DNA of 64,000 bases from Patescibacteria group bacterium (GTDB taxonomy: Bacteria > Patescibacteriota > Microgenomatia > 0-14-0-10-38-17): assembly GCA_050953885.1 (NCBI GenBank), contig JBMNNJ010000001.1:463437-527436 (forward strand). The letters run 5' to 3'. The notes below the pieces were generated by a model. That model did no database searches. It was given only the letters and a program-made list of their open reading frames with translations, and was not told the DNA's origin. Positions 1-64,000 of the stretch are shown here, piece by piece. The stretch's first letter is position 1. Each line of letters begins with the position of its first letter. The position numbers and the translations under genes were made by a program.

Positions 1-1
1 G

Positions 2-2764
2 ACAAGTCCGGGGCAAAAGTTACATGTGCAGGGTACTATTCAAGTTGGTAGCTCTACTTCTGGCGGAAACTTCTACCAAGATGCCCAAACTGGTTGGGAA
101 AGCGTAGTATCTGTTTATCGTGCAGGAGTGCTGAAAAGCGGAATAACAACAAATGGAAACGATGCAATTGGTTTATCAACAGGTGGTATCGCTTGGACTA
201 ATGCAAAATTGGCAATTTTAGGAAACGGCAATGTCGGCATCGGGACGACGAGTCCGGGGGCGAAGTTAGATGTGAGAGCGGGGAATCTTCGAGTTTATGG
301 CGGTAGTGATATTATCTTGCAAGACGACTCAACCGATCCTGGAGATTTGATATTTAGAGATAGTAGTAACACTGAATATGGAAGAGTCTATTCAGCAAGC
401 GGCGGGGCCCTTCATTTAAGTGGTGGTTCAAATACAGATGCTGAACTTACCGTTTATGATTCTGGAGCAATTTATTTCAACTCCGGCATTGGCAACAGAA
501 CCTCGCAGTATCACCAACTACACATCGATGCCGGGACCTGGGAGGTTTTCCGATATAGCTCCAGCCGAAAACTCAAATCAAACATAACTGATTTAGAAAT
601 TGACTCCTCAAAGATATACGACCTCCACCCGGTTTCTTTCACTCCTAACGATAACCCGGATATTAGGAATTTTGGGTTTATTGCCGAGGAGGCTATTGAA
701 ATAATTCCCGACTTGGTCTTGCTTGAGGCCGACGGTAGTCCTGGAGGTTTTCGATACGCCGATTTAAGCGTGCTTATACTTAACGAAATGATCAAGCAAA
801 AACCCATTATAGACAATATTTCCCTTGAATCAATTGACGATTTTAAGCCCAAGGAGGCTAGCGATTCTGCCTTCAGTTTAGTAAAAAAATCTACCGAGAA
901 AATAATTAAAAATGCCGCAGTTTTTGCCGAATTAGCGACAGCCAAGATTTATTCTGGACTTGTCGAAACCACTAACCTTATCACTGATAATTTGACCGCT
1001 AAAAGAATCACCAGCGAGGAGGTTATTTCGCCCCTTATTGAGACCGAGGAGATTAAGTTTAGCGAAAATGCCCGCCTTCGCCAAGGCTCCGGCGGGCAGG
1101 CAAAAGTAGCCATCGTTAATGCTGACGATGAGCCGACAGCGGAGTTTAACACGGAAACAAAAGAAACCACCCTCTTTGGCGACTTGGAGGTGGGCGGCAA
1201 TGTCGGTATTGGGCAGGAAGTCAGCGCCCCCAAGGCCAGCTTTGGCGATTTGCTGGCGCAAAAGATTAACACGGATGAAATTCAGGCAAACACGATTCAC
1301 GCGGATACGGCGCAGATTAGCGCGGATGCGACTATTTCCGGGACTTTATACGTTGACCGCGTGGTGGCCCGGCAGGGAGGGTTTGGAGAATTATTGGCGG
1401 AGAACATCAGCATGGACAGCATAAAGTCTATTGTTAAAGAAGAGGTAGGGATCCTGAATTCCACCCAAGGCGGACAGGCAAGCCAGGATGACGGGGGCGG
1501 AAGTCAGGATGATGATGTTCTTAGCCGTCATTCTGACGAAAGTCAGAATCTGGACAGCGGAGAACCAAGCCAAGAAGAATTCGACCTTCAGGCGCTTTTG
1601 GCAAAAGTGGAGGAATGGGCGGGGACAAGCGCTAAGAACGACTTAACGCTTGAGTGCACAACTGGGGCAGAAAACCAGATCCTGAATCAAGTTCAGGATG
1701 ACGGTTCGGTGGTGAGTCAGAATGACGAGGGCGGGGTGGTTCAGGATGACGAGGGCGGGGTGGTTCAGGATGACGGGAATCTTAATAGTCATCCTGACGA
1801 AAGTCAGGATCAAACCTTAAACCAAGCCCAAAAGAAAAACCTTTGCCTAGTGGATACCGACTTTACCGTTTTGGGCGGGCGGACCTCTCTGGCCGACACT
1901 GCCATCGCCGGCCAACTTTCCGTGGGCAGTTTAGTGATTAACAATAATTCCCTTGATGTTTTAGGCGACACTTTATACATTCAAAAATTAGCCATGGGAG
2001 GGCTGGACATCTTAAACGGCAAACTCACCGTGGACATTGACGGCAATGTCTTTATCGCCGCTCATTTAACCGTGGGCGGGGGCCTGGCCACCAACGAGAT
2101 TAGGCCGATGGAAGGGGGAGATATAACCTTCAATCTGGCTAACGTCATCCCAGACCCGATCCGGGATCAGGGAGAAACAGATCCTGACTTTCGTCAGGAT
2201 GACGGGGGTGGGGCGGTTCAGGATGACGGGAACGAGACGGGAAATAACACGGGATTTGGAAAGTTGTTAGTGAAGGGAATAAATAACGAAACGGTTGCCT
2301 CAATTGACGCCTCCGGCGCGGCCGAGTTTAAAGAGATAGCCACGGATTTATTGCGAATCAACGCGGATAAAGAAGCATCCGAATCAGCCCTCCTTATTGC
2401 CGCCGGCGAGAATTTTGAAAATATCGGCATTCAGGCACCGGGGATCAAGACCAACGCCACCGCCGGCGAGGCCACCCTACCGGCCGGAGAGAAAGAAATA
2501 ATTATCTATAATGACAAACTAACCGACCAGTCGCTGGTTTACCTCACCCCCACCGCGGACACTGGAAACAAAATTTTGTATGTCAAAGAAAAGGTAGGCA
2601 ACACGAATCAAGAACACGAATCAAACGAAAGAGACACGAAATTAACGAATGAAAACGAATTAAACGAATGGAACACGAATGAAACGAATGGTGGATATTT
2701 CGTAGTAGGGCTAAACGAAGCGCTTAACTGGGACGTACGGTTTAACTGGTGGATTATTAACTGA
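2..2764 (+). CDS. Tail-fibre/tail-spike-like repeat protein with an internal intramolecular-chaperone (Peptidase_S74-like) domain. The 5' end is truncated by the window edge, and the ORF carries in-frame insertions of intergenic repeat modules.
   Basis: The reading frame is open from nt 2 with no upstream stop. It contains TSPGxKLxV/NVGIG beta-helix-like repeats. The S74 chaperone signature is SSSRKLKSNITDLE...HPVSF...FGFIAEE...DGSPGGFRYADLSVLILNEMIK. Three low-complexity QDDGG/DPDFRQDD segments are encoded by repeat words, and the last ~30 aa are encoded by the acgaa linker array. Confidence 0.55.
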   Translation, partial: TSPGQKLHVQGTIQVGSSTSGGNFYQDAQTGWESVVSVYRAGVLKSGITTNGNDAIGLSTGGIAWTNAKLAILGNGNVGIGTTSPGAKLDVRAGNLRVYGGSDIILQDDSTDPGDLIFRDSSNTEYGRVYSASGGALHLSGGSNTDAELTVYDSGAIYFNSGIGNRTSQYHQLHIDAGTWEVFRYSSSRKLKSNITDLEIDSSKIYDLHPVSFTPNDNPDIRNFGFIAEEAIEIIPDLVLLEADGSPGGFRYADLSVLILNEMIKQKPIIDNISLESIDDFKPKEASDSAFSLVKKSTEKIIKNAAVFAELATAKIYSGLVETTNLITDNLTAKRITSEEVISPLIETEEIKFSENARLRQGSGGQAKVAIVNADDEPTAEFNTETKETTLFGDLEVGGNVGIGQEVSAPKASFGDLLAQKINTDEIQANTIHADTAQISADATISGTLYVDRVVARQGGFGELLAENISMDSIKSIVKEEVGILNSTQGGQASQDDGGGSQDDDVLSRHSDESQNLDSGEPSQEEFDLQALLAKVEEWAGTSAKNDLTLECTTGAENQILNQVQDDGSVVSQNDEGGVVQDDEGGVVQDDGNLNSHPDESQDQTLNQAQKKNLCLVDTDFTVLGGRTSLADTAIAGQLSVGSLVINNNSLDVLGDTLYIQKLAMGGLDILNGKLTVDIDGNVFIAAHLTVGGGLATNEIRPMEGGDITFNLANVIPDPIRDQGETDPDFRQDDGGGAVQDDGNETGNNTGFGKLLVKGINNETVASIDASGAAEFKEIATDLLRINADKEASESALLIAAGENFENIGIQAPGIKTNATAGEATLPAGEKEIIIYNDKLTDQSLVYLTPTADTGNKILYVKEKVGNTNQEHESNERDTKLTNENELNEWNTNETNGGYFVVGLNEALNWDVRFNWWIIN

Positions 2765-2924
2765 GACACGAATTAAACGAATGGAACACGAAACCAAACG
2801 AATAGAAACGAATCAAACGAAAGGAGAATGAATAAAAGCGAATAAGAGACACGAATTAAACGAAAGAAACACGAATCCAAACGAATGAAAACGAATTAAA
2901 CGAAAGAAAACGAATGGAACGAAA
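2595..2924. repeat. Gene-3' linker array: 10-11 bp phased (a)acgaaNNNN units in the sense orientation cacgaat. It begins inside the 3' end of ORF1.
   Basis: There are about 28 units, cacgaattaa / acgaatggaac / acgaaaccaa and so on. The pattern begins inside the ORF1 3' end, and about 15 units follow the stop. The outer end gacacgaattaaacgaatgg is shared with the array at 3339-3440. Confidence 0.8.
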
Positions 2925-3338
2925 ATGATTTTACACAAAGAATTAAGTTACCAAATAATTGGCGCCGTTTATAACACCAGAAAAATTTATGGCCCCGGTC
3001 AGAAAGAAATTGTTTACCAAAAAGGCCTTGCCGAAGAGTTAAAAGAAAATAATATTCCCTATAAGAGAGAGGTAAACATTAATATTATTTCTCCCAAAAG
3101 CGGCCGTATTTTGAGCAATTATCGGGTTGATTTTGTTATTAAAGAAAGGGTAATTTTGGAATTAAAATCATTAAAATTCCTCCCTCAAAAAATGGAGCAA
3201 CAGTTGTATTCCTACCTTCGTTCAACACCCTATGAAGTTGGATATTTAATTAATATGGGTGGCCCCGAAATTGACATTAAGCGGGTTATCCTCACCAATG
3301 ACCGCAAACCCTATCTCCACCTCTTTCACGTTCGTTAG
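2925..3338 (+). CDS. GxxExxY family protein (PD-(D/E)XK_3-type putative nuclease)
   Basis: It has the motif GQKEIVY (G-x-x-E-x-x-Y) followed by YRVDFVI...ILELKS, which is typical of PDDEXK_3. The gene is nested between inverted acgaa linker arrays. Confidence 0.55.
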   Translation: MILHKELSYQIIGAVYNTRKIYGPGQKEIVYQKGLAEELKENNIPYKREVNINIISPKSGRILSNYRVDFVIKERVILELKSLKFLPQKMEQQLYSYLRSTPYEVGYLINMGGPEIDIKRVILTNDRKPYLHLFHVR

Positions 3339-3440
3339 ATTCGTTTCTATTCGTTTTATTCGTGTCTCATTCGTTAAATTCGTTTTCTTTCGTTAAATTC
3401 GTGTCCTTCGTGTCCCATTCGTTTAATTCGTGTCCCATTC
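3339..3440. repeat. Inverted copy of the linker array (attcgtg orientation)
   Basis: Its reverse complement begins gaatgggacacgaattaaacgaatgggacacgaa and ends aacgaatagaaacgaat, matching the two ends of the 2765-2924 array. Confidence 0.8.
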
Positions 3441-5444
3441 TTCAAACAGCGGGTCGGCGGGAGTGGGACTAGGAGAAGGCAATTCTTGCGGCTGAATTTC
3501 CGGCACCATTTCTTCTTCTGGCCCTACCGGAATTTCCGGCGCCGCTTCCTCGGGAGGCAGTTGGATTGGCGAGGCTTGCGGCGTCGGTAGCGCCGGGGGT
3601 TCCTGCAATTGCCCGCCGGCCTCCTCTTCCTCTACCACCGTTTCTTCTTTCTTGGGCAATTTTTCCTCCATCTCTTTCAGCTCTTCCTGAACCTTTTCAA
3701 AGTCCGCCGAAGCCGGCTCCGTTAAGGAAAGCACCGTCTGCAGTTCCAAGGCCGCCTTCTCCCACTTTTCCTGCGCCTTATAAGCAGCCGCTAAATTATA
3801 ATGGGCGTTGGCATGATCCGGCTTTAACTCCACCGCAATTTCAAACTGGCGCTGGGCCGATTCAAAATCGCCTAAGGCGTAATATAACCCTCCCCAGGCA
3901 ATCCGCAAATTGGGATTAACCGGATCAAGTAAAACCGCCTGACGAAGCGAGTCAAGCGCCCACTGCTGGGCCCCTTCGGCCACGCCGATAATCTGCTGAT
4001 AAATTTGGGATAGGCTATACCAGTTGTCAGCCTTCAGGGGATTGGCCGCGGCGGCCGCTTTGCCCTCCCGAATTGCCTGCTGGATTAAAATGCTCACCTG
4101 TTGTTTATCCTGATCGCTTAAATTTTCCTGCTGGGAAAGAGCGTTGGCTAAAGCCAAATTGGTGTTGGCATAGGCCAAATGATAAAAATCCTGATAGGGG
4201 TTTTTCTCCAACGCTTCAATTTGTAAGTTATAAGCATTGCCGCCCTCGCCACGGTCGAAAGCCTCCAGGGAACGGGAGAAAACCGCATCCGCTCCTAAAA
4301 GCCGGCCATACCACCAGCCCAAAGCAATAAGAGCCAAAAGGGGAATAAAAGCGATTTGGGGGGAATAAGAACGAGAAAAGGCTTTTTCTCCCCTCACCTC
4401 CCCCAACAAAACAAAGAAAAGCACCCATAAAACCAAATCAAAGGGAAGAAAAAGACCGGCTACGGCAAGAAAAATAAAAGCCGGCGAAAGGTTTTTAAAA
4501 CCTCTTCGGGAAACTTTAACCAGCAAAAACAAAAACGATCCCAAGCCCAAAAGCCCCACCTCGGTTAACAAGTTTAAATATTCATTAAAAGAAGAGGGAA
4601 AAAGGGCGTTCCAAAAAGAAGTGGCGTTTACCGCCGCCGGCCGAAAACGGGTATAGGCTTGGGAAAAATTCTCCGGCCCGGCGCCGAAAAAAGCGCTTTG
4701 CCAAGTTTTAAAATTCTCCACCGCCACCACCCAAGCCACCTGAGGAGAAAGCAAAACCGGCTTAGCCTCCACCAAGTTTATTCCCCCCAAAACCAAGCCT
4801 AAAACCAAAACCACCATCGCCGCCAAGGCCGCAAACGGCTGCCAAGTTAACTTTTCCTGGGAACGAAAATGACGGACAACAATTGCAAGTAAATAAACAA
4901 GGCTGGCCAAAACAAAAACCAGCGCCGAAAAAATAGAACCGGTGGGGCTCCAGACCTTATTTTCCAAGAAAGGCCACGAAAACCATTTTTTAAGCACCCC
5001 CAGATATTGGCCCATTAAAACTAACGCTAAAAATAGGGCCGAAATTGTGGCCGGCAGTTGGGGGTTGGCCTTTGGCAGTTGGGCCAAAAGAAAAGCCAAA
5101 AGAAAACCACCCAAGACAATAGCCGTTTTACTGCTTAAGGCGTTAATTTTAGTCGCCGCCGTGGGAGTAAAAAGAGAGGAAAGAGCAAAAACAGCCACCA
5201 AAGCAAGCGCCGGCCAAAACCAGCGGGGAAAGAAAAGGCTTACCTTTTCTTTTTTAAAAAATTTTTCCCCCAGAAAGATTAACCAGCCCACTAACGTTCC
5301 CCCTAAGAGAAGAGTGATTTTGGGAAGGTTGTAAGCATCAAATAAAGAAGGTACAAAGAAAAGAGGCAGAAGAAAAATAAGAAGATAAAGCCAAATTTTA
5401 AGAAGCCGGTTTTCGCCTTTGGCAACGGACAGCATTTCTTCCAT
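3423..5444 (-). CDS. O-antigen ligase/Wzy-like polytopic membrane protein with a C-terminal TPR region and a Pro/Glu-rich tail
   Basis: There are about 12 hydrophobic segments. A periplasmic loop reads FGAGPENFSQAYTRFRP, which is Wzy_C-like. TPR-like A/Y/L periodicity follows in the C-terminal third. Confidence 0.5.
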   Translation of the reverse strand: MEEMLSVAKGENRLLKIWLYLLIFLLPLFFVPSLFDAYNLPKITLLLGGTLVGWLIFLGEKFFKKEKVSLFFPRWFWPALALVAVFALSSLFTPTAATKINALSSKTAIVLGGFLLAFLLAQLPKANPQLPATISALFLALVLMGQYLGVLKKWFSWPFLENKVWSPTGSIFSALVFVLASLVYLLAIVVRHFRSQEKLTWQPFAALAAMVVLVLGLVLGGINLVEAKPVLLSPQVAWVVAVENFKTWQSAFFGAGPENFSQAYTRFRPAAVNATSFWNALFPSSFNEYLNLLTEVGLLGLGSFLFLLVKVSRRGFKNLSPAFIFLAVAGLFLPFDLVLWVLFFVLLGEVRGEKAFSRSYSPQIAFIPLLALIALGWWYGRLLGADAVFSRSLEAFDRGEGGNAYNLQIEALEKNPYQDFYHLAYANTNLALANALSQQENLSDQDKQQVSILIQQAIREGKAAAAANPLKADNWYSLSQIYQQIIGVAEGAQQWALDSLRQAVLLDPVNPNLRIAWGGLYYALGDFESAQRQFEIAVELKPDHANAHYNLAAAYKAQEKWEKAALELQTVLSLTEPASADFEKVQEELKEMEEKLPKKEETVVEEEEAGGQLQEPPALPTPQASPIQLPPEEAAPEIPVGPEEEMVPEIQPQELPSPSPTPADPLFEEWDTN

Positions 5445-5582
5445 ATCTTTATACTATTATAGAAGCGGGGAGGTGTCAAGAGATATATGCAACGTAAAGC
5501 GTAACTTGTAATGCGTAATAAGCAAGTGCAAAGCGCAAATATCAAAAATTAAAATACAAATGTAAAATGCAAAAAGTTAGTA

Positions 5583-5700
5583 ACTCGCAATAAGTAAATT
5601 CAAAATTTAAAATTCAAAATTGCAAGTCAAAAGTTAAAAGTTTTTTTTGCTTTACTTTTGAATTTTAACTTGTAATTTTGACTTTTAACTTTTGACTTTT
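5583..5700. repeat. Type-1 word hairpin (tcaaaag / ttaaaag / caaaat words)
   Basis: The left arm caaaatttaaaattcaaaattgcaagtcaaaagttaaaag is followed by a loop and then the right arm ttttgaattttaacttgtaattttgacttttaacttttgac. Confidence 0.7.
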
Positions 5701-5711
5701 AACTTTTAGTT

Positions 5712-5876
5712 ATTCGATTCTGCCCGCCAGGCGGCGGATTCGTCAGAATGACGGCCACGATTAGCGTCATTCTGAACTTGATTCAGAATCGTTATTGATA
5801 TCTAAAGAACGGTAGATCCTGACTTTCGTCAGGATGACAGCGACGGGGATGATTCTGTCTGCCAGCAGGTGGACAG
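5712..5876. repeat. Type-3 composite GC palindromic element
   Basis: Its modules are ccgccaggcggcgg, attcgtcagaatgacgg..cgtcattctga, ctgaacttgattcag, gatcctgactttcgtcaggatgac and gtctgccagcaggtggacag. Confidence 0.8.
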
Positions 5877-5996
5877 AAGTTAAAAGTTCTTTTGCTTTAC
5901 TTTTTAATTTTAACTTGTACTTTTGACTTTTAACTTTTGCCTTTTGAATTTTTTTCGTTCCCCATTCGTTTTAATTCGTGTTTTCCAATCCCGTGT

Positions 5997-7064
5997 TTAC
6001 TTTAAATACCCTAACGGATTAACGTTGCCCGCGGGGGCGCGGATTTCAAAGTGAAGATGAGTGCCGGTAGAGCGGCCGGTGGAACCCATTTGACCAATCA
6101 CCTGCCCCCGCAAAACCGCCTGACCGGCGGAAACCGCCACCGAAGAAAGATGACCATAAAGCGTTTTCGTGCCGTCCTGATGATCAATAATCACATGGAT
6201 ACCATAAGCTTGGGGGACGCCCCAACCGGCCTGAACTACCGTGCCTCCCTTGGCGGCCACCACCGCCGGCGCGCTACTGTTGGCGATATCAATCGCCTTA
6301 TGATACCAGGAATAGCCTTGGGAAATACTGCCGGTGGTAGGCCAAATAAAATCGCCTAAAGCGCCGGCTGCCGGCGGCGTCTGCGCCACCAAGGATGCGG
6401 GCGTTTGCGGCGCGGCCGGTTCCCACAACTTCACCTTCGGCTTTACCCCCCCGGGAATAATTAACTCCTGCCCCACCGCTAAAGCAAAAGTTTCGTCATT
6501 AGCAAAGGTGTTAAAAGGGAAATCAACAATCGCCTGCGCACTAACACCATAAGTTTTGGCCAAAGAATAAACCGTTTCTCCCCGCCGCACTGTATGAAGC
6601 ACGCCGGAAACCGGCAGAATGCGCAAAACCTGACCGGGCTTAATATCGTCAATCGAACCCAAATCATTGGCCCAGCGAATGGTATCTAAGGAAACGCCAA
6701 ATTTTTGGGCAATAGAGGAAGCCGTATCGCCCTCCACCACCGTATACTCCACCACTCCCCCCCGCTGATTCTCCCCCACGGCAGAAGCGCCTAAAACTTG
6801 AAAATTATTTCCCCCTATTCCCAAAACGGCTCCCTCCTGACCAAAATCTTCATCCTTAGGAGTTAAAAGAGGAGAAAGGGCAATCCCCGCAATTACCAAA
6901 ATGCCCACCGAAAAATGACTTATTGGCCGCGCCATTTTCCCCCGCCGCTGATAAAGAATTTCGGTAAGACCGGTTTTGGCTTCCTGAAAAAGGCCTAAGC
7001 TTATTAAAAAATGCCGACGAAAGAAAGAATACCAAGCACGGAGATAGGACAAGAGATCATTCAT
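5997..7064 (-). CDS. LysM-domain M23 family metallopeptidase
   Basis: There are two LysM-like segments (GDTASSIAQKFGVSLDTIRWAN and GETVYSLAKTYGVSAQAIVDFN). The C-terminal M23 motifs are HKAIDIA and GSTGRSTGTHLHFEI. Confidence 0.8.
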   Translation of the reverse strand: MNDLLSYLRAWYSFFRRHFLISLGLFQEAKTGLTEILYQRRGKMARPISHFSVGILVIAGIALSPLLTPKDEDFGQEGAVLGIGGNNFQVLGASAVGENQRGGVVEYTVVEGDTASSIAQKFGVSLDTIRWANDLGSIDDIKPGQVLRILPVSGVLHTVRRGETVYSLAKTYGVSAQAIVDFPFNTFANDETFALAVGQELIIPGGVKPKVKLWEPAAPQTPASLVAQTPPAAGALGDFIWPTTGSISQGYSWYHKAIDIANSSAPAVVAAKGGTVVQAGWGVPQAYGIHVIIDHQDGTKTLYGHLSSVAVSAGQAVLRGQVIGQMGSTGRSTGTHLHFEIRAPAGNVNPLGYLK

Positions 7065-7140
7065 ACTATGTATAATAAAAAACTCAAATGTTAAATCGCA
7101 AATCTCAAAACTACATGTTAAAACTTAAAACTAAAAACTC

Positions 7141-7300
7141 AATCCGCCCGCTGGCGGATTCGTCAGAATGACGGCAGCCGTGCCGTCATTCCGGACTTGA
7201 TCCGGAATCTGTGTTATTGTCAGAAAACGCAGATCCTGACTTTCGTCAGGATGACGTTTACAGCAGAATAATGTTATTCGCTCATTCGTGTCCATTCGTT
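7141..7300. repeat. Type-3 composite element, a direct copy relative to 5712-5876
   Basis: The modules are ccgcccgctggcgg, attcgtcagaatgacgg..ccgtcattc and gatcctgactttcgtcaggatgac, occurring in the same order. Confidence 0.8.
7232..7291. repeat. Left arm of a 60-bp perfect inverted repeat bracketing rho
   Basis: The sequence gatcctgactttcgtcaggatgacgtttacagcagaataatgttattcgctcattcgtgt is the exact reverse complement of 8585-8644. Confidence 0.9.
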
Positions 7301-7329
7301 TCTAATTCGTTTTTATTCGTGTTTTTTTC

Positions 7330-8544
7330 TTACCTTCTCCCCAAATTCTCCAAAAACTCCTCATTATTTTTGCTTTTGGCCAGCCGTTCTAAAATTACCT
7401 CGGTGCGCTCATCCGGCCCCAAAAGATCAATCATTTTCCTAAAAGTAACAATTTTGGGATAAAGCTTTTCGCCAAACAAAAGCTCCTCCTTGCGCGTGCC
7501 GGAACGCTGAAGATCAATGGCCGGGAAAACCCGCCGTTCCGCTAAGCGTCGATCCAGATGCAACTCCATGTTGCCGGTGCCCTTAAATTCCTCATAAATC
7601 AGGTCGTCCATTCGCGAGCCCGTGTCTACCAAGCAGGTGCCGATAATCGTCAGGCTGCCGCCATTTTCAATATTACGGGCGGCGCCAAAAAATTTCTTGG
7701 CCGGAAAAAGAGCCGCCGGATCAAAACCGCCGGAAAGAGTGCGACCAGAGGTAGGGATAGCTAAATTATAAGCCCGCGCCAAACGGGTAATGGAATCCAT
7801 CAGCAAGAAAACATCTCTGCCCATTTCTACCAAACGCTTGGCGCGCTCCAAAGCAATTTCCGCGGCAAAAGTTTGGTTTTCCGGCGATTCATCAAAATTA
7901 GAAGCGGCCACCTCCCCTTTTCCCCCGGTGATTTTTTTGACATGATGGCTAATATCGGTTACTTCCTCCGGCCGCTCGCCAATTAAAACCACCATCAAAT
8001 GAATTTCGGGATAATTAGCAGCCACTCCTTGGGCGATATCCTTTAAAAGCCAAGTTTTGCCTGCCTTGGGAGGAGAAACAATTAACCCCCGCTGGCCAAT
8101 GCCAATCGGCGCCACCAAATCAATCAGACGCGTGGAAAGAATCTCCGGCTTTGTTTCCAATTTTAACCAGCGATCGGGATAAACCGGCGGCAACTCTTCA
8201 AAAACCGGCCGCGTGCCCACTTCTTCCGCCGGCAGGCCGTTAATTTTTTCTACCCGCAAAAGGCCGTAATAGCGTTCATTTTCCTTGGGAGCGCGCACCT
8301 GACCGCCCACCATATCCCCTTCGCGCAGGCCAAACCGATAAACTTGAGAAGAGGAAACATAAATATCCTCCTCCGAGGGGGCAAAATGAGGCCGCAAATA
8401 GCCATGACCATCCTCGGCAATTTCCAAAACTCCCTCCCGATATTCGGTGGGTAAATTGGCGTCGGGAATGGGCAAACCAACTCCTTGAGACCTTTCCTCT
8501 TCGGGAATGCTCTTAACCGGTTGAGAAGAAAAATTAGAAGACAT
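7330..8544 (-). CDS. rho: Transcription termination factor Rho
   Basis: It has an N-terminal S1-like RNA-binding region and the Walker A motif [10 protein letters not shown]. The RecA-type core matches Rho throughout, ending in the characteristic [14 protein letters not shown] tail. Confidence 0.9.
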
Positions 8545-8584
8545 CGTTAGAAAACACGAATTAAAACGAATTAAAAACGAATAA

Positions 8585-8644
8585 ACACGAATGAGCGAAT
8601 AACATTATTCTGCTGTAAACGTCATCCTGACGAAAGTCAGGATC
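8585..8644. repeat. Right arm of the 60-bp perfect inverted repeat bracketing rho
   Basis: The sequence is acacgaatgagcgaataacattattctgctgtaaacgtcatcctgacgaaagtcaggatc. Confidence 0.9.
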
Positions 8645-8831
8645 GGCTTTAAAGCTTGATGCTTGAAACGCTTGAGGCTTGAATCGCTTGAATCGTTTAA
8701 TGTTTTTACGTTTCAAACGTCTCATGCATTACGAAAGTCAGGATCGGCTTTAAAGCTTGATGCTTGAAACGCTTGAGGCTTGAATCGCTTGAATCGTTTA
8801 ATGTTTTTACGTTTCAAACGTCTCATGCATT
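8630..8831. repeat. Perfect tandem duplication of a 101-bp unit with gcttga words
   Basis: The unit acgaaagtcaggatcggctttaaagcttgatgcttgaaacgcttgaggcttgaatcgcttgaatcgtttaatgtttttacgtttcaaacgtctcatgcatt occurs at 8630-8730 and again at 8731-8831. Confidence 0.85.
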
Positions 8832-9136
8832 TCAAGCATTTCACGCATGATTCTGAATCAAGTTCAGAATGACGTTAAATTATGGCTGTTATTCTGACGA
8901 ATCCGCCGGCTGGCCCTGCACCAGCACGGTATAGGGTTGGCAGGCAGGATCTATCTTAAGGAACAACGGACGATTCATTAATAATCACCATCATCCATTA
9001 TGATATGGGAAAAATACGAGAGGATACGGGAAAACAAACGAGAAGAAATCCTGTTCCCTCCCGTGTGCTTACTTTATTTTTCTATCCCGTTTCATCCTGT
9101 GTTATTTATAGCAGAAGCAAGCTTAATTAAACCACA

Positions 9137-9904
9137 CTAATCTGTTTTTGTCAAACCCCCCGCGCTTAAGACGGCAAAGTCAAAAAACGACGGCACCTGG
9201 GGCCAGCCTTGAAAAACAGAAATTTTTCTCACCACATCCCCCACTTTTGCTTCCGCTTCCACCGTTGTTCCCTGTCTGGGAAGAGGTTCCTTAGTAGTTA
9301 CCGTCAATTGCCGGGAAGGATCAGTACTATAAAAACGAACATTAACAAAATTTGCTCCTGCCGGCAGGTTATTAATAGTACCGCTTTTCGCCAAGCCTTG
9401 GCAACCTCCACCGCCCCCCAAATAATAACGCGCCACTTTATAACCGCTGCTTTGATAATAAACCGCCGCCTCAATGTTCTCCGCCCCCTCCCAGCAAAAA
9501 GTTAAAGCAGTGCCGCCATAACTGATATCAGCCGGAAAAATTCCTCCGTCCAAGGTAATGCTGTTGAGCCAAAAAGTGGTCGCCTGACCAGGAAAAATTT
9601 GCCGCTTGGTTACCTCCCCTGTTGGATCTTGGGTAACCTTAACTTCCGCCTCTTCCCCTCCAGGCTCAAGAGTAAGAAAATTCGGAAAATCCTGACCTGC
9701 CTCAATCGCTCTTAAGGCCTCCTCAATACCCGCCTCGGCGGCTTCAAAAGCCTTGCTGGAAGCGGTTTCTTTCTCGGAAATGGAGATATCGGTGGTGGTC
9801 CGCGCCACTAACGCCAGCCCGGTGGTAAGAGCCACCGATAAAACCAAAAGGATAATCAAAAGCGCCTGACCGGAAGATTTCCCTCCCCTGTTCATTAATA
9901 ACAA
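9137..9904 (-). CDS. PilX-N-like type IV pilus minor pilin/assembly protein
   Basis: The N-terminus GQALLIILLVLSVALTTGLALVA resembles the PilX_N hydrophobic segment. The rest is Gly/Thr-rich and predicted extracellular. Confidence 0.4.
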   Translation of the reverse strand: MLLMNRGGKSSGQALLIILLVLSVALTTGLALVARTTTDISISEKETASSKAFEAAEAGIEEALRAIEAGQDFPNFLTLEPGGEEAEVKVTQDPTGEVTKRQIFPGQATTFWLNSITLDGGIFPADISYGGTALTFCWEGAENIEAAVYYQSSGYKVARYYLGGGGGCQGLAKSGTINNLPAGANFVNVRFYSTDPSRQLTVTTKEPLPRQGTTVEAEAKVGDVVRKISVFQGWPQVPSFFDFAVLSAGGLTKTD

Positions 9905-10065
9905 GAATATAACAAAAAGAAGAGGGTGTCAAGCAAAAAGAGTATTAAGTATAAAAAAACTCAAATGGCAAATGTTAAAACTAAAAACTACAACTCAAAA
10001 CTTAAAACTTGCAAAATACATACACTTTGAAAAGATTTGACATTTGACATGTAGTTTTGAGTTTT

Positions 10066-10251
10066 GATCCGCCAGCTGGCGGACAGCATCATCCCCGTAG
10101 CTGTCATTCCTAAATTAAATTCAGGACAGGCTCTGACGAAAGTCAGGATCTGCGTTCTTTAGATATTAATAATAACGATTCTGAATCAAGTTCAGAATGA
10201 CGCTAATCGTAGCCGTTATTTTGACGAATCCGCCGGCGGGCGGATTGAGCT
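10066..10251. repeat. Type-3 composite element with terminal ccgccNgcNggcgg palindromes
   Basis: The order is ccgccagctggcgg, then catccccgtagctgtcat, cctaaattaaattcagg, gatc..gacgaaagtcaggatc and ctgaatcaagttcag, ending in ccgccggcgggcgg. Confidence 0.8.
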
Positions 10252-10760
10252 TTAACATTTGAGTTTTGAATTTATACTTCCGTTTTCCACAATAACTTTT
10301 TAAAACCCCAAAACCTCTCTTTTTGAAGCCAAAAATAGCAATTTATAAAACTACAGGATACGCTATTTTTAGGGTGTTTTTTTCTATAGGCTTGACAAAA
10401 GAAATCCCTTGTGATAATCTTAAAAATGATGAAGAAGGCAAAAGGGAATAGGACAAATAAAACAAATAAAAGCGGGGAGAAAGAAGCAAGCTTTTTCAAA
10501 ATGGCTTTTTTCCGTCAGCAGTTGGAGGCAATGAAAAAATTAGGGGGAGAATTAATTCTGCAGGAAGGATAAAAAAAGGGCAAAAAAAGAGCATCGCTAT
10601 CGCCGATTCCACTGGTGGGAAAACCCGATTAGCAATGCCCTTTTTTGACTAAAAGAGAATGGAAATTTGCTAAACTAAAGTTATTAAAAAGATAGCAAAA
10701 AAAGGAAAAAAAGTCAAGCCCGAAAATACAAAATAAATTAAGCAACTTACAAAAGTTGCT

Positions 10761-10802
10761 AAAAAAATGGGGGGTAGTGTGTTGGGCAGGCCACTACCTC
10801 CC
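10761..10802 (-). terminator. Putative intrinsic terminator at the 3' end of radA
   Basis: On the minus strand the hairpin gggaggtagtg...cactacccccc is followed by an 8-nt T-tract that overlaps the stop region. Confidence 0.5.
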
Positions 10803-12128
10803 ATTTTGGTTTAAAAACCCTATCGCCTCACTTAGCGAGTGAATATTTCCCGAGGAAAGAATTTCTTGATAGCCCAACCGTTTTGCCTCTTTAATCCGCC
10901 TCTCCTCTTCCCGTCCCGGTCGCACTTCTCCCAAAAGCCCCACCTCGCCAAAAGCAATTGTTTGGGGAGAAATAACTTTATTCTTATAAGAAGACCAAAG
11001 CGCCAAACAACAGGCCAAATCGATTCCCGGCTCCTCTACCCTAATCCCCCCGGCCACATTTAAAATCACGTCCTCTTTATAAAGCGGCAGGCGCAGATGC
11101 TTTTGTAAAATCGCCGTCATTAACTCCAAACGCTCCCAAGAAATCCCCTGCGCCAACCGCCGCGGCGAAGGAGAATAAGAAGGGGTCACAATCGCCTGAA
11201 TTTCCAAAACCAAGGGCCGGCTGCCTTCCAAAACCATTGTTCTGGCCGCCCCGCTGGCATAGACCCCATTGGGGGTAAGAAAAGCCGCCGCCGCCTCTTT
11301 AACCGGCGCCAGCCCTTTTTCCTCCATTTTCAAAATTCCCACCTCGCCGGTAGGGCCAAAACGATTCTTGGTGTCTCGCAAAAGACGGATTTGACCATAG
11401 GGTTCTCCCTCAAAATAAATCACCGTGTCCACTGCATGTTCCAAAATTTTAGGGCCGGCAATCGCGCCTTCTTTAGTGACATGCCCCACTAAAAAAAGCG
11501 GCGTTTGACTGCCTTTAGCCCAAGAAATCAAGCGACCGGCGCACTCTCTTACTTGGCCCACCGAACCGGCACTGCCGGCTAAGCAGGCGGCGGTCATCGT
11601 TTGAATCGAGTCAACAATTACTAAAGCAGGCTTTTCCTTCTCAAGACTTTGGATAACCGCGTCAACATCGGTTTCCGGTAAAAGCATTAGATTTTGCCCC
11701 AAAAACCCCAAGCGGTTGGCCCGCAATTTAATCTGCGAAGGCGATTCCTCACCGCAAACATAAAAAACAACTTGGCGCGGATTTTTGACAGATTGACGCC
11801 GCTGTGAATAACAAGCGGCCATTTGTAAAAGCAGAGTTGACTTGCCAATGCCGGGCTCACCAGCCAGCAAAACCACCCCGCCGGCCACCAACCCCCCTCC
11901 CAAAACCCGATCCAGCTCTTCAAAGCCCGTTGGGGTTTTCTCTTTCTCCTGAAGACTAATCTTGTCAAGGCCGATCATCGCCGTGGCCGGTCTCCTGCTT
12001 CCTTTTCTGTTGGCCGGCTCTATTTTTTGGGTTTCAACCAAGCTATTCCACTCCTGGCAAGAAGGACAACGACCTAACCACTTCGGGGATTCATAACCAC
12101 AATTTTGACAAACAAAAACCGATTTCAT
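10794..12128 (-). CDS. radA: DNA repair protein RadA/Sms
   Basis: It has an N-terminal C4 zinc finger (CQNCGYESPKWLGRCPSCQEWNS), the Walker A motif GEPGIGKST, the KNRFG motif, and a C-terminal Lon-like domain. Confidence 0.9.
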   Translation of the reverse strand: MKSVFVCQNCGYESPKWLGRCPSCQEWNSLVETQKIEPANRKGSRRPATAMIGLDKISLQEKEKTPTGFEELDRVLGGGLVAGGVVLLAGEPGIGKSTLLLQMAACYSQRRQSVKNPRQVVFYVCGEESPSQIKLRANRLGFLGQNLMLLPETDVDAVIQSLEKEKPALVIVDSIQTMTAACLAGSAGSVGQVRECAGRLISWAKGSQTPLFLVGHVTKEGAIAGPKILEHAVDTVIYFEGEPYGQIRLLRDTKNRFGPTGEVGILKMEEKGLAPVKEAAAAFLTPNGVYASGAARTMVLEGSRPLVLEIQAIVTPSYSPSPRRLAQGISWERLELMTAILQKHLRLPLYKEDVILNVAGGIRVEEPGIDLACCLALWSSYKNKVISPQTIAFGEVGLLGEVRPGREEERRIKEAKRLGYQEILSSGNIHSLSEAIGFLNQNGR

Positions 12129-12206
12129 TAATTCAGCGAATTAACACGAATGGGAAACGAAAAAAAATCAAAAGTCAAAAGTTAAAAGTCAAAATTACAA
12201 ATACAA

Positions 12207-12312
12207 TTCTGTAGGGGCGGACCTATGTGTCCGCCCGTCAAAGGGTCCGTACTGCTTATTTAAAACCATTAATCGGGTCGACACATGGGTCGACCCCTAC
12301 AAATTCCTTTGA
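12207..12312. repeat. Type-4 conserved dyad element, copy 1
   Basis: The sequence is ctgtaggggcggacctatgtgtccgcccgtcaaagggtccgtACTGCTTAtttaaaaccattaatcgggtcgacacatgggtcgacccctacaa. Confidence 0.8.
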
Positions 12313-12322
12313 ATTTTGAATT

Positions 12323-13453
12323 TTACTTGTACCCTACCGGCTTGGCCTTAAGAACCAGCCCCAAGCTTAAACGCCGGTTTTGGGGATCAGCGGCTTCCAC
12401 CACACAAGCGACTTTGTCTCCCACCTTTGCTTTTTGCCCCACCGGAATTTTTGACTGGTGTACCAGTCCTTCCACCCCTTCCTCCAAGGTTACCAACCAA
12501 CCATAAGGAGTAATTTTACTAATCTTGCCGGTGATCTCTTTATCAACCGGATATTTTTTGGCCACCTTCTCCCACGGATCTTCCGTTAGCTGTTTTAAGG
12601 AAAGCTGTAGTCTCTGCCCTTCTTTGCCCAAAACCTTTACCTTAATCTCCTCTCCCTTTTGATACTTCCCCCCTAAATTATCAACTTTACCCCAAGAAAT
12701 TTCCGAAATATGCACCAAGCCCTCAATTTTGGCCTTCCCTTTTTCAACTTCCACAAACAAACCATAAGGGGCAACTTTTATTATTTTTGCCGGTAAAACA
12801 TCTCCTTTTTTAATCCCCGCCATTACCTTTTCCTCCCGCAAAACCTCCTCTTCTTCAGAAACCGCCCGTTCCGAGAAAACCAACCGATTTTTCCCCTCAT
12901 CCACTTCCACCACCTTCACCTTAAACTTTTGCCCTAAAAGTTCTTTTTCTTTCCCCAACCATTTTTCCCCTAAAAGAGAATTGGGAATAAAACCCATTAA
13001 AGAAAAGGGGGCTTCCACCAAAACACCCGAAGCAACAATATCGTGCCCCACCACCTCAATTGCCTCTCCACTTTCTTGTTTTTCCTCAAAGAATTTCCAA
13101 GCATGGCGTTGAACCTGATCGCGAAGACTGACTAAAATTTGTCCCCGAGCATCTTCGGGGCTGCCAACCACCACTTCCACCTTATCCCCTTCCTTAAGAG
13201 TCGCTAAGTAATCATGGGCTCTTTTTAATTCTTCTCCAAAAATGACCCCCTCGGTTTTGCCTCCCAAGTCAAAATAAATTTTTTTGGGGGTAATTTGGGA
13301 AATCGTGGCTCTTACGTGGTCTCCTCTTTTGAAAGCCCGAAAGGCGTCCTCTTTTTTCTTAAGAAGATCGGCCATCGTTAGGGCCCCGGAAGAATAATTT
13401 TCCTTAAGCGCTTTTTTAGCGGTCTTTTTTTTCTTGGTTGAAGTTTTTGCCAT
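12323..13453 (-). CDS. rpsA: 30S ribosomal protein S1-like (short form with 4 S1 domains)
   Basis: There are repeated S1 OB-fold signatures (GxV.G.V.....G.FV). The N-terminus is Lys-rich. Confidence 0.7.
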   Translation of the reverse strand: MAKTSTKKKKTAKKALKENYSSGALTMADLLKKKEDAFRAFKRGDHVRATISQITPKKIYFDLGGKTEGVIFGEELKRAHDYLATLKEGDKVEVVVGSPEDARGQILVSLRDQVQRHAWKFFEEKQESGEAIEVVGHDIVASGVLVEAPFSLMGFIPNSLLGEKWLGKEKELLGQKFKVKVVEVDEGKNRLVFSERAVSEEEEVLREEKVMAGIKKGDVLPAKIIKVAPYGLFVEVEKGKAKIEGLVHISEISWGKVDNLGGKYQKGEEIKVKVLGKEGQRLQLSLKQLTEDPWEKVAKKYPVDKEITGKISKITPYGWLVTLEEGVEGLVHQSKIPVGQKAKVGDKVACVVEAADPQNRRLSLGLVLKAKPVGYK

Positions 13454-13550
13454 TCATCCTGCCTCCTTTTTTTATAAGATTATAAAGAATTATAACATAA
13501 AAAAATACATTATTAAACTGCTAAACTGTTAAATTGTTAAACTGTTGCCG

Positions 13551-13740
13551 GTGACAGACAAATGCAAATCTCAAATCGCAAATCTCAAAACTCAAAACTA
13601 CAACTCAAAACTCAAAACGCAAATGGCAAATCTACATGTTAAATGTTAAAACTTTTTTAAAGTTTAAAGTTGTTTTTTTTAGATTTGAGTTTTAACATGT
13701 AGTTTTGAGTTTTGCGATTTAACATTTGAGTTTATTTTTC
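13551..13740. repeat. Type-2 word hairpin (ctcaaaa / cgcaaat / ctacatgttaaa words) with an aaacttttttaaag loop
   Basis: The left arm caaatgcaaatctcaaatcgcaaatctcaaaactcaaaactacaactc...gcaaatctacatgttaaatgttaaaac pairs with the right arm gttttaacatgtagttttgagttttgcgatttaacatttgagttt. Confidence 0.75.
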
Positions 13741-13743
13741 GTT

Positions 13744-14721
13744 TCAATTCGTGTCTTCTCCCTCCACCCACTCCCTAATCTCCTCCCAATCCCCCGCTTT
13801 TGGCTCAAAAACCCAAAGACCATATTTTGACACCGGCGGGGTGGTTAAAAACTCTGCCGGCAAAGAAAGAAATTCAAAAGAAATTTTGTTTTTAAGATAA
13901 GCCTCACCCAAACGCAATAAAACCGGCGCAGGCAAGTCTTTCTCTAAGTTATTATAAAAACGATAAAGCTGACCAGAAAAAGCCGGCTCTTTTAAGAGAC
14001 TAAAAGAACTGACCTTTGCCAAGACCGCTTCCACCACCTGAAGCTGGCGCCGATTGCGCGCCAAATCATTACCTTCATCGGGGTTAGCGCTTTTTCGGGA
14101 ACGAATGTATTGCAAGGTCCTTTCGCCATTCATCAGCTGTTTTCCTTCCTCAAAGCGAATCGTCGTCGTTTGGCCAGAACCATCATCAAGAGGATAGGCA
14201 TCATCTTCAAAAGCTTCAACTACCTCAACCTCAATTCCCCCCAACAAATCAATTAATTCCGAAATTTTGTCAAAATTTAATAAAATTGAATAATTTATTT
14301 CCTCGCCGGTAATCGCTCTAACATTTTCCTTAATTAAATAGGTAGGATCAGCGGGGTTAGTTTTTTTACCATAATAATAAAGAGCGTTTATTTTCGTGGC
14401 TAAATCAGAAATCCATAAATCGCGAGGAAGAGAAAGAAAGCTGATTTTTCCCCTTGAAGGCCTGGCCATACCAAGAATAATCGTATCGGTTAAAAGCGTT
14501 TTCTCTCCCGGCCGGCTATCAAGCCCTAAAACCAAAAAATTAAAATCCTCAAATTGGGTATTTTTTGTGGCCAAAAGAAGTTGTTTTAAATCATTATTGG
14601 TAATACCCGCCGCTTTAGTAAACTCGGAAACATACCAATAAGAAAAAGAGAAAAGAACCAGAAGAGAAAAAAGAAAAAGAACCAAAAGAGAGTAAAGGAA
14701 GATTTTAAGGGGCTTGGGCAT
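13744..14721 (-). CDS. LytR-CpsA-Psr (LCP) family protein
   Basis: It has an N-terminal TM segment. LCP core motifs are present: LVLGLDSRPGE...RTDTIIL-like TLLTDTIILGMARP...ISFLSLPRDLW. Confidence 0.75.
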   Translation of the reverse strand: MPKPLKIFLYSLLVLFLFSLLVLFSFSYWYVSEFTKAAGITNNDLKQLLLATKNTQFEDFNFLVLGLDSRPGEKTLLTDTIILGMARPSRGKISFLSLPRDLWISDLATKINALYYYGKKTNPADPTYLIKENVRAITGEEINYSILLNFDKISELIDLLGGIEVEVVEAFEDDAYPLDDGSGQTTTIRFEEGKQLMNGERTLQYIRSRKSANPDEGNDLARNRRQLQVVEAVLAKVSSFSLLKEPAFSGQLYRFYNNLEKDLPAPVLLRLGEAYLKNKISFEFLSLPAEFLTTPPVSKYGLWVFEPKAGDWEEIREWVEGEDTN

Positions 14722-14740
14722 GGATGTAAAAATTCAAAAT

Positions 14741-14945
14741 TCAATCCGCCCGCGGGCGGGTTGAGTTGTAGTTTTAATCCGCCGCCTGGCGGACAGAATC
14801 ATCCCCATAGCTGTCATCCTGACGAAAGTCAGGATCTGGCTGATTCTGAATCAAGTTCAGAATGACGCTAATCGTGGCCGTCATTCCTGAATTAAATTCA
14901 GGACAGGTTCTGACGAATCCGCCAGCTGGCGGGTTGAATTTTAAC
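14741..14945. repeat. Type-3 composite element, the inverted arrangement of the 10066-10251 type
   Basis: The modules are ccgcccgcgggcgg, ccgccgcctggcgg, catccccatagctgtcat, gacgaaagtcaggatc, ctgaatcaagttcag, cctgaattaaattcagg and ccgccagctggcgg. Confidence 0.8.
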
Positions 14946-14964
14946 TTTTGACTTTGCAACAAGT

Positions 14965-15086
14965 GGTTCCCGGCAATGACCTATTTTCCCCCACCTTGCG
15001 GCGGGGTATCGTCAGCGCTGTCGCGTTTCACGACTCTGTTCGGAATGGGAAGAGGTGGGACCACGACGCTCCAATCACCGGGAACC
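14965..15086 (-). rRNA. rrf: 5S rRNA
   Basis: The reverse complement matches the 5S consensus GGTCCCACCT..TTCCGAAC..GTGAAACG..GCGCTGA. Helix I is closed by ggttcccgg/ccgggaacc. Confidence 0.75.
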
Positions 15087-15431
15087 AAATTTTAAAACTT
15101 ATCTTTAATAAGAGTAGGAAAGAGCATCTTTAAAATGCCGAAAACCATTAGTACCGGTCAGCTTAATTTGTTGCCAAACTTACACCTCCGGCCTATCAAC
15201 CAGGTAGTCTCCCTGGGGTCTTAAAGACTCTTCATCTTGGGATCGGTTTCCCGCTTGAGATGCTTTCAGCGGTTATCCAAAACAAACATAGCTACCCAGC
15301 ATTGCGGCTGATGCCACAACTGGACCACCAGAGGTTTGCCCATCCCAGTCCTCTCGTACTAGGGACAGATTCCCTCAAGAATCAAAACGGTTACTGCGGA
15401 TAGAGACCAAGCTGTCTTACGCATATTATCC

Positions 15432-16176
15432 CTCTATTACTAGAGGTATAGACTATATCACCACCCCGCCATAACGGGGGTTTGGCGTATTATAATGGCG
15501 TTAATTTTTAAGATTATCTTCTTAAAGATTTATCTTAAACAGCCACTATCTAGTTTTTATTAAAAAACTAAGTCGTTACGGGGACAATAATTTGCTCTTT
15601 ACCAAATATTTTTTCACTGTTATGGAAGTAATTGTTCTTTTCTTGGAATAATTAAGAAAAGAAAAACCATCAATATCCTTAGCGATTTTCATGAGCATTT
15701 CCGGCGAGTAATCTCTAGCATTATGAGGATATTTTTTGATTATCCCTAATGATAGTTTTGCCTGGTCATGCTTAATCCTTAAGTAAGGATATAATGCTTC
15801 CAAAACCTCTTCGACAGCCTTGAAGCCAACAATGTTATACTCGCAAATGCCATCATTGCGATCGCGAATATAACCATACTTTAGCTTCTCTTTCAACCAT
15901 AACAGAAACCAACGATACTTTTTATTTTGATAAAAAATAACGCTGGCTTTAACCTGAAAACCAAGACGGTAATCCGATTTCTTAATAAGTTGAAAAAGAA
16001 TACAACCATCACCATCTAAAAATCCGGCGATGTAGGCTTTATCTTTGTCTAGCATAATATTGTCTTCCCTCGGTGTTGTCCTTTGTCGACCAGCTTAAAA
16101 TCAACAAGGATTTCACCGATATTAGCCAAATTTATCTATCATATTACTACGATAGAGCGCAGTATTCTACGCTTTG
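15432..16176 (-). mobile_element. Group I-type intron in 23S domain V, near E. coli position 2593, encoding a LAGLIDADG endonuclease
   Basis: The exon sequence GAGCTGGGTT is interrupted. The exon resumes with GCGTAAGACAGCTTGGTC, which corresponds to CGTGAGACAGTTCGGTC. ORF 15576..16055 lies entirely inside the insertion. Confidence 0.6.
15576..16055 (-). CDS. LAGLIDADG homing endonuclease (single-motif)
   Basis: The motif [13 protein letters not shown] is present and the ORF is located inside the 23S insertion. Confidence 0.8.
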
Positions 16177-16670
16177 AACCCAGCTCACGTAGGTTTTTAA
16201 TGGGCGAACAGTCCAACCCTTGGGGGCTTCTTCACCCCCAGGTTAACCTGAGCCGACATCGAGGTCGCGAACTGGCCCGTCGATATGTACTCTTGGGACC
16301 AACCACGCTGTTATCCCCGGGGTAGCTTTTATCCGTTAAGCCCCGACCCTTCCACGCGGTATCGGGGGATCACTAAGACCTGCTTTCGCATCTGCTCGAC
16401 CCGTCGGTCTTGCAGTTAAGCTGGCTTTTGCCTTTGCACTTTACTCGCGGTTTCCATCCGCAAGAAGCCAACCTTTGTACGCTCGCGTTACCTTTTAGCA
16501 AGCGACTGCCCCAGTCAAACTGCCCACCAGACACTGTCCTAGTTTGCGTTTCCAGCAAACATTAGTCAGAATTGTTATTTCCAAAGAGAGGTGTTTCATT
16601 GTTGCCCCGCCAAAAGGCGGGGCTCCCTCCTACGCTAAACAATTGGAAATAACTCCTCAATATCAAGTTG

Positions 16671-16702
<32 letters not shown>

Positions 16703-16829
16703 AGTAACTAGGCCGCATCTTCACAGCCATTTCAATTTCGCCGAGTAGAGGTTTGTAGACAGTTGCTTGGTCGTTGGGTCTTTCATACCGGTCGGAACTC
16801 ACCCGACAAAGGACTTCGCTCAAAACTAA

Positions 16830-17478
16830 TTGAGTTTTGGACTATATCTTATCGCCTAAGGCGATTCTAGCGTATAGTCTCTGGGGATTCTAAAAAAAAT
16901 GGTCTTCTCTTCCTAGTATTCATCGTTTCGATTATTTTAACAATCTTTCTTACCCCTTCTAAATGAAGATGTTCACTATTTTCCATTAAGGACAACACTT
17001 GAGAAAATTTCTCAAAATCATCCCTTTTAGATGTTTTAAGGGGATATTGTTTGAAGAAAGGGATAATTATTTCCCTTAATTCTTTTTGGGATCGGACACA
17101 ATAACGATAAAGATCTTCTTTATGGTTATCATCCCTTCTATTAACAAAAAGAGAACCACAACCGAAAAAGTTTTTCATTACTTTTAGGGCTTGTTTACTC
17201 TTTTCCCCTTGAGTGACGATGAACTCCGGCATAATCTGCCAATCGGAAGAAGTAGTCGGATTTTTATGAAGGCTAATTGTAAAACAGCCTTCACCGTCAA
17301 CAAACCCAACTATCCAACCAATTATTTTTAGTCTTTCCTGCTGATTGCCTCTACTGGAAGAATTTTTACTTGGCATAAAAATGACAATTTAATTATGCCA
17401 GAGTATCTCCAGAATAACAAGGTTTTCCAGCATATAGCTAGATTTTACTACGGCAGTGTTTAATGTCCTTACCGTAGA
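16830..17478 (-). mobile_element. Group I-type intron in 23S domain IV, near E. coli positions 1917-1931, encoding a LAGLIDADG endonuclease
   Basis: On one side the exon block ...GAAGCCCCGGTGAACGGCAGCAGTAACTCTAAC is present. On the other side the exon resumes with ...GCGAAGTCCTTTGTCGGGTGAGTTCCGACC. The boundaries are approximate. Confidence 0.5.
16867..17376 (-). CDS. LAGLIDADG homing endonuclease
   Basis: The motif IIGWIVGFVDGEGCF is present and the ORF lies inside the second 23S insertion. Confidence 0.8.
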   Translation of the reverse strand: MPSKNSSSRGNQQERLKIIGWIVGFVDGEGCFTISLHKNPTTSSDWQIMPEFIVTQGEKSKQALKVMKNFFGCGSLFVNRRDDNHKEDLYRYCVRSQKELREIIIPFFKQYPLKTSKRDDFEKFSQVLSLMENSEHLHLEGVRKIVKIIETMNTRKRRPFFLESPETIR

Positions 17479-17479
17479 A

Positions 17480-17640
17480 CAGTTAGAGTTACTGCTGCCG
17501 TTCACCGGGGCTTCAGTTCCTCGCCCCCTGGGCGAGAATAACAATTTCCGCTGATTAAAAACAGATTTCCACAGATAAATCCGTGTTAATCCGCTCAAAA
17601 ATCCGCGTTAATCCGTTATTCTTGTCCAGAGGACAAGGTT
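17480..17640. repeat. 23S expansion segment built from cggattaac words, about 100 nt longer than the corresponding region after E. coli position 1852
   Basis: The words cggattaacgcgg / gagcggattaacacgg repeat after the conserved block GGAAGGTTAA. Confidence 0.5.
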
Positions 17641-17751
17641 CCTTAACCTTCCGGCACTGGGCAGACTTCAGCCCCTATACCTCCTCTTTTAGGAGTTTGC
17701 AGAGACCTGTGTTTTTGGTAAACAGTCGCCAAGCAGTCTTTTGTTGTAGCC

Positions 17752-17885
17752 CGCCTCGCGCTCCGCGCGAGGAAATCCGAATTTCTAAACCCGAAACCCG
17801 AAACAAATCACAATTTTTCAAATCCGCCCGCTGGCGGATTGAATTTGTTTCTAATTTCGTTATTCGTGCTTTCGAATTTCCTTGT
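17752..17885. repeat. Hairpin insertion in 23S made of ccgaaa/tttcg words around the core palindrome ccgcccgctggcgg
   Basis: The left arm ggaaatccgaatttctaaacccgaaacccgaaacaa pairs with the right arm ttgtttctaatttcgttattcgtgctttcgaatttcc. The core is the same as in the intergenic type-3 elements. Confidence 0.6.
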
Positions 17886-19167
17886 GCGAAGTACAAGGCA
17901 GGCAGGGCATCTTGCGAACTTACGCCCAGCTTTTTTGCCTAGTTCCTTAAACCTCTTTCTCTCGCTCGCCTTGGTCTACTCGACCTGCCCACCAGTGTTG
18001 GTTTTGGGTACGGTTTTTGCCTGTTCTTGCCGCGACAATTTTCTCGGAAGCCAAAATCACCCAACGCTTTTTTCCTTTTGGGAAAAAAGGCCATCACGGC
18101 TCGGGTTAAAACAAACTAATGGATTTTCCTATTAGCTCTACCTTGCCGTTTAGACAGGAAATCATTAACCTGCTCGGGTTATCTGGCTTCGTCCTGCCCC
18201 AGCTGATAACGAACAAACAAAAGTACAGGAATATTAACCTGTTGGCCATCGCCTACTCCGCCTAAAACAGCGGACTGAGCTTAGGACCGACTAACCCTCC
18301 GTCGACGAACGTTGCGGAGGAAACCTTAGGCATTCGGCGGCCCGGATTCTCACCGGACTTTCTCGCTACTCATACCGGCATTCTCACTCCCCGACGCTCC
18401 ACCCTCGCCTTACGGAAGGGCTTCACCGCCTCGGGGACGCTCCCCTACCATCCGCCAAAGGCGGATCTGGGACTTCGGTAGATAGCTTATCCTCGATCAT
18501 CTTCGGCGCTAATTTTCATCCGCCAGTGAGCTGTTACGCTTTCTTTAAAGGATGGCTGCCTCTAAGCCAACCTCCTGGGTGTCTTTGAAAATTAACTTCC
18601 TTCAAAAACTTAGCTATCATTTAGAGACCTTATTCGCCAGTCTGGGTTGTTTCCCTCTCGCCCTATCAGCTTAGCCCGATAGGACTGACTCCTTGTTCTT
18701 TTATCTTTGTATTCGGAGTTTGGTTGAAATAAATAGCTTGCGCCACTTATTCCATCCAGTGCTCTACCCCAAAGTAAAAATAAACAAGGGCTATGCCTAT
18801 ACATATTTCGGGGAGAACCAGCTATCACCAAGCTCGATTGGCATATTACCCCTAACCACAAGTCATCCAAACCTTTTGCAGCAGATACTGGTGCGGGCCT
18901 CCCCCCGTCTTTCGACAGGATTCACCCTGCTCATGGTTAGCTCGCTTGGTTTCGGGTCTTCCGCCATTTCTCCTCCAGAAAAAACTGGAAACGCGCTTTT
19001 CACACTCGCTTTCGCTTTGCCTCCCCCCGCTTAGCGGGGTTAGACCAAGAAACAGCGGGAACTCACCGGTTCATTCTTCAATAGGCACGGAATCACCCCG
19101 CCAAGGCGGGGCTTTTCCTGTTTGTTAGCAAATGGTTTCAGGTTCTTTTTCACTCCCCTTCCGGGGA

Positions 19168-19207
<40 letters not shown>

Positions 19208-19524
19208 TAGCAAGAGTATTTAGCCTTATCCCGTGGTCGGGACAGATTCGCACAAAGTTTCTTCCCTTGTGTTACTTGGGTACTAGGTTCATTCTTCTCT
19301 GGTTTTGTGTACCAGACTTTCACTGTCTTTGGTTATTTATTCCAAAATATTCCACTACCAAAAAAGAATGAATAATCCTAGCCCCGCAACCCCCACCTTG
19401 TGCGAAGCACAAGGTAAGTTTAGGCTTTTCCGTTTTCGCTCGCCGCTACTTGCGGAATCACTTTCGTTTTCTTATCCTTCGGGTACTTGAATGTTTTCTT
19501 CCCCCGAGTTCCCTCACGCCGCTT

Positions 19525-19640
19525 CGCGGCGAACTCAAAACTCAAAACGCAAAACTCAAAATTTAAATTTTAAAAAATTTTGAGATTTTAGTTACAGTTT
19601 TGACATTTGAGATTTAAAATTTAAGTTCGCAGTGAAACGG
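19525..19640. repeat. Type-2 word hairpin (ctcaaaa / cgcaaaa / tttgag) inserted near the 5' end of 23S
   Basis: The sequence gaactcaaaactcaaaacgcaaaactcaaaattt...aaatttgagattttagttacagttttgacatttgagatttaaaatttaagttc is flanked by 23S sequence. Confidence 0.55.
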
Positions 19641-19849
19641 CGTGCAGCGCAGTTTTCACTGCGCTGGGTTTCCCCATTCGGAAACCACCGGATCAAAGGT
19701 TGGTTGGCACCTCCCCGGCGCTATCGCTGCCGCCAGCGTCCTTCTTCGGCTCTTGCTACCAAGGCATCCACCATTTGCCTTATGGCATTTTAAAAATGCG
19801 TCTTCCTACCCTTATTAAAGATAGGTTCCAAATTTTCAAAGTGCGAAAG

Positions 19850-19922
19850 TGGAGCCAGCCGGGATTGAACCGGCGACCTTCCCGTTGCAAACGGGATGCT
19901 CTTCCCGCTGAGCTATAGCCCC
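19850..19922 (-). tRNA. tRNA-Ala(TGC)
   Basis: The sequence is GGGGCTATAGCTCAGCGGGAAGAGCATCCCGTTTGCAACGGGAAGGTCGCCGGTTCAATCCCGGCTGGCTCCA. It has the G3:U70 pair and the anticodon loop cgTTTGCAAcg. CCA is not encoded. Confidence 0.9.
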
Positions 19923-20195
19923 AAAGCAAATGTAATGTAAAATGTAAAAAGTAGGGGCGTATTGCATACGCCCGCCAACAGGAAACAAACGACCAATGCT
20001 AAATTCAAAAGTTAAAATTTAAAATTCAAAATTGCAAGTCAAAAGTTAAAAGTTCTTTTGCTTTACTTTTGAATTTTGCATTTTGCATTTTGAATTATTT
20101 TTATTCGTTTCCCATTCGTTTTAATTCGTGTCTTTTTAGCCCGTCACTGCGAGCAAATTAGAATTATATCGGTAAAGGGCTTTCTTGTCAAAGTT
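19923..20195. repeat. Composite intergenic-type element (linker, type-1 hairpin, GC palindrome) occupying the tRNA-Ile/tRNA-Ala spacer of the rRNA operon
   Basis: It contains the palindrome gtaggggcgtattgcatacgcccgcc and a type-1 hairpin (caaaagttaaaatttaaaattcaaaattgcaagtcaaaagttaaaag...). It ends with the linker ttcgtttcccattcgttttaattcgtgtc. Confidence 0.6.
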
Positions 20196-20270
20196 TGGTG
20201 GGCGGCGAAGGAATTGAACCTTCTGCTTCCTCTTTATCAGAGAGGCGTTCTGCCGGTGAACTAGCCGCCC
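20196..20270 (-). tRNA. tRNA-Ile(GAT), with CCA encoded
   Basis: The sequence is GGGCGGCTAGTTCACCGGCAGAACGCCTCTCTGATAAAGAGGAAGCAGAAGGTTCAATTCCTTCGCCGCCCACCA. The anticodon loop is ctCTGATAAag. Confidence 0.9.
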
Positions 20271-20285
20271 GAAATTTTAGTGCGA

Positions 20286-20308
20286 GCAGAGAGGCGTTCT
20301 GCCGGTGA
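20286..20308. repeat. 23-nt direct duplicate of an internal tRNA-Ile segment (cagagaggcgttctgccggtgaa)
   Basis: The sequence is identical to 20238..20260, which lies inside tRNA-Ile. The copy sits between tRNA-Ile and the 16S 3' end. Confidence 0.7.
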
Positions 20309-20417
20309 ATCACGGACGCTCTCCCCGTCCTTTTTTTACGCCAAACTTTTAACTCTAGCCTTTGACCAACCAAAAGTGGTAGGAAGAAAAAATTTTTTAT
20401 TTTAAAGATTCTCCTAA

Positions 20418-22088
<1,671 letters not shown>

Positions 22089-22321
22089 AGTAAGGGCTTA
22101 ACTTTTAAAGCTAAACCCTTTCAAAAAAACTTCCTACCACTTTTGGTTTGTCAAAGAGCCAAAAAACCTCTGCCTTCAAGCAGAAGTAATTTCTATTTTA
22201 ACACGAAAAAAGAAGAAGGTAAAGAGAAAAAATGGCTAAAAAACACGAATGGGCACGAATAAATAAACTCAAATGTTAAATCGCAATCCGCCAGCTGGCG
22301 GATCAAAATTGCAAATACAAT

Positions 22322-22417
22322 TCCGTAGGGGCGGACCCATGTGTCCGCCCGTCAAAGGGTCCGTGATTGTCTATTTAAAACCATTAATCGGGTCGACACA
22401 TTGGTCGACCCCTACAA
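22322..22417. repeat. Type-4 element, copy 2 (variable core GATTGTCTA)
   Basis: The sequence is ccgtaggggcggacccatgtgtccgcccgtcaaagggtccgt...gggtcgacacattggtcgacccctacaa. It is preceded by ccgccagctggcgg. Confidence 0.8.
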
Positions 22418-22507
22418 ATATTCCTTTGCGTTTTACGATTTAACATTTGAGTTTCCTGCTGGCGGGCGTATGCAATACTCCCCTACTTTTCCCAATTTTT
22501 TAATTTC

Positions 22508-23035
22508 TTATTTCCCCTCCATCGCCTGCCATAAAACAATCGCTAAAGAAACCATCACGTTTAAACTTTTGTTAACCCCCCACATAGGAATTTCGATAAT
22601 TTGATCAGCCAACTTTAAAACAGAAGAAGAGACCCCTTCCGTTTCATTACCCACCACAAAGGCGGCGGGAAAACGATATTCTACCCGATGGTAGGGGGAA
22701 GACCTCGGACCCTGTTCTATCGCATAAACACTAACTTTCCCCGCCTCCTGGCGTAATTTTTTAATTGCCTCGTCAGCCCGGGGAGCATATTCCCAAGGCA
22801 CCCAGTTTTGGGTGCCAATCGCCGCCCGATGAATTTTAATATCCGGCGGGGTAGCCGTTTGGCCGCAAAGAATCACCTTTTGCGCCGCCACCGCCTCGGC
22901 CAGGCGAAAAATTGCCCCCACATTATAAGTGTCAAGAACATCCTCTAAAATAATATAAATCGGCTGGCGAGGAATAGTGGCCCGCTCCTCTTTTGTCGGC
23001 TTTTTTCTCCGTAACTGCCGGGCATTTAATTTCAT
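22508..23035 (-). CDS. SpoU/TrmH family RNA 2'-O-methyltransferase
   Basis: The SPOUT motifs are ILEDVLDTYNVGAIFR, VVGNETEGVS and a C-terminal trefoil-knot region. The start is moved to the ATG at 23035, because the longer ORF would read through the linker repeat. Confidence 0.75.
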   Translation of the reverse strand: MKLNARQLRRKKPTKEERATIPRQPIYIILEDVLDTYNVGAIFRLAEAVAAQKVILCGQTATPPDIKIHRAAIGTQNWVPWEYAPRADEAIKKLRQEAGKVSVYAIEQGPRSSPYHRVEYRFPAAFVVGNETEGVSSSVLKLADQIIEIPMWGVNKSLNVMVSLAIVLWQAMEGK

Positions 23036-23079
23036 AGCTAAAATACACGAATTAACGCGAATAGGAAACGAATAAAAAT

Positions 23080-23200
23080 AATTCAAAATGCAAAAGTCAA
23101 AATTCAAAATTACAAGTTAAAAGTTTTCGCTCTACTTTTGAATTTTGACTTGTACTTTTGACTTTTAAATTTTAACTTTTGAATTTAGTTATCCGTTCTG
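23080..23200. repeat. Type-1 word hairpin
   Basis: The left arm caaaatgcaaaagtcaaaattcaaaattacaagttaaaag is followed by a loop and then the right arm acttttgaattttgacttgtacttttgacttttaaatttt. Confidence 0.7.
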
Positions 23201-23257
23201 GCTTTCGTCAGAATAACAAGCCGTTTTGCCCATTACGTGTTACGCATTTTTGTATTT

Positions 23258-24223
23258 CTACTTTTCCCAAGTATAAATCTTCCCCTCGTATTTACCGCGT
23301 ATCAACGGCTTTGTTTTGGCGGTGATACTATTTATATAAAGGGAGCTGGCGCTACCGATTGAGGAAGCGCCAAAATAACGGTTAAAGTTAAAAAGCCTTT
23401 CCCGCACCAAAAGCCCCATCCGGTTAATTTTTTCCTGAATTACCAACGTTTTTTCTCGCGCGCGCTCCGACTGGCCATAACAGCAATATAAAACCGAAGC
23501 ATTTTTTGCCTCCAAGGCCTCAATCCCCCGCGATAAAAACAAACTTATCCCGTTTGGCGTGTAAGGGGGGTCGGTAAAAACAACGTCGAAATTCGCCCGC
23601 AAATGAGACGGAAGCGGTTGGCGTAAATCATAATAAAGCGTTTCTATTTCCAGCTTTTCTTTATCAGCTTTTTCACGAATGGCGCTCAAAATTCTTTTAT
23701 CAATGTCTACCACCAAAATTCTTTTTGCCTCCTTTAAAAGGGCTACGGGGAGACAGGTAAAATCATCATCTCCTAAAAAAATTAAACGCCTCTTGGCAAT
23801 ATGGCCGCGGCGGCGCAAAAGAAGCCCTCTTTGCAAAACTGTTTCTTCTGTAGCCAAAAATTGATCAAAAGAACGATTAGAAGCGGGACGATTGGCCAAA
23901 AAAGATTTCGCCTTCGTTAAAAATTCTTTCTCTTCCGGCGAAAAATCTTGCTGCCAATAAGGAGTCCAATTAAAAGCCTTTGGGGAGATTCTGGCCACCA
24001 ACTTTTTCCCTCTCGAATTTAAAACCGTCAGGCGGCTTGGTTTTTCTAAATAAGAAGAAAGAAAGCGCCGAAAGTCATCTAAAATTGATTTGGAAAGGCC
24101 GGTTTCCTGAATTAGTTTCTGATTTTCAATCGGCTCTTTAAATAAAAAAAGCAACCCCTCCGCCTCTTTCGGGGTTAAGCCGACTTCCCCAGCCAGCTTT
24201 TCCAAAAAATCATCCTCTTTCAC
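23258..24223 (-). CDS. DUF43/BpsA-like SAM-dependent transferase with a DPPYT motif and an N-terminal HTH-like domain
   Basis: The C-terminal half contains VVDIDKRIL...DVVFTDPPYTPNG, a Rossmann-fold N-methyl/aminopropyl-transferase signature. Confidence 0.4.
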   Translation of the reverse strand: MKEDDFLEKLAGEVGLTPKEAEGLLFLFKEPIENQKLIQETGLSKSILDDFRRFLSSYLEKPSRLTVLNSRGKKLVARISPKAFNWTPYWQQDFSPEEKEFLTKAKSFLANRPASNRSFDQFLATEETVLQRGLLLRRRGHIAKRRLIFLGDDDFTCLPVALLKEAKRILVVDIDKRILSAIREKADKEKLEIETLYYDLRQPLPSHLRANFDVVFTDPPYTPNGISLFLSRGIEALEAKNASVLYCCYGQSERAREKTLVIQEKINRMGLLVRERLFNFNRYFGASSIGSASSLYINSITAKTKPLIRGKYEGKIYTWEK

Positions 24224-24399
24224 TTTTTAAAAACCTTAATTGCTTCCACCGGACAAACCGCCGCTACCTCCTCCTCCCGATTTTTCTCCGGTTGCTTTAA
24301 AACTTCCGCCTTCCCGTCCGCTCCAATACGAAAAAAGTCCGGGAAAAGAGCCGCGCAAGTGCCGCAACCGATACACTTATCTTTGTCAACTTTTAACAT
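24220..24399 (-). CDS. 4Fe-4S ferredoxin
   Basis: The cluster motifs are CIGCGTCAALFP and AAVCPVEAI. The ATG at 24399 is the probable start. Confidence 0.8.
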   Translation of the reverse strand: MLKVDKDKCIGCGTCAALFPDFFRIGADGKAEVLKQPEKNREEEVAAVCPVEAIKVFKK

Positions 24400-24429
24400 A
24401 AGAAACACGAATTAAAACGAATAAAAATA

Positions 24430-24545
24430 ATTTAAAATGCAAAAGTCAAAAGTCAAAATTACAAGTTAAAAGTTAAAAGTTTTCACTCTACTTTTGAATT
24501 TTGACTTGTACTTTTGACTTTTAAATTTTAACTTTTGAATTTTTT
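24430..24545. repeat. Type-1 word hairpin
   Basis: The arms are the same as in 23080-23200, at 95% identity or higher. Confidence 0.7.
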
Positions 24546-24584
24546 TTAACAATACAACAGTTTAACCATATAACAACCTATCTC

Positions 24585-25370
24585 TTATCCCGCCAGCCAG
24601 CCGCCATCAACATAAAGAACCGTGCCGGTAATATAATCCGCTTCGTCGGATGACAAAAAAGCCACTGCTGCGCCAATATCTTCTGGCCTGCCTAACCGCT
24701 TTTTTAAAATCCTGGCCATCAGCGCCGTCATTGTTTGAGGATCTTTTTTAAAGCCGGCGGTCATATCGGTGTCAATTACCCCCGGCGCCACCGCATTAAC
24801 ATTAATTCCCAAGGGCGAAAGCTCCATCGCCAGCTCTTCGGTTAAAGCCACCACGCCCCCTTTTGAGGCGCAATAATGAGCCAAATTTAAAAACCCTACC
24901 CCTACCCCGCCGGAAGCAATTGAGGCCAAGTTAATAATCCGGCCGCTACCCCTTTCCTTCATCAAAGGCGCCACCGCCTTGGCGCATAAAAACTGGCTTT
25001 TTAAGTTAACCGCCAAGGTTTTATCCCAATCTTCCTCCGTTAGCTGGTCAAAGGGCTTAAAAATAGCAATGCCGGCATTATTCACCAAAATGTCAATTTT
25101 TCCGAAAGCTTTTTTAACCTCGGCGACCATTTTTTCCACCGCTTCCTTTTGGGAAACATCGGCCTGGACGATTATTGAATGCTGACCTATTTTTTCAATT
25201 TCTCTTTGCACCTCTTCGGCTTCTTCTTTTGAAGAACGATAGTTAATAGCCACCTCGGCTCCCTGGCGGGCTAATGAAAGCGCAATTCCCCGACCAATAC
25301 CTCTAGAGGCCCCGGTTACCAGCGCTGATTTACCGGATAGATTAAACATGTTTAAAAAATCAAAATTCAA
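24585..25370 (-). CDS. SDR family oxidoreductase (FabG-like)
   Basis: The motifs are TGASRGIGRGIA (cofactor binding), NNAG, and the S-Y-K catalytic triad in a YCASKGG context. Confidence 0.85.
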   Translation of the reverse strand: MNFDFLNMFNLSGKSALVTGASRGIGRGIALSLARQGAEVAINYRSSKEEAEEVQREIEKIGQHSIIVQADVSQKEAVEKMVAEVKKAFGKIDILVNNAGIAIFKPFDQLTEEDWDKTLAVNLKSQFLCAKAVAPLMKERGSGRIINLASIASGGVGVGFLNLAHYCASKGGVVALTEELAMELSPLGINVNAVAPGVIDTDMTAGFKKDPQTMTALMARILKKRLGRPEDIGAAVAFLSSDEADYITGTVLYVDGGWLAG

Positions 25371-25485
25371 AAGTTAAAAGTTAAAATTACAAGTTAAAAT
25401 TCAAAAGTAAAGCAAAAATAACTTTTAACTTTTGACTTGCAATTTTGCATTTTGAACTTTGACTTTTGAATTCTCTACGCCCCTT
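25360..25485. repeat. Type-1 word hairpin
   Basis: The sequence is caaaattcaaaagttaaaagttaaaattacaagttaaaattcaaaag...acttttaacttttgacttgcaattttgcattttgaactttgacttttg. Confidence 0.7.
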
Positions 25486-25515
25486 AGCAACTCTATAATA
25501 TGAACTTAATGTATT

Positions 25516-25956
25516 TTATCTTACCACCAAAAACATTAGTAAAACAAGAGCGAAAATTGCCAAGAAAAAAAGGGCTTTCTCCTCCTTTCTTTTAAGATAA
25601 TAGGTTCTTAAAAAATAACCGTTAATCGCCAAAACCATACCGTGGGCAAAAATTGCTTCGTTGGAGATAAGTAACCACAGGGAAAAAAAATAAAAAACGG
25701 CCTGAAAAGAAAAAGAGTTTAAAACCGGCGCAAGAGAGCGAGTAATTTCTTGCCCAAAATCCGGAGGCAACCGCAAACGTTGCCAATACTTCTCTCCCTC
25801 GGGACCAAAAATTTCCATTAACAACCAACCGAATAGCTCGCCTAAAAAGAAAAGGAGAGGCAAAAACCAATTATTGCCACCCAAACTTCCCATAAAATAC
25901 CAAACGAGAGCAACCAGGGCGGTAGTAAGAAAAGAAAAAGAAATTGGAAAAGACAT
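25516..25956 (-). CDS. Hypothetical small polytopic membrane protein
   Basis: There are four hydrophobic segments and no recognisable motif. Confidence 0.35.
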   Translation of the reverse strand: MSFPISFSFLTTALVALVWYFMGSLGGNNWFLPLLFFLGELFGWLLMEIFGPEGEKYWQRLRLPPDFGQEITRSLAPVLNSFSFQAVFYFFSLWLLISNEAIFAHGMVLAINGYFLRTYYLKRKEEKALFFLAIFALVLLMFLVVR

Positions 25957-26009
25957 TTTTTAGATTATTGAAAGACGCGAATTAACACGAATGGGAAACG
26001 AAAAAAAAT

Positions 26010-26130
26010 AATTCAAAATGCAAAAGTCAAAATTCAAAATTGCAAGTTAAAAGTTAAAAGTTTTTTTGCTTTACTTTTTAATTTTAACTTGTACTTTTGA
26101 CTTTTGAATTTTGACTTTTAACTTTTATTT
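26010..26130. repeat. Type-1 word hairpin
   Basis: It shares the same word set as the other type-1 hairpins and is flanked by the linker acgcgaattaacacgaatgggaaacgaaaaaaaa. Confidence 0.7.
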
Positions 26131-26976
26131 ACTCACATACCGACTTCTTCTGACCCAAAAACGCAGTGGCTTTTTAGCCCACTTCTCAGCATATTCTACC
26201 CCAATTCTTGGCCCGCTGGCAATCCTTTCTTTTTTAACTTTTTCTCCTCCCGCGATCCAAAGGCGAGAAGAGCGCGCTAAATTCTCGCCATTTTGGTCAA
26301 GAGTAATTTTAAGCCACGTGGTTAATTTTGCCGGACCGCAGGCCACGGTTCCCTTGCCGCCCACTACTGGTTTTAAGGCCCGGATCAGCACCGCCCCCGC
26401 CTCTTTCTCCGGGTGCGCCACCACATTAAACATCGTATAAAGACCATAAATTAAATAAATATAAGCCGTGCCGGGCGACCCCCACATTGCCTTTGCCCGA
26501 CCTTTTTTACCAAAACGGGCGTGCGAAGCCAAATCTTCTTGACCAAAGTAGGCTTCGGTTTCGGTAATTTGCCCGGCGCGCAAAATTCCTTTTTCATCAA
26601 TAGCCACCAGTATTTGCCCCAAAAGTTCTCGCGCGACCTTATCGGGATTTTTTTTAAAAAATGTCTTTTTTAACCGGCCTTTTTCAAGCTTTTCCTGCCA
26701 ATGATATTGGCCTAATTTCCATAAAAAAAGCCTTTTTTTGTTGACCGCCTTGCTTTCTAAAACCGAAAATTTTATTTTTTCCAAAACTGCCCGCGGCTCC
26801 TCTTTGGCTAATTTAATATACAAGGAACGATTTTCTAAATCACCCAGCACTCTTGCCAAATCATAACCATACTTTTGAAATTCGCGGGAAATATACTTAT
26901 CTTTTTGGAAATCATAACGACTTAAAATTTCCCCAAGCGGACGAAGATGATTATTCTTTTTGACCATCATTACCAT
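26125..26976 (-). CDS. mpg: 3-methyladenine DNA glycosylase (Mpg/AAG family) with an extra N-terminal domain
   Basis: The C-terminal core is ITETEAYFGQEDLASHA...GRAKAMWGSPGTAYIYLIYGLYTMFNVV. Confidence 0.7.
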   Translation of the reverse strand: MVMMVKKNNHLRPLGEILSRYDFQKDKYISREFQKYGYDLARVLGDLENRSLYIKLAKEEPRAVLEKIKFSVLESKAVNKKRLFLWKLGQYHWQEKLEKGRLKKTFFKKNPDKVARELLGQILVAIDEKGILRAGQITETEAYFGQEDLASHARFGKKGRAKAMWGSPGTAYIYLIYGLYTMFNVVAHPEKEAGAVLIRALKPVVGGKGTVACGPAKLTTWLKITLDQNGENLARSSRLWIAGGEKVKKERIASGPRIGVEYAEKWAKKPLRFWVRRSRYVSK

Positions 26977-28096
26977 AAACTAAAGCCGCCCCCAAGGCTC
27001 CCAGGAAAAAGCTCACCGGCCAAAAAAAAGAAGTTTTGGAAAAAAGCGCCAAAATTAAGCAAGCCAGCGCGGCGGCAAAATTAATTATCATCTCTCGGGC
27101 AACCAAAATTTCCAGAGGAAAATACCTCCCCCGCGCCTTTTCATAAACTAACGCCTGAAGGGGGATGTTCACCAAAATGCCGCCTACGGTACCAAAAAAG
27201 TCAAAGACAAAAAAACCCAAGGGGGTTTTGGCAATAATTCGCCATAGCCAATTAAAAACATTCAGCCCCACTCCCCAATTAATAATTTTTTTACCCCGGC
27301 GATCAACTAAACGCCCTATCCAAATCATCAAAAGAAATGAAAAAAGAATCGATAAGCCTTTAATTAACCCCAAGGCCTGATATTGCCCTAAATTTGCAAA
27401 GATAAAAAGAGGCCAGGAAAGAATTGCCACCGCCTCCAAACCATTCCCCCAAAAAGCCCGCTTCAAGTTTTTTTCCTGTTTCCCCTTCATAAAAAACCGT
27501 GTATCTTTAAAAGAAAACTCTACCCGAGAAGGATTAAAACGGTCAAAATAAAGCGGCAAAAAAGAAAGAACAAAGAAAAAGCCCGCCAAAAGGTAAGCGC
27601 TTCCCGCCCCATAAAGAGTAATTAACAACCCGCCTAAAATCGGGGAAAGAGCCGCGGCCAAGCTTGATAAAAGATTCATATAACTAACTTCCTTGCCAAA
27701 AAAACCATCTTCTTTTTCTTCGTAAACTACCGTTAAATAATAAGGCAGCCAGCAAAAAGGAATGGTTAGCCCCCAAAAAAAAGCCGCCAAGAAGAAAAAA
27801 AGCTGATTTTGGCCCCCCAGAAACAGAAAAAAAAGATAAGTTAACCGGCCTAAAACCGACAAAAAATAAGCATAATCGGGGGAAATAAATTTCTTAAGAA
27901 GAGTCGCCGCCAACGGCGTTGCCAAAACTACCGCCAGGTAGTAAATAAAATAAAAGCCAAAAACAGTCCCTATTTGCCCTGTTTTTTGCCAAACAAAAAC
28001 CGGGATAAAAATATCTAAAAGGGTCAGGCCAAAATTTAAGAAGAAGGTGGTTAAATATATTCCCCGCAGGCCGGAAAAACGACGTCTTGAAAACAC
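26951..28096 (-). CDS. Polytopic membrane transporter (MFS-like)
   Basis: There are about 12 TM segments and a loop motif GRLVDRRGKK that resembles the MFS loop 2-3. Confidence 0.45.
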   Translation of the reverse strand: MFSRRRFSGLRGIYLTTFFLNFGLTLLDIFIPVFVWQKTGQIGTVFGFYFIYYLAVVLATPLAATLLKKFISPDYAYFLSVLGRLTYLFFLFLGGQNQLFFFLAAFFWGLTIPFCWLPYYLTVVYEEKEDGFFGKEVSYMNLLSSLAAALSPILGGLLITLYGAGSAYLLAGFFFVLSFLPLYFDRFNPSRVEFSFKDTRFFMKGKQEKNLKRAFWGNGLEAVAILSWPLFIFANLGQYQALGLIKGLSILFSFLLMIWIGRLVDRRGKKIINWGVGLNVFNWLWRIIAKTPLGFFVFDFFGTVGGILVNIPLQALVYEKARGRYFPLEILVAREMIINFAAALACLILALFSKTSFFWPVSFFLGALGAALVYGNDGQKE

Positions 28097-28112
28097 AGAT
28101 AATATTTTTGAG

Positions 28113-28721
28113 TTAAATACTATATTTTCTTTCTAAATCTTCCATCCCTTCATTAATTCCCTTTACCAATAATTCCGCCGCTTTGGCGATCATTTTCTGC
28201 GCCTTTTTGCGCTCGTTTGGGAAAAAGGGATCGGTCACAAAATCAGCCACTTCCCGCGCCTTGTTGTTTTCATGACGAAAACCAACCCGTCCTTTCTCGG
28301 CCGCCGGCAAGGGATGGCCAATCCCCAAGCGCAAACGCCAAAAATCGTTACTCCCTAATTGCTCGATTACCGATTCCACTCCCCGATGACCGGCCGCCCC
28401 TCTTTTTCTCCCTACTTTAATCTGCCCCAACGCCAAATCCAAATCATCATGCACCACCACCAAAAATTGAGGGGGAAATTGATAGAAATCAACCAATTTT
28501 TTAACCGCAAAGCCAGCGGCGTTCATCGCCACTTGGGGCTTGGCTAAAATAAACCCTTCTCCCTTAATCACCTGCGCCTTAAGAGAAGCCTTTTTCTCCC
28601 AAACTTTTTCCGGCATCGGCAAAAGCTCTTGGGCTAATTTTTCCACCACCATAAAGCCCAAGTTGTGACGCGTGTTCTGGTATTTTTCTCCCGGGTTGCC
28701 CAACCCAACAACAAGATACAT
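28113..28721 (-). CDS. pth: Peptidyl-tRNA hydrolase
   Basis: The signatures are MYLVVGLGNPGEKYQNTRHNLGF and GHNG-like GAAGHRGVES. The internal Met at 28721 is the probable start. Confidence 0.85.
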   Translation of the reverse strand: MYLVVGLGNPGEKYQNTRHNLGFMVVEKLAQELLPMPEKVWEKKASLKAQVIKGEGFILAKPQVAMNAAGFAVKKLVDFYQFPPQFLVVVHDDLDLALGQIKVGRKRGAAGHRGVESVIEQLGSNDFWRLRLGIGHPLPAAEKGRVGFRHENNKAREVADFVTDPFFPNERKKAQKMIAKAAELLVKGINEGMEDLERKYSI

Positions 28722-28739
28722 CCTCTTTATTATAATCAA

Positions 28740-29210
28740 AAAAAATTATTTTTACACCCGAAAATTTATATATCAAAACAACCCCGGCTGGGAGTAGCGG
28801 GCTTTCCATCCGAAGCGGACAGATGGCCTGCGCTAAAAATGAGCGCGCAATATTTACCCGCCTCGGTTGGAAATTGCGCTACTTCATAACGAGGCGGTTA
28901 AATTTTACGCCGTACATTTATGCCTATATTTATGCCCCAACCGCATCTATATTTATACTTAATTTTCTGTATCAGTCGACTATATCATGGGATACAGGAA
29001 GAAAAATCACCACCAAAAAAAAGAGCATTTTTAAAGCCTCTTTGTCTTAGATAAATGTCAGGGGACAAGCGCTACTTAGTATTTTTAAGAAGCGAAAAAA
29101 GTGTTGCCTGCACCAAATGCTTTAAAGCATTCCGGGTTAAAGAGAAGTTTCCTTTTATTGGGTTGATTAATAGGAAAATGACTTTAGGTTTTAAAAATTA
29201 ACCAGCCCTG
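28740..29210. other. An atypical 470-bp non-repetitive intergenic region upstream of pth. It contains local hairpins and is a candidate leader or small RNA.
   Basis: It lacks the word-repeats that fill the other gaps. Hairpins include ccgcctcg...cgaggcgg and gcgct...agcgcgc. Confidence 0.3.
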
Positions 29211-29282
29211 TGGACCGGAGGAGAGTCGAACTCCCAACCTCTGCAATGCGAATGCAGCGCTCTACCATTGAGCCACCGGCCC
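29211..29282 (-). tRNA. tRNA-Ala(CGC)
   Basis: The sequence is GGGCCGGTGGCTCAATGGTAGAGCGCTGCATTCGCATTGCAGAGGTTGGGAGTTCGACTCTCCTCCGGTCCA. It has the G3:U70 pair and the anticodon loop TTCGCAT. CCA is not encoded. Confidence 0.85.
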
Positions 29283-29310
29283 ATATTTTTATCTGCTAAC
29301 AAATAACTTG

Positions 29311-29397
29311 TGCCGCGGGTGGGAATCGAACCCACACGATAGGGTTGCTACCACAGGTTTTTGAGACCTGCGCGTCTGCCAGTTCCGCCACCGCGGC
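29311..29397 (-). tRNA. tRNA-Leu(CAA), a type II tRNA with a long variable arm
   Basis: The sequence is GCCGCGGTGGCGGAACTGGCAGACGCGCAGGTCTCAAAAACCTGTGGTAGCAACCCTATCGTGTGGGTTCGATTCCCACCCGCGGCA. The anticodon loop is CTCAAAA. Confidence 0.85.
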
Positions 29398-29499
29398 CCC
29401 TCTTTAAGATACTAAGATATTAAGATACTAAGAAATTAAGAAATATTGTTAAAATTGTCAAAAACGTGAATTAACACGAACGAGAAACAAGAAAATAAT

Positions 29500-29800
29500 T
29501 CAAAAGTCAAAAGTTAAAAGTCAAAATTACAATACAATTCTGTAGGGGCGGACCCATGTGTCCGCTCGTCAAAGGGTCCGTCCCTACCTTATTTAAAACC
29601 ATTAATCGGGTCGACACATGGGTCGACCCCTACAAATTCCTTTGCGTTTTGCGATTTAACATTTGAGTTTATTTATTGTCTTTGAACTTTTATTTAGGTT
29701 CTAATCTTTGCATTTTGCACTTTGCGTTTTTTTATTACGAATTACGGATTACTGATTTTTAATTTTGACTTTTAACTTTTAAATTTCTAAAGCAATTCAA
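29500..29800. repeat. Long composite element (linker, type-1, type-4 copy 3, type-2 tail, type-5 words)
   Basis: Type-4 occupies 29540-29635. The whole approximately 300-bp composite is nearly identical to 52150-52440. Confidence 0.8.
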
Positions 29801-29808
29801 CAATATTC

Positions 29809-30444
29809 TTACCCCTTATTATACCCCAACGCCTCCTTAACCTGCTCGTCATTTACTTGGGGAAAATGATGATAGAACTGGCTAACGGACCAAAAAGCCA
29901 ATGGCGCTTCTTCATAAATAACCTGATCCGCCTCTTCCTGCAGTAACTTTAAGGCCTCCCGGGAAACAACCGGTGTTGCCACCATCACTTTTCTTGCCCC
30001 CAAAAGACGCGCCTGCCGTGCGGCCGCGGCCATTGTTGCCCCCGTGGCCGCTCCATCATCAACAATAATTGCCTCTTTTCCGACTAAGCTCAATTTTTCG
30101 TCTGGCAAATACGCACGCCAACGTCTTTTTACCTCGGTTGTTTTTAACTTTATTTCCTGCGCAAGATAACCTTTGCTGATGTTCAAGCTGTTAACCAGCT
30201 CTTGGTTCAAAAAAAGCGATTCGGGGGAGCTGGAAATAGCGCCAATAGCTAGCTCTGAATCTTGGGGCGCGGCTAATTTTTTGGCCACCAAAATACCCAA
30301 CGGCAAACCCAGATTGGAAGCTATTTCAGAAGCAACCACCACTCCCCCCCGAGGAATTCCTAAAACTACCGCCTTCTCTTTATTAATCGTTTCCTCAATT
30401 TTAGACGCCAGTTTCCGGCCGGCCTCTTGACGATCAAAAAACAT
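29809..30444 (-). CDS. Phosphoribosyltransferase family protein
   Basis: The PRPP-binding loop is AIIVDDGAATGATM. Confidence 0.7.
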   Translation of the reverse strand: MFFDRQEAGRKLASKIEETINKEKAVVLGIPRGGVVVASEIASNLGLPLGILVAKKLAAPQDSELAIGAISSSPESLFLNQELVNSLNISKGYLAQEIKLKTTEVKRRWRAYLPDEKLSLVGKEAIIVDDGAATGATMAAAARQARLLGARKVMVATPVVSREALKLLQEEADQVIYEEAPLAFWSVSQFYHHFPQVNDEQVKEALGYNKG

Positions 30445-30452
30445 TTTCCTGC

Positions 30453-30788
30453 TTATTTTTTCTTTTCAGCTTTGGGAAGAATTTTTTCTTCCACAAAACC
30501 AGTCAGCCAGGGAATTTTGTACTCTTCCCCCTGATAAGCCTTAACCATCAACAAAAGCCAAAGGGCAAAACACGCCAATCCCCACAAGGGATAAATCACT
30601 AAATTAACAAGAGGAATTATCCCCAAAACTAACCCTCCAATCGCGGCTGTTAGGGAAAAAATAATTGACTGGCGGGCATGAAAACGAACAAAGGCGTCTT
30701 CTTTCTCGGTAAGATAAAAATAAATACCGGTGATAAGACCCAGCAAGTAGGCCAAGGCCGCTTTAGGGTTCTTTTTTTCTTCTGCCAT
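30453..30788 (-). CDS. DUF4870-like small membrane protein
   Basis: It has two TM segments and the motif HARQS. Confidence 0.4.
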   Translation of the reverse strand: MAEEKKNPKAALAYLLGLITGIYFYLTEKEDAFVRFHARQSIIFSLTAAIGGLVLGIIPLVNLVIYPLWGLACFALWLLLMVKAYQGEEYKIPWLTGFVEEKILPKAEKKK

Positions 30789-30886
30789 TATTTCTCACCT
30801 CCTTTTCTTCCTTCTTTTTACCAGTTTTTCTTGCTAAAAACAAGGGGAAACTTAAAATAGGCTTATTTAATTTTTGCCTCCCCGAA

Positions 30887-31279
30887 TTAGCCGTCAAAAC
30901 CCGGCTTTATCAAAATTTTCCCTTCCCTCACCCTTAAGACCACCTCTTTCAGTTTCACTCCTCCTGCCCTCTTAATTTCTTCGGGTTTTCTTCGCAGCAT
31001 TATTTCCCGCTCTGCTCCTAAAAGCACTGTTAAATTATTGTAGTCATTAATAACTTTTTTTCTTGATAAACCCACATTTCTTACTTGGGCCAAAATTTCC
31101 AAAAGCGGCAATAAATTTACATAAAAATAACAAGTAGCCCTTCTTTTTCCCAAAAACATTAATCCTTTTTTTCTTGTCCAAGAAACTATTTCTGAAGTAC
31201 CATTTGGGGAAAAACCGCCCGCGAATAACGCGAATGAAGAGGCCAAGTCTAAAAAAAGCTCTCTTTCTGCCCGCTTCAT
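30887..31279 (-). CDS. Hypothetical protein
   Basis: The ORF has plausible codon usage and sits compactly between neighbouring genes. No motif was recognised. Confidence 0.3.
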   Translation of the reverse strand: MKRAERELFLDLASSFALFAGGFSPNGTSEIVSWTRKKGLMFLGKRRATCYFYVNLLPLLEILAQVRNVGLSRKKVINDYNNLTVLLGAEREIMLRRKPEEIKRAGGVKLKEVVLRVREGKILIKPGFDG

Positions 31280-31284
31280 GAAGC

Positions 31285-32118
31285 TTAAAGGTTAAAAACA
31301 GCCAAAACCGCCAAAAAATAAAAAAGTATTAACGCCACCCCCTCAAAACGCTCAATTTTGCGCTTTGACCAGGCAAAAAAATAAAAAAGAGCAAACGCTA
31401 AAAGGATAAAAATTACCGCCCAAAGATAAGCGGAAAAGCTAGTAACCTCAAAAGGAGAAAAAAAACTGGCCATCCCCAAAATGAGGGTGTTTCCTAAAAC
31501 CAAAGGAGTCAGAAACTGCTCAAATCTGATTTTCGCCTTTGCGGAGGAGAAAAGCACTATTTCCGGCAGGCAAACCGGCAAAGACAGGAAAACAAATCCG
31601 GCCGCAAAAAGAGAAGAAAAAGAAAAAGAACCGGCCACTGTTGCCAAAAGGCTAAAAGAAAGCAAGAAAAAAACCGATCCTAAAATTAATTTTGGCCAAA
31701 AAATTTTCCCCCCTTTTCCGCTTTTGTTTTTTAGGGCAAGAAAAAAACACCCTAAAGATAATAAAACTAATCCCTCCCTTCGGCTTATGCTTTTGTCCAG
31801 AAGAAAAACCAACGGCAAACAAAGCGATAAAAAAGCCCAAAGCAGTTGGCTTAAGAGAAACTCATCGCGGCAAACTACCCTTCCTTGCCTTAAGGCCACT
31901 GCCCCGGGCAACAGCAGGAAAAAAATTAACGCGCTTCCTAAAACCAATCCTAAAACCACTTCTGATAAACCTAAAGAGGCTAAAATAAGGCTTAAAAGAA
32001 ACTCCGGCAAAATCATCGCCGCCAGCGCCCTCTTTCTGCCTCCCTGGCCTAAAAGCAAAACCGCCCAGGAAAAAAAACCTGCCAACAAAAAAGTTAAAAT
32101 TATTTTTAAAAAAATCAT
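31285..32118 (-). CDS. Hypothetical polytopic membrane protein
   Basis: There are 7-8 hydrophobic segments. The overlapping plus-strand ORF is Lys-rich low complexity and is judged spurious. Confidence 0.4.
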   Translation of the reverse strand: MIFLKIILTFLLAGFFSWAVLLLGQGGRKRALAAMILPEFLLSLILASLGLSEVVLGLVLGSALIFFLLLPGAVALRQGRVVCRDEFLLSQLLWAFLSLCLPLVFLLDKSISRREGLVLLSLGCFFLALKNKSGKGGKIFWPKLILGSVFFLLSFSLLATVAGSFSFSSLFAAGFVFLSLPVCLPEIVLFSSAKAKIRFEQFLTPLVLGNTLILGMASFFSPFEVTSFSAYLWAVIFILLAFALFYFFAWSKRKIERFEGVALILFYFLAVLAVFNL

Positions 32119-33845
32119 CCCAGCTTTTTTAATTCTTCAAGGGTGGTAATTTCCTCAACGCTTTTATCATCACGAAAACGCACCAGGCGGGGAAAACGAA
32201 GAGCAAAACCAGCCGTATGCAAGGGCGAGCGGGTTAAATTATCGGCGGCAATTTCCACCACCACTTTTGGCAAACACCAAACATCAGGAACCAGTTCTTT
32301 GGGAACCGTATATTCTTTAGGCTTCGTGTCAGTTTTGGCCTCTTGGGCCCGACGGCGCATTTCCCGCCAATCCTCGTCGGAAAGACCCGTGCCAATTTTG
32401 GAAACGGTCACGATCTTTTCTCCATTTCTTATCCCCACCAAGAAAGCGCCGATGCCAAAACCGGCTCGCTTTCCCCTTCCCAAATAATAACCCATCACCA
32501 CCCCTTCAATCGTATCCAAAAGCCCGCCGCTTTCCTTGCTCTCCTCCTGTTTAAATTTTACCCAGGTAAATCCCCGCTTCCCCGGCTCATAAGGCGCCTG
32601 CCATTTTTTCACCACCACCCCCTCCAGGCCTTTTTTAATCTGCTCCTCATGATAACGCCGCAATTCTTCAACCCTGTTGGTTAAAATTTGCGGCGAGAGA
32701 AAAACTATCTTGGCATTAGGCTTAATCATCTCTTCTAAAATTTGCCGTCTTTGGGAAAAGGGGAGATGAATTGTTTCCTCGCCATTATAATAAAGAATGT
32801 CAAAACAATAATAGCGCAGGGGGATCTTAAGCAAAGTGGCCTGAATTTCATGCTTTCTTTTTCGCTTAATTGTTTCCTGAAAAGGAAGAAGACGGCCGGT
32901 TTTTTTGTCCACGCCAATTACCTCGCCGTCCAAAATCGCCGCTTGGGCATTAATTTCCTTGGGTATCGCCTCGGCGATATCAGGGAACATCGCCGCCACG
33001 TTTTCCAAGTTGCGGGTAAACATCCAAACCTGGGGTTGACCGTCGCGCCGAAACTGAACCTCTAAGCGCGTCCCGTCATATTTTGGTTCAACGGCAACTA
33101 AATCACCTTCTTGCAAGGCCATTTTCTTAATCATCTCCTCGGCGGTGGGAAGGCGCTGGCAAAGAGAAGGAAGCACCGGCGTTCCTAAAACAATTTTTAT
33201 CTCTTCCAAACCCTCTATCCCTTTTTGTTTAATTGTTTTGGCAATAAAGCCAATATCAGCCCGACGATTATAAGCGGCCTCAATTTTTTCCCGCCAGCGT
33301 TTATCGCCGCTTAAAAGCCAGGAAAGAGCGTCCAAAAGGGTCGTTTCGGAAAAGCCTAAACGCAATCGGCCCAGGGGGATACGAACAAAAAACCGCGCTT
33401 CAAGGGGAGAAAGCAATTTTAACAGGGCGGCCATTTTCCTGACCTTGCGCTCCTGGCTCCCCTCGCCAGCATCTTGAGCAATCTCTAAAAGTTTTGCGTA
33501 AAGCTCTTCAACCGTTAAAGAAGAGGCTTCCTTTTTTCCTCCCTTTTTTTGCGCCAACTCTTCGGCCACCAACCCCAGATCGCCTTTCTGACCAAAACTT
33601 TTCTCCACCGTTTCTTTCTCAACGCCAAAAGCTTGAGCCAAAACCCTGATCATCATCTTTTCCGCCAAATTAAATTCTATTCCCCGATGGGCAGGCGCCA
33701 ACTCTCCCAAAAGAAGGTAACAAAGCTTATCGGTCTCTTCTGCTTCTGCCTTTTCGAAAATCTCAGCCAAAATCCTGGTAATTTCAAGACGAGAAGTGGT
33801 TTTTTCAAGTTTTAACAAATAGTTGGCTAATTCCCTTGCTTTCAT
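32115..33845 (-). CDS. lig: ATP-dependent DNA ligase
   Basis: It has the adenylation motif I (EPKYDGTRLEV), motif IV (EGVVVK) and an OB domain. Confidence 0.85.
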   Translation of the reverse strand: MKARELANYLLKLEKTTSRLEITRILAEIFEKAEAEETDKLCYLLLGELAPAHRGIEFNLAEKMMIRVLAQAFGVEKETVEKSFGQKGDLGLVAEELAQKKGGKKEASSLTVEELYAKLLEIAQDAGEGSQERKVRKMAALLKLLSPLEARFFVRIPLGRLRLGFSETTLLDALSWLLSGDKRWREKIEAAYNRRADIGFIAKTIKQKGIEGLEEIKIVLGTPVLPSLCQRLPTAEEMIKKMALQEGDLVAVEPKYDGTRLEVQFRRDGQPQVWMFTRNLENVAAMFPDIAEAIPKEINAQAAILDGEVIGVDKKTGRLLPFQETIKRKRKHEIQATLLKIPLRYYCFDILYYNGEETIHLPFSQRRQILEEMIKPNAKIVFLSPQILTNRVEELRRYHEEQIKKGLEGVVVKKWQAPYEPGKRGFTWVKFKQEESKESGGLLDTIEGVVMGYYLGRGKRAGFGIGAFLVGIRNGEKIVTVSKIGTGLSDEDWREMRRRAQEAKTDTKPKEYTVPKELVPDVWCLPKVVVEIAADNLTRSPLHTAGFALRFPRLVRFRDDKSVEEITTLEELKKLG

Positions 33846-34033
33846 AAACTTGAAGAAATAAAGAAAAACACCAAAATCGCGGTGGCGATAAAAAGAACCC
33901 CGCTTAAAAATGAAGCCCAGCCCTGTTTTTCCTCCTTAATAATCTTATTCAAACCCTCGCCCATAAGAGTCAGCCCAAAAAGCGAGGGTAAAATTAAGAC
34001 CATATATAAAAATTGCGGGTCAGTAGGGGACAT
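33842..34033 (-). CDS. Small membrane protein
   Basis: It has two TM helices and overlaps the ligase start by 4 nt. Confidence 0.3.
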   Translation of the reverse strand: MSPTDPQFLYMVLILPSLFGLTLMGEGLNKIIKEEKQGWASFLSGVLFIATAILVFFFISSSL

Positions 34034-34159
34034 CTTAAGATAAGATTAAGGCTTTGGATATTTAATTTCCATCACCTAAAAGGGAAAACCGCACTTCTTT
34101 TTTAGCACAAAGCGCAAAATGCAAAGAGCCCCGCCGCAGCGGGGCCCCGCTATGGCGGG

Positions 34160-34275
34160 ACAAAACCTAAATCAAAATTCAAAAACATTTTTTAATTTTT
34201 GGTTCTGGTCTTTGAGCTTGGTTTTGCTTTTTGATATTTGATTTTTGATTTGTTTTTTTCGTTTCTCATGCGCGC
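34160..34275. repeat. Type-5 word element (cctaaatcaaaattcaaa / ggtctttgagcttggttttgc)
   Basis: The same word order recurs at 49690-49800, 50590-50700, 48940-49010, 52320-52400 and 53750-53820. It is preceded by the palindrome gagccccgccgcagcggggc. Confidence 0.65.
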
Positions 34276-34325
34276 CGATTCGTATTTTTTAGCAATTTGA
34301 CAGTTTAACAATTTAGCAATTTAAC

Positions 34326-35393
34326 TTATCTTAAAACATACCTTACTCCCTTTGTTCTGCCTACTTTTCTTATTATGCCCTTTTTCCGCAAATCCTGCAA
34401 CTCCCGCAAAATCGTATCGTCGGAAACCATGGGCAAAACCTGCCGGGCCGTATTCATATCAATTCCCCCTCCCTGGTTAACTTGCTCCATTAACTTTACC
34501 TGACGGGCGGAAAGAGCAATTTGTTTCCCTCCTAATTTTTGCCGCAAACTTCGGTCCACGGAAAGCTTTTCTACCTGCTCTTTTACCTTAGTCAACTCTT
34601 CCGCCAGCCCCCGGCTGAAAAATTCCAGCCAAGCCGTTAAATCCCTTTGAGCCAAGTCCGCCGACTGGTCGGAGGTTTTTTTTAAAAAATGGTAATAATC
34701 GTTTAAGTTTTTATCAAAATATTCTTCTAAGGAAAAAAGCCGCCGCACGTCATAGCCTTCGGCAAAAAGAACTAGATTGGCAAAAGCGCGCGCTGTCCGC
34801 CCATTACCTTCAACAAAAGGATGAATGGCCACCAAAATATAATGGGCAATACCCGCTCGCAAAACCGGATGAACCTCCCGTCCTTTTTGAGAGTTAAGAA
34901 AAGCAAAAAAGGATCGTACCAAATATGGCACCTCGATTGCCGGCGGTGCCTTAAAAACCGTTTCGCCGGCAGGCGAGCGAACCACCACCGCCGTTTGCCG
35001 GTAACACCCGCATTTTTTGGGCGGCAAAATCCGGTTACAAACTAAGGCATGAATCTTTAAAAAATCCTCTTCCTCATAAGAAAATTGCCCTTTTTTTCCC
35101 TTCCCCAGCTGGTCAATAAAATCAACTACCTCACGATAGTTAATTACCTCCTGAACGTCGCGCCGGCCGGCCAACACCTCCCGCCCTGCCATCGCCTGCG
35201 CCGCCTGATTTAAAGAAAGCTCGTTACCCTCAATGCGAGTGCCAAAGTGAACCGTACGCAAAACCGCCTCGGCCTGAAAACTTTTTTCATACGACGGCAC
35301 CAGCGGGGCTTTTTCCAAAACTGCCTTCGCCGCCTCAATAGCGCCAATATTTTTCAAAATTTCGGGGGTGATGGTAAATTTAGGGGAAAACAT
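34326..35393 (-). CDS. Fic/DOC family protein with a C-terminal winged-helix domain
   Basis: The Fic motif is HPFVEGNGRTARAF. Confidence 0.85.
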   Translation of the reverse strand: MFSPKFTITPEILKNIGAIEAAKAVLEKAPLVPSYEKSFQAEAVLRTVHFGTRIEGNELSLNQAAQAMAGREVLAGRRDVQEVINYREVVDFIDQLGKGKKGQFSYEEEDFLKIHALVCNRILPPKKCGCYRQTAVVVRSPAGETVFKAPPAIEVPYLVRSFFAFLNSQKGREVHPVLRAGIAHYILVAIHPFVEGNGRTARAFANLVLFAEGYDVRRLFSLEEYFDKNLNDYYHFLKKTSDQSADLAQRDLTAWLEFFSRGLAEELTKVKEQVEKLSVDRSLRQKLGGKQIALSARQVKLMEQVNQGGGIDMNTARQVLPMVSDDTILRELQDLRKKGIIRKVGRTKGVRYVLR

Positions 35394-35424
35394 AGAATAA
35401 GTTAATTCAAAAGTTAAAATTCAA

Positions 35425-35640
35425 AATTCAATCCGCCAGCTGGCGGACAAGTTAAAACTCAAAACTTAAAACTCAAATCTCAAAACTACATGTTAAAACT
35501 TAAAACTAAAAAACTTTAGGGCTTAATATTTATATTTCTAAATTGTAATTCTGTTTTTGTCTTTCAAGTTTTAAGTTTTGCGTTGTAGATTTGAGTTTTG
35601 AGTTTTGCGATTTGAGTTCTTTATATTTAATACCAAATAC
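35425..35640. repeat. Type-2 word hairpin with the long loop ctttagggcttaatatttatatttctaaattgtaattctgtttttgtctttcaag
   Basis: The same arms and loop recur at 39245-39470, 40590-40810 and 45590-45765, some in inverted orientation. Confidence 0.75.
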
Positions 35641-35709
35641 AAAATACAATTTTCGTTTCTCATTCGTTAACTCGCGTTTTTTTTCTATCTTTAGTATAAT
35701 ATATTTACG

Positions 35710-36084
35710 ATGACAAAGAAAACAAAGGGAAAATCTCTCAAAATTCCTCTCCTGCCGGAAGAATACGACGAACCGCACGAAATTAAGAAAAAAATTCGCC
35801 AAGAGGTCCGGGAATTCCAAAGAACCCTCATTGAGGAATTAACCCGTTTAATCACCACCTCTTTTGGCCTCATGGCCGCGCTTGCTTGGCGGGGTGTGAT
35901 TCAAGAATTTATCAATAATTATCTTAAGAAATTTTTTGGCCAGGCTTCCGGCCTTATTTCCGAAGTTATCTTCGCTCTTATTGTGACGGTCTTAGCCGTT
36001 ATCGTCACCTGGAGGCTGGCTAAAATTAAAGATCGCCTTATTGAAGAGGAAGAAGAGGAGGAGGAAATTAACGAAACAAAATAA
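35710..36084 (+). CDS. Small membrane protein with a poly-Glu C-terminus (hypothetical)
   Basis: It has two TM helices and an EEEEEEEE tail. Its 3' end overlaps the convergent CPBP gene. Confidence 0.4.
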   Translation: MTKKTKGKSLKIPLLPEEYDEPHEIKKKIRQEVREFQRTLIEELTRLITTSFGLMAALAWRGVIQEFINNYLKKFFGQASGLISEVIFALIVTVLAVIVTWRLAKIKDRLIEEEEEEEEINETK

Positions 36085-36748
36085 TTGGCCACCACCAAAA
36101 AAGATGAACTAAAATGGGAGCCAAAATGTTTTTGTTTTTGAGGAAAGAAAAGCCAGCCACAAGACTGGCCAAAAAGATAAGGAAAAAGTAAATAACAATT
36201 TGGGGGAAAGGATAATGATAAACAAAAAAAGCGGCCGGGAAATGAATAAGGGTAAAACAAAAACTCGTTAAAAGGTTACTTACCTTTTTCTCTTTTAGAG
36301 TTTCTGTTAAACGGTTTAGCATAAACCCCCGAAAGGCCACTTCTTCACAGAAAGCCGTTACCAAAGAAAGGCCAAAAGCAATAAGAAAAGCCCCAGTTGA
36401 TTCGTAAGGAGTGCTTATAAAAGAAAAAGAGCCATACTTAAGATAGTTAATCAATAAGCCTTCAAAAGTAAGAACCGCCCCTAAGCCAATACCCCAATAG
36501 CAGGAAGAGAGGATGTTTTTTCGGCTAAAGCCAAGAGAGGGAAAAATCGGTCGATTCTCCTTTGCCCCCACCAGCCAAAAAAGAGGGCCTAACCAAATAA
36601 AAGGTTTTAAAATCCCTTCCTCCAATTCTTCCGGTAGGCGAAACAAAAAGCGATAAAGACCCCAAACAATAAACAAAAAAGCCCAGTAGCCAAAAACAAG
36701 CTCCAGCTCTTTCGTCGCCCCGTTTGCGCCCTTCTTTCCCTTGGTCAT
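36068..36748 (-). CDS. CPBP (CAAX protease/Abi) family intramembrane metalloprotease
   Basis: The motif is EEVAFRGF, with histidines downstream. Confidence 0.7.
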   Translation of the reverse strand: MTKGKKGANGATKELELVFGYWAFLFIVWGLYRFLFRLPEELEEGILKPFIWLGPLFWLVGAKENRPIFPSLGFSRKNILSSCYWGIGLGAVLTFEGLLINYLKYGSFSFISTPYESTGAFLIAFGLSLVTAFCEEVAFRGFMLNRLTETLKEKKVSNLLTSFCFTLIHFPAAFFVYHYPFPQIVIYFFLIFLASLVAGFSFLKNKNILAPILVHLFWWWPIILFR

Positions 36749-36779
36749 TTAAAAAAAGTATAACACAAAAACAAAAGAT

Positions 36780-36945
36780 AAACTCAAATGTTAAATCGCA
36801 AATGTCAAAACTACATGGTAAATGTTAAAACTTTTTTAAAGCTTAAGGTTGTTTTTTTAGATTTGAGTTTTGAGTTGTAGTTTTGAGTTTTGCGATTTGA
36901 GATTTGAGATTTAAGCTTGTCATTTGCGTTTTGCGTTTTGAGATT
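36780..36945. repeat. Type-2 word hairpin
   Basis: The arms are aaactcaaatgttaaatcgcaaatgtcaaaactacatggtaaatgttaaaac and its counterpart, with the loop aaacttttttaaagcttaaggttgtttttttag. Confidence 0.75.
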
Positions 36946-36991
36946 ATCTTTCGCGTTCATTCGTGTCTTTTGGCAATGTTATAATCAAAAC

Positions 36992-39193
36992 ATGATGAAA
37001 AAAAGGAAAAAAACGCCAAAAAAAATCACCCCCACCATTTCTTGGATAAAAGCCCATCTTAAAATCGTTATCCTTATTGTTTTATTAGTTTTCGCCGCTC
37101 TTTTCTACTTTTTTATCCTCCGCGATCTGCCTTCCCCCAAAACAATTGCTACCCAAACACCTTACTCCACCCAAATTTATGACCGCCACGGGAAACTTCT
37201 TTATGAAATTTATGCCGAAGAAAATCGTCTGCCGGTAAAACTTGAAGAGCTACCCGATTATGTTGTTAAAGCCACCATTGCCATTGAGGATCGCAATTTT
37301 TACCAGCACCATGGTTTTTCTACTAAGGGCATCCTGCGCGCCGCCTACAAAACTATTTTTCAGGGCAATCTTCAGGGCGGCTCAACCCTCACCCAACAGC
37401 TGGTGAAAAACGCCCTTTTAACCCAAGAGCGTACCTTAAAAAGAAAAATTAAAGAAGCCATTTTAACCGTCCTGACAGAAATCATTTACAACAAGGACCA
37501 AATTCTGACAATGTATTTTGAACAAACTCCCTATGGCGGCACCGCCTGGGGCATTGAAGCGGCGGCAAAGCGCTATTTTAACAAGCCGGCTAAACAATTA
37601 ACCCTAGCCGAGGCGGCTCTTTTAGCTGGTTTACCCGCCTCCCCCACCACTTTTTCCCCCTTTGGCGCCCACCCGGAATTGGCTAAAAGTCGTCAAGAGC
37701 TAGTTCTTGATAAAATGGTCGAGGCAGGCTTTATCAGCCAGGAAGAAGCCCAAAGGGCCAAAGAAGAAAAATTAGTCTTTGCTCCCCTTGGAGAAGAAAT
37801 TCTTGCTCCCCATTTTGTGATGTATGTTAAGGAGGCCTTGGTGGAGCTTTTTGGCCAAAAAATGGTTGAAGAAGGCGGTTTACAGGTAACCACCACCCTT
37901 GACGGGGAGCTTCAAGATTTTGCCCAAAAAACGGTTAAAGAGGAAATTGAAGAAATTAAAAAATTTAAAGTTGAAAATGGCGGCGCCCTAATTACCAACC
38001 CAAAAACGGGAGAAATTTTGGCAATGGTGGGCTCGCGTGATTATTTTGATAAAGAAATTGACGGCAATTTTAATGTTACCACCGCCGCCCTGCGCCAACC
38101 GGGGTCATCGATTAAACCCCTAAATTATGTTTTGGCCCTTGAGGAGGGGAAAATCACCGCCTCCACCCCCTTAATTGACGCTCCCACCTGCTTTTCCGTT
38201 GCCGGCCAAAAGCCATATTGTCCCACTAACTACGATTATTCTTATCATGGCATTACCCAAACTCGTTTTGCCTTAGGCAACTCTTATAATATCCCCGCCG
38301 TTAAGGTCTTGGCTCTCAATGGACTGGAAAATTTCTTGAATTTTTGCCAAAAGTTAGGAATTACCACCTTTGGTGACCCCAAAAACTATGGCCTCTCTTT
38401 AACATTAGGCGGCGGCGAGGTCCGCATGACGGAAATGGCCACTGCCTTTGGCGCACTGGCTAATTTGGGTGTTAAAAAACCGCTTGTTTCTATTTTAAAA
38501 GTTGCCGACCCGCACGGAAAAATACTTTTAGAAAACGAGGAAACTTTAGGACAAATTGGCGAAAGGGTCATCTCGCCCGAGGCAAGCTATATTGTCACCC
38601 ACATTCTTCTGGATAATGGTGCCCGCAGCGCCGCTTTTGGCAGCCACTCCCAATTAGTAGTTGAAGGCCATCCCGAGGTGGCCGTTAAAACCGGCACTAC
38701 TAACGAAAAAAAAGACAACTGGACGATCGGTTATACCCCTTCCCGTCTAGTCGCTGTTTGGGTGGGAAATAATGACGGCTCTTCTATGGGCGCGGTTGCT
38801 TCCGGGGTAACCGGCGCCTCGCCTATTTGGAATAAGCTCATTTCTTTTGCTCTTGACAAAGATAACCTTGGCCAAGAATGGCCTGTTAAACCCGAGGGGG
38901 TGGTTGGTTATTCTGTCTGCTCAGATTCCGGCCAACTGCCTCAAGACTCCGACTGTCCTACCCGTTTCGAATATTTCATTAAAGATAAACCCCCAAAACA
39001 AACCGCCAGCCGGGAAAAAATTTTAGTTAACAAAGACACCGGCGAGCCTCTTCTGCCTTGGCAAAAGGAAGAAAATACCGAAGAACAAGAACACCCCATT
39101 GTTCGCGACCCTTTAGGAGCAATTTTTTGCCTTGACTGTCCCCCGCCCTCAAAGACGGCTGTTTTCAACTATCCGCTGAAAAAAGGAGACTAA
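36992..39193 (+). CDS. Class A penicillin-binding protein (PBP1A-type transglycosylase/transpeptidase)
   Basis: The GT51 motifs are IAIEDRNFYQHHG and GGSTLTQQLVKN. The transpeptidase motifs are SxxK (SSIK), SxN and KTGT. The ATG at 36992 (MMKKRKK) is the probable start. Confidence 0.85.
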   Translation: MMKKRKKTPKKITPTISWIKAHLKIVILIVLLVFAALFYFFILRDLPSPKTIATQTPYSTQIYDRHGKLLYEIYAEENRLPVKLEELPDYVVKATIAIEDRNFYQHHGFSTKGILRAAYKTIFQGNLQGGSTLTQQLVKNALLTQERTLKRKIKEAILTVLTEIIYNKDQILTMYFEQTPYGGTAWGIEAAAKRYFNKPAKQLTLAEAALLAGLPASPTTFSPFGAHPELAKSRQELVLDKMVEAGFISQEEAQRAKEEKLVFAPLGEEILAPHFVMYVKEALVELFGQKMVEEGGLQVTTTLDGELQDFAQKTVKEEIEEIKKFKVENGGALITNPKTGEILAMVGSRDYFDKEIDGNFNVTTAALRQPGSSIKPLNYVLALEEGKITASTPLIDAPTCFSVAGQKPYCPTNYDYSYHGITQTRFALGNSYNIPAVKVLALNGLENFLNFCQKLGITTFGDPKNYGLSLTLGGGEVRMTEMATAFGALANLGVKKPLVSILKVADPHGKILLENEETLGQIGERVISPEASYIVTHILLDNGARSAAFGSHSQLVVEGHPEVAVKTGTTNEKKDNWTIGYTPSRLVAVWVGNNDGSSMGAVASGVTGASPIWNKLISFALDKDNLGQEWPVKPEGVVGYSVCSDSGQLPQDSDCPTRFEYFIKDKPPKQTASREKILVNKDTGEPLLPWQKEENTEEQEHPIVRDPLGAIFCLDCPPPSKTAVFNYPLKKGD

Positions 39194-39244
39194 GAGACTA
39201 AAAATCGAAAACAGAAAGACAATAAATAATAAGTTAATAATTCG

Positions 39245-39470
39245 TAGTGGGCAATAAAAAACTCAAATCGCAAATCGCAAAACTCAAAACTACAACGCAA
39301 AACTTAAAACTTGAAAGACAAAAACAGAATTACAATTTAGAAATACAAATATTAAGCCCTAAAGTTTTTTTTAGTTTTAAGTTTTAACATGTAGTTTTGC
39401 CATTTGAGTTTTAAGTTTTGAGTTTTAACATGTAGTTTTGCCATTTGCGTTTTGAGATTTGAGATTATCT
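39245..39470. repeat. Type-2 word hairpin (long-loop variant, inverted)
   Basis: See 35425-35640. Confidence 0.75.
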
Positions 39471-39509
39471 TTCGTTTCTCATTCGCATCAATTCACGTCC
39501 TTCCACAAT

Positions 39510-40547
39510 TTAGTAATTCAGCTTCACGTGTCTTCTTAAATACGCCGCCGCTTCCTCGGGAGCGATCGTCGAGATTTCTATCTGCGCCCCTAATTCAAAG
39601 CCCGCCCAAATTTGGGTTTTGGGTAAAATATGCCAGCTAAAGTGATAAAAATCACTTTTCTTTTCCCGGCAGGGAGCGGTTTTGAGAAAAAAATTGTAGT
39701 CCGGGGAATTTAAGCCCTTTTCTAAAGCGCCAAGAGAAACTTTGAAAACCTCGGCCAGCGACCATTTTTCCCCAGCGCTTATTTTTTCAAAGTAAGGCCG
39801 ATGCTTTTTGGGATAAATTCTTATTTCGAAAGCTACCCGGGGAGCAAAAGGAACAAAAGCAATGAAATCTTTATTCTCAAAAACAAGACGCTTTTTGGTC
39901 TTTTTCTCATACGCAATTGCCAAACAATGAGGGCATTTCTTGTGAATTTGCCAATAATCTTGGGTGTTCTTAAAATCACGAACCATGCCCGCATCAAGAA
40001 CAGGGATCGCCATAATCTGGGAATGGTGGTGGGCAATAGAAGCACCGGCTTCTTCCCCCTGATTGTGAAAAATCGCCACATAAGAAACATCAGGCTGTCG
40101 GCAAAGAGTTAAGTAACGGCTTTGGTAAACATCAATCAGCTCCTTAACTTTTTTAATCTCCATCTGGCCAATATCCCGATTATGATCAGCAGTAATTACC
40201 AGCTCATGAAAACCCTTCCCGTTCATTACCCGATAGGGGCCCGCTTTTCTTTTCTCCAATTTTAACCTCGGCAAAAAGGCCGGATAACGGTTGGCAACCA
40301 CCACGGTGGTCCAACCATTATAAGAGGGCTTTTTAATTAACTCCCCCTCGCGGTAAGCCAAAATTGGCTCTTCATATTCGGTAATTTGGCAAAATCGGCA
40401 AGGGAGAACCGGTCTTAATTCTTTTTTTTGCTTTCTTTTAAATTCATCAGGACGGGCGGCCCGGCCGGTAGCCACCACCACCCAATCGCCGGAAATAAAA
40501 TCCTGACGTAAGGAGGAAAGAAAGGGGAGATCTGCTTTTTTCTTCAT
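39510..40547 (-). CDS. galT: Galactose-1-phosphate uridylyltransferase (GalT family)
   Basis: It has a Zn/Fe site (CRFCQ) and the HIT-like H-x-H-x-Q motif IAHHHSQIMA. Confidence 0.75.
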   Translation of the reverse strand: MKKKADLPFLSSLRQDFISGDWVVVATGRAARPDEFKRKQKKELRPVLPCRFCQITEYEEPILAYREGELIKKPSYNGWTTVVVANRYPAFLPRLKLEKRKAGPYRVMNGKGFHELVITADHNRDIGQMEIKKVKELIDVYQSRYLTLCRQPDVSYVAIFHNQGEEAGASIAHHHSQIMAIPVLDAGMVRDFKNTQDYWQIHKKCPHCLAIAYEKKTKKRLVFENKDFIAFVPFAPRVAFEIRIYPKKHRPYFEKISAGEKWSLAEVFKVSLGALEKGLNSPDYNFFLKTAPCREKKSDFYHFSWHILPKTQIWAGFELGAQIEISTIAPEEAAAYLRRHVKLNY

Positions 40548-40589
40548 CTCTTAAATATAACATAAAAAACAAGACAGGATAAAATAATT

Positions 40590-40810
40590 CAAAGGTCAAA
40601 ACTCAATCCGCCAGCTGGCAGACAAGTTAAAACTCAAAACTTAAAACTCAAATCTCAAAACTACATGTTAAAACTCAAAACTAAAAAAACTTTAGGGCTT
40701 AATATTTGTATTTCTAAATTGTAATTCTGTTTTTGTCTTTCAAGTTTTAAGTTTTGCGTTGTAGTTTTGAGTTTTGCGATTTGAGATTTGAATTTTGAGA
40801 TTGTCTTTCG
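40590..40810. repeat. Type-2 word hairpin (long-loop variant), preceded by ccgccagctggcagac
   Basis: It is nearly identical to 35425-35640. Confidence 0.75.
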
Positions 40811-40881
40811 TTTCTCATTCGCGTTAATTCGTGCATTTTACAGTATCGCAATTTAACCATTTTTCTTTTATAATAAAATTA

Positions 40882-43131
40882 ATGGCGAGGGTTAAAAGAT
40901 GTTTAACCAAACTAACTAACTTTTTGGCCGCCATTGGCAAGCCCTTTTTTCATCTCCTCCTTTTTCTTCCTCTTATTATCGGTTTAATTTTCTCCTTTTT
41001 CTGGCGCATTTTCATTTTTACCATCAGTACTATATATAATAGTATAAGCACTCTCTTTGCTTCGGCTAAAAAATTATTTCTTTTTTTTTGCCAATACAAT
41101 ATACTGAAGAGGGTGAAAAAAACCCTTTTCTTAAAAATTTTTATTTATTTTGTTTTCCCTTTGGCTATCGCCATTTCTTTTTATTTTTTAATTTTAAAAG
41201 ATCTCCCCTCGCCCAACCAGCTAATCGCCCGTGATGTCCCCCAAACAACAAAAATTTATGACCGCCACGGTCAGTTGCTTTATCAAATTTATCACGACCA
41301 AAACCGCACTCTTGTTCCCCTTGAGAAAATCCCTGAAAACGTTAAAAACGCAACTATCGCTATTGAAGACGCCGATTTTTATCACCACCGGGGTATTTCC
41401 GTTAGCGGTCTGGCTCGGGCTCTTAAGCAACTCCTTCTTCGGGGTGAGCCCCTTCAGGGAGGATCAACGATCAGTCAGCAGTTGGTTAAAAACGCTCTTT
41501 TAACACCGGAAAAAACCCTAACCCGAAAAACACGGGAAATAATTCTGGCTTTCTTGGTGGAAAACCGGTTTTCTAAAGAAGAAATTCTCCAGATGTATTT
41601 AAATGAAATTAGCTATGGCGGCACCGCTTACGGCATTGAGGCCGCCAGTCAATTTTACTTTGGCAAGTCCTGCCGTGATTTAAGCCTGTCTGAAGCGGCT
41701 TTTCTCGCCGGTCTGCCCGCTTCTCCTACCACTTTTTCTCCCTTTGGCGCTTATCCGCAAATGGCCAAAATAAGACAGGCGGAGGTTTTGCGCCGAATGA
41801 GAGAAGAGGGTTTTATTAACGATGACCAATTTAAAAAGGCCAAAAGTGAAGAACTAAAACTTAACCTTCCCCGGGAAGAAATCCTCGCCCCTCATTTTGT
41901 GATGTTTGTCCGCGACGAATTAACCAAACTTTTTCCCCCGCGCTTAATTGAAGAAGGGGGCCTTCAGGTCAAAACCACCCTGGACTTGGAAATTCAAAAA
42001 AAAGCCGAAACAATTGTGGCCGAGGAAATTAAAAAAATCAAAGCCTACCAGGCTGAGAATGGCGCCGCTTTAGTTACCAACCCCAAAACCGGGGAGATTT
42101 TGGCGATGGTGGGCTCGCGCAATTATTTTGACCAAGAAATTGACGGCAATTATAATATCACCACCGCCTTGCGCCAGCCAGGATCGGCGATTAAGGTGGT
42201 TAACTATGCTCTGGCCTTACAAAACGGCTACACTTTAGCCACCATTATCCCCGACACCCCGGTTACCTACCAACTTGCCGGTTCCCCTCCCTATTCCCCC
42301 CAAAATTATGATGGCCGTTTTCATGGGCCGGTAACACTGCGCACCGCTTTGGCCTCCTCTTATAACATTCCCGCCGTTAAGGTGCTGGCGTCCCTTGGGC
42401 CAGAAAAGATGGCTCGGCTTGGCCGGGAAATGGGCATCACCACTTGGGATGATCCTTCCCGTTTTGGCCTTTCCCTTACCTTGGGCGGCGTCGAGGTTAA
42501 AATGACCGACTTAGCCGTTGTCTATGGCGTTTTGGCAAATTCGGGTAAAAAAACCCCCCTCCAAACAATTATAGAAGTAAGCGATAGCTCGGGCAAAATT
42601 TTATGGCACAACCCTTGCCTTGCCTTGCCCCAAGAAGCGTCTTCAAATTTTAACAAGAAAATTTCCTTTTCCTCCACCGTGGAAGCGCAAGAACCAGCCT
42701 GCCAAAATCAGGCAATTCCCGCCGGAGTCGCCTTCCTGCTCACTGATGTTCTTGCTGACAATTCGGCTCGTCAGCCGGCCTTTGGCGCTAATTCTCTTCT
42801 TTATATTCCGGGCCAAACGGTGGCCGTTAAAACCGGTACCAGTAATAATTTACGCGATAATTGGGCTATTGGTTATACCCATGATTTTTTAGTGGCCGCT
42901 TGGGTGGGCAACAATGATAACCAACCGATGAAAAAAATTGCCTCCGGCGTTACCGGCGCCACTCCCATTTGGCGCCAAATCACCGATTTTCTTTTGGAAA
43001 AATACCCCTCTTCCCCTTTCCTGCCGCCGCCGGGAGTAGTCAAGAAAAAAGTCTGCCAGCAAATTGATCGGGAAAAAAATATTTGTCTTAAAGAAAGGGA
43101 AGAATGGTTTCTGGAGGAAAGACACGAATAA
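40882..43131 (+). CDS. Class A penicillin-binding protein, paralog of 36992..39193
   Basis: The GT51 motifs are IAIEDADFYHHRG and GGSTISQQLVKN. The transpeptidase motifs are SAIK, SYN and KTGT. The ATG at 40882 is the probable start. Confidence 0.85.
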   Translation: MARVKRCLTKLTNFLAAIGKPFFHLLLFLPLIIGLIFSFFWRIFIFTISTIYNSISTLFASAKKLFLFFCQYNILKRVKKTLFLKIFIYFVFPLAIAISFYFLILKDLPSPNQLIARDVPQTTKIYDRHGQLLYQIYHDQNRTLVPLEKIPENVKNATIAIEDADFYHHRGISVSGLARALKQLLLRGEPLQGGSTISQQLVKNALLTPEKTLTRKTREIILAFLVENRFSKEEILQMYLNEISYGGTAYGIEAASQFYFGKSCRDLSLSEAAFLAGLPASPTTFSPFGAYPQMAKIRQAEVLRRMREEGFINDDQFKKAKSEELKLNLPREEILAPHFVMFVRDELTKLFPPRLIEEGGLQVKTTLDLEIQKKAETIVAEEIKKIKAYQAENGAALVTNPKTGEILAMVGSRNYFDQEIDGNYNITTALRQPGSAIKVVNYALALQNGYTLATIIPDTPVTYQLAGSPPYSPQNYDGRFHGPVTLRTALASSYNIPAVKVLASLGPEKMARLGREMGITTWDDPSRFGLSLTLGGVEVKMTDLAVVYGVLANSGKKTPLQTIIEVSDSSGKILWHNPCLALPQEASSNFNKKISFSSTVEAQEPACQNQAIPAGVAFLLTDVLADNSARQPAFGANSLLYIPGQTVAVKTGTSNNLRDNWAIGYTHDFLVAAWVGNNDNQPMKKIASGVTGATPIWRQITDFLLEKYPSSPFLPPPGVVKKKVCQQIDREKNICLKEREEWFLEERHE

Positions 43132-43224
43132 ACACGAACGGGAAACGAAAAAAAATTCAAAATTTAAAATTCAAAAGTCAAAAGTGCAAGTTAAAATTAA
43201 AAAGTAGTAAAGCAAAAAAACTTT

Positions 43225-43500
43225 TGTCCGCCGGCTGGCGGATTCGTCAGAACCTGTCCTGAATTTAATTCAGGAATGACAGCCACGATTAGCGTCATTC
43301 TGAACTTGATTCAGAATCAGTTAGATCCTGACTTTCGTCAGGATGACAATTACGGGAAGATTTTGTCCGCCAACTAGCGGACAGAAGTTAAAAGTTTTTT
43401 GTTCTACTTTTGAATTTTAACTTGTAATTTTAACTTTTGACTTTTGACTTTTAACTTTTAGTTATTCGATTCTGTCCGCCAGACGGATTGAGTTTTGCCA
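43225..43500. repeat. Type-3 composite element flanked by type-1 hairpins
   Basis: The modules are ccgccggctggcgg, attcgtcagaa, cctgaatttaattcagg, cgtcattctgaacttgattcagaatc, gatcctgactttcgtcaggatgac and ccgccaactagcgg. Confidence 0.8.
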
Positions 43501-43552
43501 TTTGCGTTTTGAGTTTTTTATTGCCCATTACGCAATTTAACCTGATACCACC

Positions 43553-44545
43553 TTACTCCTCCCCTTCCTCTCCACTTTCCAAAAGCGCTTTGGTCAAAAG
43601 TATAAATGCCTCCTGGGCTTCTTCCCGATTATTATTTTTACTCATTAAAACCAAAATAAAAGGTGGGTCTTGAAAAATAATTCCCGCGTCATGCAAAATC
43701 CCCTCATCAATCCCCACTTTATGAGCCACTTTTACTCCTGCCGGCAGGGCGGCGGGAATCTGCTCCTCGAAAATCGTCTCGGTAAGTAAATCTAAAATTT
43801 CCTCCCGATATTCTTCTTTTAAATCTCCTTCCCAAAGTTTTTGCCAGAATAAGGCGATATCTTCCGGCGTGGTTTGCCGCCGGGAAAAAGAGGTGTTTTC
43901 CATCCCCAACCTTCTTATCGTCGCCTCAATTGCTTCGGCCCCTAAAACTTTTTCTAAAATTGCCGCGGCGGTGTTGTCCGACTGTTTGCCACAAAGGCGA
44001 GCCAATTCCCGATAAGAATAAACCGCCCCCGCCGCATCTTGATAAAGACTGCCTGCCCCTCCTACCTTATCCTCCTCTTTAAGGGTATATTTTTCTTCCA
44101 AATTAATCTTTCCTTCTTGCGCCTGCTGATAAAGTGTATAAACAATGGGGAGTTTAATAAGAGAAGCGGCAGGAAATGATTCCTTTTCTCGAATGGAAAC
44201 TGCTTTTCCTGTCCTAAGATTTAAATAATAAACCCCGTAAACCCCCTGCCGACCGGCTAAAATTTTCTCAAGTTCCAAGGCTTTGCTTTCTTCAATCGGA
44301 GAAGGAGAAGGAGAAGGGCTAAAAGCCGGACTGGAGCGAAAAACTGCCGGTTGGGTAATTTCCTCTATTTTTGGCGACGCTTGTTTTCCCAAATAAATTA
44401 AAAAGGAAAGTCCGGTGGTTAAAAGAAACAGGACGAAAATTATTCTTCGTCTTTTGCCTTCCCCTTCTTCTTTTTCCTCTTCAAAACTTATTCTCCCGGA
44501 ATTTCTTTCTTCATCTTCACTTAATTCTTTGGTTTTACGGATCAT
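43553..44545 (-). CDS. Class A beta-lactamase-like serine hydrolase
   Basis: The motifs are SxxK (ASLIK), SDN and KVG(IDEG) in the correct order. There is an N-terminal TM anchor. Confidence 0.65.
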   Translation of the reverse strand: MIRKTKELSEDEERNSGRISFEEEKEEGEGKRRRIIFVLFLLTTGLSFLIYLGKQASPKIEEITQPAVFRSSPAFSPSPSPSPIEESKALELEKILAGRQGVYGVYYLNLRTGKAVSIREKESFPAASLIKLPIVYTLYQQAQEGKINLEEKYTLKEEDKVGGAGSLYQDAAGAVYSYRELARLCGKQSDNTAAAILEKVLGAEAIEATIRRLGMENTSFSRRQTTPEDIALFWQKLWEGDLKEEYREEILDLLTETIFEEQIPAALPAGVKVAHKVGIDEGILHDAGIIFQDPPFILVLMSKNNNREEAQEAFILLTKALLESGEEGEE

Positions 44546-44620
44546 TTTTCCGGGTTAATTTTTCTTAAAATACGACATCGTATTTTTCCTGCTTGCAGTC
44601 AGGAAGATTGTTCTCCTTTT

Positions 44621-45547
44621 TTAAACGTTTTCCGCTAACTTTAAAAGCTGTTTCTTGGTGGGCAAGCCGGTTTTTGCTCCCAACTTACTCACTGCCAAGC
44701 CACTGGTAATCATCGCCAAACGAAGGCTTTCTTTTAAATTCTTTCCCCAAGAAAGACCGGCAATTAAACCAACCGAAAAAGCGTCTCCGGCGCCAGTGGC
44801 GTCAACGGTTTTAGTTTTAAAAATCGTCTCCTCAATTAACCTGCCCTCGGCAGCAAGACAAGCACCCTTTTTCCCCAAAGTAACCACGGTTATTTTTGCC
44901 GGGGAACATTTTATCACCCGACGCCAATTTCTCCCCCAAAAAGCACTTGCCTCCTCTTCGTTCACAATTAAAACCGCCAAAAGGGGCAAGAGGGCTTTCA
45001 GTCTTCTTTTCTCTTTAAGTTCGCGACTACCGGGATTTAAGGCAATCTTGCTTCCCCTTTCTTTTGCCCAGAAAATAATTTTTTCAAGCAAGGAAATATT
45101 ACCCTCCAGAGAAGAAAGATAAACCCAGTGGCTGGGGGGCAACTTGGAAAAAGGGAAAATCTTTTTTTCCAAGCGACTTTGACCACGGGCAACCAAAATA
45201 ACCCGCTCGCCGTTATCGCCAACTAAAATGGTTGAATAATCGGTTTTATCGCCTTTAATCTGAAGCAAAAATCGCTGATCAAACTTTTCCGCCCCTAATT
45301 CTTTGGCCACCCACTGACCGAGAAGATCGTCGCCAAAACGAGCCACCGCCGCCGTTTTTAAACCCAAACGGGAAAAGCCCACCGCCGTATTAGTGGCGCC
45401 TCCGCCGCTTTGAAAAAAAACTTCTTCCACTTCCACTTTACCACCCTCAAGAACCAGCTTCTCCCTACCTCTTTTGCCAATTTTAAAGCCCGAGGAACGT
45501 AAAAAAACATCCAAAGTAGCCGAACCAACGGTGATAATATCGAGCAT
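44621..45547 (-). CDS. PfkB family carbohydrate kinase
   Basis: It has a GG motif near the N-terminus and the C-terminal motif DATGAGDAF. Confidence 0.8.
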   Translation of the reverse strand: MLDIITVGSATLDVFLRSSGFKIGKRGREKLVLEGGKVEVEEVFFQSGGGATNTAVGFSRLGLKTAAVARFGDDLLGQWVAKELGAEKFDQRFLLQIKGDKTDYSTILVGDNGERVILVARGQSRLEKKIFPFSKLPPSHWVYLSSLEGNISLLEKIIFWAKERGSKIALNPGSRELKEKRRLKALLPLLAVLIVNEEEASAFWGRNWRRVIKCSPAKITVVTLGKKGACLAAEGRLIEETIFKTKTVDATGAGDAFSVGLIAGLSWGKNLKESLRLAMITSGLAVSKLGAKTGLPTKKQLLKLAENV

Positions 45548-45589
45548 TAGTCTAAAGTTGAAATATTATTAATAAATTGTTTAATTGCT

Positions 45590-45765
45590 TAGAAAACTCA
45601 AATCTCAAAACGCAAAACTCAAATCTACAACGCAAAACTCAAAACTTGAAAAACAAAAACAGAATTACACTTTAGAAATGCAAATATTAAGCCCTAAGGT
45701 TTTTTAGTTTTAAGTTTTAACATGTAGTTTTAACATTTGAGATTTGAGATTTGAGATTTTTTATA
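45590..45765. repeat. Type-2 word hairpin (long-loop variant)
   Basis: See 35425-35640. Confidence 0.7.
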
Positions 45766-45790
45766 CTTAATCATCATCCTTAACTCCCTA

Positions 45791-46549
45791 TTATTTCGGC
45801 CATATTATTTTCGCTACTTTCTCTGCCATCAGGAGAGGATTCTCGGCCTGCCAAATGTTGCGCCCTACCACCACACCACAGGCTCCTGCCGCCAAAACAT
45901 CTTTCACCATTTTCAAAAAATCCCCCTCCGCTGTCTTCGGCCCTCCCTGAACCACCACCTTCACCTTTCCCGCCGCCTTAACCACCCAGGAAAAACTTTC
46001 CCGGTCACCCGTGTAGGGAATTTTCACCATCTCCGCCCCCAGTTCTAAAGCCACCCGCGCCGCATAAGACAAAACTTCGCTACTAAATTCCCTGCCTTTG
46101 ACCGCCTCTCCGCGGGGGTACATCCAGCCAATTAAAGGAAGCCCACGCCGGTCTGCTTCCTCCTCCACTTGAGAAAATTCTTTCATCATCTGACTTTCGT
46201 ATTTACTCCCTATATATATAGTATAGCCAAGGGCCACCGCCCCCAACGATACTGCCTCATCAACCGAGCAAAGAAGCGGCGAATATGGTTCCGGATCGAC
46301 CGTTAAACTTGTTTTTCCGTTAAGCTTAATAATTAAAGGAACACGATTTATTCCGGGACGATAATATTTTTCCGCCACCCCTTTTTGGAAAACCACCCCG
46401 GTAAAAAACCCCTTCTCGGCCAGCTCCAAAATTTTTTTCGGATCAACCGATTGCTGGTTAAAATCAGCCGTGCCATGCTCCATGCCATGATCATAAGCCA
46501 AAAGAAGCGCCCGGCCGTTTTTGGTAATTTTTGACAAAGACGACATCAT
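45791..46549 (-). CDS. Class I fructose-bisphosphate aldolase (DhnA/FbaB type)
   Basis: It matches LLLAYDHGMEHG...Schiff-base Lys in a VKIPY context...VVQGGPK. The start is moved to the ATG at 46549, because the longer ORF overlaps the type-4 repeat. Confidence 0.6.
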   Translation of the reverse strand: MMSSLSKITKNGRALLLAYDHGMEHGTADFNQQSVDPKKILELAEKGFFTGVVFQKGVAEKYYRPGINRVPLIIKLNGKTSLTVDPEPYSPLLCSVDEAVSLGAVALGYTIYIGSKYESQMMKEFSQVEEEADRRGLPLIGWMYPRGEAVKGREFSSEVLSYAARVALELGAEMVKIPYTGDRESFSWVVKAAGKVKVVVQGGPKTAEGDFLKMVKDVLAAGACGVVVGRNIWQAENPLLMAEKVAKIIWPK

Positions 46550-46616
46550 CCGTTTTTTAATTTTAATAACTAGGCCACAACGATAAAAAGTCAAAACGCA
46601 AATGGCAAATACAATT

Positions 46617-46697
46617 CTGTAGGGGTGGACCCATGTGTCCACCCGTCAAAGGGTCGTCCCTACCTTATTTAAAACCATTAGTCGGGTCGACCCCTAA
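46617..46697. repeat. Type-4 element, copy 4. This truncated variant lacks one arm of the second hairpin.
   Basis: The sequence is ctgtaggggTggacccatgtgtccAcccgtcaaagggtcgtCCCTACCTtatttaaaaccattagtcgggtcgacccctaa. The capitalised T and A form a compensatory pair in the first stem. Confidence 0.75.
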
Positions 46698-46850
46698 TTT
46701 TAATTTATAATTTTCAATTTTTATTGAATTTTAAATTTCCAATTTCTTAATTTCAGCCTCGCCATGGCGGGGCGAATTTCTAATTTCTAACTTCTATTAC
46801 CATTCACCATTTTCCAACAACCAGTTTCCATCTCTTGCTATATATTTTAA

Positions 46851-47780
46851 TCATTTATCATTAGCTATTAACCTCTCCCCCTCTTCCCTAATTCTTTCCT
46901 CCGTTAGACCATATTTTTGATAAAGTTCTTCTGGGCTCCTCGCCGATTCGCCAAAAACATCAGGAATCCCCATTAATTTCATAGGCACGGGACATTCTTG
47001 GCTTAAAAGCTCGGCCGCCGCCGCTCCCAAACCGCCAAGAAAAGAATGTTCTTCCAGAACCAAAACCCGCCCCGTTCTTTTAACCGACGTGATAATCGTT
47101 TCCTTATCCAGCGGTTTAACGGTAGCGCAATTAATTACTTCCGCGCCCAAAACATCAGCCACCGCTATGGCTTTTGCCAAAATTGGCCCGGTTCCCAAAA
47201 TGGTTAATTTTTCTCCCGGGCAAAGAATCGTGGCCTGACCAATTTTAAATTCTTTACCCTTTTGGGTCAATAGCGGTGTTTTGCTTCTGCTCAAGCGCAG
47301 GTAAACCGGCCCCTCATAGGAAGCCATCGCAAAAACCGCTTCCTTTGCCTCGTTGGCATCAGCCGGGGATAAAACCACCATTCCCGGCAAAGAACGCATC
47401 AGGGCAATATCGGCCACACTTTGCGCCGAAGCGCCATCGCCGCCGTTGGAAAATCCCAAATGCGAGCCAATTAACTTCACGTTTGCTTTGTTTTGACAAA
47501 CCGCCACCCGAATTTGGTCAAAACAACGGCCGGGTAAAAAAACGGCAAAAGACGACAAAAAGGGGATAAATCCTTCTAAAGCCAAACCAGCCGCCACGGC
47601 AACCGCGTTTTGCTCGGCCACCCCCACGTTAAAAAACCGCTCCGGGAAAAAACGAGCAAATTTTTCTATTCTCGTTGAAGAGGCCAGGTCGGCAGTAAGG
47701 GCTAAAACCCGCTCATTTTTTTGCGCCAACTCCAAAAGAGCCTCGCCATAAGCATCGCGCTGTGATTTTAAAAAAACCAT
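46851..47780 (-). CDS. Transketolase, C-terminal subunit
   Basis: It contains a pyrimidine-binding domain and a C-terminal domain and is adjacent to the N-terminal subunit. Confidence 0.85.
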   Translation of the reverse strand: MVFLKSQRDAYGEALLELAQKNERVLALTADLASSTRIEKFARFFPERFFNVGVAEQNAVAVAAGLALEGFIPFLSSFAVFLPGRCFDQIRVAVCQNKANVKLIGSHLGFSNGGDGASAQSVADIALMRSLPGMVVLSPADANEAKEAVFAMASYEGPVYLRLSRSKTPLLTQKGKEFKIGQATILCPGEKLTILGTGPILAKAIAVADVLGAEVINCATVKPLDKETIITSVKRTGRVLVLEEHSFLGGLGAAAAELLSQECPVPMKLMGIPDVFGESARSPEELYQKYGLTEERIREEGERLIANDK

Positions 47781-47835
47781 ACTTAAAAAATTTCTAATAT
47801 TAGTCCTATAAGACCTATTGGACCTATTTTATTTT

Positions 47836-48669
47836 TCAACTTTTGCTCTCTTCGGCTAACTCACTCATTGCTTCTTCATATTCTTTTGGCGTCAGCGTGC
47901 AAGCATGATAGCGCTTTTTGCCCTCCATAAAAGAAACCCCCTTGCCGCGTACCGTTTGGGCAATAATCACGGTGGGCTGGCGATGATTTTCTTTAGCCTG
48001 ACAAATAGCCTGAATTAACTCCCGATAATCATGGCCGTTAACCACCAAGGCCTGCCAGCCAAAAGATTCGTATTTTTTGGCCAATGGTTCCAAAGCCAGC
48101 TGTTTTTCCGTTTTGCCGCCAATCTGCATGCCGTTGCGATCAACAATATTAATTAAATTCCCCAGCTGGTGGTGGGCGGCAAACATCACCGCCTCCCAAA
48201 GCGAACCCTCATCATGCTCACCATCAGAGGTAAGAGTAAAAACAAAATAATTCTCGTTTTTTAAGAAAGCGGCTAAAGCCATTCCCGCCGCCACCCCCAA
48301 ACCCTGCCCTAAAGAACCGGTGGAACATTCCACAAAAGGGGCATGCATCCGGCTGGGATGGCCCTGAAGTGGACTGTCAAGAGCGCGTAAATTCCCAAGC
48401 TCTTCTTTGGCAAAAAGACCGCAAGAGGATAAAACCGCGTAATAAGCCGGACAGACATGGCCGCAGGAAAGAAGAAAACGATCGCGGCGGGGATCGGTCG
48501 AGTCGTGGGAGTTAAAACGAAGGCAACCACTAAAAAAAAGGGCGGTCAGAATATCGGTTGAAGAAAGAGAGCCGCCGGGATGACCTGAACCAGCATGGTA
48601 AATCATTTCTATTACCTCGCGCCGCACCTCGCGGGCTTTCTTTGCTAACTGTTCTGGAGGAAGAGGCAT
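47836..48669 (-). CDS. Transketolase, N-terminal (TPP-binding) subunit
   Basis: The motif is GHPGGSLS...GSLGQGL...DGE. Confidence 0.85.
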   Translation of the reverse strand: MPLPPEQLAKKAREVRREVIEMIYHAGSGHPGGSLSSTDILTALFFSGCLRFNSHDSTDPRRDRFLLSCGHVCPAYYAVLSSCGLFAKEELGNLRALDSPLQGHPSRMHAPFVECSTGSLGQGLGVAAGMALAAFLKNENYFVFTLTSDGEHDEGSLWEAVMFAAHHQLGNLINIVDRNGMQIGGKTEKQLALEPLAKKYESFGWQALVVNGHDYRELIQAICQAKENHRQPTVIIAQTVRGKGVSFMEGKKRYHACTLTPKEYEEAMSELAEESKS

Positions 48670-48769
48670 AACTAATCTTTAGTATAGCACAAAACGTATT
48701 TTGTATTTAGCATTAAGACAAGAACCAACGCGGACGAGAAACGAAAGAAAATAATTCAAAATTCAAAAG

Positions 48770-49030
48770 TCAATCCGCCAGCTGGCGGATCAAAATTGCA
48801 AATACAATTCTTGTAGGGGCGGACCCATGTGTCCGCCCGTTAAAGGGTTCGTGCTGCTTATTTAAAACCATTAATCGGGTCGACACATGGGTCGACCCCT
48901 ACAAATTCCCTTGCGTTTTGCGATTTAACATTTGAGTTTATTTTTTGTTTTTGAACTTTGATTTAGGTTTTGATCTCTGATATTTGCACTTTGCACTTGC
49001 CTATTACGGATTACGAATTATTCAGCCCGC
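48770..49030. repeat. Long composite element (ccgccagctggcgg, type-4 copy 5, type-2 tail, type-5 words)
   Basis: Type-4 occupies 48810-48904 with the variable core GCTGCTTA. The arrangement is the same as at 22270-22450. Confidence 0.8.
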
Positions 49031-49072
49031 CACAATGAAACAAGGCAATAATGAAGCAATACTCTCTGTTTG

Positions 49073-49624
49073 TCATTTCTCTCTTCCTTGGGCAAAGCGC
49101 TTAATCGCCTCAGCGGCTCCCTCAGGCGTTTCCACAATTTCGTAAACCCGCATTTCCTCGGGGCGTAAGAGCATATTTTTTTTGAAGGCCTCAATGATTT
49201 CCTCCCAAAAACGGCCAAAAAGAACCATTGGCTTGTGGTTACCAAAATAAAGACGCGCCAAACCCCAGGCCATACCAAACTCGGAAATCGTCCCCGTGCC
49301 GCCGTTAAAAACCACATAAAAATTTCCCAATTCCAAAAGCTTTAAAGTCCGGCTCACATAATCCGGCGTTTCAATCAGCTTGTCAACCCGATTCTTGAGA
49401 TCGCGGCCTTCAAAGTTAGTCATTCCCACGGGATTAAAACAGATCCCAACTGCCTGACCGCCGCCGGCATGGGCTCCTTCGGTGGCCGCTCGCATCACTC
49501 CCGGCCCGGCGCCATTGATAATAGTAAATCCCGATTGCGCCAAAAGCCGGGCCGTTTCCTTAGCCTCCTGATAAAGCCTTTCGTCTGGTTTTGCCTCCGA
49601 ATAACCAAAAATAGAAACGGTCAT
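49073..49624 (-). CDS. LOG family protein (TIGR00730; cytokinin riboside 5'-monophosphate phosphoribohydrolase-like)
   Basis: The motifs are INGAGPGVM and GGTGTISEF. Confidence 0.7.
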   Translation of the reverse strand: MTVSIFGYSEAKPDERLYQEAKETARLLAQSGFTIINGAGPGVMRAATEGAHAGGGQAVGICFNPVGMTNFEGRDLKNRVDKLIETPDYVSRTLKLLELGNFYVVFNGGTGTISEFGMAWGLARLYFGNHKPMVLFGRFWEEIIEAFKKNMLLRPEEMRVYEIVETPEGAAEAIKRFAQGREK

Positions 49625-49846
49625 AAAAGTTAAAGAAATTGTTTATCTAAATTTAGCACGCTTTTCTCAAGCCAGATAGCAAAAACCCCACACAAAAAAA
49701 TGCAAAATTCAAAAATCAAAATGCAAAACCAAGCTCAAAAACCAAAACTTGAAAATATTTTTGAACTTTGCTCTAGGTTTTGATCTTTGATATTTACACT
49801 TTGCGCTTATTTTGGTAATGATTTGTTCTTTCGTTTCTCGTTCGTG

Positions 49847-50506
49847 TCAATTCGCGTTTTTTAACAATTCTTCCAGTCTTTTTATCTTCTCCCCCGGACT
49901 ATCTGCCTTCCAAATGCTATTCCCCACGCAAAAAACTTCTGCCCCAGCCTCAAGACAGGAGGGAATGGTTTTCGCGTTTAGGCCGCCGTCAACGGCAATT
50001 TGAAAATCCCAACCCTCTTTTTGCCGCCAAGAGGAAAGCTCGCGGATTTTAGAAAGGCAAGAGGGGGAAAATTTTTGCCCTCCTCTCCCGGCCCTAACCG
50101 CCAGCACTAAAACTTGATCGCAAAGGTCCAAGGCCTGTAATTTTAAACTCTCCACCGGCGTTTCAAGATTAATAGCCAAGCCCGCCTGATAACCTTCTTC
50201 TTTAGCCCGACGGACAAATTCTAACTGGCTGGTCATCATCTCAATTTGGCCAATCACCAAACCCGTGGGCTCCGGCAAATCTTTATCAAGATAAACCACC
50301 GGGTCAGCCGTCATTAAATGCCAATCCAAAAAAAGACTCTCCTCAGAACTAACCACGCCCATTAAATCCTCCGGACTAATTGTTTGCGGCAAGGCAAACC
50401 ATTGCTGAATAATATCAATCTGAACCCGAGAAGCTTTTCCTTTTAAAAAAGAAATCTTTTCTTTAGCCTCATTAGGGTCATTGGTTAAAATCGTGGGAAC
50501 AATCAC
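49847..50506 (-). CDS. rpe: Ribulose-phosphate 3-epimerase
   Basis: The motifs are DWHLM, GLAINLETP, RGGQKF and VDGGL...AGAEVFCVGNSIW. Confidence 0.75.
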   Translation of the reverse strand: MIVPTILTNDPNEAKEKISFLKGKASRVQIDIIQQWFALPQTISPEDLMGVVSSEESLFLDWHLMTADPVVYLDKDLPEPTGLVIGQIEMMTSQLEFVRRAKEEGYQAGLAINLETPVESLKLQALDLCDQVLVLAVRAGRGGQKFSPSCLSKIRELSSWRQKEGWDFQIAVDGGLNAKTIPSCLEAGAEVFCVGNSIWKADSPGEKIKRLEELLKNAN

Positions 50507-50750
50507 ACTTTAGATGATACAAAGATACAAAGAAACACGATAATATAAAGTCAAAAGTTAAAAATCAGTAATTCGTAATATGCAACAAAAAAGCGCAAAA
50601 AGCAAAGTGCAAAGATTAGAACCTAAATCAAAATTCAAAGATATTTTTAATTCTTGGCTTTGGTCTTTGAGCTTGGTTTTGCATTTTACTCTTTACACTT
50701 TAATCTTGTTTTCTCACGAGTTACTAACTTTTTACATTTTACATTACATT

Positions 50751-50888
50751 CAATCCGCCAGCTGGCGGACAGAATCATCCCCGTAGCTGTCATCCTGACG
50801 AAAGTCAGGATCTGGCTGATTCTGAATCAAGTTCAGAATGACGCTAATCGTGGCCGTCATTCTGACGAATCCGCCAGCTGGCGGATTG
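50751..50888. repeat. Type-3 composite element bounded by ccgccagctggcgg at both ends
   Basis: The order is ccgccagctggcggacag, then catccccgtagctgtcat, gacgaaagtcaggatc, ctgaatcaagttcag and cgtcattctgacgaat, ending in ccgccagctggcgg. Confidence 0.8.
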
Positions 50889-50946
50889 ACTTTTGACTTG
50901 CAATTTTGACTTTTGACTTTTGCATTTTGAATTATTTTCTTGTTTC

Positions 50947-51978
50947 TCATTCATCTTTTTCGTGTATTTTCTCCGCCATTTCCACTAGCCGGCAGGAATA
51001 ACCCCACTCGTTATCATACCAGGCGCCTAAATAAACCAAATCGTCACTTAAAACCTCGGTGTTGGCCGCATCAATAATTGCCGAGACGCTTTCCCCCAAA
51101 ATATCGGTAGAAACTAAAGGCTCATAACTCACCTTTAAAATTCCCCGCAATGGTCCGGCGGCCGCTTCCTCCAGTTTTTGGTTAACCTCATCAACGGTCG
51201 TTTTCCTTTTTGTCTTAAAAACAAAGGTGGAATAAGAACCGCAAACCACCGGCGCGCGCACCGAGAAGGCGGCAAAACGCCCCGCCGCTGGCGGGTAAGC
51301 AGCCACCACCGACTGGGCCGCGCCCGTGCCGGCCGGAATTAAGTTTTGTGCCGCCGCCCGGCCTTCCCGCCAGTCGGAAGAAGAACCATCAACCAGCTGT
51401 TGCGAAGCTGTGTAAGCATGAATGGTGGTCATCACCGCCTCCAAAAAACCAAACTCTTGGTCCATTAATTTCACCACCGGCGCCACGCAGTTGGTAGTGC
51501 AAGAGCCAATAGAAACTAATTTCTCTCCTCGATATTTTTCTTCATTCACCCCTAAAACAAAAGTGGGAATACTCTCATCTTTTGGAGGAGCGGAGATAAT
51601 CGCCTTTTTTGCCCCGCCTTTAAAATGCCCTTCTGCTTGCCGGTCGCGAAAAACACCAGTGCATTCCAAAACTATTTCCACCCCATAATCGCGCCAAGGG
51701 ATTCTCGCCGGCTCTTTTATCGCCAAAACCGGATACTCCTCCTCATCAATCATGATCCGGCCAATTTCCGAGGCCATTTTTGGCGGTAAAACAACTATTT
51801 TATGGTTAAAACGACCATAAACGGTGTCGTATTTTAGAAAATGAGCCCAGCCGGCAGTATCCATTGAACCGGAGGTGTTAATCGCCGTCACCCGCATCCG
51901 ATTATGGTAGTTTTCAATAATGGTTCGTAAGGTCACCCGGCCAATCCGGCCAAAACCATTAATAGCAAGATTTAGCAT
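50947..51978 (-). CDS. gap: Glyceraldehyde-3-phosphate dehydrogenase
   Basis: The motifs are INGFGRIGR and SCTTNC. Confidence 0.9.
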   Translation of the reverse strand: MLNLAINGFGRIGRVTLRTIIENYHNRMRVTAINTSGSMDTAGWAHFLKYDTVYGRFNHKIVVLPPKMASEIGRIMIDEEEYPVLAIKEPARIPWRDYGVEIVLECTGVFRDRQAEGHFKGGAKKAIISAPPKDESIPTFVLGVNEEKYRGEKLVSIGSCTTNCVAPVVKLMDQEFGFLEAVMTTIHAYTASQQLVDGSSSDWREGRAAAQNLIPAGTGAAQSVVAAYPPAAGRFAAFSVRAPVVCGSYSTFVFKTKRKTTVDEVNQKLEEAAAGPLRGILKVSYEPLVSTDILGESVSAIIDAANTEVLSDDLVYLGAWYDNEWGYSCRLVEMAEKIHEKDE

Positions 51979-52149
51979 TACTTAATCATTAAATCATGAA
52001 ATCATTAAATCATTAAATCAAAAGAGCAAAAAACAGTTAAAAATTACTAAAATTGTATTTTTTTAAACACGCGAATTGACGCGAATGAGAACGAAAAAAA
52101 CAATTCAAATATCAAATATCAAAGCGCAAAACCAAGTTCAAAGACCAAA

Positions 52150-52440
52150 ACTACAAATTAAAACTCAAAATGCAAATGGCAAATACAATTCTGTAGGGGC
52201 GGACCCATGTGTCCGCCCGTCAAAGGGTCCGTCCCTACCTTATTTAAAACCATTAATCGGGTCGACACATGGGTCGACCCCTACAAATTCCCTTGCGTTT
52301 TGCGATTTAACATTTGAGTTTATCTTTTGTTTTTGAGCTTTGATTTAGGTTCTAATCTTTGCATTTTGCGCTTTGCACTTTTTTATTACGGATTACTGAT
52401 TTTTAACTTTTAACTTTATCTTATCGTGTTTCTTTGTATC
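52150..52440. repeat. Long composite element containing type-4 copy 6
   Basis: Type-4 occupies 52194-52289 with the variable core CCCTACCT. The composite is nearly identical to 29500-29800. Confidence 0.8.
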
Positions 52441-52448
52441 TTAGTATC

Positions 52449-53546
52449 TTAGTATCGTGTTTTCTCCAACGCTTCTATCCCCGGCAAAGTTCCTTTGGCT
52501 AAATAAGCCAGCATCGCTCCCCCCCCGGCGCTAATATAGTCTATCCTATCAGTTAGCCCCAACTTCGTCAAGGCCGCTTCGGTGTCGCCGCCACCGGCTA
52601 AAACAAACGCCTCGCCGCTAAGCGCCGCTTCAAAAAGCGTCCTTGTCCCTTCAAAAAACCCTTTCGTGGTGTTACTCACCGGCCCGGCAAAAATCACCGT
52701 GCCCGCTTTTCTAATCTCCTCTTTAAATTGCTTAATCGTTTTTTCATCTAAATCTTGTTCGTCTTCTCTTAGCTTTCCAAAAACAATCTTTTTCAACCCC
52801 TCCGCTCCCAACTTTTGATTTTTAGCTTTTAACTTTGGGTTATTAACCAATTGCCCTCCCACCAAAACCTTATCCACCCACGAGGCCATTTCTTTGGCCG
52901 CCTCAATCTTATCTTCCTTAACGCCACCTACCACCAAAACCACCGGTCGTTGGGGCGAAAAACGAACTCTTCTTAAAATTTCTTCTTCTTGGCAAAAACG
53001 AAAACCAACCGCCGCCGGCAATAATTTAGGAAGGCCAACAATCGAAGCATGAGCACGATGGGAGCAAGAAAAAGCTTCGTTTAAATAAAAATCACCCAGT
53101 CTTGCCAGCCTTTTGGCAAAAACGGGATCGTTTTCTTCTTCTCCCGGATAAAAACGCAGATTCTCCAAAACCAAGATTTCTCCTTTACCCAACCCCCGGA
53201 TGGCCGTTTGGGGCTGGCGGCCTAAAGCCCGCGGACAAAATTTTACTTTTTTCTTATAACCGGCCAACCCAAAAGCAAGCTCATTAAGTTTTTGAGCCAC
53301 CGGCGCTAAGCTTAACTCTTCTTCTACCTTACCGCCGGGATCACCCAGATGAGAAAGTAAAATAATCCTTGCCCCGGCATCCAAAAGAAACTTAAGCGTT
53401 TCCATGGAAAAACGAATTCGGCTATCATCAACCACCACTATCTTTTCCCCCTCTTTTTCCAAGGGCACATTATAATCGACCCGCACCAAAACGCGCCGGC
53501 CGGAAAAATTAACAAGAGGATAATTGGTTAATTTAGGGAAAGACAC
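52449..53546 (-). CDS. pgk: Phosphoglycerate kinase
   Basis: It has an N-terminal RVDYNVP motif, the hinge, and a C-terminal GGGD/GGGA nucleotide-binding region. Confidence 0.9.
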   Translation of the reverse strand: MSFPKLTNYPLVNFSGRRVLVRVDYNVPLEKEGEKIVVVDDSRIRFSMETLKFLLDAGARIILLSHLGDPGGKVEEELSLAPVAQKLNELAFGLAGYKKKVKFCPRALGRQPQTAIRGLGKGEILVLENLRFYPGEEENDPVFAKRLARLGDFYLNEAFSCSHRAHASIVGLPKLLPAAVGFRFCQEEEILRRVRFSPQRPVVLVVGGVKEDKIEAAKEMASWVDKVLVGGQLVNNPKLKAKNQKLGAEGLKKIVFGKLREDEQDLDEKTIKQFKEEIRKAGTVIFAGPVSNTTKGFFEGTRTLFEAALSGEAFVLAGGGDTEAALTKLGLTDRIDYISAGGGAMLAYLAKGTLPGIEALEKTRY

Positions 53547-53589
53547 GATAATAATTCAAAATTCAAAAGTTAAAAGTCAAAATTAAAAG

Positions 53590-53790
53590 ATAAAAGCATC
53601 AATTAAATCCCAAAACGCAAATGGCAAACCTGCCTGCCGGCAAGGCAGGTCTACATGGCAAATGTTAAAACTTTTTAAAGCCTAAAGTTGTTTTTTTAGA
53701 TTTGAGTTTTGAGTTGTCGTTTTGAGTTTTGCGATTTAACATTTGAGTTTATCTTTTGTTTTTGAACTTTGCTTTAGGTTTTGATTTTTG
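53590..53790. repeat. Type-2 word hairpin with the palindrome cctgcctgccggcaaggcaggt
   Basis: The arms are caaaacgcaaatggcaaa...ctacatggcaaatgttaaaac and gttttgagttttgcgatttaacatttgagttt. Confidence 0.7.
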
Positions 53791-53828
53791 ATATTTGCGC
53801 TTTGCGCTTTTTTATTGCCCGTTACGAG

Positions 53829-54269
53829 TTACGCGTTACGCATTACCAATTTTTCTATCCTTCTCCTGTGGCTCTCTTTTTCGTCAAATTCTGTTTCTAA
53901 AAAAACTTTTACCAGCTCTTGTGCTTCTTCAAAATTTAAAAAATCAGCCGGCAGGGAAAGACAATTAATATTATCATTTTTTCGGCCGTGCTTCACTTGG
54001 TTTTTGTTAAAGCCTAGGCCGCAACGAAGATGAGGAAAACGGTTAGCCGCTATCGCCATTCCTATTCCCGAACCGCAAAATAAAATTCCCCGATCAGACG
54101 GCTTCTTCATTTCTTGAGCTATTTTCAGGGCAAAATCAGGATAGTCATCATCCGGGTCAAAATGGTGATTACCCATATCCTTAACTTGATAACCTTCTTT
54201 GACAAGCCAAAACTTAATCTGTTCCTTAAGATTAAAACCCCGATGATCAGCGGCAAGATAAAGAAACAT
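53829..54269 (-). CDS. rpiB: Ribose-5-phosphate isomerase B
   Basis: The motifs are ADHRGF and GILFCGSGIGM. Confidence 0.85.
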   Translation of the reverse strand: MFLYLAADHRGFNLKEQIKFWLVKEGYQVKDMGNHHFDPDDDYPDFALKIAQEMKKPSDRGILFCGSGIGMAIAANRFPHLRCGLGFNKNQVKHGRKNDNINCLSLPADFLNFEEAQELVKVFLETEFDEKESHRRRIEKLVMRNA

Positions 54270-54364
54270 AATAGTATTTTGTATATTGTCTTAAGTATTA
54301 GGTATAAATATAAGTTCAAAATGCAAAGAGTAAAAATCAAAACCTAAATCAAAGTTCAAAAACA

Positions 54365-54520
54365 AAAGATAAACTCAAATGTTAAATCGCAAAACTCAAA
54401 ACTACAACTCAAAACTCAAATCTAAAAAACAACTTTAGGCTTTAAAAAGTTTTAACATTTGCCATGTAGTTTTGCCATTTGACATTTGAGCTTTGAGTTT
54501 TTTATACTTAATACTTAATA
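54365..54520. repeat. Type-2 word hairpin (inverted orientation)
   Basis: The sequence is aaactcaaatgttaaatcgcaaaactcaaaactacaactcaaaactcaaatct...gttttaacatttgccatgtagttttgccatttgacatttgag. Confidence 0.7.
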
Positions 54521-54587
54521 CCAAATACCAAATACAATTTTCTTTTCTCGTTCGTGTTTTTTAGCAATATAGCAACTTATCGGTTAT

Positions 54588-55262
54588 TTACCTTTTCTCC
54601 CCCACCACTAACTCTTTCAACTTTTTCTCCGGATTTTTTGCCAAAACCACGGCCGAGGAAACCAACACTCCGGCCGCTCCCAATTTTTTGGCCAAAAGAA
54701 CATCCTGAGCACTATTCACCCCTGCCCCCACAACGAGGGGAATCCCCTTCTGACGGCAAATTCTTTTTGCCTTACGAATAACTCCCGGCTGGGCTTGGCT
54801 TACGGAAACCTCCCCGCCAATAAGCTCGGGTGGTTCATAAGCCAAAAAATCAGGTTTCAAAAAAACTCTTTTTTCAAGCTGGCCTAAAGTGCGCGCGCAA
54901 ACCATCACCTGAAAGTTTTTATCTAACTCTCGCACCCGCTTAATCGTGCGCTTAATTATTCCCGGCGGCAACTGGTGTTCACTATGGCCCAAAAGGGTGC
55001 CTGAAGCGCCGGCGGCTAAAACGGCCTCCGGACTAATCCAGCCCGTATGGGCGCCGGCCTCAAACCAATCAAGATGCTGGGTCCAAAACAAATCCCCTGC
55101 TTCTTTTTTAACCCGATAAAGATCCGCCGCCTGAACAAGAGGAATAATTGTCTGGCCCGTTTGCCTGCCTACTTTAAAACAAATTTTAGCCAAAGCCGCC
55201 GCCTTCTCTCCCGTTGCCTGCGGATAAGTTTTAAAGTTAACAAAAAAAGTAAATTGCTCCAT
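54588..55262 (-). CDS. tpiA: Triosephosphate isomerase
   Basis: The motifs are NFKTY and AHTGWISPEAVLAAGASGTLLGHSEHQ. The start is at the internal Met at 55262, since the longer ORF runs through the linker repeat. Confidence 0.8.
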   Translation of the reverse strand: MEQFTFFVNFKTYPQATGEKAAALAKICFKVGRQTGQTIIPLVQAADLYRVKKEAGDLFWTQHLDWFEAGAHTGWISPEAVLAAGASGTLLGHSEHQLPPGIIKRTIKRVRELDKNFQVMVCARTLGQLEKRVFLKPDFLAYEPPELIGGEVSVSQAQPGVIRKAKRICRQKGIPLVVGAGVNSAQDVLLAKKLGAAGVLVSSAVVLAKNPEKKLKELVVGEKR

Positions 55263-55329
55263 GGCTACATTGTTAAAAGACACGAACAAACGAACGGGAA
55301 GCGAAAATTGTATTTTGTATAAAGTATTA

Positions 55330-55500
55330 AGTATAAAAAACTCAAAACTCAAATGGCAAATGTCAAATCTACATGGCAAATGTTAAAACTTTTTAAAGCT
55401 TAAAATTGTTTTTTAAGATTTGAGTTTTGAGTTGTAGTTTTGAGTTTTGCGATTTGAGATTTGAGTTTTAACGTGTAGATTTGCCATTTAAGTTTTGAGA
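55330..55500. repeat. Type-2 word hairpin
   Basis: It uses the same word set, with the loop aaactttttaaagcttaaaattgttttttaag. Confidence 0.7.
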
Positions 55501-55520
55501 TTTAATTTTAAGCTTGTCTA

Positions 55521-55832
55521 TTATTCCCACCCCAGCCTTTTTCTCCCTTTTGCCGTCATTTTTTCCGGGCTCCAAGGTGGTTCGAAAGTTAAATTCACCA
55601 CCACCTCTTCCACCCCCTCAAGAGAAGCCACTTTTTCCTTCACCTCGTCAGCTAAACTAGCCATAAAGGGACATCCCGGCGCCGTCAGCGTCATTAAAAT
55701 CTTTACCCGGGCACCTTTTTCTCCTGAAGTTGCTTGAAGTTGATAAATTAAGCCTAAATCAACGATGCTTATCCCCAATTCCGGATCCAACACTTCTTCC
55801 AGCGCTTGATAAATTTTCTTTTCACTGATCAT
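55521..55832 (-). CDS. DUF59/MIP18 (SufT-like) Fe-S assembly protein
   Basis: It matches VLDPELGISIVDLGLIY...APGCP. Confidence 0.7.
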   Translation of the reverse strand: MISEKKIYQALEEVLDPELGISIVDLGLIYQLQATSGEKGARVKILMTLTAPGCPFMASLADEVKEKVASLEGVEEVVVNLTFEPPWSPEKMTAKGRKRLGWE

Positions 55833-56145
55833 TTTTCACCAAAGCCTCCACTTCTTCTTTAAAGCGATCTTTATCTTGAACGCCAATCCACTCCTTTAAA
55901 GCCTTTCCATTTTTAAACAAAACGAGAGTGGGAATACTCATCACCCCATACCGGCTGGCCAAACCAGAATTCTCATCTACATTAACCTTACCCACTTTTA
56001 TTTCCCCCTGCCATTCTTTTTCTAACTCCTCCAGCACCGGCGCCATCATCAAACACGGCCCACACCATGGCGCCCAAAAATCAACCAGCACCGGCAAAGT
56101 TTGCTCTTCCACCTCTTGTTTAAAGTTCCCCTCGTTAATTTCCAT
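55822..56145 (-). CDS. trxA: Thioredoxin
   Basis: The active-site motif is WAPWCGPC. Confidence 0.9.
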   Translation of the reverse strand: MEINEGNFKQEVEEQTLPVLVDFWAPWCGPCLMMAPVLEELEKEWQGEIKVGKVNVDENSGLASRYGVMSIPTLVLFKNGKALKEWIGVQDKDRFKEEVEALVKNDQ

Positions 56146-56210
56146 TTGACTTTTTTAAAAATTTCAACTATCCTTATTTTAACTTGTCTTAAAAAATTTA
56201 GCAAGGAGAA

Positions 56211-57095
56211 ATGGCAAGAGTTAAAAAAGGAGTTATCGCCGCCGCCGGCCGGGGAACCCGCTTTCTGCCGGTTACCAAAGCCTACCCTAAAGAGCTTGTC
56301 CCCATTTTGGAAAAGCCCAACATTCAGTATTTAGTGGAAGAACTTTTGGCCGCCGGTGTTAATGAAATTGCCATTATTCACCGCCATGCCGATCCGGCCT
56401 TAAAACAATATTTTACCCCCGATAAAGAGCTGGAGAAGTTTTTAAAAGAAAATAGTAAAGAAGCATTTTTGGAAAGTCTTAAAAGAATTTGGCAAAAAGC
56501 CAAAGCGCTCCGCTTTATCCCCCAACCACAACATCTTCCCTACGGCAATGCCTCTCCAGTTTTAGCAGCCAAAAATTTTCTTAAAAACGATCCGTTTGTT
56601 TTTATGTTTGGCGACGATCTTTTAATTGAAAAAAAGACCGGCCAATATCTTAAAAAATTAATCTCCTACTACGAAAAATATCAGCCGGCAATTATCTTGG
56701 GCGCCCAAGAAGTTAGCCGCGAGGAAATTAGCCGCTACGCGAGCATTAAATATCAAGATGACCCCCGCTATCCCTACCGAGCCAGCGCTGTTTTGGAAAA
56801 ACTGCCTGCCGAAAAAGCGCCCTCGCTGGTGGCTCAATTTGGCCGGTTTGTGGTTTCTCCCGAAATTTTTCCGGTTTTGGCCGCGCAAGAGCTTTCCCGC
56901 GACAACGAGCTCTGGTTTGCCGACGCGGTAAATACCTTGGCGAAAACCAAAGTGGCCTTGGCCGTCCCCTTAACGGACGCCACTTGGATGACTACCGGTG
57001 ATCCCCTGCGTTGGCTGGAGACTAATCTTGTCGTCGGACTTTCTCATCCCCAAATTGGCCCGGAATTAAAAAAGTTTCTTCGCAAAAATCTTTAA
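56211..57095 (+). CDS. galU: UTP--glucose-1-phosphate uridylyltransferase-like nucleotidyltransferase
   Basis: The motif is KGVIAAAGRGTRFLPVTKAYPKELVPI. Confidence 0.75.
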   Translation: MARVKKGVIAAAGRGTRFLPVTKAYPKELVPILEKPNIQYLVEELLAAGVNEIAIIHRHADPALKQYFTPDKELEKFLKENSKEAFLESLKRIWQKAKALRFIPQPQHLPYGNASPVLAAKNFLKNDPFVFMFGDDLLIEKKTGQYLKKLISYYEKYQPAIILGAQEVSREEISRYASIKYQDDPRYPYRASAVLEKLPAEKAPSLVAQFGRFVVSPEIFPVLAAQELSRDNELWFADAVNTLAKTKVALAVPLTDATWMTTGDPLRWLETNLVVGLSHPQIGPELKKFLRKNL

Positions 57096-57652
57096 GAAGA
57101 AAACCTTAGCTTTTCTTCTTTAACCAAAAAATAATCAGCCCCTTTTTTTGAAAGCCGGCTTTCAAAAAGGCCAAGTGAAGAAATTGAAAATTCCCCGGTA
57201 GTCACTTTTGGCAAATTTCTTTTAAAAATTTTTTCTTTTTTGGAAAAACGCGTGAGGGTAATGTGAGGCAAAAAGGGCTTTTGATCAAAACCAATATTTC
57301 TTGCCAAAAACTCCTCGCCTAATCTTTGGCGAAAAGAAAAAAGCCTTTCTTCATCCCTGCCGCCAACTTTCACCCAAATTCCCCGCGGCCGGCTGCAACT
57401 AGGGAAAAAAGAAAGATCGGCAAAAGAAAAGGTAAAGGGCTTTTCCTCTAAAGCCACTTTGGAAAAAGCTTCTTTAATTTTTCCCTCCTCTTGACTTGAT
57501 GCTTGGCCGAAGAAAAAAAGCGTTAGATGAAGATTCTCCTTCGCTTGCGGTCGGCCGGGAAGTTTTTGAAAAAGCGAGGAAAGAAAGGAAAGCGCTTCCT
57601 CCGGCAAAAGAAGAGCCAAAAAAAGCCGCTTATTTTTAATCTTCCCCGCCAT
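57092..57652 (-). CDS. thpR: RNA 2',3'-cyclic phosphodiesterase (2H family, ThpR/LigT)
   Basis: It has two H-x-T-x motifs, HLTL and HITL. Confidence 0.75.
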   Translation of the reverse strand: MAGKIKNKRLFLALLLPEEALSFLSSLFQKLPGRPQAKENLHLTLFFFGQASSQEEGKIKEAFSKVALEEKPFTFSFADLSFFPSCSRPRGIWVKVGGRDEERLFSFRQRLGEEFLARNIGFDQKPFLPHITLTRFSKKEKIFKRNLPKVTTGEFSISSLGLFESRLSKKGADYFLVKEEKLRFSS

Positions 57653-57653
57653 T

Positions 57654-58562
57654 TTAAAAAATAAAATTAACCTTCTTCCCTCTTGCCTTGGGAGAATATT
57701 GCAAAACTAGCTGTTTTGCCTTTTCTTTCCCCTCTTTATTAATCTTGCCACCAAAAGGTCGCCCCAAAACCGTTGGCCCGGGAATTTCAGCTAACTCTAT
57801 TAAATAGTCGCCTTTCCCCACTAATTTTTTAAGTCTTTCGTTTTCCTCCTCGTTTCTACCAACCACAAACAAAACTTCATTATCCCAAAAATGGCGGCCT
57901 AATTTTAGGAGAGCCAGATCAGAAGCAGTTGGCCGGGGGTTAACGGTAAGAAGATTTTTTAGCCTTTGGGAAAAGTTTGGGTCGGTTAGCAAACAGCCGC
58001 CGGCCGGTGTTTGGTAATTCTTAAGGCCCCAAATTTTACTCAATCTTAGCTGTTCTTTTCTTTGCTTCCCCTTAATTGAATAAAGCTTATTTTTTAAAAT
58101 TAACCCCTTTTTCTCCGGCCAACTGGGCGGTAAAAGTTTGGCCGAAAGGGGCCGCAAAACCAATCCCTCCACCCCCGCCTCTTTCTCAATTAATTTTAGT
58201 GCCGCCAAACTTTGGGAAAAAGGCCGCTGACCTAAAACCTCACCGGTTACCAAAAAAGAAGCCCCCTCTTCTTCCATTATTTCTTTCGCCTTTTTTAACA
58301 TCAGCGCATGGCAATCCCGACAGGGATTAAGCCCCGCCCCAAAACCATAATGGGGGGAAAAGACCAACGCCAGTTGCTCTTGGGAGATATCAACTATTTT
58401 TAAAGGAATTCCTAATTCCGCCGCTTGTTTTTTGGTAATGCTTGAAGGATCAAAAAAGTAACTTTTAAAAGAAACCCCTATTAACTCAACCTTTTCCTCC
58501 TTAACAATTTTTGCCGCCAAAAGGCTGTCCAACCCGCCGGAGAGCAAAACCACCGCCTTCAT
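57654..58562 (-). CDS. ThiI-like PP-loop ATPase (tRNA thiolation), short form without a THUMP domain
   Basis: The motif SGGLDS is present, and the region NPCRDCHALM...TGEVLGQRPFSQSL resembles the ThiI C-terminal region. Confidence 0.55.
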   Translation of the reverse strand: MKAVVLLSGGLDSLLAAKIVKEEKVELIGVSFKSYFFDPSSITKKQAAELGIPLKIVDISQEQLALVFSPHYGFGAGLNPCRDCHALMLKKAKEIMEEEGASFLVTGEVLGQRPFSQSLAALKLIEKEAGVEGLVLRPLSAKLLPPSWPEKKGLILKNKLYSIKGKQRKEQLRLSKIWGLKNYQTPAGGCLLTDPNFSQRLKNLLTVNPRPTASDLALLKLGRHFWDNEVLFVVGRNEEENERLKKLVGKGDYLIELAEIPGPTVLGRPFGGKINKEGKEKAKQLVLQYSPKARGKKVNFIF

Positions 58563-58709
58563 ATTTATATTATAAACTTTAGGTTACAAACTACCAAAAC
58601 TCTAAAATCTTAAAATCACCAAGCTTGTTTTTCCTGAAATACTACATCGTATCCCATATGGCTGAACCATTGATTAACCCATTAAATTAATCAGTTTTTG
58701 CCCAAAAAA

Positions 58710-60440
58710 TCAAAACCAAAAAAGCGGGCTTTTGAGACGCCGCAAGAATTTTTGGCCGGCAAAATTTAGGGCCGGGTCGGGAGAAGATAAATAATAATTG
58801 GCCAAACCTAAATTCGCTCTATAAGAAGAGGCGTTTACCTCATAAGCTTTTTTGAAAAACCAGAAAGCCTTTTCTTCATCTCCCACTACCTGAAAGAAAT
58901 TAGCCAAAGAGACAAGGTCGCGAGAAGAAGAATTTTCTGCCGCTAATTTATTCTCCTCCAAAACAATGGCGTCTGCCTTTGGTGAAGAGGTAAAAATCAC
59001 CACCGCGTCGTCCAAATAAACTAACTTCCATAAAGGATCGTGATAAAGGCGGTTTAAAAAGGTCTGAAACCAAGGCGTCTGGTCGTGGTGAAAAACAAAA
59101 ACCGCTTCAATCTGCCATTTGGCCACTAATTTTTCCCAAGCCTCTTCGTCGGCTTGTGCCTGACGATACTCCTCCCAAAATTCAACCGGATAAGCTTCGG
59201 GGCGGGAGTCGGTAAAAACCGGCCATTGAGGCCAAAGGTAACCGGCGAAAAAACTGCCGATGTCAAAATTATTAAAAAAATGCGTTCCGGGGGCAAAACG
59301 GGCTTTAAAAAACTCCGCTCCCTCCGCTGCTTTTTTTTCGCCTCCCCAACCAAAGGAAGCTTCTCGGTCATTAATCAGATAATAACGGTTACTCGCATAA
59401 AAAATGGTAAAAAAAGCAAAAATGAAAAAATTAAAAGTAATCAGGGCGGGTTTTAGCTTTTTCCTAAGAACAGGATTGGCCTTGGCCCAAAGGCAAGGTA
59501 AATTCCGACCTAAAACAAAAAAAGAAAAAAGAGCAAAAAACGGAAAATGGCGGATTTGCCAGGCGGCAGCGCCGGCTAACGCCAACCAAACGGCAAAAAG
59601 CAAGCCATTACGGCGAAGAAAAATAAAGGTAGAAAAAACTAAGACAAAGCAAAGTTTAAAAAAGAAAATATTGCGAAAGCCACCAAAGTTTGCCAAGAAA
59701 AAGATTGATTGATTTTCCGCAATTTCATAGCCATAGTTTTCCCAGATCATAAAAGGCGCCAACGCTCCCCTCAAACCATGGGGATTAATAAAGTTTGCCA
59801 AAAGAGCCAAGACTATCGGGATACTTTGCCGCGAGAGCAACTTTCTTCCTCTCCAAAGATAGAAAAGATAGGCCGCCAAAAGAAGATTGCCAAAAACAAA
59901 AGAAAGATGGCAATTAACCCAAAAAGCCTGACAAACCGGCAGAAGATAAAGCCAGCGATTCTTCCCTGCAAGGCTCTTAGCAAAAATCAAAAGATAGAAA
60001 GAAAAAAAGAAAAAGCCAAAAATCTCCGGCCGAACATCGGTTCTTTCCCGAAAAACAAGGAGAGGTAAAATTAGGGCGCTAAAAGATAAAAAGGCGTTTT
60101 CCCTGTTTGCGGTCAGGAAAAAAATTATCCCAAAGGCGGCGGCAAAAAGAAACGTTTTAAGGGTAACCAAAGCCGGGTCCCCTCCTGCCTGATAAAGAAG
60201 ATAAAAAACCACCTCGGCCAGCCAGTGGTGGTTGGCAAAAGGAAAATCGGGAAAGGTATAGGAAAAAAGATTCGTCCGGGGAAGATTATGCTCTTTTAAA
60301 ATTATCTCTCCTAACTTTAAGTGGCGGCCTAAATCCTGACTCCACTCCCGCGTCGTGGTGTGAAAAGAAAGAACAAAAACCAAAATTAAGCTTAAAGATA
60401 GCCAAAAGATTTTTTTCTTGCTCACTTTTTGGGAGACCAA
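58710..60440 (-). CDS. Large polytopic membrane protein with C-terminal TPR repeats (glycosyltransferase-39/PMT-like topology)
   Basis: There are more than 10 TM segments, followed by TPR-like YxxLGxxY periodicity. Confidence 0.4.
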   Translation of the reverse strand: MVSQKVSKKKIFWLSLSLILVFVLSFHTTTREWSQDLGRHLKLGEIILKEHNLPRTNLFSYTFPDFPFANHHWLAEVVFYLLYQAGGDPALVTLKTFLFAAAFGIIFFLTANRENAFLSFSALILPLLVFRERTDVRPEIFGFFFFSFYLLIFAKSLAGKNRWLYLLPVCQAFWVNCHLSFVFGNLLLAAYLFYLWRGRKLLSRQSIPIVLALLANFINPHGLRGALAPFMIWENYGYEIAENQSIFFLANFGGFRNIFFFKLCFVLVFSTFIFLRRNGLLFAVWLALAGAAAWQIRHFPFFALFSFFVLGRNLPCLWAKANPVLRKKLKPALITFNFFIFAFFTIFYASNRYYLINDREASFGWGGEKKAAEGAEFFKARFAPGTHFFNNFDIGSFFAGYLWPQWPVFTDSRPEAYPVEFWEEYRQAQADEEAWEKLVAKWQIEAVFVFHHDQTPWFQTFLNRLYHDPLWKLVYLDDAVVIFTSSPKADAIVLEENKLAAENSSSRDLVSLANFFQVVGDEEKAFWFFKKAYEVNASSYRANLGLANYYLSSPDPALNFAGQKFLRRLKSPLFWF

Positions 60441-61201
60441 AATATCCCCAAGGGGACTCTTTCGCCGGGGGTTGCTAGAAACTTAAGAAGAGAAGCCTGA
60501 TCTTGGGGTAATTCTTCCGGGTAATAAATTCTTTCTTTAAAATAGTCCAAATTATAATCGTCTGACCAAACCAGACAGGGCATAATTATTTCCACCAACG
60601 AAAAGCCCTGATATTTAATCGCTGCTTTAATCATCGTTGTTGTTTGGGAAAAATCAAAAGCAAAAGCGCGGGCCAAAAAAGCCTTGGGCGAGGCGGCGGC
60701 GGTTAAAAGAAGAGGATTAAGCGGGGGATAAACGTTTCCTTCGGGGGTGGATTTGGTGGCCAAACCAACAGGCGTGGCTGCGGAGGTTTGGCCGGCGGTA
60801 AGAGCAAAAACTAAATTATTATGTAATAAAACGGTAATGTTGTCGTTTCTTTGAGCGGCATGAATTAAGTGGTTGGCGCCTTCGTTTAAAAGTCCGCCGT
60901 CACCGGCTTGAGCAATAACTGTTAACTTGGGATTGGCTAATTTTGCCCCCACCGCCACCGGCACCGATCGGCCATGAAGCGTGGCAAAACCGCAAACGCG
61001 CAAAAGGTTAACCATATTTCCCCCACAACCAATATCATAGGTAACCACCGCATCTTTTGGAGCAATTTCAAGCTCCGCTAAGGCCTGTTTCAGGCTTTGC
61101 AAAACCCCAAAATTCCCGCACCCCGGGCACCAAGTGGACGGTTGGTTGGTAGAATATTGGTTAATATCCACGTTAATATGCACAAAACAATTACTGTTCA
61201 C
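60422..61201 (-). CDS. 2-oxoacid:ferredoxin oxidoreductase, beta (TPP-binding) subunit
   Basis: The motif is CPGCGNFGV...GDG. Confidence 0.8.
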   Translation of the reverse strand: MNSNCFVHINVDINQYSTNQPSTWCPGCGNFGVLQSLKQALAELEIAPKDAVVTYDIGCGGNMVNLLRVCGFATLHGRSVPVAVGAKLANPKLTVIAQAGDGGLLNEGANHLIHAAQRNDNITVLLHNNLVFALTAGQTSAATPVGLATKSTPEGNVYPPLNPLLLTAAASPKAFLARAFAFDFSQTTTMIKAAIKYQGFSLVEIIMPCLVWSDDYNLDYFKERIYYPEELPQDQASLLKFLATPGERVPLGIFWSPKK

Positions 61202-61209
61202 TAACTCTC

Positions 61210-61290
61210 AAGACAAAAATTAAGTCAAAAGTTAAAAGTTTTTTACTTTACTTTTTAATTTTAACTTGTACTTTTGACTTTTAAATTTTA
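61210..61290. repeat. Type-1 word hairpin between the two ferredoxin oxidoreductase subunit genes
   Basis: The sequence is caaaagttaaaagttttttactttactttttaattttaacttgtacttttgacttttaaattttaacttttg. Confidence 0.7.
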
Positions 61291-63000
61291 ACTTTTGAAT
61301 TTTTTCTCTATCTCCCCTTCAAAAAACGGCCGGCCATCATCTTTTAAAATCTGCTGGTCAACTTCAATTCCTGTTTCCATTTTAATCAATTTCGCCAACT
61401 GACCGGTGCTATTGTTTTCCACGCTAATAACTTTTTCTGCCGCCAATAAAATTTTCTTTGCCTCTTGGGGAAACGGCCAAGGACGGTAAAAATGCAGAAA
61501 ATTAACCGCCAAACCCTGATCGGCCAAGTTCTCTTGGGCTTTTAAAACCGCTGCCTTCGTTGAGCCAAAAGAAACCAAGGTGATTTTAGCTTTTTTGGGG
61601 CCATAAAGAGCGCTGCCGGGAGAAGAAAAATGAGCCAACTTTTTTAACAACTTTTCTTTCATCTTTACTCTTGTTTGGCCATCTTCAACAGAAAATCCTT
61701 CCTCATCATGAACATAAGAATTGGTTAAAAATTGGGCCTGCCCGGGAAAAGCCCGCAAGGAAATGCCGTCTTTGGTCAACCGATAGCGCCGGTAATTTTT
61801 TAAATCCGCCGGCTGGGCTAATTTTCCCCGTTTAATTTTTAAACCCCAAGTTTGAGCGGAAAAAAAATCGCTTGAAAAAACGCTTTCGCTTAAGTATTTA
61901 TCGGTTAAAACCACCACCGGCAATTGGTAAATTTCCGCCAAGTTAAAAGCTTCAAAAGTAAAACGATAAGCCTCGGCTGGATCGCCCGGAGAGAAAATAA
62001 TCCGGGGAAATTCCCCCTGACCGGCGTGGATTAAAAACAGCAAATCCTCCTGCGAGGTCCAGGTGGCCATGCCGGTGGAGGGACCGGTCCGCATCCCCTC
62101 CACCACCACCAAGGGAATCTCCGCCGCCCCGGCCATGCCAAAAGCCTCAACCATCAGAGAAAACCCACCGCCAGAGGTGGCCGCCATTGCCCGCCGACCG
62201 GCATAGGAAGCACCAAGAGCGGCGTTTATCCCGGCAATCTCGTCCTCGGGAGTAAAAACCACCATTCCTGTTTCTTTTTTCTTTCCCGCCAAAATTGTCA
62301 AAATAGAATTAATCGGCGTCATCGGATAAATGGCGGCAAAACCTACTCCCGCCTCAAGCGCGCCCTGACTAATTGCCTCATTGCCGGTTAAAAATAACCG
62401 TTTTTTTTCTCCCGCCGGTGGCTGGGGGATATTTTCTCCTCGCCAGTTAATTTTTTGGGCCAGCCGGTAACCTGCCTCGGCCGCCTTTTGGTTGCCCGCC
62501 ACCACTTTCTCGCCCTTGTCGGCAAACGCATTTTTAAGGCTTTCTTTTAAGGCCAAAAGAGGAAAATTAAGGAGACCAAAAACCACCCCCGAAGCCACCG
62601 AGTTGCGGGCCAAGAAAAAGCCGGCGGTTTTTTGGGCAATTTCGTCTAAGGGGATTCCCACCGCTTCACGGTATTGAAGTGGTTTTTTTTCTACTTCATT
62701 ATATAAGAGTAGGCCGTTTTCTTTTTTCTCGTTAAGGTGCAAAGGGAAATTTTCCGGTGAAAAAATCACCAAAAGATCGTTTTTTGCCTCAGGAAGCGGC
62801 ATTGATAACGAAGAAAAAGAAATCTGGCTCACATTATCACCACCCCGGATACGAGAAGGATATTCCGGATAAGAAAGAACCGAAAATCCTAAACTGCTTA
62901 ACGCTTCTCCCAACACCCGCCCTCCTTCCATAATACCAAAACCAGCTGGACCAGAAAATTTAACCGAAAACATCTTTTTAAATTTAAAAATTAGCGCCAA
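61288..63000 (-). CDS. 2-oxoacid:ferredoxin oxidoreductase, alpha subunit, with a fused N-terminal gamma-like domain
   Basis: The motifs are GYPITP-like YPMTPIN and core domains I/II. The gene is adjacent to the beta subunit. Confidence 0.8.
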   Translation of the reverse strand: MALIFKFKKMFSVKFSGPAGFGIMEGGRVLGEALSSLGFSVLSYPEYPSRIRGGDNVSQISFSSLSMPLPEAKNDLLVIFSPENFPLHLNEKKENGLLLYNEVEKKPLQYREAVGIPLDEIAQKTAGFFLARNSVASGVVFGLLNFPLLALKESLKNAFADKGEKVVAGNQKAAEAGYRLAQKINWRGENIPQPPAGEKKRLFLTGNEAISQGALEAGVGFAAIYPMTPINSILTILAGKKKETGMVVFTPEDEIAGINAALGASYAGRRAMAATSGGGFSLMVEAFGMAGAAEIPLVVVEGMRTGPSTGMATWTSQEDLLFLIHAGQGEFPRIIFSPGDPAEAYRFTFEAFNLAEIYQLPVVVLTDKYLSESVFSSDFFSAQTWGLKIKRGKLAQPADLKNYRRYRLTKDGISLRAFPGQAQFLTNSYVHDEEGFSVEDGQTRVKMKEKLLKKLAHFSSPGSALYGPKKAKITLVSFGSTKAAVLKAQENLADQGLAVNFLHFYRPWPFPQEAKKILLAAEKVISVENNSTGQLAKLIKMETGIEVDQQILKDDGRPFFEGEIEKKFKS

Positions 63001-63305
63001 AATTCAGGGATAGATATTGGCGCCTGCGGCAAAAGTTTTTGCAATAAGGCGATAATATCCAAACCAATTTCCTGAAGCAAAGGCAAAGAGGCAGGCACAA
63101 AAATTATCAAAAGAATCAGCCAAATAAAGCTTTTTTTCACCAACTCAATAAGCGATTTTAAAAGAAAAATAAAAACAACCAGAGAAATAATTCCCCCCAT
63201 CCAATCGGGGAAAACCGTCAAAAACTGCTGCCAAAGAGAATAAAGCTGGTCGAGAAAAAAGTTAAGAGACACGATAAAAAATTCAAAGATAATAAATAAA
63301 CTCAA
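62991..63305 (-). CDS. Small membrane protein (hypothetical)
   Basis: It has three hydrophobic helices. Confidence 0.3.
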   Translation of the reverse strand: MSLFIIFEFFIVSLNFFLDQLYSLWQQFLTVFPDWMGGIISLVVFIFLLKSLIELVKKSFIWLILLIIFVPASLPLLQEIGLDIIALLQKLLPQAPISIPEFWR

Positions 63306-63440
63306 ATGTTAAATCGCAAAACTCAAAACTACATGTTAAAACTCAAATCTAAAAAATAACTTTAAGTTTTAAAAAGTTTTAACATTTAACATGTAGATTT
63401 GACATTTGCGTTTTGAGATTTGCGATTTAAGCTTGCCATT
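63290..63440. repeat. Type-2 word hairpin
   Basis: The sequence is aaactcaaatgttaaatcgcaaaactcaaaactacatgttaaaactc...gttttaacatttaacatgtagatttgacatttgcgttttgag. Confidence 0.7.
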
Positions 63441-63633
63441 TTCCATTTGCTTATCTATTATTTTCATTATATTATATTATCATAAACATATCTTAAGGTG
63501 TTTGGCCATTGCCTTTTAAGGTGAGAAGGCCAACCCCAAACAGGGAAGACCCCGCTTTGGCGGGGAACGGTGCCGCCGCGGTGAAAGTCCGAAGACCTAC
63601 CTTAAGAAAGCTGTCCCGGTCAGGACAAAATTA

Positions 63634-64000
63634 TGAACAAAGAAGCGCTTGCGTGCGATCCTGCTCGTTGGCAACGCCAAACTATCCCTTCCCAAATCGA
63701 AGCGGACCTTGCTTTTTATGGTTTAGAACATGGCCGCTCACCCGAATATTTAGGCTCCGAAGGGGTTTTTATTATTGGTTATTACTACCGTCTTTACCCC
63801 GAGAAAAACGCTATCCATTCCTTTAACCCCCAGAAAGAAGAAGAACTTAAAAAAGATGTTCGCGACATGTTTAATACCGAAACGCTTCGCGGCCAACAGG
63901 AAAAAGAAGGCTTTGAAAAACTCACTCAGCTTTTTTTTAAAGCAAACCCGGGCGATTCTTTTGTTTGGCTAAGCCCGGCCGAAAAAAATCTTTATCCTTA
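63634..64000 (+). CDS. Hypothetical protein, 3'-truncated by the window edge
   Basis: The ATG at 63634 opens a frame that runs off the end of the window. No motif was recognised. Confidence 0.35.

Follow-up and report, generated by a model that had tools for sequence, protein, structure and literature searches.

The region 2762-3440 of the analysed DNA, a stretch of 64,000 nucleotides which we refer to as the window, comprises a GxxExxY open reading frame (ORF) located between an array of ACGAA units and a reverse-complement array (Table 1). It is a single unit, hereafter the GxxExxY cassette, in which a small nuclease gene occupies the loop of a long imperfect palindrome, and the arms of this palindrome are arrays of 9-11-nt units, which in the lineage of the window are of the type ACGAAT. 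The left arm contains an internal duplication of 61 nt (2763-2823 versus 2846-2906, 90%), and the right arm overlaps the final 8 nt of the GxxExxY ORF as well as the final 18 nt of the adjacent TPR gene. Inverted pairs between the arms extend up to 74 nt at 81% and include 31 nt at 94% (2762-2792 versus 3407-3437); the units are imperfectly collinear between left and right. The outer ends of the arrays had been proposed to share one sequence, and indeed the identical 20-mer GACACGAATTAAACGAATGG is located at both of them in opposite orientation, with 0 matches expected from shuffled sequence. Inspection of the sequence around the window cassette revealed no target-site duplication, a promoter/terminator scan inside the cassette gave no signal above chance, and Rfam returned no match at the cassette, neither at gathering thresholds over the whole window nor at permissive E-values over 2500-3550.

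Table 1 Position of the GxxExxY cassette, its neighbouring genes and further ACGAA arrays in the window.
Feature	Position	Strand	Description
Giant fibre-like ORF	26..2764	+	912 aa within the window, extends beyond its 5' end; Peptidase_S74 chaperone domain
In-frame ACGAA array within the giant ORF	2600..2691	+	9 units, translated as NTNQEHESNERDTKLTNENELNEWNTNETN
Left arm	2765..2924	+	15 ACGAA-type units, 9-11 nt spacing, runs straight into the ATG
Left terminal 20-mer GACACGAATTAAACGAATGG	2765..2784	+	Exact match
GxxExxY / PDDEXK_3 nuclease gene	2925..3338	+	137 aa
Right arm	3331..3440	-	11 units (TTCGT on the plus strand, ACGAA on the minus strand)
Right terminal 20-mer	3415..3434	-	Exact match, exact reverse complement of the left GACACGAATTAAACGAATGG
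Membrane/TPR gene	3423..5444	-	673 aa, convergent with the cassette
Solo ACGAA array, 3 units	5953..5990	-	After the stop of an M23 peptidase gene
Solo ACGAA array	7283..7329	-	Immediately follows the rho stop codon; belongs to the 100-nt inverted repeat around rho
Solo ACGAA array	8552..8600	+	Directly upstream of the rho start; partner of 7226-7325
Solo 3-unit ACGAA module, then poly-A	12130..12165	+	Left edge of an intergenic palindrome
Near-identical copies of the 12130 module	25970-26005, 43120-43150, 52065-52100		
Solo 3-unit array	40806..40840	-	Right edge of an intergenic palindrome
2-3-unit arrays like the 40806 array	about 13737-13760, 20103-20130, 35651-35680, 39470-39500		

The ORF between the arrays had been described as a small GxxExxY protein of the PD-(D/E)XK type, which is borne out by profile searches with both PF13366 (PDDEXK_3; E 2.3e-26, 92.9 bits at a cut-off of 22, positions 1-117 of 117) and TIGR04256 (GxxExxY; E 1.5e-28, 99.5 bits at a cut-off of 35, positions 1-116 of 116), and PDDEXK_3 is the sole domain detected by profile search in the 137 aa. 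In an alignment of 24 GxxExxY sequences the residues E28, D69, E79 and K81 are invariant and the D...ExK motif is intact. Sequence searches retrieved no solved structure, and an AlphaFold model with a pLDDT of 90 gave as its best matches in the PDB Cas4 SSO0001, RecE, AdnA/AddB and lambda exonuclease, all of them weak with a TM of about 0.5. Sequence and model display the features that characterize PD-(D/E)XK proteins, i.e. D...(D/E)xK with an upstream acidic residue and an alpha-beta-beta-beta-alpha-beta core, and the protein is placed in this superfamily, with a predicted Cas4/RecB-like core. It resembles the Cas4/RecB nucleases in its modelled fold and in its catalytic motif, whereas it differs from them in that it consists of a minimal 120-aa core with only these weak structural matches, and in that the Fe-S cysteine cluster of Cas4 is not evident in the GxxExxY alignment by inspection. 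DDE, HUH, serine- or tyrosine-recombinase domains were detected neither by profile nor by structure searches.

With a dN/dS of 0.05-0.14 the GxxExxY gene is under strong purifying selection. Its family comprises 16,541 representatives at 50% identity, and the gene is present as a single copy in the 64-kb window, where no paralogue was found. The window had also been thought to encode no other nuclease besides LAGLIDADG ORFs, which holds among the small ORFs scanned, since these include two LAGLIDADG ORFs only; a GIY-YIG gene as present in the relative L001 is absent from the window. We observed no PADLOC hit and no CRISPR or defence context at the gene, its only link to phages is a weak match to a PHROG of unknown function, no relative was found among 2.9 million viral contigs, and the small number of plasmid hits map to non-mobilizable replicons. 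In the literature on GxxExxY, PF13366, TIGR04256 and intervening sequence (IVS) proteins we found no description of flanking arrays.

Next to the cassette, the giant ORF ends in ...FNWWIIN and its stop codon (TGA, 2762-2764) abuts the left end of the left arm, while the C-terminus (...EEWDTN) and the stop codon of the TPR gene lie within the right arm; in relatives this stop is a TGA immediately before GACACGAAT. The two neighbouring genes converge, and both arms start exactly at their stop codons. The order giant fibre gene, GxxExxY, TPR gene is kept among relatives at 63-96% protein identity, with a dS > 2.6 between the copies, i.e. past synonymous saturation, and the exact GxxExxY protein of the window occurs on 7 contigs, only at this locus and always in one orientation. 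In the lineage of the window the cassette has long been in place and is inherited vertically, with the giant fibre-like gene on one side and the TPR membrane gene on the other, and because the locus is conserved over such divergence, recent movement at this site is not demonstrated. The same neighbours surround an inverted cassette in L025, and at 12 of 39 loci the cassette, in one or the other orientation, adjoins a giant-gene 3' end encoding ...FNWWII(N).

Array units are gained and lost even where the ORFs of two strains are the same or differ in only a few residues; the arrays are rearranged between strains whose ORF differs by 1 nt, and the in-gene array of the giant ORF varies in length between strains. 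In the strains L061 and L064, which also show rearranged arrays, little or no difference exists in the GxxExxY ORF and on the TPR side, whereas the 3' end of the giant gene is about 13% divergent, from which we conclude that the arrays mark recombination breakpoints. L023 lacks the segment that separates the in-gene from the intergenic array, on a contig with a coverage of 0.7x that may represent a collapsed assembly. Shufflon-like switching of the giant-gene C-terminus via the in-gene array and the right arm was rejected, since GxxExxY contains no antisense ORF of at least 50 aa and 7 of 7 contigs have the same orientation.

All 16 multi-unit ACGAA arrays in the window are located at the edge of an intergenic region and have the polarity of the cassette, i.e. 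ACGAA at the left and TTCGT at the right edge. Most ACGAA arrays of the window are solo half-sites and not palindromes; a number of other genes have such an array behind their stop codon, and all intergenic regions of the window are palindromic. The claim that GxxExxY is the sole ORF between inverted arrays has to be narrowed: it is the sole protein-coding ORF in the polarity ACGAA...TTCGT, but rho (7330-8544) and the gene at 40831-43131 are bracketed as well. Around rho, with ACGAA arrays in the opposite polarity, the inverted repeat of 100 nt at 94% is even better than the arms of the cassette, and 3 of its 6 mismatches are G:U-compatible, on the sense strand of rho only. For the heptamer arrays that dominate the intergenic regions of the window and for the hairpin modules we found no evident link to the GxxExxY gene. 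Two further interpretations of the arrays were discarded, namely Rho-utilisation sites after stop codons, as the arrays are by eye A-rich with G roughly equal to C, against the rule of C>G, and TIGR-Tas or CRISPR-like arrays, as the unit has only about 10 nt and there are neither spacers nor a Tas or Cas gene.

Inverted flanks also surround GxxExxY homologues of 31-96% identity on unrelated contigs. The repeat units differ by lineage (ACGAAT, ACAGAT, ACAGGAT, GCGAAAC, CACAGAGGA and CGCGAAG), which gives at least six unit types, and left and right arms are complementary in each of them. With a cut-off of at least 28 for the inverted flank score, strong inverted flanks were detected at 24 of the 35 non-redundant GxxExxY loci and at 1 of 83 other ORFs from the same contigs, which served as controls (mean 17.5, sd 4.8), so that the question whether other copies of the gene carry such flanks is answered positively. 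The termini AAGCACAC...GTGTGCTT are common to many lineages, and the conserved AGCACAC/GTGTGCT is almost confined to cassette flanks. The arm ends contain inward-facing stop codons (TGA|GACACGAAT in the window, TRA-AGCACAC elsewhere), and the upstream gene ends directly next to the arm. GxxExxY does not always sit at a convergent junction, as had been considered; in about 26 of 31 loci it is located directly downstream of a long co-directional ORF. The settings vary (after rho, after rplL, beside radA, between fabD and fabG), and inverted arrays are likewise found in Bacteroides, Bernardetia and Sphingomonas, the latter with the cassette between fabD and fabG. In Gemmatirosa the GxxExxY gene is followed by a complete palindrome, and three examples from cultured organisms (Fusobacteria, Prevotella and Persicobacter) carry direct instead of inverted arrays.

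Palindromes of the same kind also occur without the gene. The arms of one of them (L030, 2077-2150) match the cassette, and it forms an in-frame insertion of 27 aa which is missing from orthologues; others are located in L036 (210-290) and in L069, and L040 harbors a solo arm after rplJ in addition to a full cassette after rplL. The solo elements of L030, L036 and L040 carry the unit of the local cassette on the same contigs.

The whole cassette including its arms is moreover found in frame between the helicase motifs II and III of RecG in 89 of 118 CPR homologues. The gap between these motifs measures 159-193 aa in the 89 carriers versus 19-39 aa in the 29 non-carriers, which have a clean loop. 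Complementary arrays can be seen in the recG DNA of L072-L074 and, at the peptide level, in the linkers of all 89 carriers, and the recG cassette arms are open, without stops, in the cassette's own direction. Due to the stop codons at the arm ends on the one hand and the stop-free recG arms on the other hand, the cassette sits at gene 3' ends, in operons and in frame without breaking genes. The distribution among RecG homologues is patchy and requires at least 7 gains or losses on a crude neighbour-joining tree, although it could also reflect one old insertion followed by losses. As the insert has neither a Hint/splicing domain nor an intron ribozyme (no match in Rfam), it stays in the protein.

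From the locus survey, the lineage-specific complementary units, the shared termini, the gene-less palindromes and the recG cassettes we conclude that the arms belong to the GxxExxY gene and not to its neighbours, that this architecture is family-wide, and that the unit is lineage-specific and co-varies between the arms. The original prediction of an autonomous partner of the repeats is thus a reasonable reading with regard to the arms, whereas no support was found for an action of the nuclease on the heptamer arrays. The packaging of the gene in many other bacteria, even within recG, suggests a widespread and apparently undescribed selfish DNA cassette. We give about an even chance to the cassette being a long-resident, selfish or semi-domesticated nuclease cassette of the homing type or similar to RAYT/REPIN, with a nuclease that would act on the repeats. 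The nuclease would recognise or cut the array palindrome, in the form either of its repeated motifs in duplex DNA or of a cruciform or hairpin extruded from it. Gene-less palindromes with the same type of unit would then receive the gene at their centre through repair in which an occupied copy is the template and the arms provide the homology; alternatively, the nuclease may maintain the gene-less palindromes in a RAYT/REPIN-like way. The solo ACGAA arrays located at further gene ends of the window, like the array within the giant ORF, would belong to the repeat population of the cassette or be remnants of it. Only tentatively do we extend this to GxxExxY proteins in general, which may possibly be the partners of a hitherto unrecognised cross-phylum class of selfish elements, each with a minimal PD-(D/E)XK nuclease inside a palindrome of 9-11-nt units, homing into or maintaining gene-less copies. 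With arms that are harmless to translation, such elements could occupy gene ends, operons and in-frame sites in essential genes such as recG, and the ACGAA arrays of the window would represent one repeat population of this class.

That the arrays are 3' linkers of two convergent neighbours, with the small gene between them by chance, is hardly credible and already refuted by the comparative data. In the window alone this coincidence would be conceivable, because ACGAA arrays trail the stops of other genes, intergenic regions are palindromic throughout and both arms start exactly at stop codons of the neighbours. However, L007, L008, L011 and L013 possess inverted arrays at GxxExxY without any other array within 3 kb, the control ORFs almost never have such flanks, the right arm is present even where the downstream neighbour is co-directional or absent, as is often the case, and the arms persist in recG, where no neighbouring gene ends exist. 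This reading corresponds to the original fallback, according to which each neighbour supplies its own 3' linker, and homologues that share the architecture but have lineage-specific units do not support it. The second reading, a classical TIR transposon or MITE parent with GxxExxY as cut-and-paste transposase and the arrays as terminal inverted repeats, would be in line with the length of the repeats, their identical terminal 20-mers, the conservation of the termini in other lineages and the existence of gene-less derivatives. Nevertheless, it is largely refuted and we regard it as highly improbable: at 10 loci with clear termini the longest direct match had 0-3 nt, equal to the permuted control, so that the search for target-site duplications was negative there as well as in the window; the window contains a single copy; the locus is conserved past synonymous saturation; and viral contigs gave no hits, with the few plasmid hits on non-mobilizable replicons. 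The protein is a 137-aa nuclease core without any recombinase domain of the types searched for, and to our knowledge a PD-(D/E)XK nuclease alone has no strand-transfer activity. The idea of a minimal mobile element hence does not apply in a cut-and-paste sense, given the lack of duplications and of a window paralogue, the purifying selection and the conservation of the locus down to 63% identity. An integron gene cassette, with attC at the 3' end and IntI/attI nearby, was also rejected, as the arms flank the ORF on both sides and no integrase was seen beside the cassette or among the window ORFs scanned.

The arms might instead serve expression rather than DNA mobility. In this scenario, which we consider unlikely, the promoterless cassette would be transcribed from the upstream gene and packaged at the RNA level like an rRNA IVS, with the arms paired as a stem and the ORF in the loop, and RNase III or another dsRNA-dependent step would release or stabilise a monocistronic GxxExxY mRNA and insulate the host operon. 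The predicted fold of the whole cassette does pair the arms around the ORF (-188.9 kcal/mol, z -9.4), neither a promoter nor a terminator exceeds chance within the element, at most loci the left arm follows the end of a long co-directional ORF, cassettes lie within operons such as fabD|fabG, the rho repeat has its G:U-compatible mismatches on the sense strand, and the Coxiella 23S IVS provides a precedent of an ORF in a stem-loop whose 28-bp terminal stem is cut by RNase III (PMC4990558). On the other hand, the mismatches between the arms lack an excess of sense-strand G:U (42 G:U versus 56 A:C versus 178 transversions), whole-cassette folds are similar on both strands, with antisense the more stable of the two (-220.4 versus -188.9 for sense), and duplex energies over 33 loci show no sense bias, with antisense slightly favoured (p 0.045). 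Furthermore, the units are not strictly collinear, solo half-arrays have no pairing partner, within recG a cut stem would mean loss of the host mRNA, although all 89 carriers retain their arms, and the nuclease identity of the cargo is left unexplained. Because the mismatches are mostly transversions at spacer positions without G:U bias, the arms fit repeated recognition motifs better than a selected RNA helix, while a role as RNA stem is possible. It is also improbable, in our estimation, that the cassette is a domesticated host recombination module, in which a structure-specific nuclease for branched DNA or cruciforms and recombinogenic arrays kept by the host as its substrates would promote exchange and variation at the adjacent giant surface-fibre gene and provide RecG with a built-in nuclease domain. 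The recurrent position beside the giant-gene 3' end in either orientation, the synteny with the giant and TPR genes across wide divergence, the breakpoints in L061/L064, the deletion in L023, the widespread in-frame fusion to RecG, a branched-DNA helicase, and the low dN/dS argue for such a module. Against it, many cassettes reside in unrelated contexts (rho, rplL, radA, fabD/fabG), in-frame gene-less palindromes in other genes look selfish and not useful, the deletion in L023 may stem from its collapsed assembly, and no invertase or other conserved partner gene is located nearby.

The selfish or semi-domesticated cassette, which we prefer, shares several properties with known systems. RAYT/REPIN systems consist of a single-copy gene flanked by inverted copies of the short dispersed repeats of the genome, with a lineage-specific repeat that co-evolves with the gene, mostly vertical inheritance, long residence and gene-less palindromes scattered intergenically (PMC3116915, PMC3337134, bioRxiv 10.1101/2021.07.10.451892). 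Likewise, the GxxExxY gene is flanked by inverted copies of a dispersed repeat (as in the about 16 further window arrays and in L030, L036 and L040), the repeat sequence is lineage-specific, gene-less palindromes exist, and the cassette is vertically inherited at a conserved locus (63-96% identity, dS > 2.6). In contrast, RAYT is an IS200/IS605-like HUH/Y1 tyrosine transposase and GxxExxY a PD-(D/E)XK nuclease, a REP is one hairpin whereas the cassette arms are iterated arrays of 9-11-nt units, and copies of the cassette are also found in frame within genes. The 23S IVS of Coxiella and Leptospira, described as a selfish element with sporadic distribution, carries a small ORF for the S23p four-helix bundle in the loop of a stem that is formed by complementary termini inside the host transcript (PMC4990558). 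The GxxExxY cassette is similar in its complementary termini and in the position of its ORF in the loop of a predicted stem, but it is located between protein-coding genes and not in helix 25 or 45 of 23S rRNA, its cargo is a nuclease instead of a four-helix bundle, and its arms consist of unit arrays in which the spacers pair poorly and a G:U signature is lacking. The 23S rRNA gene of the window itself is located at 16092-19794.

PD-(D/E)XK nucleases include homing endonucleases, for example I-Ssp6803I. Similar to homing endonucleases and inteins, GxxExxY occupies one precise site in recG and is patchy among relatives, target-site duplications are absent, and the flanking homology could serve repair-mediated copying. 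Candidates for occupied and empty sites are the RecG carriers and non-carriers, with their repeated changes on the neighbour-joining tree, and the gene-less palindromes whose arms match the cassette, among which no allele pair from one population was found. A difference is that the presumed homing site of GxxExxY would be the repeat palindrome rather than one unique sequence within a gene. Rickettsia palindromic elements and other MITE-like repeats are short palindromes that are inserted in frame in coding genes and translated as extra loops, which is mirrored by the solo palindrome of L030 and by the in-frame array of the giant ORF, but the GxxExxY repeats differ from them as lineage-specific unit arrays with a protein-coding partner.

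The complementary lineage-specific arrays, together with gene-less versions and in-frame insertions in most of the CPR RecG proteins sampled, provide a concrete and testable role for the very large GxxExxY/PDDEXK_3 family. If the nuclease indeed acts on its own arms, this would represent a second, mechanistically different gene-repeat partnership of the RAYT/REPIN kind, and it would explain in part the repeat load, the fragmented assemblies and the low-complexity protein tails in genomes of CPR and Bacteroidota. For annotation, caution is advised, since the cassette arms lengthen the N- and C-termini of ORFs and produce apparent fusion proteins.

In the window, a full-length GxxExxY ORF lies between two arrays of ACGAA-type units in mutually inverted orientation, with an identical outer 20-mer at both ends, just as the original prediction had described it. 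This 20-mer, GACACGAATTAAACGAATGG, is found exactly at 2765-2784 (+) and 3415-3434 (-), with 0 such matches expected from shuffles. Neighbouring units are 9-11 nt apart, so that the basic module is a 20-mer of two units, and inverted pairing between the two arms extends over up to 74 nt at 81%, with a 94% match of the outermost 31 nt. Both neighbouring genes point toward this cassette: the TGA of the upstream giant ORF, which encodes a Peptidase_S74 chaperone domain, adjoins the left end, and the final codons of the TPR membrane protein gene lie inside the right arm. Since the stop codon TGA of the TPR gene immediately precedes GACACGAAT in close relatives, the consensus ends of the cassette are TGA-GACACGAAT ... 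ATTCGTGTC-TCA.

Coordinates of the cassette and of other repeats and nuclease ORFs in the window.
Feature	Position	Strand	Remarks
GxxExxY/PDDEXK_3 ORF, 137 aa, full-length	2925..3338	+	TIGR04256 E 1.5e-28; PF13366 E 2.3e-26
Left arm, 15 ACGAA-type units, immediately 5' of GxxExxY ORF	2765-2924	+	
Right arm, 11 reverse-complement units, immediately 3' of GxxExxY ORF	3331-3440	-	
In-frame array in upstream giant ORF, 9 more ACGAA units	2600-2691	+	
Rho-bracketing inverted repeat	7226-7325 and 8551-8650		Hairpin module, 28-nt unique stretch, acgaa array
Perfect tandem duplication of 101 nt	8630-8831		2.0 copies, 100% identity; intergenic, upstream of rho
LAGLIDADG ORF	16867-17376		Within 23S gene
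Second LAGLIDADG ORF	15576-16055		Between 23S match end and 5S gene
Heptamer palindromes (examples)	5546-5953, 13513-13733, 24432-24543, 35404-35618, 39258-39466, 43152-43460		
Palindromic element (GTAGGGGCGGACCCATGTGTCCGCCCGT ... GGGTCGACACATGGGTCGACCCCTAC), six copies	12211, 22325, 29542, 46619, 48813, 52193	all +	Each about 95 nt
Hairpin modules gatcctgactttcgtcaggatgac; cattctgaacttgattcagaatg; tccgccagctggcgga	1691-1775, 2150-2230; intergenic e.g. 5800-5840, 7230-7255, 8615-8650		

An inverted repeat of 100 nt (94%) also encloses the rho gene (7330-8544, minus strand); it includes acgaa arrays in a polarity opposite to that of the cassette, and the gene at 40831-43131 is likewise bracketed. 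The claim that no ORF other than the nuclease gene lies between inverted acgaa arrays thus applies to protein-coding cargo in the ACGAA-left/TTCGT-right polarity, but not in general, and because of these two genes this genome alone could not exclude that the arrays are simply 3' linkers of the neighbouring genes. On the rho sense strand, three of the six mismatches in the rho repeat are compatible with G:U pairing, compared with none on the opposite strand, so that the rho mRNA could be enclosed by a 5'/3' stem. A GxxExxY cassette immediately follows rho in other CPR contigs (L011, L034, L039).

Homologues with flanking DNA were gathered from metagenome and genome collections, and an inverted flank score was obtained by local alignment of the upstream flank with the reverse complement of the downstream flank (threshold: at least 28). 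This threshold was reached at 24 of 35 non-redundant GxxExxY loci, which also exceeded the direct-orientation score and all shuffles, but by only one of 83 control ORFs from these contigs (mean 17.5, sd 4.8). At most of the 11 loci below it the gene is truncated, frameshifted or distant (31-35% identity), and three intact ones have visible arrays with scores of 21-27. The unit sequence varies by lineage, while the two arms are complementary at each locus: ACGAAT/ATTCGT in the window and at loci L001, L013 and L023-L027; ACAGAT/ATCTGT at L007, L008, L011, L028-L031 and L034; ACGGAT at L040; ACAGGAT or ACTGGA at L014, L016, L017 and L042-L045; and GCGGAAC and GCGAAAC types in relatives of 31-36% identity. 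The termini AAGCACAC...GTGTGCTT, usually preceded by TGA or TAA, are common to many lineages and nearly absent elsewhere on those contigs, and no other arrays of the cassette's unit were found within 3 kb on contigs such as L007, L008, L011 and L013. From this we conclude that the arms and the GxxExxY gene form one cassette, which refutes a coincidental arrangement of the neighbours' own linkers, the fallback of the original prediction.

Among cultured bacteria, the gene likewise lies between inverted unit arrays in Bacteroides finegoldii (unit CACAGAGGA, adjoining radA), Bernardetia (unit CACAGAGA) and Sphingomonas (unit CGCGAAG, between fabD and fabG), and in Gemmatirosa a complete palindrome lies 3' of the gene. 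The flanks in Treponema share an 11-nt pair only, and the arrays in Fusobacteria, Prevotella and Persicobacter are direct, not inverted. Contigs with close homologues are mostly short, at about 1-3 kb, suggesting that metagenome assemblies are broken by the flanking arrays.

Residues E28, D69, E79 and K81 of the GxxExxY protein are invariant in the homologue alignment. Its AlphaFold model is confident (pLDDT 90), and the best PDB matches (Cas4 SSO0001, RecE, AdnA/AddB and lambda exonuclease) are all weak, with a TM of about 0.5; no solved structure related by sequence and no match to defence-system models were found. When 1.84 billion representative proteins were searched with a profile, 16,541 members of the family were recovered, many as domains within long proteins. 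Proteins of about 265 aa with two GxxExxY domains in tandem (P0053, P0070, P0096 and about 20 others) suggest tandem cassettes translated as one ORF, and many annotated members carry translated arrays as N- or C-terminal tails (TDRTDK..., ...SVKSV). Annotators regard GxxExxY proteins as small intergenic ORFs similar to those of the four-helix-bundle 'IVS proteins'.

Copies without the gene were also detected. Locus L030 carries, 1 kb from its cassette, an empty 80-nt palindrome with arms that match those of the cassette; inserted in frame in the downstream membrane-protein gene, it adds 27 residues relative to the window and L001 orthologues. Similar solo palindromes occur at L036 and L069, and at L040 a solo left arm follows rplJ and a full cassette follows rplL. 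Such in-frame solo palindromes are reminiscent of the Rickettsia palindromic elements. The clearest embedded case is RecG, in which 89 of 118 CPR homologues carry the cassette in frame between motifs II (DEQHRFG) and III (TATPIPR), demonstrating that it can reside within an open reading frame. The motifs are 159-193 aa apart in the 89 carriers versus 19-39 aa in 28 clean non-carriers (one further sequence: 96 aa). The DNA of three carriers (L072-L074) has complementary arrays on both sides of the domain (GCGGACT/AGTCCGC and similar), and every one of the 89 carriers combines an NAE/TQT-type left linker (60% K, N, E, D, Q, T, H) with an SAS-type right linker (24% Ser), as expected from the translation of complementary arrays. 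Carriers and non-carriers are mixed on an insert-free RecG tree, a crude neighbour-joining tree that needs at least 7 changes. Retention of the arms inside recG suggests that selection acts on the nucleic acid rather than on a function at gene ends. Several of the carriers (among proteins P0079, P0083 and P0199-P0317) are named just 'GxxExxY protein' by NCBI.

Seven contigs recovered from different samples encode the exact window protein, with the giant gene on one side and the TPR gene on the other in every case; the same trio recurs at 91-96%, 78%, 74% and 63% protein identity. With a dN/dS of 0.14 versus L023 and 0.05 versus L025 (dS 2.6), the gene is functional and long resident at this locus. 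The neighbours in L025 are those of the window, with the cassette inverted relative to them, which would be the expected outcome of recombination between inverted arms. The ORF of L061 and L064 differs from the window by 1 nt, while both arms and the in-gene array (650-1000) are rearranged at the unit level and the giant gene 3' end is about 13% divergent; array turnover is fast and the gene is under purifying selection. The L023 contig (96% identity, coverage 0.7x) has its in-gene array joined to the intergenic array (470-560), so that the giant gene lacks its final 25 codons; the cause is either a genuine deletion between direct arrays or assembly collapse.

As to mobility, the idea of a mobile element held insofar as arms and gene are one cassette with gene-less relatives. 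A cut-and-paste TIR transposon was rejected: the cassette ends show none of the target-site duplications whose search had been proposed, the protein has no transposase domain, and the 64-kb window contains no second copy. Viral contigs yielded no relatives, and the cassette is inactive at this locus on any visible timescale.

The architecture, the family specificity, the co-variation of the arms, the stop-bearing conserved termini and the gene-less and in-frame copies are established. Combined with a mechanism in which the nuclease would act on its own array palindrome and the element would persist as a homing-type or RAYT/REPIN-like selfish cassette, they yield a reading that we consider evenly balanced between right and wrong. 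A serious rival, albeit an unlikely one in our estimation, is RNA packaging with the arms acting as an RNA stem, as in the ORF-bearing 23S IVS of Coxiella (PMC4990558). Indeed, the predicted stem is highly stable (z -9.4), a scan revealed no promoter of the cassette's own, and a co-directional gene nearly always precedes it. However, the arm mismatches are mostly transversions at spacer positions (178), folding favours neither strand, and the arms are kept inside recG, where RNase III cleavage would harm, which together speak for a role at the DNA level rather than for an RNA helix; G:U pairs on the sense strand are likewise not in excess (42 vs 56). A domesticated role in recombination, linked to the giant fibre gene and RecG, seems decidedly improbable to us. 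The three readings are not mutually exclusive and can hold together.

In its working, the cassette would be closest to RAYTs with REPINs and to homing endonuclease genes, but it belongs to neither, as the GxxExxY protein is not an HUH transposase and the cassette lacks an intron or intein. ORF-bearing rRNA intervening sequences have a similar shape, whereas the cassette is located outside rRNA. Our literature search found no description of GxxExxY flanking arrays; the finding extends far past the window and offers a testable function for a large function-unassigned family.

The remaining repeats belong to a CPR-type genome, whose rRNA operon (14968-22088, minus strand) includes a 23S gene spanning 3703 nt compared to a 2925-nt model. 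Almost all intergenic regions of the window are nested palindromes, in which heptamer arrays (AAAAGTC, AAAACTC, AAAATTC) are followed by their complements and small hairpin modules are included, the A-rich arm always being left and the T-rich arm right on the plus strand. At 150-590 nt, the spacers are long by the standards of CPR genomes. Palindrome edges often carry an ACGAA array at the left or a TTCGT array at the right, and all 16 multi-unit ACGAA arrays share the left/right polarity of the GxxExxY flanks. The GTAGGGGCGGACCCATGTGTCCGCCCGT ... GGGTCGACACATGGGTCGACCCCTAC element is usually centred in a heptamer palindrome, with the copy at 46619 being truncated and overlapping a gene's 3' end; a 28-pair structure is predicted, and the six window copies gave neither covariation nor an Rfam match. 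Copies of the hairpin modules are also present in frame in the giant ORF and encode the peptides ...SHPDESQD... and ...DPDFRQDDGGG.... In L001, a 74% identity relative, a 93-aa GIY-YIG nuclease gene lies between the TPR and M23 peptidase genes (5700-6330, orthologous to window 5444-5997). Long direct repeats of hairpin modules flank it (direct flank score 161), and the window counterpart has the repeats without the gene. This gene and its repeats may represent a second association of a small nuclease with repeats.
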